DNA of 64,000 nt from Trichosphaerium sp. ATCC 40318 (taxonomy: Eukaryota; Protista; Tubulinea). The translations under genes were made by a program, and so were the position numbers. Shown here one piece after another: positions 1 through 64,000 of the stretch. The stretch is taken from assembly GCA_038496445.1 (NCBI GenBank), contig JALMLS010000556.1, positions 186,001 to 250,000 of the forward strand, written 5' to 3'. Under the pieces are notes generated by a model. That model saw only the letters and a list, made by a program, of their open reading frames with translations. It had not been told where the DNA came from and made no database searches. The first letter of the stretch is position 1. Each line of letters opens with the position of its first letter.

Positions 1-664
1 ACTTTTACGGTACTCCAGTACACATACTTACGTAGGTGCTGCTGATCAGATCTCAAACGCGCCACTGGCGATTGTGTTATTGTTTTTGTTGCTTTTTGCT
101 AGCAACGTGTTAAAAAACCCAATTTACCTTCTAATTGGTACTTACGTGCCAATGAGTTACTGCTTTCGTTGTTTGTTGGCAAGATTCCAAGGTGTCAGTT
201 AAAGGAAGTATCTCTTCTTTCAATTGTGGTATATAGCGCATAGGTTGCCTATTACTATACTGTTGCTGTTGTTGAAGTGGATAAAGTTCCAAGGACTCAT
301 TTTGGTCTATACTTGAGTAGTTGAACGACATGGTAACCAACGGTTGTGGTGTTGAATGTCAACGTGGCTTTAAGTGCTGAAACTCGTTAAAACAATTCAG
401 AGAACTGACAACCAGTTGATCTGTAAGTGAAAGAAACGAGGCTCTAGACAAGATTGAAATCAATGTTTTTTGATACATACAAAATAAAGTTGTTGGTTTT
501 TCAAATAAACTATTGCAGTGCGTTTCGTTACTCTTTGTACTAATGCAAAAGGGTACGAAATACTCTTTTTTTTTATGTGTTACATACATAGTTTTGATTG
601 ATGATAACCTTCGAAAATGTCTTCGTTTATTTTTTTTTTCGGTTTTCAAAATTCCAAAATAAAA

Positions 665-2077
665 TCAATGCAACTTTGCTCTATTTTGTTCTTCTTGTTC
701 AGCAGCTTGAGCAGCACGCTTTTGTTTGCGTCTGTAATATTTGACATCAGTGCCAAATACATAATCCCATATTTTAAAGGTTGAAGCAAAATTGCCAGTC
801 TAAAAGTGTCGTGTAAGCTCAAAAAAATAAAGTGTATCTCAAAGAAGTTACGATTTTTCTTTTGAAGTTAGATACGTACAAAAGTTTCGTGATGGTAGTC
901 ATGGTACTCAGCACCTGCCCACAATGGGAAGATTTGACTTGGAGCCCATGGAAATTCGTATCCACAGTGAGCTTCAACAGTTTGATACAAACGGAAGAAC
1001 AACCAAACCTAAAAAACCCGAGGTTAGTACAACGTATGAAAGGCCGTTAAATTCTTTAAAAGGGCGTGGCAAATGTCTACACACTAGTAACTTACCCACA
1101 AAGCGAACATGTGACGGCAAAATAGCAAAGGTCCAAGAATAGTGCCCATGCCAAGGAAAATGACTTCAACAAAATGAGCGTACTCAGCGGCCATACCAAA
1201 AGGTGCTATAATTCATTAGTACTGGAGTTACTTTAGAAAGCGATAAGGAGAGGAACCGGTACATAAGTAAGCCCGGTCCACGCTAAAAACTTTCAAAAAG
1301 ACTTTGGTTGATTGCCTCTGTTGAGAGGTGAAGGCGTGCAGCGAAGAGACTTGTATTCTGTACCTGCATGTTCGTGGTGTATTTTATGAATGTATTGATA
1401 CCAGAAACCAGCATGTAACAGGCGATGTACCCAGTAGAAATAAAAATCTTCGACTATGAAGCATCCTACAACCATAGCAGCGAGCGTTGATCTATATAAT
1501 AAAGACGTGAGTAGCTTTTAAATAAAATGATTGTCGGTTCAAAACAAAAGGCGCATGTCCCGAAAACGGAGGGTGAGCGACACGGGAGGCTTGTTTTGGT
1601 GCTAAGTTGGGACTTACACTGGTGGAAGTGGTAGACCTGCACGCATCCCAAGCATTTTTAAGAAAAAATGGCCTCCTCCGATTAGAATAGGTTCAATTAC
1701 GAAATGATTAAATACTACGCCACGGAAACAATTCATATGTACTGCTGACGTATTCAGTTTGTTCTATTGTACCGTAACTTGGTTAGTTTCGAAAAAACAA
1801 AAGCAAGTCGTAAAAAGTGAGAACGAGCGTAAAAAAAAGCGTGAATACCTTTTGGACCTTGTATTTTTGCATTGATGGCATTTGTTCAGCAATGTAGAAT
1901 GGAATATACCTAGTTTAGTGTTAAAGATACAATATTGTGCGCCATTAGCAGTTTATCGTACCAACCAAAGTAAAATAGCTCATGTAAGAGCAATGTGCCA
2001 CAAATTGACAATAAATCTTCGTTTACGTTATCTAGCAACCATGAGTATGTTTCCTCAACAACTGGTATTCCAGCCAT
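665..2077 (-). CDS. ERG25: Methylsterol monooxygenase (sterol C4-methyl oxidase, fatty acid hydroxylase superfamily), about 7 exons
   Basis: Spliced translation: MAGIPVVEETYSWLLDN..HELFYFGW|YIPF..KYKVQK|..EDFYFYWVHRLLH..IHKIHHEHA|APFGMAAEYAHFVE..|..EAHCGYEFPW..GAEYHDYHHETF|TGNFASTFKIWDYVFGTD. All three His boxes are present. There is one apparent -1 frameshift in an A-run near 1655. Confidence 0.92.
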
Positions 2078-2176
2078 GTTTGCAAGGTAGTTTTTACGAG
2101 GACTTGAGTCGAGGAGTGTTCAAAATTCAGTCTTTTACGACGCTTTTTTGTCATCTTTCTGCTGGTACTTTCTACA

Positions 2177-5100
2177 ATGTACGACTGGAAGGATGTTATT
2201 GCGGGGATTATTGTAGACACCTTAGATTGGGTTTCCACCAACGTATTTTCGTCATGGACCCGCGTTTTTACAATTGTAGTCTCTATTGTTGTGATCTACA
2301 TCCTTAAAGCGCTCGCAGGTAACGTTACCAATATTTTGCGCATTTTCTTACAGCGTTCTCATTAGGAAGCTCGTGGACAAAGAGATATGCCGGTGAGAAG
2401 GTATTAAAACCTAGTTATGGCTGTTTTAACCAATGATTAGATATCTTGTGATGACGCTAAAAGTTTCACTCCTCACTTCAAGGTACGCAAATTACAAAAG
2501 ACGCAGTGTACGTACTAACATGCATTAAAGGGGAAGCGCATTGCTTGCTCAAATCCGGCTACAAGCAAAGACATTGGTGAAGATTTCGCTCCTGACAGCG
2601 ACGAGGTGGGTATTAGCTAACTTACCGTATTTGGCAAAAACTTGTCTCCAAAACAAAAGTAGCAGACTTCCGTTTGCTTCTCTATTGTAAAAACGCTTGT
2701 TTAGGACGCTGTCCCTTTTACTAATTTTTTTTTCGATACACTACCACTCAATCATGTCACTAACAGTTTGAATAGCTAGACCAATGTGTGAAAAATGCTA
2801 TGAAGGCACAGAAAGAGTTTGCCAAAACATCCTATGAAGAGGTGAGTCAAAAGAAATAAAAATTACACGCTCATTTTTTTTGTAATGTTTTGCTCACTTT
2901 TGTCTCTAGAGAAAAGCTATCCTTCTAGATCTTCTTGATATGGTCATTGAAAACCAAGATGATATTATTAAGATGTCACAACAAGATACAGGCAAAACAT
3001 GTATGTTTAAACGCTGTAAAACAAACAACTGCGCATCTCGATTTAGACATTTTATTTTTTTGATTTTCCTGCTTTGGAACCAATTTCTTCGCCTTGTAAA
3101 ACTTTGATTCTGCTTCCTATGTACCGTAGAAACTAAGAACCTCGTTTAGATTTTGAGGCACTATCCGGTGAGATTCTTATTACTTGTGAAAAGATCAGAT
3201 ACACAGTAAACAACGGTGAAGATATCTTGAAAGACGACTACAGAAAAGTACCAGCTTTAATGGGCCATAAAATTGGTAAATGCACATACCACCCATTGGG
3301 AGTAATCTTGGCTATCATTCCATGGGTACATAAACTATTAACCAATTGGTAAACCAGTTGACACGGACACCAATTTTTTTAAAGACTTTTTCAGCTTCTT
3401 GTTCATTCAGTCGCTTTTTCGCTTTCCAGAGAACTCTACTTTCTGATTTTTTTGCGTGTTTGTTCAATGACAACTCATAGGTTTTAAACCTTGACGAATT
3501 ACCAAGTGTAGAGTGCTTACTTTTTTTAGAACTATCCTTTCCATAATTGCTTTTCTCCTGTCATTTCATCATTGTTCTGCGGAAATGCTACTCTAGTTAA
3601 GCTTTCTGAATGCGCTACAAATTGCCGTAGATACTACCAACGCTTGGTTCAACGCGTTCTTGAACGTCGTGGACATGATCCAAACCTCGTTCAATTCTTA
3701 CCAGGGTACGTCATCAAAATAAAATCCTTTTAAACTTTTTACTGTTACAACAAACAAATTATTAACAATTTCGCTTAGTTATGGAGATACTGGTGCTGCC
3801 CTTGTAAATCACCCTGGTGTTAACAAAATCATATTTATTGGTTCACCTGGTGTTGGAAAGAAGGTCATGATTGTAAGTACTTGAACAAAAAAGAAAATCC
3901 AAAATCGTTAGTTTCTGATTTACTCACTTTCCTTCATAGAATGCTGCAGAAAATTTGACAGATGTCATCCTTGAACTTGGTGGTAAGGATCCTTGCATCA
4001 TCCTAGATGACGCTCGTCTCGATATTGCAGTAGATCTTGCTCTTCGTGTAAGTATATATTCAGTTTGCGTACATTACCTTTAAATCTTACTTCTTTTTAT
4101 TAGGGTAATTTCTGGAACTGTGGTCAAAATTGTATTGCTATTGAACGTATCTACGTTCAACGTAATATTCATGATAAGTTCTTAAAGAAGATTCTAGATA
4201 AATTAGCTGTACTCAAGCAAGGCAAGCACAAGATTGTTTTACTCCTTTTGTTGCAACAAGAAAAAAAGATGTGAAATCTAATGTTAATTGTAGGTTTCTC
4301 ACTTGAACACCACGATCAAGTATTCGGTTCCATGACTATGCCACCTCAATTAGAGAAAGTACAACGTATGGTCCAAGGTGCAGTCGATGAAGGTGCCAAA
4401 ATTGCCCACGGTGGTTACCACGATAAGGCTAAAGGTAAAACTACTTCGCTTGCAACTTTTCCATCTAAACTTTTCTTGTTAAGGCGGTCTCTACTTTGTA
4501 CCTACTGTACTAACTGGTGTTACTCGCGATATGCATATCCATAACGAAGAAGTATTCGGACCTGTTATGCTTATTGTTCCTTTCGATAAGGATGAAGAAG
4601 CAATCGAATTGGTACAACTACACCGCACCTTTTGTTCTGTCTTTTTGTACTTTCTTCTTACTTTATTCTACAGGCAAACTCAACAGCTTACGGTCTATGT
4701 TGCTCTGTATTGGGTAGCCTTTCAAGAGCTGAAAGGATAGCCAAGGAGGTTATCAGCGGTATGGTAGTCATTAACGATTTTGGTCTTCCATATTTGTTGC
4801 AAGATATGCCTTTTGGTGGTGCCAAGGTAAATTGTTTATCCTATGTTTCTTCTAGCTCTATTAAAACTGTTCCTGTTTACCCTCATGTACTAATATGGCT
4901 CTTATAGATGTCTGGATTTGGACGATTCAATGGACCTGAAGGTCTTAAAGGATTATGTCGCCTTCAAACTGTTTGTACTGAGCGCTGGTTTGTTAAATTT
5001 TTCCCTGATGAGTTTATCACTCCTGCTTTCATGAGGTACCCCTTTTGACTCTTTTTTTGTTATTATTTTATAATTAGCATCTACTGCTACTGGTAAAAAC

Positions 5101-5483
5101 TGCCTTGTTAAACAGCATAATTAAACTAAACAAGAAAAACAAGAACTTTTTTGTTCAAAACTATTTCCTTTCGCCTTCGTTTTGGGTATGTGGTTAAAAT
5201 ATTAGACTAAGAACACTATAAAAATTTCTTAAAACGTCTTTTATCACCATACCATCAACTTATAAGTCCTCAGTATTCGTGCATTTCCATACTTAAAACT
5301 TTTACCTTTTTCCTCTTTTTTTCTTTTTTTGTTGTTAATGTTTTTTTGCATAGATATCCTCAAGGAAAACAAAGTGTTTCTATAATGACAGGCGCAATAA
5401 GAATGATTTATGGATTTTCATGGACTACACGTATTTCAAGTGTTTTCAGTATAATTAAGGCGTTCATTTTTGAAAAAAATTAA
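2177..5483 (+). CDS. MSC7: Membrane-anchored aldehyde dehydrogenase, MSC7/ALDH22-like, many exons
   Basis: N-terminal hydrophobic anchor, then GEILITCEKI, PLGVILAIIPW|NYPFHN, FIGSPGVG, LELGGKD, catalytic GQNC, EEVFGP and MPFGGAK|MSGFGR. A GC-AG intron lies near 4221, and there is a likely homopolymer frameshift near 2307. Confidence 0.9.
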
Positions 5484-5852
5484 AAAGCTCATCGATAAAA
5501 ATAAATAACAAAACAAAAAATGCAAAAGGTTTTCGTCGTGCTCTTTTACATGCTATTGTACCAAGTCATTGTCAGCATTGTACCAAATTTTATGAGTGTA
5601 TTTTAGCATGAATTCATCGAGCAGTTGTTGCAAGCCTTTAAGCACGTACACCGTACCTTTCAGCGTAGGTAGGATTTAATAGATTTGTGCTTTACCTCAT
5701 AGAAGAGAAAGCGGTACTTGTACGTGCGCCATACATTTACGAATTGACTGTGAAGACAAGGCGTTTTGATCAGGCCAAAACCAGATTTTGTCGACCAAAA
5801 ACTTTCTCCGTATCTGGAAAACGTGCAAAAGCAACTTCATCCCGTGAACACC

Positions 5853-6672
5853 ATGGCAGCTATTTTGATTATCCTCGGGTCTGCAGCACTAACTCCATGG
5901 GTAGTTGCAAGCGTCCGTGAGCACAAAGCAAGTACGTTCTGTACATTAACATACAAACCACTTCCAAGCCTTCTTAACGCGTTGTTCTTGCAGGAAAGAT
6001 TGCTAACGGAAAGGTTGCCATATTACACAAAGGAACTCTTGACATTACCGTCGACAATGGGCGTAAACTATCCAACAAACTAACAAAGAACCCACGGAAC
6101 TTTGTTAAAGTTAAAGTATGGGATACAATTAGTGAAAGTGAACCGAAAAAAACAACAAAAACAACGAATGTTCAGCAATATGGTGCACGAAACTAGAGCC
6201 TATACATATAAAAGCACAAAGGTCAACCATTGTTCGTGGAATTCAAGATACGAAGAAAGAGATGTAGTGGTACGAGCAAGACAGTTGGAAAAGCGATTGT
6301 AAATATACACCGATTCGATGATTTGAGCGATGCTTTTGATGGGAGCTTCGATCTTAAGTTACACTCTACTCATTATGGAAGTGTCAAGCGTCCTGTACTA
6401 CGTGTCAAGATGGAATATACACCTGAAGGTATAATCAGAGAAGGAGATAGTTTAGTATCTAAGAAGCACGTTGATGTTAGGTACGAAAACAAAACGATTA
6501 ACAGTTTCTTGTATTCTTATTGTTTTTTTTTTGTTCATGTCGGTTAACCTTTCCACTTTCTTGCAGTATGCATGATGAGCATTCAGAAGAAGATCTAAAG
6601 GACAGTAATATAACTCAAGCTACCGTTGTACTGTACAGATTAAAATACAATCATCGATTTTTAAGTATGTGA
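5853..6672 (+). CDS. N-terminally anchored C2-domain-like protein
   Basis: Hydrophobic N-terminus MAAILIILGSAAL, then GTLDITVDNGRKL..NFVKVKVW..LFVEFKIRR..VGKAIVNI..VLRVKMEY, which is a C2 strand pattern. The model needs two compensating frameshifts in A-runs (about 6150 and 6212). Confidence 0.55.
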
Positions 6673-6879
6673 ATTTTAGCAAGGATTCGTTGACTGTTTA
6701 ATTTAATAATTATGTTATCGTAATAAGTTGTTTTTGGGAATGCGTACAATTTAAGATAGTGCACATTTCGTGATTGCAACAAGTGATTTATTTAACATAC
6801 AGTACACTTACATTTCGAGCACATTAATGTGCTTGCAAATGATTTAAACTGTTCGGCAAGTACCAATTCACCACAGGTA

Positions 6880-7797
6880 TTAGTCAACTTGACATATTTC
6901 ATCTTGTTCATTTGTAGTTATCCACATGCTTCCAAATCCCCCATCTCCAGGAATCCCTACAATTTGTGCTTTTGTATGAGGTCTCTCTTCAGGATTCTTA
7001 TCATGCATATACTCAAAATAATTGCTCCACCCTCGAAGAGTAGCTACTTTATCATTGTAATAGGGTTCTTCTAGAATCCAAGGAAACAGCTCTTTATAGG
7101 TAGAATAGAACTCTTTACCTTTGTCCACCATGGCTTGATTGTAAGAACTGAAAATAAGACAGCCAAGAGGTTTGTGACCAAATAAATTTAGGCACGTTTT
7201 ATCCTTTATGTCTGATGCCTTAGTATCATCAGTGGCGTTACAGACAACAGTTATTTCAGCGAAAGTCTCTTGTGGCGTGCCATCATCTGTTCCTTTCATC
7301 ATCAACAGCTTAAGTATTGAAAAGTGTCTTTTTTTCTTCCTTCTTGCTTCTGTATTCACTCTACTTGCTTCCCTTAGATAAGGACCCCATTCTGTCAGAC
7401 ATGATTGATCACATGCTAGCACAGATAACTCCTTATTGCTATTTAGAAGAGAGATAATTGATTCTAAATTGTTTTTGTTGAATATTGTTTTGACACGTTT
7501 ATTATCGTTGTATTTATCTATCATGTCCTTAGGCATCTTGGTGGTATCAACGTCCTCATTGTGAAGATGGAAATAGTCAAGTATGATGTCACGAAGTGAC
7601 GGAAAGTTAGAAGCTGTTATTTTTTGTATGTAAACCACTTGGTTTATCTGTTTCAGGCGAGATATTAGTTTTACGCCGTTTTTGAACTCTTCATGTCCTA
7701 GCTCGTCTTTCGCTGTAGCGACAACCCAAAATTGCGGTCTTGCGATGTAATCCATTGAAACGTGAACAAGTTGTACTTTTCTCACAAATTTAAACAC
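6880..7797 (-). CDS. Intronless hypothetical protein (about 290-305 aa)
   Basis: A long open frame with globular composition in AT-rich DNA; no confident motif. Confidence 0.65.
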   Translation of the reverse strand: MFKFVRKVQLVHVSMDYIARPQFWVVATAKDELGHEEFKNGVKLISRLKQINQVVYIQKITASNFPSLRDIILDYFHLHNEDVDTTKMPKDMIDKYNDNKRVKTIFNKNNLESIISLLNSNKELSVLACDQSCLTEWGPYLREASRVNTEARRKKKRHFSILKLLMMKGTDDGTPQETFAEITVVCNATDDTKASDIKDKTCLNLFGHKPLGCLIFSSYNQAMVDKGKEFYSTYKELFPWILEEPYYNDKVATLRGWSNYFEYMHDKNPEERPHTKAQIVGIPGDGGFGSMWITTNEQDEICQVD

Positions 7798-8081
7798 TTA
7801 ATGCCAGCGATGAAATGAACACACAAAGGTGAACCCATAACTGTCTTCGTTGCGCAAAAATAACAATGTTTGTCTTAAAAACTATTCAAACCCGCTCCCG
7901 CTATCACTCAATCGCAGTTTCACTGATATATTAGCGCGTAAGCGAGTTTAGATGCTTATTGCGTGATTTGAGTAACTTCAAAAATAGCGTCAAAAAGTCG
8001 CAAACTTGACGGAATGCGACAAAAATAAATTCTGAGTTCACTACCTTTATTTAATAGTAACAATGGTTTGTGCAGCATAAA

Positions 8082-8945
8082 ATGAAAGCAAGTAATCGAC
8101 ACAGCGCTTTAGCGAGAAGCGCATTTCATAATTACGCTTCGGGGCTTACCGCTGGTATGGTATCTGCCCTTAGCGGCTATCCGCTCGATGTTTTACGAGT
8201 AAGTCGTAATTTAGCGCTTTATTTTAAACAAACGCTATAATATTACGTTGTAATACCTCTACAGGTTCGTTTCCTCTTTGACACACCACGACGAAACCTT
8301 TTTAATGGCGCTACATTCACTATTTGCCATCAACTAGTAAAAGCAGGTCTTGTATGGCCTATACAGAGGAGTATTGAAGACGAATTAAAGAAATACCCAA
8401 GTCTACCTTTTCAAGCGGTTATATCAGGAAGTATTGGTTCTGTAGTCCCTTCTGTGCTACTGAACCCACTTAATGTCATAAAAGTACGATATATGGAGTC
8501 TCACGTGCCTTTAAAGTTTAATGGAATTTGGAAATCCTTAATTGAAAAAGAAGGCTTAAAATGGCTTACACGTGGTATGCAAGTAACAGTTGTACGAGAC
8601 TTGGTTTGGGGTGCTGTATACTTTCCAACGTATGAGTACTTGAGCAAAATGTTACAAGATAATGAAGATTCATCATATTGGATGTCAAAGGTCACTTCTA
8701 TGGCTTGTTCTGCTGCTTTTGCTACAGCACTTGCTTCTGGTATAGATGCAGTAAGATTGCTACAAATGAGAGCACCAAAGAAATGTGGAAATTATATATC
8801 TCTATGGCCTGCTATACAAGCAGCAAATAGACCTTCTATGAGAAACTTAAGAGCAACATTTATTGGTGTTCTTCGTGTTACTCTTACAACTGTATTGAGT
8901 CATTTGACCTATTTGAAGCTTATGCAACTAGCTCCAAAAGATTAA
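8082..8945 (+). CDS. Mitochondrial carrier family (SLC25) protein, 1 intron
   Basis: Signature motifs YPLDVLR|VR and NPLNVIKVR; the third is degenerate (SGIDAVRLLQ). Also GLKWLTRG..RDLVWGAVYFPTYE. Confidence 0.88.
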
Positions 8946-9209
8946 TATTTATTAATGGTATAATAAAACAAATGGTATACAAAAAAAACAGTAGATATTA
9001 TAAATAGCTATACAATTGCCGTCAATACAACCAACACAACTTTACACTTAACAAAAGTGTTGTAGACTATCCTGTCTAATAAATACGTTCGGGGTATTAC
9101 ATTCCGCGAGCGACATTTGGGTCAGCGAACCCATAATAGTTTTTTTTTGTACTTTGGGCTGATTAAGTAACCTCCAGCTGGCTTATACTATTTTGGTTGT
9201 TAATGCGCT

Positions 9210-11372
9210 GTGTTGATGAAATTAGGTGTGTATGGAACTCACAAGCATACAAAAACGCGCGTTAAGCCGTCTTTCTGGCTGAACGTTGAAAAACAAAGCC
9301 AAAAATTACATAGTATTGCTAAAACGCTTCGGTTGAAGACGTTAGATGGTTGGTACGGCGTAGACAAGCAAACTGTAATTGAACAGGGAGGTGTGAGTAT
9401 ATTGTACGTGAAAACTTGGTTATGTATTGGCAATACAGAGTTAACGCGTATTTAGAGCGATTTATGGTAATTCTCTATCACGTTGTCTTGAAAATGTTTT
9501 TGACACGTACGAATGGGTAAACTGGCGATTCAAGTGCGTTGTGGCATCATGTGTCAATATTTTGAAACGTTTTCGTTTAAAAGTGCTTAAACCGTCTCAG
9601 CTCTGTACAACAAAACTACTGGCACAGTATCGAAAACCAACGAGAACTTTTTAATGATATTGGAAAGTCATTAAGCATAAAAACGGAGGATTGTTGGAAC
9701 ATTTCACTAAAAGATGCTATAGTGAACAGAGGCGCAGGTGGTATTATCATGTACGACAACAAACATCTTTTTTCTATTAGAATATATGATTCTTGTTCTC
9801 TTTAAAGCACAAATAAACGAGTTTTTTTACTTTGTTGTAAATATTTTTATAGGGGTAAATATAACGGTTCTTTGTCAAAATGCTTGACTACTCTTTACCC
9901 TAAGTATCTGAATAATGATGATGATGACATAGGAAGTAGTAAGAATCTATTTTTCTTGTTTTATTCTCATTTACAAGTAATGCTGATGCTGTTTAGGTAT
10001 GTTAACTACAAAGCCAAAAAAATCTATTCAAAATCAAAGACGTGTTCTAAATGTATGTGCAAAGCAATTAAATATCAAAACGCTAGAAGGGTGGTATAGT
10101 GTGTCAAAAACTTCAATGCCTAAGTTTTCGGGTAAAATGATTAAGAGGTACGACGAAATAACAGAAATCTCATGTATTTGTTAACAAGTTTCTCTGAGAT
10201 GACCTTTAGTTTTTTTTTGTCTGAACTTCGCTGACCTCCGTTTAGTTGTGATGATAGTCTACAAAACTTAGTAATGTCAACATATCCTATGTATGATTGG
10301 CAACCACATTTATTTAATGAACGTGGATTCTGGAACCATGAAGAGAACCAAAAGGATTTTCTATTAAAGGTTCAAAGTGAATTTAATATTTCGAACCCAG
10401 AAGAATGGTTCGCGTGAGGTTTGATCTTTTTTATGACTAATGTCTTCAACGTAGGTACAATGTACCTTTTAGTAAGATATCCAAAAATGGAGGTTCTTCT
10501 CTTCGTCAGTATTGGCCTTGGATGCTAAAACAACTTGATCCAAAATTCAGATGGGAATGGAGAAAGTTTTTCCGTTTTGGGAAAACAACAAAACAAAAGT
10601 AAGTATTGCTTCTGCTCTATCCCACACTCCATCCTTCTTTTCATCTCTTACTCTTTATAAAATCAAAGCTGTCTCAAGTTAATACATACATAACAACACT
10701 GTTTTAGTAGAGAGAAGAACAAGTTGCTATTTTTTTTCTTATTTAACTTTTTTTTTCTTTCTTTAGTGCTATTTCAGAATTACTGCAAAAGATTCTACCC
10801 GCCACGGAAATACTTCAAGAGCATACACTAGGTATTAGTAAGAGTACTAGTAACATCTTGACTGTTGATATATTTATTCCGCAATACAATCTCGCTATTG
10901 AATACCAAGGTACTCAGTTGTGTTTTATTTTTTTGGGTACTATGTTTACCTGCTTTAAAATAGGAGAACAACACTACTATGACTTTTGTTTTCGTGGGAA
11001 TATTGTTACAACACAGCAATGTAGAGATAATGAGAAAGCACAATACTGTTCAGAGCGAGGTAATGTTGTTTTTTGGTGTAAAAGTTTGGAGCAACTATTT
11101 ACACTTTCTTGTTTATTTGTTGTTAATTCTTCCTGACACGTGCTTAAGGTATTATTCTTTTGTCAATACCGTATTGGTGGCCTATAGATCGCGATACATT
11201 ATCAACATCCATAAAAAAAGTAGCACCACACGTGCCAATCGAACAACAAGTTGCTGGTGAAGAAACGATTGTTTCTTTCTTAAATGACAGCAATTATGAC
11301 CGTGATACTGGTAGTATTGTATTAATGGGTCCGTTATCGGACCCACCTGTAATGAAAGATCAAATAATGTAA
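9210..11372 (+). CDS. Protein with four ~70-aa W-rich helical repeats and a C-terminal PD-(D/E)XK nuclease-like domain; about 10 exons, start uncertain
   Basis: Repeats: FWLNVEKQ..DGWYGV..GG..YGNSL..YEWVNWRF; YWHSIENQRELF..; SIQNQRRVL..EGWYSVS; FWNHEENQKDFL..EEWYNV..GG. Tail: LTVDIFIPQYNLAIEYQG|EQHY..RDNEKAQYCSER|GIILLSIPYWW. Confidence 0.8.
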
Positions 11373-11717
11373 AATAAATGCTCAATAGCCAGATAATCTG
11401 TTGTCGCCAAAAATCATTCTCAAGCTGTTGCTGGAACTACAGATTCTAGTTCATGCAACTCCGAAACAGTAGTATTTACATAAACTCGTAGTGTATGTAG
11501 ATCTCCAACAAAGCATGTGGGGGTTAAGGAAATGTTTACAAGAAAACGTGCACGTTTTTAACATCCAGTCCACCAAAGAACTACGAAATGCGACAGTATA
11601 ACTCTTCCTGATTCTGGCAGGTACAACATTACTAGTATAAAATGGCTTTATTTGTTGAAACAATAGAACATAGCTAACACCTTTTACATTGATAAGGATA
11701 ATACTAAATTCTTTTCT

Positions 11718-12892
11718 TTATAAAACCCAACCGATTGATGAAGCACGGCATCCTACTAAAGTGTTTACACATTCAATTGTCACCGCTGTGCGATTTACAA
11801 CTATTTTGCGCACTCCTTTCAAGGCTTTGATTCCATCATTTGTAACACTTGTACCAGACAAATCAATTGTATGGACACCAACAAGTGCTTTGACACCTTC
11901 ATCTGTAACTTTTGTGTCACTGATATTTATGCTGTGAACGCCTTTGAGTGCCTTGACACCTTCATCTGTAACTTTTGTGTAACTGATATTTATGCTGTGA
12001 ACACCAGCGAGTGCCTTGACACCTTCGTCTGTAACTTTTGTATTACTGATATTTATGCTGTGAACACCAGCTAGTGCCTTGATACCTTCATCTGTAATGC
12101 GGGTATTGCCAATATCTATAGCATAAACACCAGCAAGATGTTTAATACCCTCGTCAGTCATTAAATTTGATCCCAAGTCTATGGAATGCACTCCAGCGAG
12201 TGACTTTAAATTGTTATCTGTTATGGCACCATTTGTAGAAATGTACATTTTGTGGACACCTGCAAGATACTTGATACATTCACATGTTATAAATGGTGTA
12301 AATCTAAGATCTATAGTATGTACACCAGCAAGATGTTTGATTCCCTCATCAGTTATGTTAGTTCCTACTAGGTTTATGGTATGTACTCCAGCAAGAGATT
12401 TAACGTTGTCAGCTGTTAATGTTCTACATCCACTAAGGTCAACAGTATGAATTCCAGCAAATTGTTTAATGTGTTCCGCTTTCAATTTAGATGGACAAGC
12501 ATAAATAGAACGGATATTCTTTAACTTTGTGATATCAAACTTCTTTGGGACTTTCCATGTTGTCAAATCTTCAACGTCTTTAAGATATTTAATATCACGG
12601 TGATTGAATTTGTATGTCAATACAATACTTTCTGTTTTAATCAGCCCTCTGTATTTTTTATAGAGTTTAAAGAGTTCCTTTCTTGATTTGATTTCAATAT
12701 TTCTTCTTTTTCCCCTGTAATCCAAATGATTGATAATAATTGTGCCATGTATTTAGAAGTGTGTACTACTGAATGCATTGATGTACTTGAAACGAATTTG
12801 AGAATATGAACGGTAACTTCTGGAGGTATTTCATCAAAGAATGCGGTTCTTCTATTCATTTTGTTGAAAGATTTGAGTGTAGTACTTTCCAT
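11718..12892 (-). CDS. Intronless F-box + 22-aa LRR protein, copy A (1-nt frameshift near 12740)
   Basis: F-box-like FFDEIPPEVTVHILKFVS, followed by about 10 repeats of LAGVH[ST]I[DN]xxxTxVTDEG[IV]K[AH]. Close paralog of 27106-28098, which has CAAATT where this copy has CAATT. Confidence 0.85.
11860..12100 (-). repeat. 66-bp coding tandem repeat (LRR units, near-identical)
   Basis: Repeated gtgccttgacaccttcatctgtaacttttgtg..actgatatttatgctgtgaac at 66-nt spacing. Confidence 0.9.
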
Positions 12893-13372
12893 GATTGTTG
12901 TTAAGATCAAGAGATGTTGCAATGTGTGGGAGCGATTGAATTTATGAACATGTATACCACTTTCAATCAACTATTTCATCAATCTTTAAAACGAGTTCCT
13001 TCCACTTTATCAATCTTCTGCATCTCAATCTGCACAGCTGTTCACACAAACACCTTTTTAATCTTTGCTATGTAGTTAATATTCCTCTGCTACGCTAGGA
13101 TAGCCCGTTACCTAGCTTATACTTAAGTTAGATAAAGTTATATGTACACGACTGCTAATTTATAAAATCTATTTTGATTGATTGAACTTGACAGATTACC
13201 CTCAGTATTGCCTCTGATAAACAAGCAGGTACAACAATTTAGTGAAAGGTGTTGTTTTATTACTTGTGTCCACGATTCGTATGGCGTCATGCCGGGTAAT
13301 TTTCTTTTGGAGTAAACGTTTACAAAACGCGGAAAAACAGGCGGAAAAAGTCAGTGTCATAAAAACATCAGC

Positions 13373-14353
13373 ATGTCAGCAACAAAAGTCGCAGTAGTTA
13401 TTGGTGTAGGTCCAGGGCTTGGTGGTGCTATTGCTGAAAAATTTGCAGCAGAAGGATTCGCCGTTGCAATTGTAGCAAGGTCTAAGGATAAACTAGATGC
13501 TCTAGCAGCTAAAATAGAGGCTTCAAAAGGGAAAGTACTCGCTATACAAGCAGATGCATGTGACGAAGCGAAAGTAACGGAGACATTCGCTACTATAAGG
13601 TGTGTTGTAGCGTTATACGCGTTGTTAGTAATATTTTGATGTAGATCGACTCTAGGCGAAGTAAACGTACTAGTATACAACGCAGCAACGCGTCCATTAC
13701 CAAAGAAGGGTATTCTCGAGCTATCTAACGAAGATTTTAAAACTGGCTTGAACGTTAATTGCTACGGAGCCTTCCTCGCAATAAAAGCTGTTCTACCAAA
13801 CATGGTACAGCAAAAGGTACGCCATAAAACAAAAACGGTTTTATTGTTTGTTTCTTCAACTAAAATACATCTAGTCTGGTACTATTCTATTCACTGGCGC
13901 TACAGCAAGTGTTAAAGGCAGTGCTAAATTCGCAAGTACGTCCTCTTCGGGATTTAGAAGCCTTTTTGTTAGACCAATAATTTATGTTTGTTTGACAGGC
14001 TTCGCTACCGGAAAGTTCGCTCTACGCGCACTAGCGCAGTCTACTGCCCGCGAATTTGGTCCCCAGGGCATTCATGTATCTCATATAGTCGTTGATGGTG
14101 CGTTTTACAAAAAAGAAAACTAGTCACGTGCTCTCTAAGAGTAAAACTGTTTGTACCAAGAAAGGTTTATGCTGATAATTCTTGCGTAGGTATTATTAAT
14201 ATGCCTTTCACAAGAGCTGCAATTCCGCAACTTCAAGATAAAGATGTAATGAGCACATCAGCCATGGCAAACCAATATTGGAACTTGCATAAACAAGATA
14301 AATCAACATGGACATTTGAACTAGATTTACGACCATTTGGTGAAAAGTGGTAG
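13373..14353 (+). CDS. Classical short-chain dehydrogenase/reductase, 5 exons
   Basis: VIGVGPGLG, LVYNAA, ILFTGATAS, FATGKFALRALAQSTAREFGPQGIHVSH and C-terminal WTFELDLRPFGEKW. Confidence 0.93.
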
Positions 14354-14722
14354 TACCCAAGCAAAAAGAATAGTCCTGTTTACTGCTACACATAGCGCAC
14401 CTGTTATACATAATAAATATACCTCTTGTCATTTTTAGTATCCAGGAAACGCTTGAATGGGTTGGGTTCTTTGAACGCTGGTATGTATTTATGGGGTGGA
14501 ACAATTCCTACGTGAGGTTACCTATGTGCGGTTATGATTCTCTTGGTGTACCAATTATCGCGGAGTTTTTTCAGGAGCACACTTATGCGGAGACTTGTTA
14601 AAGCTAGCTGTACAGTTGCTTGAGAACTAGTTTGGTTTGACTGGCAAAATCATGAATGTTCATTGGTGTTCACCACATTTCCATTCAAAACTTCTTCGGA
14701 ACACCTTTTTCTACTGCACTCC

Positions 14723-17700
14723 ATGAGTTGGTTAATATACTCTTTGGTATTGGCTGTAGTATTATCTCCTGTTTTGGGACAGGAAACGCTTACAAACATT
14801 ACTATAGGTACGGTTTAACAGTTTATTCTTTGATTTATTGTTTAATAATGTTTAGGGCTTTCTTTACCTGCGAGCCAACCTAATTTCGTTCATCTTGTTA
14901 TTGACGCCAAGTAAGCCATTAAATCAATCGATTTTACGTCAATTACGGTTGTCACGTGATTTTAGATTGTTTTTTGTTTGTCGCATCATTTGACGTTTTC
15001 CTTATAAACTCCAATAGGCAGGGGTTTGATTTCGCTGCGAAATGGATAAAAGAACACCCTATAAATGTCCGTACATTAATACGAGACCACTGTTTTGAAA
15101 AAAAGAATAACTCCTTTAAATAGATCTCTGATGGAAAAGGTGGTAGCCTCAAATTGGGGTTTGATTTTGATATTTTGGACGATGGGTTTAACCCACAGAA
15201 GATCATTAATAACTACGATCAGTTTATAAAGAACAAAAAGACATCTATTCTAGTTGGTCCATTATTTACGTTATCTACTATTATGAGTCAACACGCAGAG
15301 AGGCATAATTGGGCTTCATGTACACTTTTTTTTAATTTTTTCTGTTTTTCTGGCTTTGTTGTCTTGTAGCTCATACGTTCTTTTCTAGTTCACTGGATGA
15401 GCTATGAATTTGGTGTGGCTAGAAGAGGATTATCTATAGTCTCTCCGCCAGACACATACTTTTTGTAAGCGTCATACTAAACCATCCTTCTCACTACTTT
15501 TCTAGCTCGACGGTGTCTTCGTTGCGATTAGCTGGAGCAAAAACTGTATCCTTAATATGGACTGCGGACTCTGAGAGAAATTGTAACTCCCCTGAATTCG
15601 ATGAATACCTCAAGGATAATGCACTTGAGGTCTTAGGAAAATATCCACTTATCTCGTTCAGTGGTGAGTATTCAACTGTAGTTAGCTAAAAACTTGTAAG
15701 TTTTCCACTACTAAGCCTCGTTTAGGAAGTGGGTTGAACAGTAATACTGATCCGAGTCTCTACCCAGAAGAACTTGTAAAAAATTACACTTCTACGGCAG
15801 ATAAAGTAATGGTTACAGACCCAGATGTTTGGATGTTTTGTTCGACAGTAGCACAAGCAGGAAATATTTTAATGAGCCATTTCAGAGATCACGACTATAC
15901 ACCACGTGCATTTTTGGGAGAAATACCTATTTCTGGATCTTCTTTATTAGATCCTGAGCTTACAGCTTTTCGGGGCGGTGTCTCTTCAGTACGTAACTAA
16001 CAAGCCCTTCACCAGAATTATGTGTATTTGGAAACAAATCCTATTTTTTCTTATTTGTTTTTTAGTTTGAAGCCACTGCAGAATACCCAAAAACGACTTA
16101 CGGTACAATGACGGAATTCTTTAATGACATCAAGAAAGAATATAACACTACAGCGTCAGAGTTTCATTTGAATGCTTACATTTTGAGTTTAATGTTAAAA
16201 AATGCCATTGAAAGTGTAGCAAAAGAGCATGTTCTATACGTACGCCCTCTCACGTAGTTTTTGTTTTAAATATTGTACTCAGGTCGATGAAAATGGGAGA
16301 CTATCCATAGATGTTTCAGGACGCGCTGGAAATTGCACGTGTGCTGTACGATGAGTTTTAGAACAATCAACTTTCCGACTCTTTGTTTTGTAAATCTTTG
16401 TTCACGCTTCGTTTAGACGATTGAAGATGAAGGCATTTTGCTGTTTCAAAATGAGTTATTCCAAGCTATGTTCTCTATGAAGATTGATACAATTAGTGGT
16501 AGATACTCCTGGGGAACAGATCATAGACAACAACGTGAGAGCGTGTTTTTTCAATATGTCAACGGAAACCGAGAAGTAGTTGCTCCTGAAAGAATAAAAA
16601 CAAGATCATTAGTATACCCAATGCCAACATGGTCCGAAAGAGAATTTAAACAAGAATACGGTATGACACAAAACAAACAACAGGAGGCAACTCCGAAAAC
16701 ATATTTGAGTTGTTTTCAGTGAAAAGATCTTACTGGTTTTTTAGGACATTACACGGAGATAACGGCAACTGCTGTTGTAATTTTACTTTCCCTTATAAGT
16801 ATTGGTTTGCTTGTTTATATATCAATCGTAAAATTCACAATGTGGATACCAATTTCTGCAAGAAAGATCGTACTGGTGAGTCAACGTTAAAAGCAAGTCA
16901 CAAAACCCACAGACTTTTCTTCCCACTCTATCTCCGAGTTATTTGATGTTTTAATAATTGGTTTAGGCAGCCTCTCCTGTATTCCTTGCTTTGATACTTA
17001 TTGGGAGTATTTTACTTTATGTCAGTGTTTTGTTTGGAATGCCGAATGTTGTTTCAAAAATAACTTGTATCTCAAGAATGTGGTTTCAAACTCTTGGCTT
17101 TGTTCTTCTTTTTGGGTACCAAGCTCATTTGTATATATCGCTCATTCTTACACTATCTCCCTATAGACCTTTGTTTGCTAAAACACTGCGAATTGAGCGA
17201 CTCTTCAGGACTAAAAGTACAAAAATTTTTAGTATTTCAAACAAAACTGTTATTATCTGGGTCGGTGCTTTATTAGGTGTCTACATAAGTCTATTGATAA
17301 TAATGGTACGGACTGATACGCCATATTCTTTGGCAATCATCTCACTTATTTATACAGACAGTACTTAATGGTTATGACATTGAGATGGTAATTGTCGATG
17401 ACCTAAGACCGATACATAATTACAACAAATGTCGACTAGAGTTGACTTTCAGGATTTTCTTTTACATCATCTACTCTCTAAACGTAAGCAATATTTGGTA
17501 AACCTTATCATTCGTAGTATTCGCTAATGATATGTATAGAGTCTGTTGATTGTTGTAGGGGCTGTTTTGGCGTACCGTGTTAGACATATTCCGATTAAAA
17601 AATACAATGAATCTAAAGTGATTTTCTTTGCTATTTATAACATTTTCTTCTTTGCTGCGCTTGCTCTTGGATTATCATTTGCAAAATTAGATAGATTCAC

Positions 17701-18068
17701 AAGGTTTTTAATTGTATCATGTCTTATACTTGGCGGTACAGGTGCGTAGTACCAAAAGAAGAAAAAAACCGGAACCTCATTTCAATCTTTTGGTTTTAGC
17801 AGTTTATACGTACTCACGTGGACTCTAACTAATTTATTAGCTTTGACGATATTATCGTTATTTGGGCAAATGTGTATGATAAGCACTAGTCTAAAACAAC
17901 AACGAAAGAGGAATGCACAAGAATTTGATACAAAAAGTACGTTGCCACCCAAAAAAAAAAAACACTTGTTTAGCTTTACGGCATCAACCGATGGAAAATT
18001 TTTAAACTAACTTATTTTTAGTTGATTCAGCTTATACAACATCAACAGTAATATCAGGGGCAGACTAG
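14723..18068 (+). CDS. Class C (GABA-B-like / Dictyostelium Grl-like) GPCR with periplasmic-binding-protein-type ectodomain
   Basis: Signal peptide MSWLIYSLVLAVVLSPVLG; ectodomain fragments (FDFDILDDGFNPQ, ILVGPLFT, IDTISGRYSW); 7TM motifs ASPVF..LILIG, CISRMWFQTLGFVLLFG..LFAKTLRI and KYNESKVIFFAIYN. Confidence 0.85.
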
Positions 18069-19021
18069 ACCTGCGAATTGAGTAAGAGTGCTGAAGCCAC
18101 AATCAACCAAAAAAGTGTACAAAATATCCAAAAAAATAAAGGCTGTTGCTTTTCCAGTAAACAAATCAAACCTAGATCTACAAAAGTAAGCTCAAGAACA
18201 AATTAGCTTCAATTTAATGGCTGTACAAACCAGGTTTTACGGACGTTTGAGACTAAGGGAGGTTGGCGACTTAACGTACAAAGTCAACAACCTAGAGGCG
18301 TAACAACGGCTTACAATGTACTCGGAACAGTTTTTTTGTTTTTCGGTGATTGTTTTATTGTGTGACTCTTAATAAAACAAGGGTCTCAGGCTTCGTGACC
18401 AAGCGGTCAAGCCAAGAGATAGGTTCTCCTCCAATCTGGTGTTTGTTGTTTGTAGGAGCCAATGGACGATAGGGATCTAACACTTTCGACGTTAATTTTG
18501 GCTTCGCTTCTACCTCTACAGTAGCTTCTGATAGTCAATATATCTACTCTCCTTGCCAACCAAAGACCAAAACCCGAAATAAACTATGCTATACCGTCAG
18601 TAGTTTATGGCAATTGTTAGTTTGTTAAAGCACTTCTTAATACAAGTATTACCTCTAAAAGGATCTTTAACAAAAGGTATACCACTTGATTGGCCTGTGA
18701 CAATATTTTCGAAGAATACAATTTATTCGATCTTACTTTCCAAAATGCTCAGTGGCTACGCAGAAGATCAACGTGAGACCACTACATTCTTTTTTTCTCA
18801 TTTTTTTCTGAATCTTTGTAGAAACTCGTATTTTTTTCATTACCATTAAAAAAGTTCTTTCATAAAATTTATCTTTCGTTTTAGTGATGAAGGCTGCAAT
18901 ACAAAACGCTGTACTACCAAAAACACATGACATCAATGACTTAGAATGGAAGTAATATTGGGACCAGCCTTATTATTCAATCTTATTACAACATTGTAGG
19001 AACACGTTTGTTTGTAGGGTA

Positions 19022-20239
19022 TTACATGCCATGTACAAGTAAAACACCCATTTCATCGGCAGCTTTTTTGAAGTCATTAACTTTCTTACAATCTACCTCT
19101 AAGTACTGGAGAGACGTCAAATATTTCAGATGACTAGGTATTATTCTATCACATTGTCGAATACTAAGGTACTTGAGGCTAATCAAATACTCAAATCCTG
19201 ATCCTCTTATGTTATTGCAGATTGAGAGTGTTAGGTGTTTCAAGTGGCTCAAGCATTTGAAACTGTTGTCTACTACGGTAGGCAAGTTATTAATGTTGAG
19301 GTGATCGACAGTGCTTAAGTTGTCTAGACAGTTTGTTTGAAGCTTCCAACATAAGCCAAGTGTTAGATATTTAAGGCATACCAAATGCTCGAAGCAAGAA
19401 CCTGTGATAGAGTTGCAATTGCTAAGCTTGAGTTGCTTGAGATTTACCAACTGCTTCAAACTCAAGTCTGAAATATTGTAACAATCTATGAGTTCAAGTT
19501 GCTCTATGTTGTTGTTTAAATGTATAAAAGCGTCATCCTTTGTATCTGAGTTAGTTAAGGTTAAGTGCTTGGTATTGTGTAGTGCTTTGACTTGATCTTC
19601 TTCAAGAGCAGACCATGTATTAAAAGGGCACCATTCTATGCGAACTGTGTTAACATTGCCAAGGTGCTTGAGCCAACCAGGTTTTGGGCGACTGAGTGTA
19701 ATGTCATGTACATCCTTAAGCGCCTTTATACCTTCAACAGTAATACGCCTACAATAACCAATATTGATGGTATGCACAGATTTGAGAGCCTTCAATGAAA
19801 CATCTGTTACGAATGTGTTCGCAATATTGATACTATGGATATTGTGTTGCTGTCCTCCAACGAGCGATAGAATACTGTTATCATTAAGTAAAACATATTC
19901 CATATGTATGGTGTGAACACCACGAAGATAAGTCATGTTAGTAGCGCTTAGTGAGAATCTCTGGCCGGCAAAAATATTTCCGTGATTACATATAATTTTG
20001 GTGTTTTTTAGTAACGGACTGCCTTCTAGAACACGACAATCTAAAGCCTCTATGAGACCAATGGTAATAAACCCAATATTATCACGAATAACGTCATTGA
20101 ACACGTGACAAACTGTGGTCGCTTTAACACGCTGCGTTTTATTTAAATAACTTAGCAGGTGCGTCAATGTCTCTGGTGGAAGATATTGAAGTGATATTAG
20201 CTCGCTAGAACGTGCTTGCTGGCGTTTGTTACTTGTCAT
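19022..20239 (-). CDS. Intronless F-box + LRR protein, divergent copy B
   Basis: LQYLPPETLTHLLSYL..VCHVFN F-box, then LRGVHTI, LKSVHTINI..ITVEGIKAL and LxxLKxLxLSxCNxIxGxxFExL repeats. Confidence 0.88.
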   Translation of the reverse strand: MTSNKRQQARSSELISLQYLPPETLTHLLSYLNKTQRVKATTVCHVFNDVIRDNIGFITIGLIEALDCRVLEGSPLLKNTKIICNHGNIFAGQRFSLSATNMTYLRGVHTIHMEYVLLNDNSILSLVGGQQHNIHSINIANTFVTDVSLKALKSVHTINIGYCRRITVEGIKALKDVHDITLSRPKPGWLKHLGNVNTVRIEWCPFNTWSALEEDQVKALHNTKHLTLTNSDTKDDAFIHLNNNIEQLELIDCYNISDLSLKQLVNLKQLKLSNCNSITGSCFEHLVCLKYLTLGLCWKLQTNCLDNLSTVDHLNINNLPTVVDNSFKCLSHLKHLTLSICNNIRGSGFEYLISLKYLSIRQCDRIIPSHLKYLTSLQYLEVDCKKVNDFKKAADEMGVLLVHGM

Positions 20240-20663
20240 TATGGATACTGCTCGCTTCGAAAATTAGCGTTGGGCGACGTAAAAAAGAATTCCCAAAGCG
20301 GAGTCTAACTTATTAAACGCGACAAAAAAAAAATATGGATAGTAAAATTTTATTTACAGCTCTTGAACTTACATTATCTTCAAATGACTTACAAAAGTTT
20401 CTCTGTAAACGCCTGTGTTGCTACAAGGTAATATAAATCGGAAATGCTCAAAGCATCTTTTTGAAGAACAGTCACAAATTGTATGTGTGAACGTTAAAGG
20501 CAGTTTTAACAAATCCAAAGTCATTCGGCACCTATCACTAGTAATTCAGTAGGATGTTGTGTTTGACCAACCTAACTGATTAACCTAAGCAATAGCTGAA
20601 AATATATGGTGATGGAAGTCAGGAGAATAGGTTTATCACGTTGTGGAGACCCCAAAAAATGTT

Positions 20664-23053
20664 TCAATTGAGTGTCAATATTTTTTTACCTCCAGGATTT
20701 GTTGCATTTGCGAGTCTGTCAATCAATACCTGTTTGTTTCCTTGCTTGTTAAGGTTCAATGTACTATAGTGTCTTGAAGAGAATGATTTTTTCTTGTTTT
20801 CTACCATTTCCGGGGTCAGGTGAGCATGGCCTTATAACACTTTTGTGTAAAAATCGTGACACAAATCTCTGTGCCATTCTTTGGCCTTACTTTTTCTCTT
20901 TTCTATCCATAACTTTTATTTTTTCATGGCCAATTATGGTGTCGCAATGGGTTTTACATACATGCAAGAGCGGATTGGGAGGGTTTTTTGGGCTGTTTAA
21001 AAATTGTTACTATGAATAATTTTTCAACTTACTACCCGGAAAGAGCTAACATCACCTTTAGTGTTTTCTCATCTTATTAATAGTGCGCTAACAACTACGA
21101 AACAGAATACATTAGACCTTACAGTCTCCCAGTTGAGATGATAGTACATATCCTTACTTGGAATATTTATTCTTCGCCAGCATGTCAGGTTCAAGTGCAA
21201 CCCTTCTTAAACTAACGTGCAATATAATATGGTACGCTTGTGGTCCAACAACAAGCCAATAAATAGAGCTTGATCAATATGACAGGATCCTAGTACACAA
21301 GCCTAGTGGTTGTACTGGATAATTTGATGAATTTATTTAAAGAATCAGTGTGATTCATTCACTGTTAATAGTAACCTCGTGTATCAGATACTATGACGGA
21401 TACAGTATTACTTATCCTGTTAAAGAAAGAGCTAACGTAATTTTTACATTGAACTCTTGCTCCAGCATCAAAGTAAGCAGGGCACCACTATTAACCGAAT
21501 AAGTAAAGCATTAGAACGTAGAAATAATACTCATGCCACTCGCCAAGAAAAAAACAAGAAAACACCAAATAAGAAAAAAAAAAGGAAGCGCTTCTCAGCT
21601 TATACGCACACTAGTATTCTTCTCAACCCAACAATTTCCATGGATGTCACGTATTGATAAATGAGACGAGTAACATTTTATATCAAAATATTTAGGTTTC
21701 ATCCAATCTCCAAAGTAAGATTTCAAAAGTTTGTCATCACATGATCCCTTTACACCTGCAACAAAAAATCAATTTCTTCATTTGATCCTTCAAGTATCAG
21801 CACTTGAATACTACCTGATAAGTGTGCCCTCTCTGGGTAAATAAAAGGCCCTGCGTGAAGTTTGTTATATCCTGAAGAATAGCTGGTTGATGTTGTATCA
21901 TCCTCAGAAAGAAGTGGTGATACACCAATATCAGCAGGTTTGACATTATCTTCTTTCTTAAAAAACTCTGTGAATCTATCAAAGAAAGCAGCATAAATAG
22001 CCCTAAACAAGTATTACAACAACAAGTAAAGTACGCAAAAAGAACAATGTTGTAAGTTGCATCTATTCTGATTTGTCTTACTCTTTGCTTGTAATGCTTA
22101 TTGGCTTTGTATCATCAGTGCCTCTAGTTAAAATAATATCACAATCAGATGAAAGCATAGTCATTGTCAAAGCTGCCAAGTGGATCCTATCAATACCTAC
22201 AGAAGATGCAATACGTTCTGGTACTGAATAATTAACAACTTCTGGTTCACCAATTTGTGGTTTGAAGTCTTTTCCTTTTCGAAAAAACTTGTTGCTCCTT
22301 AAAATATACGTATAAAATCAATTTAAATGACAAGGAGAGTGAAAAGAAAAAACCAAAACAAAAAATGATGAGTCCAAAAAATTTGCAACAGACAAACGCG
22401 TACTCGTGTTTTATAGATGTGGAAGTTATTGTTTCATAGTGTAAAGATGAAGCTAAAAGGATAAGATTATTGTCAGAAAAAATGACGAAAACTATCACGT
22501 GAGTACAACTCAAAAGCCTAATTAAAAAAAAATTGGCTCACAGCGACAAACCTTCTTCAATGTCCCCTATGCCATCAAAAGGCATGCTACTGCTTTCTAT
22601 ATCGCAACATCTGTCATACCAAGATTTACCAGGTTTCAAAGGCAAAAGCTAACAAAAGTGAGAATCAAATCGAAAACATTTCTATCGGAAGTCTGAGGCT
22701 GTCGAAAAACCGACTTATTTAGATTAAAATGGCGCTATCGCCTTCATGTACTATATGAGAGTCATTGCGCACCTTTGTTGACGATTCGAACTGTTCTAAA
22801 GCGATTTTTTTCCACACAGCGTCAGACGTCGCCACTTTCCTCCAAAACTATCAAAATAAGCATATTTACGCTATTTATTATGTTTTTGTTCGTTTAATAT
22901 TAAAATCAATTGTTTTCGTTGTACTTGACACACTAGAGCTGCGGACATGCGTATATCATCTTCTGAAGAGTAGAAAAAGATGTTTAACAAAACGTCGTGG
23001 TTCAATTCTACAAAATGTTTATTTGGTGCTCTTTCATCATCTTCGCATTCCAT
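20664..23053 (-). CDS. Multi-exon F-box protein with probable BTB-like and C-terminal SAP-like segments; possibly partly decayed
   Basis: FVELNHDVLLNIFFY..ALVCQ|FWRKVATSDAVWK (F-box). SDCDIIL..AIYAAFFDRFTEFF..EIDFLLQ (BTB-like). LNLNKQGNKQVLIDRL (SAP-like). The exon near 21240-21420 has stops in every frame I tried. Confidence 0.55.
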
Positions 23054-23340
23054 GACTCTCTACAAGTTATTCTAAAACTACTACTTATCAATGTAGAATT
23101 TTCATGAAAATATGATAAATTTGTACTTGAAGGACGCCCGTAAGCTTCTTTTAAACCTCCAATGTGTAGCACGTACGCTACGTTCTACTCTTACTAGTAC
23201 ACAATATATGGATCTTGCAGAGTTGAGCGAGGCTACATCTCCTTTGCAAGAACTTTCACACATAAGATTGATAGGTAGTGGTGACTGTAGACTACAACAT
23301 TACAATGCTAGGGTGATTGATACAGGTATTGGTGACTATA

Positions 23341-23565
23341 GACTATGGCAGCATCGCTTTGAGACAGTTTCGAAAATTACAGAAATTTATGTTTTTTCGA
23401 GAACCTTGGTGACGTTTTTACTCACCTCAGAACCATCTTAAACTTCAATTGCTATTTATAATATGTGTATATGACACTATACTTATAGGTGCAATGTGTA
23501 TTTTGCGATTCGTTTATGGTGTACCAAAGAAAAGTACGGACAATCAAAGTAATATTTTTCAAAAC
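23341..23565 (+). repeat. Dispersed ~225-bp repeat, copy 1 (inverted relative to 26800-27032)
   Basis: gactatggcagcatcgctttgagacagtttcgaaaatt..ttttactcacctcagaaccat..ctatacttatag..gattcgtttatggtgtaccaaagaaaagtac aligns with the reverse complement of 26800-27032. Confidence 0.8.
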
Positions 23566-23706
23566 AAGAAAATTCCAAGAATATTTCAGTTTGTTTGAAA
23601 TTGCTTGTAACAGATTAGCTATATTAACAGCAACTACGAATTAGTATATAGCTTGTTTTCGCTGCATTTTATTTAATAAATGGTTTTAGATGCACCAAAT
23701 TTGCAA

Positions 23707-26361
23707 TCAAACAAGGCTGTAAAGAATACATACAATACCAAGGATAACAGCTTTGACAACATTAAAAGACAGCACGCCCTCAGAAGTAACAGTAGGATTT
23801 GAGATTACTCGTTCATTTCCTTCAGTAACAGTAGATGGTTTAAGTCCAGTGACAGCCTACATTCGGTAAGACCACTTAAGCAACAAAAAGCTATCAAAAA
23901 CAAAACAAAAAAACAATTACCGTCATCGTGACGTTTGAGGCGTTAAACGAATCTTTCGTCATTTGAATAGCTGCTGGATCACTTAAATATGAAGACACAA
24001 TTGAGGCTGCATTATCATCTATAGGAGCATGTTAGAGTTGTTTGGTAACCAACAATACAAAATAACAAAAAGCACGTGCCTAAAATTCTCACGTCAAATT
24101 GAGTACCAGCCTGTCTCTTTAAAGTTGTTGGAGAAACTGTAACATTGACGGATAACTGGTTTGAAAATATATCTATTATTATAATTATAAAACCTTGTAT
24201 ATCACCTATAACAACAAACGATATTCTGATGCTAATATCTAAAAACAACATATTAGAGTTGACTAAAAGGTTATTCATTCTTTTTTCTTTTTTTTTTCCT
24301 TCTATCAAAAACTATTTGTACCATTCGTTATACATGCTTTACTTGTACTCGAGAACTCAACAATGCCTGAACCAAGTTGCCATGAGTAAATTGTATTTTC
24401 TTTATCGAACGTAAACTCTATAGGTCCATTGTCGGCTGCTGGATAGTATTCATTCCTCGGTCCTTCAAAAACAGTTGGAACAAATGCTGAAGTATCCGCA
24501 GAATCAAAAGTGTTTATGATATTGTTGTCTCCATATTCTATTGTTATGCTCGTCTCCTGTTTTCATTGATGAGTAAGTAAGTCTTAAATTAGTTCTTGAG
24601 CTAACTTACCGATGTGTCATATCCTAAGTAAGCCACATAAGATCCTTTAATTAGAGCTACACAATCCAGTCGGGGTTTTATCTAAAAACAAGCTTGATGA
24701 GATATATTATAAGCTCTTCCGGAACTCACGTTTGGTAGTGGTGCTGCAGTTGGAGCTACAGTCGTTGATGGTGTGTATGGAGGTGGCGTAGGAATAGCAG
24801 GGGTTGGGGCATCAGGCGACAAAGGAGGTAGCGTATTTTGAACAGGTGGCAAAGTAACATCTGGAGCATGCGTTGTTCCAGGAGCAAGTGGTGGTAACGT
24901 TAGTTGAGTAGGTTGTGGTGTTACAACAGGTGAACGTGTAGTAGGTACTTCATTCGTTGATGGAGCCTCGGTAGTTGGTGTTTCAGTAGTAGGAGATTCA
25001 GTTTTTGGAGCCTCAGTTGTTGGAGTGTCTTAAGACTAGTATTAGTACACCATGTTAAAACTATATTTTCACGTACCCATTGATGTGAATGCGTTTTGCA
25101 ATCCTGCAATTTTACTACATCCAACACAACCATTGGAAGTGTTTTTTGCGTTGGTCAAATTAGCTGCGCCATTTGCAACCCAATTTGATTCTCCATCAGC
25201 GAGATAGTAATGATTCTCAGCACATGACGTACTTCCATTAACAAGTTTATCAGGATGGTCGACTGTACCAAAAAAGTACGATTCATCTTCAGGCAACCTC
25301 CACCAATTCCCGTTTGTGTCTTTAGCCATAAACGCGTACGGTTCGCATTCAGCTGATTTAGGCTGCCTGCTAACATAAAACGCTGATGTAGAAGGCTCGC
25401 CAATGCTATTATCCCCACTAGAGGAAGAAGACCCATAGTCACTTTCGACAATGGTATCCATAGTAATCATTGTATCTTTGTACAGTAAATACACTTTATC
25501 AACGGATACAGGTTCGTCTTTCTTTCCGCCAAAAAATTGAACCATAAATGTAAAGTCGTCTTGATCCCAATCAAAATGTGTCGCGTGCGGGAACACGTGA
25601 TCCTCCCAATCTTCTGTATCATATATACCTACCATAGTAGTAGACCCTTGAGGGTAATAACCGATACCTTGGTGATTATAACGTTCATTAAATACCATAC
25701 CACAATGAGATGATGAACTTGTTAGTGCTGTATTACCTCCCCAAATTCCTTCTGATCCAATGTCGTTCCAAGAATTTGATGTAAATAACAATTGTATCAT
25801 ACCCTTCGTACGATATTTATATCCGCACTGACCCCACGAATTATGTACGCAATAACTACAACACGTGAAATGTGATGTTTGTTGGTCTTGGCAAGTATGA
25901 CTCGCATTACTTCTAGAGCATCCAGAGTGCACAGTTGCTCCAGAATAAGAATTATATCTTGCAGCTTGGACAGCTTCTGACATGAAGTAAAATGGTTTCG
26001 TTGCTGGTACACTTGTTTCATTACAGTTACTGGCATACGAACCACTAAATCCCCATTCAGAACCGGCATAGAACCCTGAGTATAATCTCGCCATGTTACG
26101 CATTAAAAAGTCCGTTCTTTCTTGTACGTTCGGATGTATAGCTAATACGTCAACATCTCCCGGTCCTGAGTAGATTAATGGACATTGTGGTGTTTTATCT
26201 CCAACACAGCATGTTTGTTGCGGAATTGGGTAACGGCATGATGGATCAGCGTCGATTAGATTGTATTTTGAAGGATAGAGGCCTGTTTGGCCTGCTTGAC
26301 CTTGTACGTTCCAAATTGCACACAAAGTGCACAAAACAAGGCACCAAGTTCCTGAATTCAT
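23707..26361 (-). CDS. Secreted, probably GPI-anchored CAP/SCP-like protein with Pro/Thr mucin-like stalk
   Basis: Signal peptide; HPNVQERTDFLMRNMAR..KPF..AVQAARYNS..SHTC..EGIWGG..SSSHCGMVF..HQGIGYY (CAP-like); P/T-rich linker at 24730-25035; hydrophobic C-terminal tail AVILGIVCILYSLV*. Confidence 0.75.
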
Positions 26362-26799
26362 TTTCAATACGTATCAAGTTCGTTTAGTACCAAGACGTGG
26401 CTTTCGTGTTGTGTACGGCGAATAATCCCAAATTAGGCAAGTTTTTTACGCCGATGAATGTATTCTACCCAATACAGTTAAATTTCGCTACTACGCTGTC
26501 CATTTAACGTATTAGTAGTATATGAAATACTAATACAGCGGGATAAATACAGAATACCGAACTAATACTTGGATTGCAAGCTACGCCACTGTGGTTACAG
26601 TGACATCAATATCAATATTCTCCGTGCTTCTCGGTGTTCGGACAAATTTACGGAACTCCTTACAATGGGTAGAACAGCTTGTGAGCGGTATCAACAGAAA
26701 CAGACAAAAAACGGTTTTTAGAGAATGCATTTCATTCGCTTATTTAAGAATGGCGCATCACAGTTTCATAAATTTGTGAAAAAATGTTTTTGTAAAAAA

Positions 26800-27032
26800 A
26801 GTTGTTTGACTGTTGGTACTTTTCCTCGGCACAGCATAAACGAATCACAAAAAGGTCTTTAAAACTATAAGTATAGTATCCTAGGTACAAGCTAAAAATA
26901 ATAATTGAATGATTAAAATGATTCTTAGGTGAGTAAAAAGCGTTCTCAAAGATTCTCGAAATCCGTGAAATTTCAAAAATTACAATGTACAATTTTCGAA
27001 ACTGGCTCAAAACCGATGCTGCCCCATAGTCA
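26800..27032 (-). repeat. Dispersed ~225-bp repeat, copy 2
   Basis: Reverse complement reads tgactatggggcagcatcggttttgagccagtttcgaaaatt..ttttactcacctaagaatcat..ctatacttatag..gattcgtttatgctgtgccgaggaaaagtac. Confidence 0.8.
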
Positions 27033-27105
27033 TTTTTGTTGAAACCTGGTTTATTAATGAGTTGTTACATCGGTAAAGCGTGGTTTTGATAAAATTGAGG
27101 GTACT

Positions 27106-28098
27106 TTACACAGATCCCCACAGTTTTTTGAGCTGTGCAAGGAGAACTTGGGAGTGCACAACTTTAATTGTATGAACACTTGAAAGTGCTTTGATACCTT
27201 CTTCAGTGACACGTGTGTTACTTACATCAATTGAATGACATGCTCTAAATACTGTGGAACTGTTATTACTTACCCAAGTTTGATTTAAAGTAATAGAATG
27301 ACATCCTACCAATGCTTTCACTCCTTCATCTGTCACCTTTGTGATAGCCAGGTTTATCGTGTGAACTCCTTTCAACGCCTTGACCCCTTCGTCTGTAACC
27401 CTGGTTGCACACAAGTCAATTGTATGGACACCTGCGAGTGCTTTGACGCCTTTATCCGTAACCTTGGTACAACACAAATTGATGTTGTGAACGCCTTTGA
27501 GTGCTTTGACACCTTCATCTGTAACTTGAGTATTCCGAATATTTATAGTATGAACACCAGCAAGATGTTTGATTCCTTCGTCTGATACTTTAGTAAAAGC
27601 AAGATCAATGGTATGAACTCCAGCAAGTGACTTAATACCATCGTTTGTCAAGTGTTGACTTGTACAAAAATTGATAGTATGGATACCAGCAAGCTGCTTT
27701 GCTTGTTTGTCGGTTACATCACCAATACTAATAGATCGAATATTCTTCATTTGATTGATATCGAAGTTCTTTGGTACAGCACATGCAGTAAAATCTTGGA
27801 CATTTTGAAGATACTTGAGATGTCTTCGATTGAACTTGTAAGCTAAATAGATACGTTCTGTTTTGATGAGCCTTGGGCATTCTTTGTAAAGTTTCTTGAG
27901 CTTCTTTTTTGATGTAATAGTAACAATTCTTCTCTTTTTTCCGTAATTCAAGTGATTGATAGCAATTTGTTCCATGAGTTTAGATGTGCGTACAACTGAA
28001 TGCATTGATGTATATGAAACGAATTGAAGTATATTAACGGTGACTTCTGGAGGTATTTCATCAAAGAATCGAATTATTTTGATTTTGTTAAAGGTCAT
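27106..28098 (-). CDS. Intronless F-box + 22-aa LRR protein, copy C
   Basis: FFDEIPPEVTVNILQFVS plus repeats of L[AK]GVHTI[DN]Lxx TxVTDEGVKA; paralog of 11718-12892. Confidence 0.9.
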   Translation of the reverse strand: MTFNKIKIIRFFDEIPPEVTVNILQFVSYTSMHSVVRTSKLMEQIAINHLNYGKKRRIVTITSKKKLKKLYKECPRLIKTERIYLAYKFNRRHLKYLQNVQDFTACAVPKNFDINQMKNIRSISIGDVTDKQAKQLAGIHTINFCTSQHLTNDGIKSLAGVHTIDLAFTKVSDEGIKHLAGVHTINIRNTQVTDEGVKALKGVHNINLCCTKVTDKGVKALAGVHTIDLCATRVTDEGVKALKGVHTINLAITKVTDEGVKALVGCHSITLNQTWVSNNSSTVFRACHSIDVSNTRVTEEGIKALSSVHTIKVVHSQVLLAQLKKLWGSV

Positions 28099-29042
28099 TG
28101 CTACGAGTCTGTATTGATGATAAACAGGCTATAATTGCTTTCTAGATGGTAATGTTTAAGTACTCCGATAATCAGAGCAGTTGCAATGCGCGTTGAAGCC
28201 GAAAAAATATGAAAAATTTGCTGTTTTCAATCACTGTCGGTTTTCAATCTAGATTATCTTTCAATCTGTTCTGCACGGATATCAAAAGCTCTAAAGTCGG
28301 AATTATTGCGTCATTCAAGCATTGAATTGATTTGCTTTTGTGTTGCTGCTTATTAGAAAAAAGAGTCCTATGGCGATTGATGTCCACGCTCACTGACTTC
28401 TCCTATTACAACTGTTCTGATTAGACAAGTATCTAGCGATGCTGATATAGTTAGATGTAGGTCGATTCAAGCAGTTGTAACAAACACAGCATGAAAAACT
28501 GCTATTGTTCCTCTACATCTTGAAATACAAATTAATTCAAAATAATAAGAAATACCGTAGGTAGAACACAGGCGAGTCATCATACCCACCAGTCCCATTC
28601 TTTAATATTAACACATGGAGCTTTCCATCCTGAGTATTTTTTTGGCTTCTGGATCAGCAAACGGGATAGAATAGTCTGTGACAGCATCACAACCTTCCGT
28701 TGTTCCAGTCAGAAAACCAACAAACAAAGTACTTCGTTGCACTAACTTAGCTTATGATATCTAACTCCTCATCAGTAAGAATCTCAGCGCCAAACCCCTC
28801 ATGTTTGTGTTTGAGCCACCTACATATTGAGTCTTCCTCCATACCCTTGGTACGTACAATTTTTACTCCTGCCATACGTGGGTACGTAACCAACAACTAT
28901 AAGCCATGCACATCGCCTAATTTTATATGACCTTTCCTAGCTGCGAACAAGGTTGACTGACTTGCACTTGAGCTTGGAGCACGTGCGACTTACACAATTA
29001 CCAGTTCATCTACCAAGATAAGCAGTTCGCTAAGCTATAAAC

Positions 29043-30747
29043 CATGAACCGGGTTCCAAAAACCGAAAACCTGCTTTCAAGACTTAACCAATTCTCTTAA
29101 CACATCAACGGCAACAAATTAAAACCAAAGAAATTCACAATGCATAATGTGCGGTTCGTGATACTATTCGTTTTAATGTTTACAAACCCAAGGTGTTCTC
29201 TAAAACGCCTTATGAAAGAAATGGAGATAAGGCTCCTTATTTTGAAGCGGAAATAGTTGACGAAAGGTTTGTTTGCTTTATACGCTACCTTTTTCTCATT
29301 TATCTTCTACAGGCGCGATATGGCGATAGGTTTCTCTCCCAAAAATTATACTGGAATGCTGCCAGGGGACTACCAAAAGTATGCAAATTACTCTTACATT
29401 TGCCGAATTTTTTTGTCACGTGCACGTGACCACGATGCTTTTTAAGTCTTATTTTTGCCTCGTCTGCGCTTACACTGATACGTAGTTCATATGGATACAT
29501 CGCTGATGGTAACACAAAGCATAATGGAGAAGTTGGCATCAAAACAGAACCGTTCAATAAGGGTGACATTGTCGGTTTTGGTTTCATTGAAGACTCCTTC
29601 AGAAGGGCTTGTTTGTTTGCTACACGCAATGGAAAGTTCCTCGGTATCATGTTCTATGATATACCACGTGGTATGGATCTATACGGAGTCGGTAAGTCAC
29701 ATTATAAAATCAAACGTAATGTAATGACTTTTTGTGTTTAAGTTGGAACTTCCCATCCTGGTACTATAAAGCCAAACTTTGGATCGAAGCCATTCAAATT
29801 CGATGTCAACACATTAAAGACGCGCCCTGAGCTTATTGCTGATGATATCAATCACATTGGAAAACTAGCAGAAGAGCTGACATTAAAAATCTTAGAAGTG
29901 CGCCAATCTAATTTTCTGAAACTTATTTTTTTCTCGTTTTTAGCATACTGTAACAGAAAAAGGTTACTTTCTTTGCAATCTAGCACTTGTATCAAAATCT
30001 GTAAAGTCAATAAGTAGCGATAATTCGATATGGAAACCACTTTACTTTCGTTCTTTTGCCAACCAAAATAAGAACTTGAAAGTAAAGTCATGGAAAAAAA
30101 TGTTTTTGGCAAGGTACCACTTTATTGTATTTCTTCCCTGTCCTACCATCTTTATAATGAATTAGTACTTACGGTTTTGCTCAGAAAAGAAAAGTTAAAG
30201 CACGTTAAGAGATCACGTCATCGGTCATCAACAATAGGTACCATTCTTAACAAAATCAATACCTCTCAGCCTGTCCTTGTATTGTGCACTTATTAGTTGG
30301 CTGCTTACTTGCTACTAAAACCATTCTTCATTGTGTTTGTTGACATTATCGAACCTAAAACATGATTGTGTTGCAACATGATCAAGCCCTTTTTTTTTTT
30401 GTCTGTTTTTTTTTCTGATAATTCAATTAGAGAACTGTGCATTGGACTTCGAATGTCCTATGCTCTGGGAGAATCTTCAAAAAGCTCCACATGACAAAAG
30501 ACAAGTAAGTGTAATGAAAGCTGGTGATAAGGGTTTTTGTGAAAAGTGTAGCTGCGATGTTTATGTAGTTACAAAAGATACAGCACAATCGTAAGTCTTT
30601 CTTCTACTTTGTCTTTTTGTTCTTGCTAAACACCTCTGTAGGCATATTGAACGTGGACATTGCATTTCTTTTTATGTTCAACAACCATATGGTAAAGTAA
30701 GGAAAACAGGCAGTCGTAGGGTTGTATTACCTACAAGAAAGAAGTAA
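29043..30747 (+). CDS. SPRY + F-box + Cys-rich (putative Zn-binding) protein; possibly a pseudogene
   Basis: YFEAEIV, MAIGFSP..MLPG, SYGYIADG, FNKGDIVGFG, ATRNGKFLG, NFGSKPFKFD (SPRY). LAEELTLKILE..ALVSKS..SDNSIWK (F-box). ENCALDFECPMLWENL..FCEKCSCDVY..HIERGHCISF. There is an in-frame stop near 29097 and some frame breaks. Confidence 0.7.
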
Positions 30748-30913
30748 ATTCAAAAATTATGAAATATTACTTCTATCCTTGTGCAACCATTGGGATCATA
30801 ATAAATACTTAGCTACCTTTTTTTAAGAACTGCTCTACGTGCTTCATAACTTAGGTTAAGTGCTTATGAAACTGCAATTGGCAGGTCTTTTGCATACGAA
30901 GAGCAATATATCG

Positions 30914-31018
30914 CATGATACCGAGGAACTTTCCATTGCGTGTAGCAAACAAACAAGCCCTTCTGAAGGAGTCTTCAATGAAACCAAAACCGACAATGTC
31001 ACCCTTATTGAACGGTTC
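30914..31018 (-). repeat. Perfect 105-bp inverted copy of SPRY exon segment 29547-29651
   Basis: The reverse complement is identical to gaaccgttcaataagggtgac...ggaaagttcctcggtatcatg. Confidence 0.95.
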
Positions 31019-31536
31019 GCAGTCATATTATCCACTACATTAACCGCACCTTCTTCTGAAGTATATCAAAAGACACATATGTAAGGTTGTTTTGAGGTTG
31101 GCAAGAATATTACGTGACGAATTAAAATACAAGAAACTGGGAAATGTAGCAGGTGTTGCTCAGTAGTAATCAATTTGAAACTGTTTTGCATGCGAAGAGC
31201 AATATATTGCAAACGCTTCAGCGCTGTAACACGTGATTCCTCTGAGTGCGTTCATTGAATTGTACAACTCGAATCCTCTCGTTGGAGCCCGTTGAGTCTC
31301 GGATCAATAACTGAATATCTTCATGTTACACTTGCTTGTTGATATGTACACTGTACAAACTACTGAATAAACTTGACTATTTGTCAGTTTTGATCTACAT
31401 AAACGAATTTAAGTAACAAAGCATAAACCACAAAAGAAGCTAGCAATACTACTTGTACGAGAATAATTTATTTTTCTAGCAAGATAAAAATAATTACCCT
31501 CATTGTTTTCAATAGTCCAAAAAACCAACAATAAGC

Positions 31537-32805
31537 ATGTACAAGACAGTTATCGTTCTCATTTTGGCGGTTTTAGGCACATGCTATTGTCAAAGACCTC
31601 CCAGCTTTATTCATGCTACCCCACCCGTGATGTCGCCTAATAGCGATGTAATTACAGTTAGTTTAGACGTCTTAGGAAGTACATAAGCTACAAGATTTGA
31701 GCCACATATTTTTATCAAATGCTCTTCCAAAAGCCTATTACCTAAGGCTTACTTTTAGCGCCCCAAGTTTTTGGTGTTCGATTCACAGGTCTCACACAAG
31801 TAGTTGGCTCACCATTATCTACTGCATTAAGTACGTAGTTCATATTCCAAAGAAGAAATGAGCTCACGTGACGGATGTTTTTGACTTAAAACAACTGTTT
31901 TTGTAGTACCTGCTCTGGATGGTTCTCTGTTGGTGTATTTCCAAGGAGGAGAGTTTGTAGTAAAGACAGAAAGTGATGTTGAGATATGTAGAGGAAATAA
32001 TGGATTGGTCGGAAGTGCCGTTTACAACGGCGGAAATTTTATTTCAGAAAACACGTTTTTCATATTCAGGACAGATATACAGCAGTTTGTGGAGTACACT
32101 TTTGATCCATCTTCGCCTGATTGTATTTCGGCACCTGTTCTATCATGTTCATTGACAGAATTGGTTACAGAGTGTATGTGGGAGGATCATAGAGTCAGGA
32201 ACTTACAAAGCTTTAAAAATGTTTATGTTTATTTTCATCAAATCTCAAACGACTACATTATGTGCAAAAAGAAATACTAAACTTCACATAGTTGTCATTG
32301 ATGGAGATGTAGTTTACATGTTATTAAGAATTGGAAATGGGCTAGAAATTCATCAGTTCCCAACTTCAACATTTACATCTGGATCATGCGCATTTTCTTT
32401 TAATGCTATGACATCGCTAACACCCGGGTTGTCACCTGATGTTGTTGTATTAGAAACATTAGATGATGATAGACTCATAATTCAGTCTGCGCTAATGACT
32501 TCACAAGTAGACAAAGTAACAGGCATGTTGCAGTGACATAACAGATACTTCATCCAAGGTTAACAATGTTCTAATTAGGAGTTGTAACTAATTACGGACC
32601 AAGTATTGTTTTCCCATTCTCTTACTATCCTGGGTTTGCTGGACCAACTGGACCAACGTGTGTTTCACGGTAAGACAGAGATCTTTCTTTTCTTTTTTTT
32701 TTCTGAGTTCTTTTCGTAACTGAACCAAGGCCTTGTTTAAACCTGTTATTTAGGAAACGATCAATACATTCTGATGAAGAAAGAATACAGCTTTTACGTC
32801 GTTAA
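31537..32805 (+). CDS. Secreted protein family, copy 1 (6 exons, about 285 aa)
   Basis: Signal peptide MYKTVIVLILAVLGTCYC|QRPP; exons splice in frame (intron 4 has a GC donor); ends GPTCVSR|KRSIHSDEERIQLLRR*. Confidence 0.85.
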
Positions 32806-33035
32806 TGAGCAACACCAAATAAAGCAAAACCTCCCTAATTGGTTTTGGATGTTTTTATTGTTGCAGAATGAGCACAAGTTGCTGAAGTTTAGTGTCACAT
32901 TATTGTGTTACATTGACTCAAAAGTCTTGATGGTGAGAAATTGTAAGAGATAGAGATATTTGAAACGTCAAATTTGAAGATCTGGCCCACTTCTAAATTT
33001 GATCATACAATCTGAAACTAGCGGTCTAAAACAGC

Positions 33036-33862
33036 ATGTACAAGACAGTTATCGTTCTCATTTTAGCGGTTGTAGGCACATACTATTGTCAGAGATCTCC
33101 TAGCTTTATTCACGTTGCCCCACCCGTGATGTCAACTAATGGTGATGTACTTACGGTTAGTACAGACCTCTCAGGAAGTACGTTTGCTTTACAAGACTTC
33201 GCCCCACTGTCATATTTTTGCTTTGTTCTCCAACTGTCATATAAGGCTTTCCTTTTAGTGGCTGAGCCTTCAATGTTCAATTCACAGACCTCATACAGGT
33301 AAAAATAATGGACACTATATCTACCGCGCTAAGTATGTGTTCGTATTCCAAAGAAACAAAACCCTCTCCAGCGATAAGTCACCAAATAGAACAAACCTTT
33401 TGAAGTCAGGCGACTTGGACTTAAATAACTATTTTTGTAGTACCTGCTCTGGATGGTTCTCTGTTGGTGTATTTCCAAGGAGAAAACTATATTGTAAAGA
33501 CAGAAAGTGATGTTGAGATATGTAGAGGAAATAATGGATTGGTCGGACAAACATTTATCATTTCCCAAGTTCAACACTTCCGGAGCACCATGCCATTTTG
33601 ATTTTAATGTCATGTCAGTGTCGATTGAAGGAGCATTAGAAAGATTAGATGACAATATACTCATATTAGGTGATTCTATCTCTTCAGAGGTAGACAAAAG
33701 TAACAGGTAGGTTATTCTTTAAAAACAAAAGCTTCATCCAAAGGGTTAACAGCTTTTAACCTAGGTAATGTACAACATTACGGACCGGATATTTTTTTAC
33801 CATTTAAATACTACTCTGGTTTCGCTCCACCAACTGGACCAGCATGTGTTTCACGGTAAGAC
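33036..33862 (+). pseudogene. Secreted protein family, copy 2 (internal deletion from exon 3 to exon 4, frameshifts, last exon displaced)
   Basis: Same signal peptide. Near 33550 it jumps from GNNGLVG directly to exon-4-like FPSST..GAPCHFDF. Homology stops just after the intron-5 donor (gtaagaca). Confidence 0.8.
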
Positions 33863-34099
33863 ATAATCAAGTTCAGGAAACAAAAAGTCTTGTGTATTAG
33901 AGCTGTGGACCATACATAGTTGTTGTGTTGCTACAACTTCAAACTTTACAAAAGATTCTCAAATAGTTCTGTTTGACACAGTTGTTGTGCTACTTATAGA
34001 GCTGTCACGTGACTATTTTTGATTTCCCGGCTTGTTCACAGTTCAAAATTTCGATGGCCTTTCGTTGTAGGAGTAAGTGTCTTGTTAAATACGTTAACA

Positions 34100-36131
34100 A
34101 GGTGGGAAAAAAGGGTGAAGCAAAGTGACAACGAAGATGATTTAAGTCAAATGACTTTCGGTTTTATTGAAAAAACACAACAATACACATGGAAACGGAA
34201 ACTGGATTAACGGCTTTACCTTACGTACGCTCCAAACGCGCTTTTAAACGTTATTGTGTATTTGTGTTTTTAAACGTTACAACACTGTGTTTAGTACTAA
34301 ACTACCGCCAGGAGATGATGATAGAGGTTACCTCATTGCTTGACGTAGCATCTGAGGTTTATTTTTACTCAACTTGCAAACAATTCCTTGTAGTACGCTA
34401 TACACAACTACAACGCATCTGTTTACCATTTTTTAATAGTTATTGAACGATTCATCCCGTTGGCAAGCCAGAATTCACCGAGAGTTCGGACAAGTCATTT
34501 TTCCTTGTTATTCTGTTTCAGATTCATCAAAATGGAAGGACCTTTATATTAGTGTGTTATCTCGTACGCTTTAAGTAGCTTTCTGACGACAAGCCAATGT
34601 GATTAATTATTCCAAAAGGAGGTATTCCTGGTGCTTCGTTGGTTCCTCACCATCGTGTTATTTCAGAATTTAATGAAGGTGATAAAACATGGCATATTAA
34701 ACATTTGGAGCCCCCCCGATCTAGAGCTATACGTCGTGTTGTGGTAAAACTTTAATTGAGAGTTGGTTTTTGTTTTTGTGGAGATAATCGTGATTGTCTT
34801 ACTTTTTGCATTACCAAGTCACGTGGCTTCAATTGACTCCACTTTTATCTTTTTTTTCTTTTCTTTATCTAATATTTTTGTTTTTTCATATAGACAGTTC
34901 AGACAACTCATGGATGGAATTTAAAGTGTGCAAGCAAGACTACTTTTGCAAATTGTATTATTGGTTATTACGAATCTGAAATTACAGGTTGTGGAAGGAA
35001 CGAAAAGTACGTTCATTCGCAATGTTTCTCCTAAAAAACTTACACACTTTTTTTTCATTGAAATGACAACTTGTTTAATTATAACGTTTCTTTTAGGTCT
35101 GTGGGTGTTGGTATAGGGCTAATAGATTATGTTCAATCGGAAAGAATGATCGGTTGGGCTACAAGTTAGTGACTACTGACAGTCTGCAAATCTAGAATTT
35201 TTTTAAATGTTTTTTTTAACTTTCTTTTTTAACAATCTCTAGGCTCTTGGGCGATGCATAGTGATGATATGGGTAAGTTATTTTCCTTAATAATACAACA
35301 AAAAACTAAATTAGTGATTTCTTATTCCTGCCAGGCAAATATTTTGGGTCTTCTGCTTATGCTACGTCTTTTATGGGCGGTGAATCTAAACACTTGGCTC
35401 TTGGTACCATAATAGGTACATCAAATCATTTTCTAGTAAATTATAGTCAACACGCTGAAACACACTACCAACATACAATTAAAGATGTAAAGCCAATTGG
35501 CAAGTTTTTCTTTGAAATGCAGATTCAAGAAAAGAAAAAAAAAAAGACAACATCCTTGCTGACTTCTGCCGCCTTTACGTGGGAGTGTATCTCTCCACAT
35601 TACAAAATGAAGGCTCATATATATTTATTTTGTTATTATTTAACTTTCTAAAGGATGTGGTTTAACTACTAAAGTGATTGAAGAACTCCCTGAAAAGCGT
35701 GTTGAGTTATATGCTTTTTGGACAGTTGATGGTGATTTGAAGCATGTTGAGCTGATTGACAGGTCTTGTACCTTTGATATGATCGAATCACTACGACCAA
35801 CAGTTAGTTTACTAACTGTTGGTGACATGCTACGCTTAAACTTTGGTTTGGTACGTACAGTTTATCATAAAAAAACCCAACAACAAATGCCAAAAAAAAA
35901 AAAAGAAAAAAACAGGATCCTATTGCTCTCTCCGTCTCATTTTTTTTACCCTTAATTATACTTTGGTTACTTATAGGGTGTTACTTGTTCCATTTTCTCA
36001 TTTGTTTCTAGGGTAAACCATTCTTGTTCGATGTAAGAAAAAATTACAACAAAGGAACAATTTTAAAACAAAGTACTACTGATACTACAAAACCAAAAGC
36101 AAAACAACAGTTTGATGGTCTCTTCTTTTAA
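34100..36131 (+). CDS. SPRY (RanBPM-like) domain protein; 5' end unclear
   Basis: YYESEITG, VGVGIG..MIGWAT|GSWAMHSDDM|GKYF, GTIIG|CG..AFWTVDG..LRPTVSL..LRLNFG|KPFLFDV. Confidence 0.75.
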
Positions 36132-36199
36132 GTCAAAATCTCCATGTAAAATAAACATCATTTTGCCTGCCGTGTTGTTCCTCTGTACAAAACACAGAG

Positions 36200-36410
36200 A
36201 TGGACCAACTGGACCAACGTGTGTTTCACGGTAAGACAGAGATCTTTCTTTTCTTTTTTTTTTCTGAGTTCTTTTCGTAACTAAACCAAGATCATCTTGT
36301 TGAAACCTGTTATTTAGGAAACGATCGATACATTCTGATGAAGAAAGAATACAACTTTTACGTCGTTAATTCTCATGTTTATGATCAACACTAAATAAAG
36401 CAAAACGCGC
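36200..36410 (+). pseudogene. Orphan 3' fragment of the secreted family (end of exon 5, intron 5, exon 6, 3' UTR)
   Basis: ggaccaactggaccaacgtgtgtttcacg|gtaagacagagatc..tatttag|gaaacgatcgatacattctgatgaagaaagaatacaacttttacgtcgttaa. Confidence 0.9.
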
Positions 36411-36817
36411 CGCATCTTCATAACAATTGTTTTGATTGTATTTAGAACAAGAATATGCAAGTATATTCTTAGATATCCACAGTGTTTTTACTTGTGAATC
36501 AAACGCACTAACCTTTTTTCTGTTTTAATCCTACCGTGCTTTGCCTGATAACATGCCTGTAATTCTTTTTTACTTTATCTGAGTCTTAGATGTCACTTTT
36601 TATAAACAACCATAAAGAGTGCTAAGTAGAAGGTAAATGTTGGATGTACATATTTTTTCAATGAATAAAAACAAGCGCTTCATAAACACTTCTAAATACG
36701 AAAGTACCACGAAACAAGCCGGAAATAAACCTTGTACGATGATAACAATAAAATATAACCAATAAGAGCAACGAGAAAGTTACCCTACTCATTTGTTTTC
36801 AATAGGTCTAACACAGC

Positions 36818-38123
36818 ATGTACAAGACAGTTATCGCTCTCATTTTGGCCTTTGTAGGCACATACTATTGTCAGAGACCTCCTGGATTTATTCACGCTGA
36901 CCCTCCTATCCTTGGGGATTTTAGCGACATACTTACAGTTAGTACAGATCCATCACAAAGTACGTAACCTTACACCAACCACAAAACACTTCATGTTTTA
37001 CTATCCATCTAGAGCGAAAACACTCCATATCGTTGTTTTGTCTCACGTCTTATCCATGTGATCTAAGGTTTTTTAGCACCTGAACTGTTCAATGTTCGAT
37101 TCACAGATCTGACGCAGGTTACTGACACATCTATATCTACTGCACTAAGTACGTAGTACAATCCCAAAGAAAAAACCACAATAAATCTGAGCAGATTTGA
37201 CTTAAAATAACTGTTTTTGTAGTACCTGCTCTGGATGGTTCTCTTTTAGTGTTATTCCAAGGGGAAGAGTATATTGTAAAGACAGAAAGTGATGTTGAGA
37301 TATGTAGAGGAAATAATGGAATGGACAGAACTGCTTCTTATAAGGGCGGGAATTTTATTTCAGAAAACACGTTTTTCATATTCAGGACAGATATACAGCA
37401 GTTTATGGAGTACACTTTTGATCCATCTTCGCCTGATTGTATTCCGGCACCTTTACCATCATGCACTGTATCAACACGGATTTTAGAATGTAAGTAGGAG
37501 GATCACAGTCAGAAAGGTGGTGTCAGAAAATGTTAAATTTCTGAGATATTTATACCTGTAAAGACTTACGCGTATGTACACTTAGCAACATACTAACTTT
37601 ACCTAGTTGTCATTGATGGAGATTCGGTTTACTTGTTATCAAGCAATATTATTTTTACATTAATTACTCAATTGCCTACCTCAACATTTGCTTCTGGAGC
37701 ACCATGTGAATTTGCGGTCACAGAATTTCTTGCTGCACAGTTGCCGTTCAATACTAGAGAATTAGAAGTATTAGATGATGATAGACTCATATCTGTCTCT
37801 GGTAATTCTGCCTTACAGATATTCAAAGCAACAGGTAATTACACATTGCATAAAGAAAATTCATCCAAGGCTAATAAGTTTCTTTATTTAACTAGGCGGC
37901 GCAAGTATGTATGGAACAAGTTTTGCTACACCGTTCTCTTACTATCCTGGGTTTACTCCACCAACTGGACCAACGTGTGTTTCACGGTAAGACAGAGATC
38001 TTTCTTTTCTTTTTTTTTTCTGAGTTCTTTCGTAACTAAACAAGATCATCTTGTTGAAACCTGTTATTTAGGAAACGATCAATACATTCTGATGAAGAAA
38101 GAATACAGCTTTTACACCGTTAA
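36818..38123 (+). CDS. Secreted protein family, copy 3 (6 exons, intact)
   Basis: MYKTVIALILAFVGTYYCQRPPGFIH..VKTESDVEICRGNNG..ENTFFIF..EYTFDPSS..; ends CVSRKRSIHSDEERIQLLHR*. Confidence 0.87.
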
Positions 38124-38525
38124 TTCCCATGTTTATGCGCTAAATAAAGCACCCTATAAATCATTTGTTTTTTTAGTTGGTGTTCAACAAACACCGTCCG
38201 TTTAGCGTCTTTCATTTGATACATTGACCACACAGTACTTTTTACGTGATGTACTGTAACTACCAGAACAGTGAGTTTCACGATAACAGTGAGTTTTACA
38301 ATAATTGTTTTTAGCACTTTTACGTTCACTGAATTATGCGTTGGATATCTGCTGAAATTGCTGATCGCTTTTATAAGAACTAGACCGCTTATCCACATAT
38401 TATGGAAAATATTTTAAACGAAGTAAAAGATAATAATACGTTTACCATAAACATCAAAAAACTGATAAGTCCTAATACAAAATTCATTATCCAGCAAACA
38501 ACCAGCATCAAACAACACAAGAATA

Positions 38526-38977
38526 ATGACAACTGTAGGAGAGAAAGTTAGATACGGTATGAGAATAGCAAGTAATGCAGATCTTAAAGCAATACTTGCC
38601 CACTTTAAGAAGGCTTGGAAACCACAACAAATTCAGTTTACAAAGAACGCTCTCGAACAACAAAAAGTTTGTCTTTCCGCTAAACAATGTGACAGTACGT
38701 TTGTGCAAACAAAAAAAATTATAGATTGCTGAGTAAAGTATGCTGAGGTCTGAACTGAAGCATCAGTTCTTTTGATAGCTCATTTTGTTGACACTGAGCT
38801 ATTTTTTTTAATATTCTGTCTGTAGCTATTGTACGAGCAGCATGGTCAGACAATCAATGTGGGGTAGCCAGAAATTGTGCCAAATACTGCTATGAAGGTA
38901 AACGGGCCTTTGAAAGTGCAATGAAGAGCGCAATGTGGTCGACAGAGTTTAGGAAACTTCAGCCGGAGTTGGAATAA
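38526..38977 (+). CDS. Small hypothetical protein (about 107 aa, 1 intron)
   Basis: MTTVGEKVRYG..AKQCD, spliced (gtacgt..tgtag) to AIVRAAWSDNQCGVARNCAKYCYEG..QPELE*, with AATAAA downstream. Confidence 0.6.
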
Positions 38978-39332
38978 ATTCACCACTTGATGTGTAGCTA
39001 TTTTTATCGTAAACATATTCAATAAAAGAAATTATATCAACACCTTATCTTTGCTTCTGCTGTTCTAATAGGGTCTACAAAGGAAACTGCCTGTTGATGT
39101 GTTTAGTAACTGTCGGTAACGCTTATTTTGGAATTGCCCCGAAAAGCGGTAGTTTTAGCATTGCGGCGCTTTCTAGGTTTTAAATCGTACACTGGAAGCG
39201 CGATTTACTATCTCCATCGACGCTATGAGAGATTTGGTATCAAGCCGAAAACTGATTGATAACCAACAGAATCAATGTGATAGTTAAGGCAACGTAAGTT
39301 GTCTTTTTACAATAAAAAAACTCTACAATCTA

Positions 39333-39771
39333 ATGGAAAGCAGCCCTTCATTTATGATTACTTCTCTAATGATGGGAGTTGCTACTGCAACTCTTGTACT
39401 TGAAGAATTCGAACAAAAAATGACAAACGATAATAACAACGATATTAATACAACTGAAACCATACAACAGTTCGTGGACGAATACAACAACGATTTGAGT
39501 AGCGAAAGAATGTGCGCAGAAATAAAAATCAATCAAATTATTTAATTCTTTACTTAATACCATTCCTGTAGATTACCACAAGAATATGATGATCTCTTTG
39601 ATAGTTTTATTGGAAACCAAAGAACTTGTAAATTCAATAAATCAATCTAAAATGACATACATCTGTCAAACTACTTCAAAATTCCAGCTTGGTTTTTTTT
39701 CTTTGTTTTTTTACGTCCGAGCTTCACAATCACTCAACTCGGCATTAAAAAGAATTAACAAACTGACTTGA
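39333..39771 (+). CDS. Possible small hypothetical protein split by one frameshift
   Basis: Two adjacent ORFs join into about 145 aa if one base is added near 39540; no motif recognised. Confidence 0.3.
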
Positions 39772-39865
39772 GTCATGGTATTTTGGTTTTACAATTGTTT
39801 ATTATTGGGGTTCATTTAATGGGAGTAGGGGGCAACAGGTTAAGGAAGAGTTTAGAGATCCTTCT

Positions 39866-42275
39866 TCAGTCTTTTTTCTTTGGTCTTATTTTTAACGAAT
39901 TAAAATATGGGTGTTTTAGTGCTTGAACTGCCTTGATACGGCTATTTGGATCATATACCATTAATTTCTGTTGAAAAAAATATCAGTAAAGGCGTTGAAA
40001 ATAACAACGATTGATCAATTTGTACAAACAATTCAAATACATTGTAAAGTCTGGTTTTTAGCTGTAGAAAAAATAGATGTCATGAACGTAACGTTCAATA
40101 ATTAGTTTAATATAAGCATAGTCACACGCCTTAAAATTGATTTTTTTGAAACAGTTTGAAAGCGAAACAAATAGGGCAAAAAAGGGAAAAAAATAAGAAA
40201 AATAATTAAAGAAAATACCTGTATTAAATCATAGCCATCCTCTGATAGGTGTGTAACGAGTTGCCTGTACCCAAGTCCCTTGTACGTTGGAAAATCGTCA
40301 GACCACAATGGGAGTGTTCTGGCAGCAGGGTAGTACGTTTCAGTCGGTGTACCAAGTCCCTAAAAAATAAGGATAAGCATAATCCACAAAAAAAGTAAAA
40401 GTAGTTTCTTGTTGTTAACTGTCTCCACAATACCTTAAAAATACGTTGTAATTGATCTTCGGCTGAAGATCCTGGGAATAGAGGCCTGCCTACAGCCATT
40501 TCTATGATAGAAAATTAATCAAACTAGTAAAATGGCAAAAATAAAAAGGCGCTTCGGTTTTTTTGGGTTTTTGTGTTAATACTTTATTTCTCGTAAACCT
40601 GAGCGCCCACAGATGGTAAAAAGGTGTTTAAAAACAAATTGACGCCGTTTATAAAATTATTGTAGAAATACAAGGTGAAATTATGATTAAAAAAGACAGG
40701 AAAAAAATCTTACCTCCAAAAATGCAACCTGAAGACCAAATGTCAATTTCGGTGCTATAATTTTTCGAGCCTAATAATACATCTGGGGGACGATACCACA
40801 GTGTCACCACCTCGTTAGAGTAACCACGAACAGGTATACCAAAGGTCCTAAAGATAGATTAGTACTTTAAAGCATTACTAAACAAAAAAAATTGCTCTTT
40901 TTCTACTGGAAAAAAAACAGCGAAAGCTGCACTACGCTCACTGAAAAGCGTAGTAAAACTTTTCCCTTAAATTACCAAATGTATACAACAGGCGTGTATC
41001 ACTGCTCGGTAAAGTTTTTTTGAAGAACAATTTGGAAATTTCGTTACCTTGCTAGACCAAAATCAGCGAGCTTCAATTCTCCCTTTTTACTAATAAGAAG
41101 ATCTAAAAAAAAAATTGTTAACACCAAGGCAAAGAACGTTATTATAATTTCGAAAAAAAAAAAAAAAAAGTCAAATTTTTTGGATTATACTCACTTTGAG
41201 GCTTCAAGTCGCGATGTAGAATACGTTTATCATGTACAAACGCAATACCTTTAAGTAACTGATATAGGAAAGACTAAAAAGGAATAAGTTAAATGGCTCA
41301 AAGGTTCAAAAAAAAAAAATCACCAAAAAAAAAAAAGTTGGAATTGTACAAACTACTCCCTCTTGACACTCCCACATGGCGTCAAGTTATCATTAATAAT
41401 AGGTTATATTTGTATTATTAAGAAAACAGACGCGGAACGGAGATTAAGATGACGTAAACACGTAACTCCCAGCTTGAAGAGAAAAAAAGCGTTGAATAAT
41501 AAAAAAAGCTTTCGTGGAGTTTTTAGGCGTTATATATTACCTTCATTAACTCAGGCGATACTGCTCCACCATGATCGTCCATATATTTTTTTAAATCTTG
41601 GTCTAAGTACTCAAATACTAACGTCAAGCGTTTTACTTCGTGAACTACGTCAAACAAGCTAATGTAGAAGGTCAAATGTCAAAATTTCTGTTTTGATTTT
41701 TGTTTTGGCATGGGAAACGGTAAAATACGCACCGAACAACATTTGGGTGATTTAACTCCTTCAGTATTGTGATTTCCCGTATAGTTGTACTTGGCACGCC
41801 TTCTTCATCAGACTCGAGGCGGATCTGCTTTAAAGCAACAACTTGGCCCGTGGTTTGTAAAAAATGAGTCAGTATGGCATAAAAATATAAAACGACGTTC
41901 TGTACTAGCTTTTGAGGTGAAAAAAAAACGTTTTGCGGTGTGTAATAGCGCCACAATCAAAATTGTAACAAAATACGTTCGCCACAACGAAAAAAAGAGA
42001 AATCAGCTGTTTTGGTCTCAAATAAGGTAAATACCGCGCAATTACTTCGACAAGGTTAACGGGTGTATTAAAAATCGGGTTTAAAAAAGATTTAGAAGTG
42101 GCGACCGCGCTACAGAAAAACCGCTTATTGGTTTGAAAATACGACACACGCAAGGTAATTTTGCTATTTACAGAAATCGAAAATATTGGAGGGTGGATAA
42201 CGTATTATGTTTGGCTTTGTAGACAATCCCATATGTACCCTCTCCGAGTCTATCGGTTCTGGTGTACTTGTCCAT
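39866..42275 (-). CDS. CDK5: Cyclin-dependent kinase, CDK5/Pho85-like, 9 exons
   Basis: [86 protein letters not shown]. Confidence 0.9.
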
Positions 42276-42535
42276 GTCACTGTAACTTACAGACAGCTGT
42301 GAAAAAAGCGCTGTTGAGTCAAGAATGTTCCCAAGTTTTTTTGTAACCTTTTTTTGATGCAATGATCAATATTACTTCAGGTTTTGGTTGTGTTGCAATC
42401 AAGCGCGTTTTTTTACTTTTACGTTTTCATTGCAATGTTTACAGAATACAAAATTAATGCAAAGTTGACATGTCGTTGATAGTGATTTTTCTTTAAGAGA
42501 GGTGGTTTAATTCCATCCACTTTGCGCTGTTGTCA

Positions 42536-43027
42536 TTAACTTCTTGGTGCAGGATCGTCTCTCGTTGGGTAGCCCTCCATTGCGTCGTTGTAATACTAGA
42601 ATTAAGTGAGTTACGTATTAATACATGGCGCAGGTATGTGAAATCAAGTGTCTACAGTGTAGTGCGACTGTTAAATCAAAAACCGCTCAAATTATTAACA
42701 ATTGTATTACTGATGCAGATTCTGCGTACCATTTCGTTTCTGAACACCATGAGGAGAATACTAAGCGTTGTGAGCTACAGTATAAATATAATTAACTTAC
42801 GGTGGTGGTATGAGAAACATAGCGCCTAGTAGCGCAATCTCGGACCATGTTGGATTGAAGAAAGGCTCACAATTATTCCTGTACCACATACTTTCTTCTA
42901 TGCCACGATGAGGGTTAAAGCCCAATTTCTGTGTTGGTCTAGACATCGAAAAAAAGCGTCTTTGTTGATATAAGGCAAAACGCCTAACGACAGCGCGTTG
43001 GGCAGTTTGTGCGAGCAGGTTACTCAT
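42536..43027 (-). CDS. Small mitochondrial single-TM protein, NDUFB4 (complex I B15)-like, 3 exons
   Basis: Arg-rich, acid-free presequence; RGIEESMWYRNNCEPFFNPTWSEIALLG resembles the IEEW..RENLE.NFR.T..N.AL pattern of plant B15; a TM segment follows. Confidence 0.55.
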
Positions 43028-43157
43028 CCGTTGTTTTGGTCGCTCACTACAATTTGACTTTTGCTGATTTTTAGGTTGGCACTAATTTCTACAGCAGTAA
43101 TTGTAAATGCTTCCAACATGACGTTATTACTTCAAGGCTAAAATATAAAGGAGAGCA

Positions 43158-46100
43158 ATGGCGGAACGTCATTTTAGCGTAACTGACGATGATGTTGAGG
43201 GTGAAAAGGCAAGGGAGCGCGTCAAAGATGCTTTAAGACGAAAATCAAAAGGTATTGTTGGCAGGGACAAAATTGAACGCGAAAACGGCCACATTGGAAA
43301 GAAGAAAGCACGGTCTCGTAACACTGGGTGAGTATGGTTGTACTGTCTTGAATGGGCAATAGTATACTCAGTACAAAATACAAGTTACAATTTTACTCAT
43401 CTTTATGATCTAGTTCGTCCAAAGCAAGTACAAAGAACTGTTTAAACCTATTATGGGAACGGCGGGAGTTGTTGACTGTATTTCGCGAACATCTTTATCA
43501 CGTTGGAAACGCATTTAACCTCCGATTCTATCTTGAGTGCAGTGAGTCACAAAAACAATAGGTTTTGATCTTTTTTTTTACATTTTTTACCTCTTTTTGG
43601 TAATTTTGTTTTTCGCGACTGCACGCTCTACGATCAGTTAAAAACTGGCTACAATCGCTTCAAAAACTATGTGTACTCATTTTACATACTTACTGATCCA
43701 TTTAAGAGCTATTTGCAAAGGTTGAAGATGTAGAACTTTTAAGCCGTCGAGCACATGAGATTTTTGACGCATATATCAACCCGAGGGGTATGAGAGCTTT
43801 GGATTGTATAACCGATAGTTGTTATAAGGTATGTTGGTATTACTCTTACAAAAAATTATCTATTAAAGGCCGTAACAACTTGTTGTTCACGTGCTATCCA
43901 AATACGAAAAAAAAACCCTTGAAAACCGAAACTTTTCACACCTTTCATAGAAAACTAGTTCCTGTCGTTAACTTTTTTTAACATTCTTCACCGTAGTGTA
44001 TAAACCAAGGATTGTCTTCTATCAATAGACATTTATTTGAACCAGCTTTGGCAGTTGTCATCCAAATCTTACAAAAAGATTTCGAAAAGTTTCGTAAATG
44101 TGAAAAATACCCAAAAGATCTTCCTAATGAAGAAACGTTACCAAATATCAGAAGGATCCGTTCACAAACTATTATGTATTATGAGTATATGCGCAAGATA
44201 AAACGTAGTGAAGAAACGGCAAAGAGTGATCCAGGAATACGCGTTTTATTGTACAACAATCCAATAACAGTGTACGCCAAAACAGATTTTTTTTTCTCGT
44301 TGAAACAGTTCCTAAATCTGACTACTTTGATCAAGGAAAGAGCCAGCCGATGATGATTCTAAACTCACCTTTGAAAAGCTTTTTGAACATAGGGAGCTAA
44401 TGAGAGCATTTGAAGAATTCTTAAAGATATCTTATGCTCAAGAAAATTTGTATTTTATAATTTCTGTTGGTACCTCCCTTTGCAAATCTAAACTCTTAGA
44501 GAACCTTCCTTTTAATACTCAATTAGATTCGTACATGGCCCTTCGAGATCAAGAAGAGCGTACAGCACGAGCACTTGAGATTTTTGAGCAATTTGTTCAC
44601 CCTAGTGCAGCGACACCTATTAACCTCAGCCATGAATCTGTAAAGGTACAAAAAACGTCCTTTGATTTTTATTCAACTTTTATTTCTTTTGCAATGAATC
44701 TTTCACCAGCTATTTGATGGCTTCCAATTCATGAATATTTTCCTGAGTCATGGGTAGCAAACATCTTTTGGTGTAAGATGGGACCCCTCATTGATTGCTT
44801 TCCAAGATTTTTTTATTTGATTTTTTTTTTGTTTTGTGGGCGCTCATTGTTACTAAGTTACTTACTGGATTTTTTTTTATCTAGTTGGTTCAAGAAAAAT
44901 TAGAGAATCCAGCAGAGATAATTTTCGAAGAAGCTAGAGATATTGTTATGAATTATTTAAAGAATGACTACTTTCCTGATTTTAAAATGTCAGAGAACTG
45001 TCCAAAGTGGCCATTACCACAAAAACGTAAAGAGGAAAAAACGATAGAGTTATATGATACATTAGTAAAGATTAGGAAGAGTAATAGTTTAAAAAAATCA
45101 AAGAAAGTAAGTCACCATTATTTCTTGTTCACAAAATCTCGTTTTTTTCGCTTTTATTTTTTGTTGTCGTGCGCACTTCTTGTTGAGTTGTATCGTGTTT
45201 ACTCTAACATATGTCCTATCGCTGAGTACTAATATGTTATGCTTTTAGGCACCTCAAATGGAGGATATTTATACCAGTAGAGATTTATTAATGGATTTTC
45301 GAGAGTTTGTTTATTATCGACATTCTCAAGAACATTTACAGTTTGCTCTTGAGTGTGGTAAGTTAAATTCATATTTTTTATTGCAAAGACTTGTCAATGT
45401 TTACAGTTTACAATTATTTGTATCAACGTCTTCGACACACAATCACGTGTTGAGTAAAAGGCGAAAAAAAAAAGAAGTTTCGGACGACAGTACTTACCGG
45501 ACGTTGTAGAAATATACAGACGTACAAATGATCCAAAGGAGCGTGTTATACGAGCGGAACAAATATATTCACGATTTTGTCAACCTGATGGTAAAGATGC
45601 TGTAAATATTGATGAAATGTTGGTAGAGGTATAATTTGATTCATTTTTTTTTTTGTAGTCTCGTTTACTTGTCTTCTCTGTAACACATGTAAACCTTGAT
45701 TTGCTTTATTTAACATATTACAATAGATGATAGAGGAAAAAATGAAGGGAAGAAACTTACCTAAGGACTTGTTTCATGACGCTAGTGAAGCAGTACGTTT
45801 TTACGAAAACTGCAATCTTTTCTTTTTATGCTGATGCTAAACTTTGTACCGATACTTAATATCTTATTGATGTAGGTTATGGTTATTCTACAACACCAAT
45901 TATGGCCTCAATTCCTTCGTTCGGAAATGTACTCACCGCCAAAGAAGAAGAAGGATAAGAAAGTACCTGCTAAGCTTTCAAGACGTAACACAATAAAAAA
46001 TTATGAAGAACTTCGTGCCCGCCTAAAGGTGGAAGAAAGGACTGCTCCACCAACATGGGATGCAATCTGGAGTGAAAGAGATCTGATGTTATCATTCTGC

Positions 46101-46710
46101 AGTTTCTTACATGAGAAGAAAGCGGAGAATAGGATTCGTTTTGTACTACATGCAGGTAATAGCAAATTTTTGAAGTGACAACTTTATTGCCTTTACGGAG
46201 ACATGTCAACCTTTGTTTTAGAGCTGTTCACTGAGGAATCGAATGATGAAAAGAGGAAAGAAAAGGGTCACTTTCTTTATAAAGAGTACATAAAACCTAA
46301 CTCAGTAATGCATGTGCCGTTCACAAGTGAATGTGTCAAGGTAACCCAATTTTTTTGAAAAGTCCATGCCCGAAGAACTCCCCGAAAAACCCTCCAGAGT
46401 GCACTATCCCTCAGGCTTTAAACTTCCCTGTACTGCCTATTTATTTACGGGGTAATTCATTGTGCATGCTTCTAGAGGAGTTTAGATTTCCGTCGAAACT
46501 CTGAAGCAAAATGTGTTTTGATTCAATTTCAATTCAATACCAAAATAATCTTCTTGACACTTTTGTTAGTGGATACGCGGAAATGTTGCTCTTGCGAACA
46601 AGTCCTTGTTCAACGAGGCTTTATTTCAGGCATGGTATTATCTAAAGAATGAGTATTGGCCGGAGTTCATAGCCATGGGGTCGTGGAGTCATGGACAAGC
46701 GAGTAAATAG
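43158..46710 (+). CDS. Protein with four tandem RGS domains
   Basis: Four repeats of the RGS core: LLTVFREHL..NAFNLRFYLE; LMRAFEEFLKISYAQENLYF..IFEQFVHPSAATPINL; LLMDFREFV..SQEHLQFALE..IYSRFCQPDGKDAVNI; LMLSFCSFL..AENRIRF..LYKEYIKPNS..FNEA..LKNEYWPEF. Confidence 0.87.
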
Positions 46711-47390
46711 TTTTTTTCTTTGCGAATCTCAAAAAAAAAAGACGAAGAAATCATGTAGCGTATTGAAGTTATTTCAACTTGTATTGTATACCTCTATCGC
46801 TATTTCGCGCAAAGAAACATTGTAGATCTTGTAGTTTTAACATAAAAAAGAAATTGAATCACTATGCTCGCGAGCAAAAGGTCTCATTTGATTTACGAGG
46901 TAGTTAATTGAAACGGAAAGGTTTGTCCGATTTAGACGCATACTTTGGGTCTGAAGGGTATCAATTATGGTAAATGTGCTGCTTGTTGTCATAAAACGCG
47001 TATTGAGAGGTTTTTTGGACAGTACACAGTGATTTGATTGCTTAAAGATTGAAAGTTGCATTAAAGCCGAAAAGAGTCTTTAACGTCGCAACGAACTGGC
47101 ACTATACTTGAAAATATCGCGGTAGTACGTTTTGCGATCCGAGAAAGGACATTCAAGGGTTTTGTAAAAAAGGATTCAAGCAAAACTGCACTGCTGTACT
47201 AATCGATAAAGGAGTATATAGAGTATGGTGTTATCGTTAGCAATACATTTCATCTCCGTGTGACTTAAAATAACTTCCCTGGGACGGAGTTTTTTGGGAT
47301 TATATTTTCGTATTTTTTTGATTTACGCAAGCAGCAAAACTCAACTCTAAAGTTAACTCCCTTTTGCATCATAATCAATATATTAATAGT

Positions 47391-49348
47391 ATGAGCGGAC
47401 CAGAAGCAAACGTACGCAGTATGATATTATTTACAGCAGTATTAATTGTTTTAAAGCCAATAAGACCTCTATGTGTATGGAAGTTAAAGGCGGCAATAAA
47501 GAGACTCATACTCGATGGTTCTCTTCTTATTTCAACAAGCGCTAATGATAAAATACGCGTATGGTCTATAAACCCATTGACTGGACATATAACGCCCGAA
47601 AAGACTTTCAAGGTATGGATAATCTATTTTTTGTAGTTTTTTCAATGTTTAACGAATTGTAGGGCCACAAGGGCACACCAACTAAATTAGTGATTCACAA
47701 GAGCATACTACTTGCACTAAGCTCCCACGACAGTACTCTTAGATCTTGGAATCTTCAAGTACGTCCAAAAAACGCTTTTTATTGCAATTTTTTTTTAATT
47801 CCTAAATCGTCATTTGTCGGCCGATTTTTTTGCATCTCGCGTTCAAAGCTAATAAAACCATACAGACACTTGAACCTCATAAGAACTTTGAAGGTCATGA
47901 ACAACATTTATCTGACCTTGCAGTTTGTGAGAAAGAGGATATTATGTACACTTCTAGTTTCGATAATACAATACGTTCATGGAATATAATGGTACCTAAA
48001 ATTGTTATTGTTTCTATTAATTGCTTTTTTTTTTTTGGATACGATATCCATGCTCATTATGTTACCGTTTTTGGAAAAACTGAAAAACTGTTTTGTAGTC
48101 CTGGTCAAAAAATAGTTTCTAACTTACTTTAGAAAGGAGGTAAAGCGTTGAATGTATTCAAAGGACATTCAGATAGCGTCACTTGTGTTAGAGTAAAAGG
48201 AAAACACTTATTTTCGGCATCTGTACGTATTGCTTCCTTTTGATACAATATTTCGAAATTATTGTTCTCTGTAATGTTATAAACCTCGAAATCTAACTTT
48301 TGTAAACGCGTAGTCGCGTTTCGTGTTTTTTCGCGTTTTTTTTTTGCCAAGGCTCTAATGTTTCTCAAATATAGGCTGATAAGACTGTACGTATTTGGTT
48401 ACGTAAAGGAGGGCAAAATACGAACATTTTGCATGGTCATACGAATTTTGTGTTTGGACTTCATTTGCATTCTGATACTATATTCTCTTATTCCCACGAT
48501 GGCACAGTTAGATTATGGAAAATGAAGGTAAAGAAAATAGTTTTTTCGGACAAAAAATTTCCTTAAAGAGAGTTAATATTACATGACGCTATACAATTGA
48601 TTTCTTCTTTTGTCTGCCTGTTATATTGTTTGCACGTACTAATATATTACATTGTAGACTGGCGAGCTTAAACATACAATTGACGTTGGGTACCCTGTCA
48701 AGTCCATGAAATTACAAAACAAGCAGTTGTTTACCAGTGCGAAGAGTATATTAGAAAGTTGGTCATTAAAAGGCAAAAAGGTATGACCTACGAAACACAT
48801 GTCTAACAATTTTTTTCTTCAGTTTTTTTTTTTGATTATCGTTTACTTAAATTGGCTTTTTTAACCTCTTAAATAGCTTTACACTGTCGAAGGACACTCT
48901 GGTCAAATATTATGTAACACATGGTATGGTAAAAAGTACTTGTTTACAGGTGGTCAAGACCGTACTGTTCGAGCATGGGATTTAGATGTAAGTAACAACT
49001 TTGCACTTTTTATGTTTGCTTTTATATTCAACAAATTATTCGCTTTTTTTCCGCCCCACACCTTGGAGATACTACTCTTACAAGCGAAAAACCCTGTGAC
49101 ATAACGTATTTCTGTGTGGGGCAGAAAAAAAATGGGAGTTGAATAAGAAACTATGTAGAGAATGAAGATATCTTATTTTTTTCTTCTAGAATAAAGGAAA
49201 ACAAATGCTACTATTCCGTGGTCATGAGGGCATGGTTAACGCTTTAGAATTAAAGGATAGATGGGTATTTAGTGGTGGAGAGGATTGTACAATACGACTA
49301 TGGCCAAACCCAATCTTCTCAAAATCAGAGGCAAAAGGATGGGTCTAA
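47391..49348 (+). CDS. WD40-repeat beta-propeller protein
   Basis: Repeated GH..S.D.T(I/V)R.W units, e.g. FEGHEQHL..SSFDNTIRSWN, FKGHSDSV, LHGHTNFV..SHDGTVRLWK, EGHSGQI..GGQDRTVRAWD, FRGHEGMV..GGEDCTIRLW. Confidence 0.92.
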
Positions 49349-49744
49349 TCGGATTTCAACACGATCAATTCGTTTCTTCTTTTTTTTTCATGTCTTTAAA
49401 ACGTAACTGGAAAAGTTAAAATACTTAATGAAGACATCATGATGGAGAGAATTGTACATATATACTCATGAAGTGACTTGTATTTCTACGATAAATAAAC
49501 AACTTTTATGTTAATTGTATGGCGCGTACAACAATTGAGATTAATAGTGATATTTCCCAACTGACGTCAGTTGTTACTTCGACCTACTTCACAGTCGCCT
49601 CAGTATTTTCGGCATCGACTGACTGAGCGACACTACACTTATCACTCTTGTCCTAATTCTCATCAACAATACAACCAAAACAATTGCTATGAAGCTGAGG
49701 TGCGTTTTGCTTTATTTGGTGTTGATGACATAAACACATGAGAA

Positions 49745-50996
49745 TTAACGGTGTAAAAGCTTTATTCTTTCTTCATCAGAATGTATTGATCGTTTCCTAA
49801 ATAACAGGTTTCAACAAGATGATCTTGGTTTAGTTACGAAAAGAACTCAGAAAAAAAAAAGAAAAGAAAGATCTCTGTCTTACCGTGAAACACATGTCGG
49901 TAGAGTTGGTGGAGTGAAACCAGGGTAGAATTTAAACGGCAAAGAAAAAGATGGTCCGTAATGCTGTGTAGAACCTAATTAAACCCGTTACCTTAGCTGG
50001 AGGTTCTGTTATAAATGTATAACTTACCTGTTACTTTGTCTACCTCTGAAGAGATAGAAACATCACCAAGTACGAGTCTATCATCATCTAATCTTTCTAA
50101 TGATACAATTGCAGACAGTGACAATGACAAAGCAGTTAGCGTTGACATGGCAGTAAAATCAAATTGGCATGGTGCTCCAGATGCAAGTGTTGAACTTGGG
50201 AACTGATGAATGGATGGTCCGTCCATAGAGCGCAATAATATGAAAAGTACATCTCCATCAATGACAACTAGGTAAAGTTAGTATGTTGCTAAGTGTACAT
50301 ACGCGTAAAAGTTTTCACTTAAAAATTGTAATCTTCTGCTGTGATCTCCCTACTTACAATCTCCAGTCCCAGCCATTGTAGTGCATGATGCTACAGGTCC
50401 CGACATACAATTAGCAGAAGATGGATCAAAAGTGTACTCCATAAACTGTTGTGAATCTGCGTTAAATATGAAAAACGTGTTTTCTGAAATAAAATCCCCG
50501 CCGAAGTAATTAGCGGTTCTGTCCATTCCATTATTTCCTCTACATATCTCAACATCACTTTCTGTCTTCACTACAAAATTATCTGCTTGGAATAACACTA
50601 ACAGAGAACCATCCAGAGCAGGTACTACAAAAACAGTTATTTTAAGTCAAATCTGCTCAGATTTATTGTGGTTTTTTCTTTGGGATACGTAGTACGTACT
50701 TAGTGCAGTAGATAAAGGGGTATAACCGGTTGGCGTGAGACCTGTGAATTGAACATTGAACAAATCAGGTACTAAAAGTCAGCCTTAGATCGCAGATTTG
50801 AACAACAGTAAAAATACAAAAGTTGTAGCATAAAGTCTTCTAAAGCTTGCGTACTTCCTGAGAGGTCTATACCGACTGTAATTACATTGCTATTAGGTGA
50901 CATCATAGGTTGGGGAGCGTGAATATATCCAGGAGGTCGTTGACAATAGCATGTGCCTACAAAGGCCAAAATGAGAACGATAACTGTATTGTACAT
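49745..50996 (-). CDS. Secreted protein family, copy 4 (6 exons, intact, inverted)
   Basis: MYNTVIVLILAFVGTCYCQRPPGYIH..; same intron positions as copies 1 and 3; ends CVSRKRSIHSDEERIKLLHR*. Confidence 0.87.
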
Positions 50997-50999
50997 GCT

Positions 51000-51550
51000 G
51001 TTTTAGACCTATTGAAAACAAATGAGTAAGGGTCACTTTCTCGTTGTTCTTGGTTATATTTTATTATTGCTGTCGTACAATGTTTACTTCTAGCTTCTTT
51101 TGTGGTGCTTTTGGAAGTCTTTTTGAAGCCACGTATTTACTTAAGTGCAGTTTTTTTTTTCATTGTTCATTGAAAAAATACGGACATCCAACATTTACCT
51201 TCTACTTAGGTGCTCTTTATGGTTGTTTACAAAAAGTGACATCTAAGAATCAGATAAAAGTAAAAATAAAATCATAGGTATGTTATCAGGTAAACCACGG
51301 TAGCTAGGACCGCTAGTTTCAGATTGTCTGATCAAATTTAGAAGTGGCCCAGATCTTCAAATTTGACGTTTCAAATCTCTAGCTCTTAAAAGTTCTCGCG
51401 AACAAGACTTTTGAGTGAATGTAACAAAATGAGACACTAAACTTCAGCAACTTATGCTCATTCTGCAGCAATCAAAACAACCAGACCAGTTGGGGTGCGT
51501 TTTGCTTTATTTGGTGTTGATCATAAAGACATGTAAAAGTTGTATGCTTT
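51000..51550 (-). repeat. Upstream/spacer block shared with other family copies, including a remnant 3' tail
   Basis: Reverse complement of 51000-51300 matches 36530-36817; 51310-51500 matches 32820-33027; 51500-51550 is a decayed exon-6/3' UTR tail (atacaacttttac..gatcaacaccaaataaagcaaaacgc). Confidence 0.85.
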
Positions 51551-52052
51551 GTTAATCAAAAAAAAGGGATGTTTTGATCATCAAGAGCATTAACCACTTC
51601 TTTTACCACAGTCAAATTTCAAGGGTTGTATACAATTGTAGGTACTATTCGCAGAGTTTGTTTTTCTTGTACTTACCTTTTTACAAATCTGTATTATACC
51701 ACTTTAGGTACAGTGTATGTTAGGCCTCTGAGTCTCCCTACTCTCAAGAATGATTGAGTATTTCAACAAAGGGAGCATAGTAACAATAAAAACCAGCTCG
51801 ATAACTTTTACTTACATAGCAATAAAGTTCCATGAATTTGTTAGGTACAACCATACCCTTGGTAATTTTAGAACACGTAAGAATAGGGCGTTGATTGATA
51901 TATTGCAAAACTATGTGCGCAACCTAGACTGCCTAATGGAAAACAAAAGGTTTTTGTATGATACAATGGAGAACGAGACAATGAGTATAAGCTACAAGTT
52001 TTTCTATTGTTTATTTTTTTTATAGGCTGGCTTTTAGTATCAAACACGTGCT

Positions 52053-52910
52053 CTATCTTTTCCTTTTTCTGCGTCTTGTTTTCGTCTTCTTTTTTTTAGG
52101 TTTCTGTGGTTTAGGGCGTTTCTTTGTTGAATTAGTACTTGTCTTCTTTACTTTAGGGTATTTGTTGTTTGATCTATTTGGTTTACTTGTTGGAGAACGT
52201 TGCTTTGTTGAGAGACTTGTCGTTGCTGGAGAACGTTGTGCAGTTGAGTGACTTGTCTTTACTGCAAAAAGACTGGTTCCAAAGATACCTGTATTTCTCT
52301 TCGCTGGTGTGGAATGCTGTGCTGTTGATTGACTCGTTGTTTTCCTCTTCTGCGATAAGTGTTTTTTTCTTAATCGTGTTGTAGTTTCCTTTGCTTCAGA
52401 TAGCTTTGTTTTAAGAAAACCTGTTGCTTTCTTTCTTCTAGAACCCGATGATTCTGATCGGTTCGCGCTCGGACGTGCTGGTAGCTGTTCATCTTCTTTG
52501 TTAAAATACATTTCGTTGATGATGTCTTGCTCCCAAACACTCATTTCTGTCTCTTCAACCGAAGGATCATCTGCGTTCTTGCTGTTTATTGATGCCTTGT
52601 ACGAAACTGATCCATCGGGTCTTATACTCCAACCACTGACACAGTAGTTACCGGTTGTTGTTATCCATCCTTGGTGTGAAGCGAACTCGACTAACTTCTC
52701 GTGTGAAGATTCAATATCTTCCATATGTACTTCTCCTTGTGCTATGACGCATGTTGTACTTATGCGTCTGTAAACCATGATACATGTGTATCCAAGAGTT
52801 GATTTTTTTGGAAGTTGGAATGTCTGTTTTCCGCATACATACGATACGTAGTAAGGCGAGATATCTGTTGTAAATAGTGCGTTTAGAACACTTGTCTCAG
52901 TTCTTCCCAT
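52053..52910 (-). CDS. Intronless hypothetical protein with highly basic, S/T-rich C-terminal tail
   Basis: 285-aa ORF with three short TS.ST(A/K)Q.S repeats and a K/R-rich end (KPKKKKTKTRRRKRKR). Confidence 0.7.
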   Translation of the reverse strand: MGRTETSVLNALFTTDISPYYVSYVCGKQTFQLPKKSTLGYTCIMVYRRISTTCVIAQGEVHMEDIESSHEKLVEFASHQGWITTTGNYCVSGWSIRPDGSVSYKASINSKNADDPSVEETEMSVWEQDIINEMYFNKEDEQLPARPSANRSESSGSRRKKATGFLKTKLSEAKETTTRLRKKHLSQKRKTTSQSTAQHSTPAKRNTGIFGTSLFAVKTSHSTAQRSPATTSLSTKQRSPTSKPNRSNNKYPKVKKTSTNSTKKRPKPQKPKKKKTKTRRRKRKR

Positions 52911-53451
52911 GACAGTATTGGTTTAAATTGTTTGTGTTGTGTTGTATGAACGTGTAGTTTATGTTTTATGTTCGGTGGTATTATGAATTATAGAAACATG
53001 TATGACGTTACAATATCACGTGAAATATTCATTAAACCCACAATTTCATTAGGATCTATGTGATTTTCCCGGATTGTCACGGTGTCTCAGTATCCAACAG
53101 TTAATACAGCAGAGCCTCTGTAGAATATCAATTCACCACGTGGGAAATATTTAAATTATCCGGCGAAATAATTTTTTTTCTCTAGAGGTGTTCCTTACGC
53201 GCAAACGTAGGAGAAATCTGTGGCTTTTTTTAGATTCTTGTTTCGCCTGGATGCTTCTGAGCTGCCCTATTACTAAAAGTAGCTGTGTCGATTAGCTTTA
53301 TTATTCTTAGGTGCTGCTACGCAAGCCAGCGCTTGCGATAGTATTTCAATATCGATGTTCTTAGGAAACTAATATTTTTAAGCATCTTCAGTCTGTACAT
53401 TGTTGAAATCGTTAGGATTATTGTAACTGTTCAGTTTATTGAGGTAATGAT

Positions 53452-54051
53452 TTAACAGTGTGGTAAGATGGTGAGACCCTTATTACATGGGTTATAGGCA
53501 AGAATAGGAACGGGACAATAGCTAAGTAAAGTGTTATTAGAGAATTATACCAATATGGTACCCATTGGTTCCAAAGTGGAAGCTGATCGTTAGTGGTTGT
53601 GCAGCGCACAGGTATCCTTTGAGATCAAAGTAAAGATCTCCACGAACATCATTTGGGCAGTTGCATGTAGGGACCCACCTACAAGAAGGTGTTTTGCATC
53701 CTAGGGAGCAATGCAAATGGCTTGCTATGGATGTGGTAAGAGGGTGAAAGAATCGCTTAAGATTGTACCTTCTGGTGCCTGAATAGGGCCCATGCTGCCG
53801 TTTCCTTTTACATCAATTGTAATAATGAGGTGTTCTTTTGTTACTACTAGCTTTACGACAGTGCAAAAATAGAAGGCGTTAAAACGAGATATCACGTTTT
53901 TAGGCATCCACTCATATCTTAGAAAATGACAAGCACCTCCACCGTATCCTGGCTGCGCTGGGCTAGTTTGAAAAGATGGATTGCCGCCGTATCCAGGTTG
54001 TTGGAATGTTGGGTTACCACCGAATCCTTGTTGAGGTTGTCCGTATTGCAT
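53452..54051 (-). CDS. Hypothetical protein with G/Q/P-rich N-terminus and Cys-containing beta domain
   Basis: MQYGQPQQGFGGNP..; an intron at about 53725-53768 restores the frame to ASHLHCSLGCK..VRGDLYFDLKG..ISFHFGTNG. The last exon is uncertain. Confidence 0.6.
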
Positions 54052-54948
54052 GTTTGATGAGGTGTTGTTGATGAGTGTTTGAATTACAAATGAAGGAAGA
54101 TGTAGAACGTGCCCTTGTTAAGTATTGTGTTCGTTATTTTAATCTGCTGTTGATGATTATATGACAGGTTGCTCTCTGTTGTATCTACTTGGTACTGAAA
54201 CTGAATGGTTGTAAGCATTAGAGTCGTATTGCGTTCTTTACAGTGTGGCAGTTTTTAATCTTCACTCATCGTTCGCATAATAGAGCAACACCGTCAAACA
54301 ACCCAAATACTGTACCTTGCAGCTGTATGAATATCGTAGCGCCTTTTGAATAAAAAGGTCTTTCCAACGGTGTGTTATGATAACGTTTTATAAAAGGTAA
54401 CTTTTATTCAGTTACAATAGATCATCATAGGGCGTTAGTGTTATTTTACAACGTGGCACACGACAAAAATTGGTACCACGCATAAAATATGTACAATTTT
54501 TTTATATCTACAAAGCAGCATAGTCATAAGACTAGTAGGTATTCAAACGTCTTGACTTTCTCTAAAGTGGAACCTACTGAAAACTGACAGCCAGCAAAAA
54601 AATAAAAGTTGTACCGCGTGGGTGTATTGTTATTTTCAAATTTATCATTCTTCGTGTCACGTGTCATGAAGCGATATTTTTTCTTTCAACAATGAAGAAG
54701 CCGGCGTTCATTTCCTTATTTCATTGTAGTCGATTAAAATAAAAGCAATGACATAAAGAAAAGTCACAAGAACAATACAATAAAACGCTGAACTCCATGT
54801 TACTTATCGCATTTACTGACCATTATTTATATGGTAGAAGTATCATTGTATCCGTCAGAACTTACAGGTTGGGCATGACCGGATTTTTGTTAGGAGTGAT
54901 GTAACGAGAAGACTTAAATTCCTTACAATTCAGGTTAAATGAACGTGT

Positions 54949-56367
54949 TTATTTCAGTCTCTCCTTTCTTTTTCTGCCGTACTTTACATTGTTTGCACGT
55001 ATGATATTGAATGGATAAGGTGTAGGTATTTTAGATGCTTCGTCTAGTTGTTTCATATGTTCAGGCGATAGCTTAAACTCTAGAGCGCCAACATTGTCTT
55101 TGTATTGACCAAATGTGGTTGCACCAATGAGTGTTGATGTAACACCTGGTCGTTGCATACACCCTATATTTTAGATTAGGTATTTAAGTATTCAAGATTG
55201 ATGTATACATCTTATTGATATTTGTGCCATTGAGTGTTTTGTTTCAGTAGCTATACGCTTTAGAGTTGTTAAAACTGGAAGTGTTCTATTAAAGCATTAT
55301 TTAGTAGAATGGTAGGCATATTAACGTACTGAGGTTTTTTTGCAGTACTATAGTTTTGTTCTACAAATCGGTTCTTCTCTGCCCATGCAACTCTTCCTTC
55401 TGTGGGAGTTGATGAAACCTTATATCGTCCTGTGAGCCATCCTCCTTTCAGAGGTGACCAAGCCAAATATGCTAAATTGTTATCTCTACAAACGCTAAAT
55501 AAATCCCACTCTGCTTCTCTTGAAAGCAAGTTGTACTGAGACTGTAAACTAATAATGCCTAAGTATCATTTTTCTTAGTGCTCTTCATATTGTGTATGGA
55601 TCTTACCTTCAAGTTGATGAAACTCGGCATAGTCACAAGCCTAAAACGGGCTGTTATTATTCTGATTTTTTGGCAAAATGTGTTCACGTGCTTTTTGTAT
55701 TTGCCATGACGCCCAATTACCAAGCCCAATATAACGTACCTTACCACTACGTACAATATCATGGATTGTTGATAATATCTCTCTCATAGGTGTTGCACCA
55801 TCATACATATTAAGCTGTGCGCAAAGAGTCAAAAGATTTTTTTGTATAAGAACAAACCTGGAATAAGTCGATGTAGTCGGTGTTAAGAGTTTTGAGTGTT
55901 TCTTCAACTGATTTAATTAGTTTATTCCTACAATATCCACCCATAGTACCACCATCATTAACATCCAAATGTGCTAAAGAGTGTTACAAGTTCACCTTAC
56001 GAGAAAAAAAAGAAATTTTAGCTCAACCTTTTGCTGCAAGTACAACTCTGTCTCTTTGAATCTCGGACATAAAGCTACCAACTATGTACAATATCAAACT
56101 GACGTTTCTTTTACACTTGTCATCGCACTTATTTGTTCAGCACCACTAGTCTCGATGAAATTACCTCCTCTAGCAATAAAATCTTTGACAATCACAGAAA
56201 CGTCACAAGCTGGCACGTTGTTAATGCCAAATGACATGCAGCCTTAAATTTCGTTAGAAAGTTGATATTATTACTACAAACGGCATACCGAGACACAACT
56301 CTGACACTTTTAAACCTGAGTTACCCAAAAACCGGTAATTCATTTTATTTACGCTTGTTCTATCCAT
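54949..56367 (-). CDS. Aldo-keto reductase (aryl-alcohol dehydrogenase / Tas-like)
   Basis: YRFLGNSGLKVSELCLG|CMSFG, GGNFIET, SGKVRYIG, QYNLLSREAE, AWSPLKGGWLTGRY, TLIGATT. Confidence 0.92.
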
Positions 56368-56588
56368 TTTAGTTATTTTCAAGTCTGTTTATGCAGTTTT
56401 AAGACTTCTCCGTTCTCTCGTTGCTAAACGTAGTTTACAAACAATAAAAGTACCCAATTACCTTTCACACGTTATAAGAGCACTATTTAAAATGTATCGA
56501 AGCAAATGCCGGCTTTTTGTACCCAAATACCGAAAAGTTTTGTCTGAATTTGTTCTTTCCTTGTTTAGCCAAATAATACAATTCTCGT

Positions 56589-58107
56589 ATGCTAAAAGGG
56601 TTGCTCTTATCCCTACTATTACTATACTCATATAAGGTCACGTGCAGTTGTGTTACTGATCAACTGAACGCGAATGATGATTGGACAGGCGCAATTTCGT
56701 ACCCTGGTACTGTCATTTACAAAAACGCCGTTCAAATAGACAATGCGCTCGCGCAAAAGGCACCAGCATTAGTTATATCTCCAGAGGACTTTGATGCGGT
56801 ATCCGCAGTGCTAAGCGCTGTACAATATTGTAACACTACGTTCTCAACGCTAAGTGGAGGTCATTCCGCAGAAGGGTTAGTGAGAAAACACCGTTCTTCA
56901 AATGTTAACAAGCCGTAGATACAGTTTAAATGATGGTGGCGTAGTCCTACAACTTCGTACATACTTTAACGATATAGTGCTTTACGAAAACGGTACGATG
57001 CGCGTGGGCGCTGGTGTTCGTTGGAACGACATTTATCGTCGTCTTCAAAATACTTCTTGGGTAGCTCTTGGCGGTGGATGCCCTTTAGTTGGTGTGGCTG
57101 GGTTTCTGCTAGGTGGCGGATGGTCTTTTCTATCGCGCAGTTATGGACTTGGATCTGACAATGTGCTAGAGGTCACGTTTATGCTTGCAAATGGAACTGT
57201 AGTAAAAGCATCAGAAAATGAAAATGTTGAATTGTTTTGGGCGTCAAGAGGCGGAGGAGGCGGTAATTTTGGTATTGCTTTATCCTTTGTTTTACAGCTT
57301 CACAAGCCGTACAATGTACCAACCGCAGTCAGTAGTGGCTCAAACGATAATGAATATACCGACCAAATGCTAATGGGAGAAGTATGCTGGCAACCATTTT
57401 CTTCTGTTGTAAGACAAGCATGGAGTATATGGTTAGAAGGTATAGATACATTGCCGGATTGGATAGATATAGATCCAGTTTGGCTTCCTTTTGGTAAAAA
57501 CAAGGCGAGGCTATTCTGTGTGACTGTTATATGCAATAACAATCCATCCACGTGCTCTGAAAACAATGTGCTTAAATCACTCATTGACCTCAGTGATGAT
57601 CTCGAACTGAATACATTAAAACCTCAAAGGTTCAATGACTGGTCAGTTAAAAACACAAATGTAACGTCTGCTCAAAGAGGTTATTTATACTTGACTTCTG
57701 GTTTCCTCAAACCTGGAGCATTCAATCTTGATCTAGTAGACATGCTAATGAATTCGCTTGAATCTTTTCCTAATCCTAGAAATCTTGTGCTGTTTCACGT
57801 GGGAGGTGGAGCAATATCTAGAATCTCTTCAAACGCAACAGCATTTTATCATAGAGACAGCGTATTGCTTATCCAGATCAAGGCAATTTGGGATGATCCA
57901 CAAGATGAACAAGCTAACATTGATTGGGTCAACAAAATGCGTACACTACTGTTACCATATTTGAGCGGTTCTTATGTTAATTATATTGATCCTAACTTCC
58001 CTGATTGGCCACAGGCATACTATGGAGAAAACTTGGATCGCTTACAGCGCATACGTAGGTTGTATGATCCCACAAACTTCTTTGCGTTTGAGCAATCGAT
58101 ACCTTAA
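56589..58107 (+). CDS. Secreted berberine-bridge-enzyme-like FAD oxidoreductase, 1 intron
   Basis: Signal peptide; SGGHSAEG|YS (covalent His); GGGCPLVGVAGFLLGGG (covalent Cys); LFWASRGGGGGNFGI; C-terminal YVNY..YYGENLDRL..YDPTNFF..QSIP. Confidence 0.93.
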
Positions 58108-61100
58108 CTTCTGAGAATAGTCACTTCTGTACACAAAAACTTAATATAGTCGTAAATACAATATCGTTGATGAACACTTTGTATCAATATGTTTTGAGTC
58201 TATGTTGTATCAATGACACTATGGCCTGTTTTAGAGGCGCAATCTGCGCTCTTGGTCTCAAGTACTGTCCAGGTATACATTGATTTAAGCTCGTCTACCT
58301 CCTTTATTAGGTATTACTGACGAAAGTGAATGCTTCAACCCTCGTACTCAAAGATGTTACAACAAGCAAATATAAAAAGTGTCGTTTGATTGCTTTGTTT
58401 TCTTAATGTAGCACAGGTTCATCTACGGAGTATTGAATAATATTCATCATTTTCTGTGCCTTATTACTTGTTTTCAGTACGTAAAGATATCACATGTGAC
58501 ATTATCTGACGCTTCCTTACGTTTGCGCAGGAACTATTGTAAACTGTGGTTGGAACCATCACTTAAAAACAAAGAAAGGTAAACCTGTATTAGTCTACAG
58601 CCTGGATCATTACGATTCAAAGACGCACCTTAACCTTGGTATCAAGCTCACTGATAAAGCAAGGAACACGACTTGTAAGCATTTTGTACAAATCTCGGAA
58701 GTTTGGAAGCACAAGACTGTTGTCACTCCAAATGCTAACTCAAGCCGGAATTGCCCGTAATCGGCAAAAAGTATAATCTACCAAAGATCGCTTGCTCAAA
58801 AAAACAGTACAAAAACTTTATTTTTGGCATCGCCGTGCGTAGGTGATGCTACTATAGCATTATTTTCTTTTTGCAACAAAGAGCAAGGGATAACAATACG
58901 GACTATACAATTACGTCACAGTCGAGTAAACACTAAAGCTTTTGATCTCTCTGCAACTCAAGTATACGTAACTTGTTTGTCCAAGGTTAAACGCCACACA
59001 ATCCGTATTATGATAATACCACTAATGCAACGTGTACATAACTGCAGATAACAATGAACGAAACCAAGGTCGAAACCAAAAAAAACTACCGTTAAAGAAA
59101 AGTCGTGACTTTGCTTCTTGTGGAGGAAGACCTAAAGCTGCAACAACACAGGAGTATTAGCTTGAACTCTGTTTGGCTTTTATTGTAGAGGTATCCCATT
59201 CGTAGGTGATAAGGGTTTACTGTTACCTCGTGCAGCTCCGTTGTGGTTTTTAGTCTTTTCTCCATCGCCCGTACTCAATACTTTACCCGGCGTTCCAAAC
59301 AACATAAGGAACCTTAATTAAATTTCTTGTGCAACTTCTCATCTTTGTCAGTAGCACAGCGCTCATTACTTTACAGCACCTAGTGATCCTTCTTTTGAGG
59401 CTCTTGCTCAAAACCACTTGTTATTATGTCCTATTTTGTTTTGAGGCTACAACGCTCACGGTGCACGCATATACAGTGCTGGCGTTGCGTTGAGTGGTAT
59501 TGCAGAACTAGTTGTTTTTTTTGCGCCTAATAGTCACACACGCGTGCTGAGGGTTTCTACGGTGTTAATTGAGCACAAAAGCTCAAAGGCGTTTTGTTGC
59601 AAGTCGCAAGTTGCTTTACGCATGCAACTTTACGCATGCAACTGGTCACGTACCCGAAACCAACTGCAGTATTACTTCATTCGGGCATTAGCTTGTTTCA
59701 CTGTCAGGTGTTATGTTTACACGCGTACAATACTCAGTCCCTGGTACAAAAACCAGGATAATCGATCGCTTGAAGAAAGGCATTAGCACTGCAAGGTATT
59801 CGCTATTTTTTGGTTATAAAGGTTAAATAGTTGAAAAACCTTTTCGTTCGAACGTTTTGCAATTTTTTTCTGCTTGTTCGAAACGCTTAAGTTCGGTAAT
59901 GCTGCTTCTACCAAAATCGTAGGCCCAGGCATTGAGCACTGCAAGCACGCGTTCGTTGACAGAATCAACAACCACGTGAAAGTTGAAAAACTTGCGGAGA
60001 ATGATCAATTTTGTTTTGTGGTTGCTATCATCTAGCAACATGCTACATGTTAATAAAGCCCTTATTACGTTCTATACGCCTTTCTACAATATCAATAGCA
60101 CTGAGTTTAGAAGCATTTTCACAATGTGCTACTTCTACATACTTTTGTCTGCATTGCTTAAAACGCCTCATTCTAAGACAGACGTACATACCGTAGTTGC
60201 AATGAGTGCTTTCAAAGTGAGGAAGACATCACTAGGCGGAGTGTAATCGTGAGGTTTGCTACTTCAAGATTTACGAAAGTCTTCTTCCTAGTTCATTTGT
60301 GTTAACTACGAAACGTTAAGGGCGACACACTGACTATGATACAGTACTGTATACAACAACTTAAAAAGGAACGTATATTACAAGTGGGTAGGTAAAGGAA
60401 GTGATCATACTGGAATTTCAGTTGAACAAATTCGCAAGTGATGCGCTCAATAATCAGATGTCAATGTTAAACTGTAGCAATCACGTGTTTCACTATTCCG
60501 TTTTGATTTGACACAGTAAAATCATCTAGCATGTGGTGAGCCTTGTTTTTCTAGTGTATGTTTTGCGCTTGTGTGGCCACGACAAGTTTATATTGAGGTG
60601 TAAACAAGAGTATAGTAAGTTAAGCTAACTGATTGTTTATTGGTGAGAGAATATTGGCTTACATGGATCTACTTGCTTGTACTTTCAAGTTGAGCTAGTT
60701 TGGTCTCAATGTATTGTAGGCTGGTGACGATTTCTGTTAATGTGGCAATTTGTTGTTGTGATACGGGAGTAAAGAAAGAGAAAAGAAGTTAAGAGGACAA
60801 CAGGCTACCAAAGTCATATTGGTAGATCGCTTAGGTAGACCTCTCAAAGAAAATAGAGTACTCATGCAGTGTACGATGAGCTTGTTGTTGCTCAAGGTAC
60901 TAGAAATTACAAAAATTGTCTTATAACTCGCCTTTAGATAATCAAGCTGTTGCTCGTTGCATCATTAAAGTTGTACCAAAAGATTCCCAAACGAAAAAAA
61001 CACAAAATACAAATAAACCCGAAGACAGATGACCTCTCCGACTCTAATGACAAGTTTACTAGCAACCGGTAAGAAGTCACATCTTTTGCTTATTTAAACT

Positions 61101-61117
61101 TACGCTGTTGTACTAGA

Positions 61118-61491
61118 AAACTATGGGATGCCCATGTGGATTCAACTAATGACCAGCAATCAACTAGCAATGATGTATATCTCGACATACAATTACAGAA
61201 AGCAAAAGTAGCAGAAAACAATGCCGACCTGAAGCGAGACAATGCCAGCCTAACAGAAAGTGGCAACAACCTACAGCAAGACAATATCAAGTTGACAGAA
61301 TGTGTCAAGACTTGAAGGACGACAATGTCAAATTAACAGAAAGCAATGCCATCATTAAAGAAAGCATCAAAAACCTGAAGAAAGATATTGTCAACTTATC
61401 CAAAAGCAATGCCATCCTAAAGCAAGATAATATTACCGAAAGGAAAAGCCTACCTGGCCTACAAGAGAGACATGCCACTCTACTTGCGTAA
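61118..61491 (+). CDS. Coiled-coil heptad-repeat exon of an incompletely resolved gene or pseudogene
   Basis: AENNADLKRDNASLTESGNNLQQDNIKLTEC.DLKDDNVKLTESNAIIKESIKNLKKDIVNL, with 21/42-nt periodicity and one frameshift near 61308. Confidence 0.45.
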
Positions 61492-61791
61492 AGAAACAAG
61501 TAGGCTCCACTATCAGCAACACGTTGCCAATATTCATTCGCACAAATAAAGCATTTTACTTACTCATTGTTCTCTTCGTAGCGCATCATAACACAGACTT
61601 GGTTTCAATCAATATTTCATTGTCAATCTTTTCTGGATTTCTCACAAGTACTTAAGCGCGCCACCACTGATGGAAATAGAACAAGCACTGAGCTATGCTG
61701 TTTGTTTGGATTGAAGTCTTATACGCTAAGTATGTAAGTACCTTCACAGAGTGCTCCAGCGATACATGTGACTGTTTCTGGTAGTTTCATC

Positions 61792-62155
61792 TAACGCCCT
61801 TCCGTTATGAATGAATAATTTGAATATTCAAATACAGCCTACATTCACAAATATTCACGACTAAAAAAATTCATTCATTATTCATGCACACAGTAAAAGG
61901 CCGAAAATTGTGCAATTTGATGGCTGATTATGACTGGATTTGTGGGTTTTGGCGTTCTGTTGACTATTCCGATTCGGTTTTCAAATGCAACTTGTTGAAT
62001 CTATCCATTTGGAACATCGCGAGGTGCTACAAACCAAAAGCTCCTCAACATCCTGACTCACCAAACGCCCATGAATATTCATGAATGAATATTAAAATAT
62101 GGCGTACAGTACAATGAATATGAATATTGCTTGTATTCATAATGGAAGGGCGTTA
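61792..62155. mobile_element. 364-bp non-autonomous DNA transposon (MITE), hAT-like
   Basis: TIRs taacgcccttccgttatgaat / attcataatggaagggcgtta (20/21 match); identical 8-bp flanks GTTTCATC at 61784-61791 and 62156-62163; subterminal TGAATATTCA/ATGAAT motifs. Confidence 0.88.
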
Positions 62156-63589
62156 GTTTCATCATACGTTAATGTGTTTAGTTGAGATAATTGAACTTGT
62201 GCGTTAGACAAGTGAACATTAGTAATTTGAGTACTATCAGCATACATTGATATCCACCTTTGTCCAACTTCTAAGCTCAATGCAGTTGACATATGAAACA
62301 AGGCCAATTGCAAATCTATATTTTATCTGAGAAACGTGTTTTAAGATGTGTACATTACAGAATCACGCTATTCCTCTGATGTACAAGTAGTAGAAACGAT
62401 ACCAGTTATCAATTAAATTAACTGATATTACTTACAGGTGACAGTACTGTTGATTACGAGTCTTTGAGTCATCCTATGGTTGTAGTACCACAGGGTAAAG
62501 TAAACATCCTGTAAGGTAAGAAGCAGGTATCAACGTGAAATGCTCTACAAAACTTGCTTGCAGTTTCCATAGAAGCAATACTGAGTTCGGCTGCATTGCA
62601 CTGTACGCATATCTGATTTGTACAGCCACAGAGCCTATCTAGGCCGCATTTTTCGCGACATTTACCAACACAAGCACTGTAAAAATACGACCATTTATAA
62701 ATACGCATACTAAACCACTACGCCAAAAGCGTAAATAACAGTCACTAACGGATTGAGGTGGTAACCTTACGCGACTATATAACCGTCACACGGGCAGAAA
62801 AAAAGTGTAGTTCGAAAAGGTTTTTCAAATATTTCACCAAATAGTAGCGAATACCTCACTCAACTTTGTTGCTTGATAGTGGCGTTTTGCGGGCTATTTT
62901 TTACCCCGCCCAGCGAACACAAAGGGTGTTATCATAATGTCGTTATTGAAACCAGACAGAATTGTCATTATTACGAGAACCGGACGCCAAAATACAAGAA
63001 CGTTGTGCTGTGTATCTTTTCATCAACGGTGGAGATTTTATTCTTTATTTTGTTTCTATGCTGGTTTCATCTACGATTTTTAGATGTCACGTACAGCTAT
63101 CGTACATTGAGCAACTCGCAGTGGAGGTGGCAACAAGTTTGTAACAAGACTAACGCATTAACTGCAGCAAGGGCTCACAACGTAATGAATTGAAGTATTT
63201 AAAGCACTTGAATGTCCTTTAGTGTTTTTTTCTCGACCAAAACAGTTTTAAAAAGTGATCAAACAATCTGCTTACGCATGAAAAGCGTTCGAACAAGTCT
63301 CTCTTTTCAAAATTACTGCAAACACGTGAAGCACGGCAAATAATAACCTGAGCACAGCAAATATGCATTATGAAGTATTACCTAGGCACCTAAACACACG
63401 AATTCAAGTCTTGGAGACAAACGCGTGTTATAAGTTTTGGTTCTTTTCCTCTAATAACCGGCTAGCAACGGGTACACACGCTAGCGTAGTGCAGTGCAAC
63501 CTCAAAAAAGAAACAACTCACAAAAATAAGTGGTTTTTAGCGAGAGCCTTAAAAGAAGGATAACTTGGTGCTGTATGGTTTTTTTAGCA

Positions 63590-64000
63590 CTTTTTCATTT
63601 TTATGTAGCATGCTTTTATTTCGCTTATTGAACATAGATTCATCAGCTCTACACTCTTGAAAAGGTGGCCATCTACACTAGTGTTCATGGTATTAGCAAC
63701 CAGCTGGGAATTTGGTGCATGTACTTTACCTTTACTTTGTCTACATTGCTACGGCTCATTCTGAGACGGACATACATGGGTGCCTGCCAAGGGCTTACAT
63801 CAGAGTTGCACTGACTGCTTTCAAAATGGAAAAGACGTAGGGATGTTACTACATGATATAAGACACAAAATACCCTTGCACATAAGATGAATGCTTTTTA
63901 CACCAGAATTCCACCACCTTTGCAAAAGTGTAGAGCAATGAATCTATGTAAGATACCAAGTGAAAAGCCTTACCTCCTGTGGATGCCAATAGTAAGTACC
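63590..64000 (-). other. Possible 3' exons of a gene running off the window edge
   Basis: Splice-like sites (caggag|gtaagg, catag|att) and the frame IHCSTLLQRWWNSGVKAFILCAR; the product is unassignable. Confidence 0.3.

Follow-up and report, generated by a model that had tools for sequence, protein, structure and literature searches.

A 64,000-nucleotide stretch of the Trichosphaerium sp. ATCC 40318 genome (the window, in whose coordinates all positions are given) carries a cluster of related genes. We favor, with moderate confidence, the reading that these genes belong to a family of secreted propeller proteins shaped by duplication, exchange of segments and positive selection on a variable face, with a likely role in recognition or binding. 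Gene copies would arise by tandem and inverted duplication, and repeated short exchanges among the members of the cluster, the pseudogene included, would diversify them. The same exchanges would account for the near-identity, among members of the cluster, of the intron 5/exon 6 module and certain other introns, and positive selection would act upon the variable face.

Gene models and transcription

Repeat finding and reading of the DNA agreed on the contents of the window and their coordinates: three intact genes of six exons each (copies 1, 3 and 4), a pseudogene (copy 2) and two 3' fragments. Together they span 20 kb and form a clustered set of possible donors. A sequence-only reading that preceded this work had counted four copies plus fragments; four homologous units are indeed present, but copy 2 has a frameshift, a stop and a deletion, has no exon 6 and is a pseudogene.

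31425..31454, + strand: non-coding 5'UTR exon of copy 1, where a spliced RNA contig aligns by its loose 5' end
~31455-31515, + strand: 5'UTR intron of copy 1; the RNA contig re-enters the window at 31515
31537..31678, + strand: copy 1 exon 1, with the start codon, the signal peptide (MYKTVIVLILAVLG...) and the first part of the N-terminal region; RNA joint 31678/31759, GT..AG
31759..31830, + strand: copy 1 exon 2, 72 nt, both ends phase 1; RNA joints 31678/31759 and 31830/31907
31907..32173, + strand: copy 1 exon 3, predicted blades 1-2, holding constant block VKTESDVEICRGNNG as well as the variable loops D-A and B-C; from model, alignment and RNA
32292..32522, + strand: copy 1 exon 4, predicted blades 3-4, beginning FVIDGD and including LDDDRL; RNA contig 100% identical
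32523-32578, + strand: copy 1 intron 4, GC-AG; RNA joint compatible within a 3-nt ambiguity
32579..32669, + strand: copy 1 exon 5, with the last modeled strand, a stretch rich in Pro and Gly, and the invariant Cys preceding RKR; from model and RNA
32670..32805, + strand: copy 1 intron 5 and exon 6 (32754-32805), the latter holding the tail KRSIHSDEERIQLLRR and the stop
33036..33860, + strand: copy 2, pseudogene, from DNA reading; exon 1 33036-33177, exon 2 33259-33332, exon 3 from 33441, exon 5 33765-33855
36133..36450, + strand: fragment A, left over from a lost copy (exon 5 end, intron 5, exon 6 and 3'UTR), upstream of copy 3
36818..38123, + strand: copy 3, intact, 283 aa; exons 36818-36959, 37077-37148, 37223-37489, 37607-37834, 37896-37986 and 38072-38123
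49745..50996, - strand: copy 4, intact, inverted, 287 aa; exons 50996-50855, 50771-50700, 50624-50358, 50267-50028, 49974-49884 and 49796-49745
51300..51600, - strand: fragment B, an exon 6 and 3'UTR remnant plus intergenic sequence, upstream of copy 4; inverted repeats I13, I16 and I20

The spliced models gave intact open reading frames in all three genes, with a protein of 284 aa for copy 1. Exon lengths (142/72/267/228-240/91/52 nt) were nearly identical across copies 1, 3 and 4. Introns 1-4 are in phase 1 and intron 5 is in phase 2, and intron positions, phases and the signal peptide are common to the copies, in agreement with the first description of the family. In copy 2, exon 2 carries a +2 frameshift and a stop, exon 3 is truncated past GLVG and joined to mid exon 4, and exon 4 ends at 33706 with an extra nucleotide. 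The 3' end of copy 4 and fragment A share 95% identity, and fragment B matches the region 3' of copy 1.

All five coding junctions of copy 1 were borne out by RNA contigs, including that of the GC-AG intron 4, and the exon 4-5 sequence was reproduced exactly. The 5'UTR exon/intron layout of copy 1 is also present in a paralog on another contig, L004, whose gene model agreed with a public transcript over 861 nt without a mismatch. RNA evidence is confined to L004 and either copy 1 or its allele; at least two members are transcribed. Among the RNA runs examined we found no cover for copy 2 and no contig for exons 1-3 of copy 3. In exons 1 and 3, one RNA contig was about 5% divergent from copy 1. 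The one observation behind a putative donor role of the pseudogene is a copy-2-like patch in an RNA contig.

That 5% difference could be taken as a sign that the copies are an assembly artifact, either collapsed haplotypes or chimeric contigs. The probable source assembly is haplotype-reduced according to its paper (PMC10521059), and some distant loci of the family were found twice, with equal scores, on different contigs. We regard this explanation as hardly credible, however, given that copies 1-4 lie on a single contig, are 15-40% divergent and have different flanks, that exons 4-5 and the junctions of copy 1 are exact in RNA contigs, and that the L004 transcript matches the genome exactly.

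Mosaic relationships among the copies

Every motif pairing listed in the sequence-only reading was found both in the alignment and in the DNA. GLVG is common to copies 1 and 2 and GMDRTA to copies 3 and 4, while FRTDIQQ..PDCI and PFSYYPGF pair copies 1 and 3, and GAPC.FDF, SISSEVDK and QHYGP..LPFK pair copies 2 and 4. Per-feature identities and a sliding window agreed that the closest partner shifts along the gene. Copies 3 and 4 were closest to each other (85-100%) upstream of the gene, in introns 2 and 5 and in the 3' half of intron 3. In exon 4 and the 3' half of exon 1 the closest pair was copies 1 and 4, and in exon 5 and the middle of exon 3 it was copies 1 and 3. Copy 2 was nearest to copy 4 in its exons 4 and 5.

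Copies 3 and 4 are 97% identical in intron 2 and 100% identical in intron 5, yet only 62% identical in exon 4, where dS is 0.54. Their near-identical intron 2 had been noted before, together with a near-identical end of intron 3, but part of the latter is in fact the coding start of exon 4 (FVIDGD). The accompanying statement that introns are more conserved than exons applies to introns 2, 3 and 5 of copies 3 and 4, and to intron 5 in all copies, but not to introns 1 and 4.

Copies 1, 3 and 4 and fragment A have intron 5/exon 6 modules that are 91-100% identical. A functional explanation, in which the near-identical introns and this module are regulatory elements, embedded RNAs or a 3' cassette kept without gene conversion, would account for the exon 6 peptide, which every close paralog retains, whether in this cluster or on another contig (81-94% aa). 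It would also be consistent with the C-terminus of the distant member P0125, which ends in the same Cys-basic-tail arrangement. In the paralogs on other contigs, however, exon 6 alone is conserved from the module, intron 5 conservation being confined to this cluster and intron 2 likewise unconserved, and an Rfam search found no RNA family in the window. We consider a purely functional origin very unlikely.

Tests of segmental exchange

Exon trees conflicted over copy 2, which grouped with copy 1 for exons 1 and 3 but with copy 4 for exons 4 and 5. In exon 4 the pairing of copies 2 and 4 had a bootstrap of 99 and that of copies 2 and 1 was rejected (AU 0.008); in exon 1 it was the pairing of copies 2 and 4 that was rejected (AU 0.019). 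These rejections speak against a single topology for all segments. Run tests were significant in intron 2 for copies 3 and 4, in exon 4 for copies 2 and 4 (both p <=0.0002) and in exon 3 for copies 1 and 3 (p 0.004). Silent-site divergence varied over a 6-14 fold range within single gene pairs. Informative four-taxon patterns differed between the 5' and 3' parts at p 1.6e-5, for a split chosen post hoc. The PHI test was non-significant, both on the codon alignment (p 0.07) and on the genomic alignment (p 0.16).

Among the tests that we ran, AU and run tests were significant and PHI was not. Segmental exchange is supported by the conflicting exon trees with their AU tests, the long runs, the silent-site heterogeneity, and near-identical introns beside exons with dS of about 0.5. 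Judged from these alignments, the case that different gene segments have different histories is supported, and the support is good though not unanimous given PHI.

The PHI result would also suit birth-and-death divergence without exchange, in which the patchwork reflects uneven constraint and bursts in single lineages. Pair agreement among three taxa shows just which lineage changed, so the three-copy pattern could largely be lineage-specific acceleration. Such a model does not readily accommodate the AU rejections of alternative placements of copy 2, the shift in four-taxon patterns, the run tests, or the silent divergence of exon 4 between copies 3 and 4 beside introns that are 0-3% diverged, and we judge it distinctly unlikely.

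Predicted fold and variable face

The AlphaFold model of the full-length transcript protein P0121 was all-beta, with pLDDT of about 90 over residues 62-252, and that of a distant paralog was also all-beta, with a mean pLDDT of 80. Both contained at least 16 strands grouped in four blades. The fold matches listed were beta-propellers, with Foldseek E values down to 6e-7 and VIA Z scores of 10-12 over 170-207 residues, and the propeller-like fold first suspected from a beta-rich pattern is supported by the two models and the fold searches. Residues 1-60 and 254-286, on either side of the four modeled blades, had pLDDT <50 because only two alignment rows cover those ends. The exon 3-5 core is probably a beta-propeller in which four blades are modeled with confidence and the total is probably five or six, the terminal segments perhaps adding one or two blades and closing the ring.

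Outside the core, the signal peptide would direct the protein into the secretory pathway, and the six invariant cysteines probably form disulfides. A conserved tail is encoded on its own exon beyond a tribasic RKR site, and is probably a propeptide cut by a kexin-type protease or else a sorting signal.

The D-A and B-C loops had an amino-acid identity of 26%, against 60% in the strands and 74% in the A-B and C-D loops. We assigned the loops to predicted faces from the general topology of propeller blades. By that topology, the conserved blocks would comprise the strands together with the loops of one face (A-B and C-D), with the hypervariable D-A and B-C loops on the opposite one, and the model makes this variable face most likely the ligand-binding surface.

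We compared site models M2a and M1a with a custom implementation on six sequences, on trees of 3-8 substitutions per codon, with loops hard to align and tests that within-exon recombination may inflate. M2a was favored for the whole gene (LRT 42) and, on exon-specific trees, for exon 3 (LRT 20.5, p 3.5e-5) and exon 4 (LRT 14.9, p 6e-4), with omega 3.8-8 at 8-23% of sites in these two exons. None of 12 null simulations reached 14.9, and one of the 12 passed the 5% chi-square line. Ten of 15 selected sites fell in the D-A and B-C loops and none in the A-B and C-D loops (Fisher p 1e-4), so that the selected sites cluster on one face, as assigned by topology.

Diversifying selection had been inferred beforehand, with one-face clustering named as something to check, and both are supported here. 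Pairwise Nei-Gojobori dN/dS in the variable loops was nonetheless below 1, at 0.85-0.9, for a loop average of only about 0.9.

The loop average (pairwise 0.85-0.89) would also suit a reading in which exchange is real but the variable loops drift under relaxed constraint without positive selection. Decay is frequent in the family (the pseudogene, two fragments, the 5'-truncated copy L007 and loci carrying stops), and recombination would inflate the site-model tests. Against drift stand the fit of M2a over M1a in exons 3 and 4, the neutral simulations that stayed below the observed value, the lack of any selected site in the opposite-face loops, the intact reading frames and the transcription of at least two members. 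We consider drift unlikely, and prefer positive selection on the variable face.

Extent of the family and comparison with known systems

Elsewhere in the 70-Mb genome we found four close paralogs, on other contigs, and no fewer than 40 distant loci. Pfam searches with exons, read-through ORFs and P0121 gave no match, nor did a PDB sequence search. A profile search of 1.84 billion proteins returned two real matches only, both MMETSP transcripts of the same organism. The sequence-only reading, which did not recognize the family, was right on this point. NHL repeat (PF01436) and LDL-receptor class B YWTD repeat (PF00058) profiles had no match above the curated cut-off. DUF6923 (PF21959) matched none of the window copies; one distant paralog scored 15.3 bits (E 0.017), below the gathering score of 27 bits. 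Judged by sequence, the family is lineage-specific, without relatives outside this organism.

Among the best structural matches were the YWTD propellers of ApoER2 and LDLR (Z 12.1 and 10.3) and the NHL domains of Brat, Mei-P26 and Thin (TM up to 0.61, Z 10.4-10.6). NHL and YWTD propellers are similar in size (~260-280 aa) and have four-stranded blades, as here. They are six-bladed, however, whereas four blades are modeled here, the cysteine pattern differs and there is no Pfam profile match. WD40, BamB and sema propellers score about equally, and the resemblance therefore reflects a shared fold rather than kinship with NHL or YWTD proteins.

Horseshoe crab tachylectins and the tectonins of Physarum, an amoebozoan, are lectins of innate recognition: small beta-propellers, secreted or displayed on the surface, that bind microbial sugars. 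The likeness lies in the small propeller and in the occurrence of tectonins in Amoebozoa, but the Pfam scans found no tectonin or tachylectin repeat here. To our knowledge, neither family is known for hypervariable loops or mosaic paralogs. For a binding face that varies, these lectins nevertheless provide the likeliest working analogy.

Fungal NWD/HET non-self recognition genes (Podospora) encode cytosolic STAND/NLR-like proteins with hypervariable WD40 propellers. Positive selection acts at a few positions on one face, and paralogous loci exchange sequence and so generate a repertoire. The present family resembles them in its propeller scaffold, one-face selection and exchange between paralogs. 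NWD/HET genes shuffle whole WD40 repeats, however, while the proteins here are predicted to be secreted and lack the WD40 signature, and the exchanged tracts cross exon-intron borders.

Trypanosome VSGs, chicken Ig, MHC and snail FREPs are variant-antigen and immune-type multigene repertoires that use pseudogenes or paralogs as donors. The analogy to antigen, lectin or toxin repertoires drawn in the sequence-only reading would be a putative one. Clustered paralogs with a pseudogene and fragments, segmental mosaics, and variation concentrated at exposed residues would be the points of likeness. In contrast to those systems, the tracts here are old (79-97% identity) and not somatic, and the organism is a free-living amoeba rather than a parasite under host immunity. 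By analogy, variation mainly in the loops of one face resembles that of binding or recognition proteins. The orphan family is real, and its mode of evolution is already known from other systems.

Under the reading that we favor, the likely role of these proteins would be to recognize or bind external targets that vary, for example prey, microbes or glycans on cell surfaces. A bolder version, which we think unlikely, is that the family is a germline-encoded variable recognition repertoire of secreted propeller binders, in which the binding face is continually remade by conversion from neighbors and pseudogenes, alleles are mosaic and few members are expressed per cell or stage. If that were true, the family would serve the recognition of changing prey, microbes or mating partners, and Amoebozoa would have a diversification system, akin to innate immunity, that is built on a propeller scaffold.

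Results

Structure of the gene cluster

The window consists of intron-rich, eukaryotic DNA with a G+C content of 34-40% in 2-kb windows. The published draft genome of Trichosphaerium sp. comprises 70.87 Mb in 710 scaffolds, its GC content is 37.7% and its introns average 75 nt (PMC10521059); introns in the genes described here are 44-149 nt long. Repeat analysis of the window identified four homologous units, together with two incomplete ones, in the interval 31.5-51.6 kb, and splice sites were assigned to the copies by homology and phase after reading the DNA. Repeat analysis and spliced models together confirmed the overall observation of the sequence-only reading, that of a mosaic family with four copies plus fragments:

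31537-32805, forward strand: copy 1, intact, six exons, 284 codons
33036-33860: copy 2, pseudogene
36133-36450: fragment A, 3' end of a lost copy, directly upstream of copy 3
36818-38123, forward strand: copy 3, intact, six exons, 283 codons
50996-49745, reverse strand: copy 4, intact, six exons, 287 codons
about 51300-51600, reverse strand: fragment B, 3' end of a lost copy, directly upstream of copy 4

Exon lengths are nearly equal in copies 1, 3 and 4, with introns 1-4 in phase 1 and intron 5 in phase 2. Copy 2 has a +2 frameshift and a stop in exon 2, a deletion that fuses exon 3 (right after GLVG) to the middle of exon 4, and one surplus base at the end of exon 4; its exon 6 is absent. 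Because fragments A and B precede copies 3 and 4 just as the 3' end of copy 1 precedes copy 2, the duplicated unit must have extended from the 3' end of one gene to the next gene.

Other genes lie among and beside the copies. Between copy 2 and fragment A, an expressed, spliced multi-exon gene occupies 34169-35755, with at least 8 joints in cDNA contigs and a SMART-seq oligo at the 34169 end. Housekeeping-type genes lie between copies 3 and 4 at 40100-42362 (reverse strand), 43790-46500 (forward) and 47364-49100 (forward); judged by ORF translation, one encodes a CDK-like kinase, one has several RGS-like domains and one carries WD40 repeats. A 401-aa ORF at 56902-58107 (forward) encodes an FAD-linked berberine-bridge-enzyme-like oxidase (PF01565 and PF08031 in relatives) whose top public match is just 54% identical, the nearest named ones being from protist transcriptomes, Ectocarpus and Willaertia. 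The 285-aa ORF at 52053-52910 (reverse) has a long, low-complexity C-terminal tail rich in Lys/Arg/Ser/Thr.

Transcript support for the gene models

We compared the independently derived spliced model of L004, a close paralog on contig C3 of the same genome, with L061, the mRNA of a 286-aa protein (P0121) that a profile search of 1.84 billion proteins had found in the MMETSP transcriptome collection. There were 0 mismatches in 861 nt, and the mRNA revealed a short 5'UTR intron. A search of sequencing runs yielded three small ones, and the remaining RNA data were contigs of two small public runs (X1/X2), which a SMART-seq oligo at the loose end identifies as cDNA. Such contigs are good for junctions and unable to prove chimeric transcripts, and they may themselves be chimeric. 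All five coding junctions of copy 1 were present in them (31678/31759, 31830/31907, 32173/32292, the GC-AG intron 4, and 32669/32754), as was the 5'UTR intron. Intron 4 of copy 1 (32523-32578) has a GC donor where the other copies have GT, and its removal is confirmed by the RNA joint. No RNA covered copy 2 or exons 1-3 of copy 3 in these two small runs. The gene models are correct.

Mosaic relationships among the copies

The closest partner of a given copy was said in the sequence-only reading to shift along the gene, and identity by feature and in sliding windows bears this out.

Table. Closest pairs of copies by feature, with nucleotide identity; exon values for copies 3 and 4 are included.
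65 nt upstream of ATG: copies 3 and 4, 93-95%
Intron 2: copies 3 and 4, 97%
Intron 3, 3' half: copies 3 and 4, 91-94%
Intron 5: copies 3 and 4, 100%
Exons 3, 4 and 5, copies 3 and 4: 83%, 62% and 66%
Middle of exon 3: copies 1 and 3, 94-98%
Exon 5, 3' half: copies 1 and 3, 94-100%
Exon 1, 3' half, and exon 4: copies 1 and 4

Copy 2 resembles copy 1 in exons 1 and 3 (87% and 94%) and copy 4 in exons 4 and 5 (83% and 79%). Intron 5 is conserved solely inside the window cluster, and on other contigs just the exon-6 part matches, which points to concerted evolution and not ancient constraint as the source of its identity. Rfam returned nothing over the whole window, so the conserved introns give no hint of an embedded RNA gene. 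An isolated piece of the intron 5/exon 6 module, 73% identical, lies at 94869-94972 of contig C158.

For alignment, dN/dS, trees and codon models the exons were concatenated, and tree support was taken from ultrafast bootstraps (iqtree). Copy 2 grouped with copy 1 in the exon 3 tree (support 87) and with copy 4 in the trees of exon 4 (99) and exon 5 (92). AU tests rejected the pairing of copies 1 and 2 in exon 4 (p 0.008) and of copies 2 and 4 in exon 1 (p 0.019), and were borderline in exons 3 (0.064) and 5 (0.052). Permutation of runs of agreeing polymorphic sites yielded p <=0.0002 in two cases, copies 3 and 4 in intron 2 and copies 2 and 4 at the exon 4 end; for copies 1 and 3 in exon 3 p was 0.004, and for copies 1 and 2 in exon 1 it was 0.005. 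Four-taxon informative patterns differed between the 5' and 3' parts at p 1.6e-5, the split point being picked post hoc. The PHI recombination test was not significant (p 0.07 and 0.16), which counts against exchange.

The strongest single argument for segments with different histories is heterogeneity at silent sites. In the window trio, dS was 0.06 in the tail, 0.14 in the conserved loops and 0.84 in the variable loops, a range that point mutation combined with selection on amino acids is unable to give. Copies 3 and 4 have a dS of 0.54 in exon 4 and differ by 3% in intron 2 and 0% in intron 5. Loop misalignment adds some noise to dS; yet even where the alignment is good, in the exon 4 block PTSTxASGAPC, 3 of 11 codons differ silently between these two copies. 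On balance, the proposal of segmental gene conversion largely holds, with the AU tests, run tests and silent-site heterogeneity in its favor and the PHI result the exception.

One cDNA contig of 947 nt over copy 1 (31515-32805) may bear on recent exchange. It matched the genome perfectly over the 321 nt of exons 4-5 and showed 8 differences in exon 1 and 14 differences in exon 3. At 10 of 13 alignable differing sites, including 6 of 6 within 11 nt, the RNA carried the base of the copy 2 pseudogene. Neighboring genes in the same RNA contigs were ~1-6% off the genome sequence, which makes a different haplotype or isolate the probable source of the RNA. The contig resembles a copy 1 allele that carries a copy-2-like tract, possibly a trace of conversion, or else an assembler chimera, and we treat it as a lead only. 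It terminates in the L004 3'UTR, past the shared exon 6; this switch is most likely an assembler jump inside that exon.

Predicted fold

Two relatives of the window copies were modeled: a distant paralog, as a read-through ORF, and the public full-length P0121. The distant paralog model had a mean pLDDT of 80; its ORF spans an in-frame 48-nt intron, so this fold holds a 16-residue intron-coded insert (pLDDT <50). The P0121 model reached a pLDDT of ~90 at residues 62-252, with both ends below 50 owing to too little alignment depth; in A7, the alignment behind this fold, the first 12-18 residues are misplaced in some C-half rows. Both models are all-beta with strands in groups of four, and the matches listed by Foldseek (E down to 6e-7) and VIA-align (Z 10-12 over 170-207 residues) are beta-propellers, with YWTD, NHL, WD40, BamB and sema types represented. 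No propeller family stands out among them, and language-model neighbors were propeller families too. The earlier suggestion of a propeller-like fold is thus upheld by two predicted models and their structural matches. Four blades are securely predicted, two each from exons 3 and 4 with the last strand from exon 5, and one or two further blades may come from the first 50 residues and from the C-terminal stretch rich in Pro and Gly. We considered exons 3 and 4 as mutual duplicates and rejected this: MAFFT stacked the halves, yet hhalign gave a probability of 0.5%. The recurring element is a blade-level pattern, not a two-blade unit.

A predicted variable face under probable diversifying selection

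When the strands were laid on the alignment, the constant blocks corresponded to strands plus the A-B and C-D turns (motifs LDGS, SEN, DGD, DDDR, TESD, DPSSPD, PTSTxxSGAPC and DKVTG), and the variable blocks named in the sequence-only reading were the D-A and B-C loops. Across the six close paralogs, amino-acid identity fell to 26% in these loops, against 74% in the A-B and C-D loops; strands lay in between at 60%. From one loop to the next, an antiparallel blade switches faces, and this topology would place all D-A and B-C loops on one face of the propeller.

Pairwise dN/dS was 0.36-0.81 over whole genes (0.68-0.81 inside the window) and 0.85-0.89 in the variable loops, so averages do not exceed 1. 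Site models (M1a versus M2a, F3x4, our own codon implementation, six sequences) on a single tree gave an LRT of 42 (p 7.5e-10), with omega 4.6 at 13% of sites. The same comparison was made with a separate tree for each segment.

Table. M2a versus M1a by segment, each on its own tree.
Exons 1-2: LRT 1.4, p 0.51, not significant
Exon 3: LRT 20.5, p 3.5e-5, selected-class omega 8 at 8% of sites
Exon 4: LRT 14.9, p 6e-4, selected-class omega 3.8 at 23% of sites
Exons 5-6: LRT 5.6, p 0.06, not significant

Twelve M1a simulations at exon 4 divergence gave LRTs of 0-7.4, with 0 of 12 reaching 14.9. Fifteen propeller sites had a posterior >0.8: 10 in D-A and B-C loops and 5 in strands, 4 of these 5 adjoining those loops. 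None fell among the 45 gap-free positions of the A-B and C-D loops (Fisher p 1e-4). Diversifying selection on one face therefore has moderate support, limited by the small number of sequences, the long branches, doubtful alignment of the loops and recombination that may have occurred inside exons. The earlier claim of such selection has this support for exons 3 and 4 and for sites on one face; it does not extend to mean loop dN/dS.

Conserved tail and cysteines

Exon 6 encodes KRSIHSDEERIQLL(R/H)R, which follows an invariant Cys-Val-Ser-Arg. The peptide is 81-94% identical in all close paralogs, and both dN and dS are lower here than elsewhere in the gene; one distant member likewise ends in a Cys, two Arg and a short tail. 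The tribasic site suggests that the tail is cut off by a kexin-type protease or has a sorting role. Six Cys are invariant across the six close paralogs (Cys18, those of EICRG, PDC, SC and APC, and the one before RKR), suggesting three disulfides, one perhaps linking the N- and C-terminal regions.

Family size and distribution

With copy 1 exon 3 as query we found 15 places in the 70.3-Mb genome, 4 of them close paralogs that share the six-exon structure (L004, L005, L006 and the 5'-truncated L007). Queries with distant members raised this to at least 40 loci, clustered and on many contigs, and the phase-1 intron between the two core halves is present in all family loci. Two distant loci, L013 and L015, were candidates for intron-less genes; this was rejected, since their long ORFs simply continue across an in-frame intron that occupies this phase-1 position.

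Several members are near-duplicates. L006 (428 kb) and L007 (1236 kb) are nearly identical and lie ~800 kb apart in opposite orientation on contig C1, and in L007 the start codon and 5' end are gone. Distant members are doubled or tripled, with identical or nearly identical scores, on contigs C286/C150, C287/C331/C325 and C11/C423; residual haplotigs or segmental duplications of very recent date could explain this.

Searches for relatives agreed with the earlier remark that the family was not recognized. Pfam gave nothing above threshold for single exons, read-through ORFs or full-length P0121, and profile search of PDB sequences gave no match. In word-based protein search a distant paralog ORF retrieved nothing and P0121 only itself, and the real matches among 1.84 billion proteins were only P0121 and P0122, both from MMETSP transcripts. 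Trichosphaerium is one of the MMETSP organisms, and none of these searches found a member beyond this organism.

Discussion

Free-living amoebae must distinguish a wide range of bacteria, algae and viruses, and to our knowledge little is known of their recognition molecules. At 40 or more loci, the Trichosphaerium genome encodes a private family of small, predicted-secreted propellers. Their hypervariable loop face bears signs of positive selection, and clustered copies trade segments. This adds a gene family that the databases lack, two unannotated transcripts excepted, with a fold and an evolutionary mode of known kinds. If the proteins are not binders, the locus still offers a clean, textbook-style example of how concerted evolution and diversification act on adjacent parts of one gene. 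If they are binders, they would represent a new scaffold for natural binding diversity and give a handle on prey and microbe recognition in Amoebozoa.
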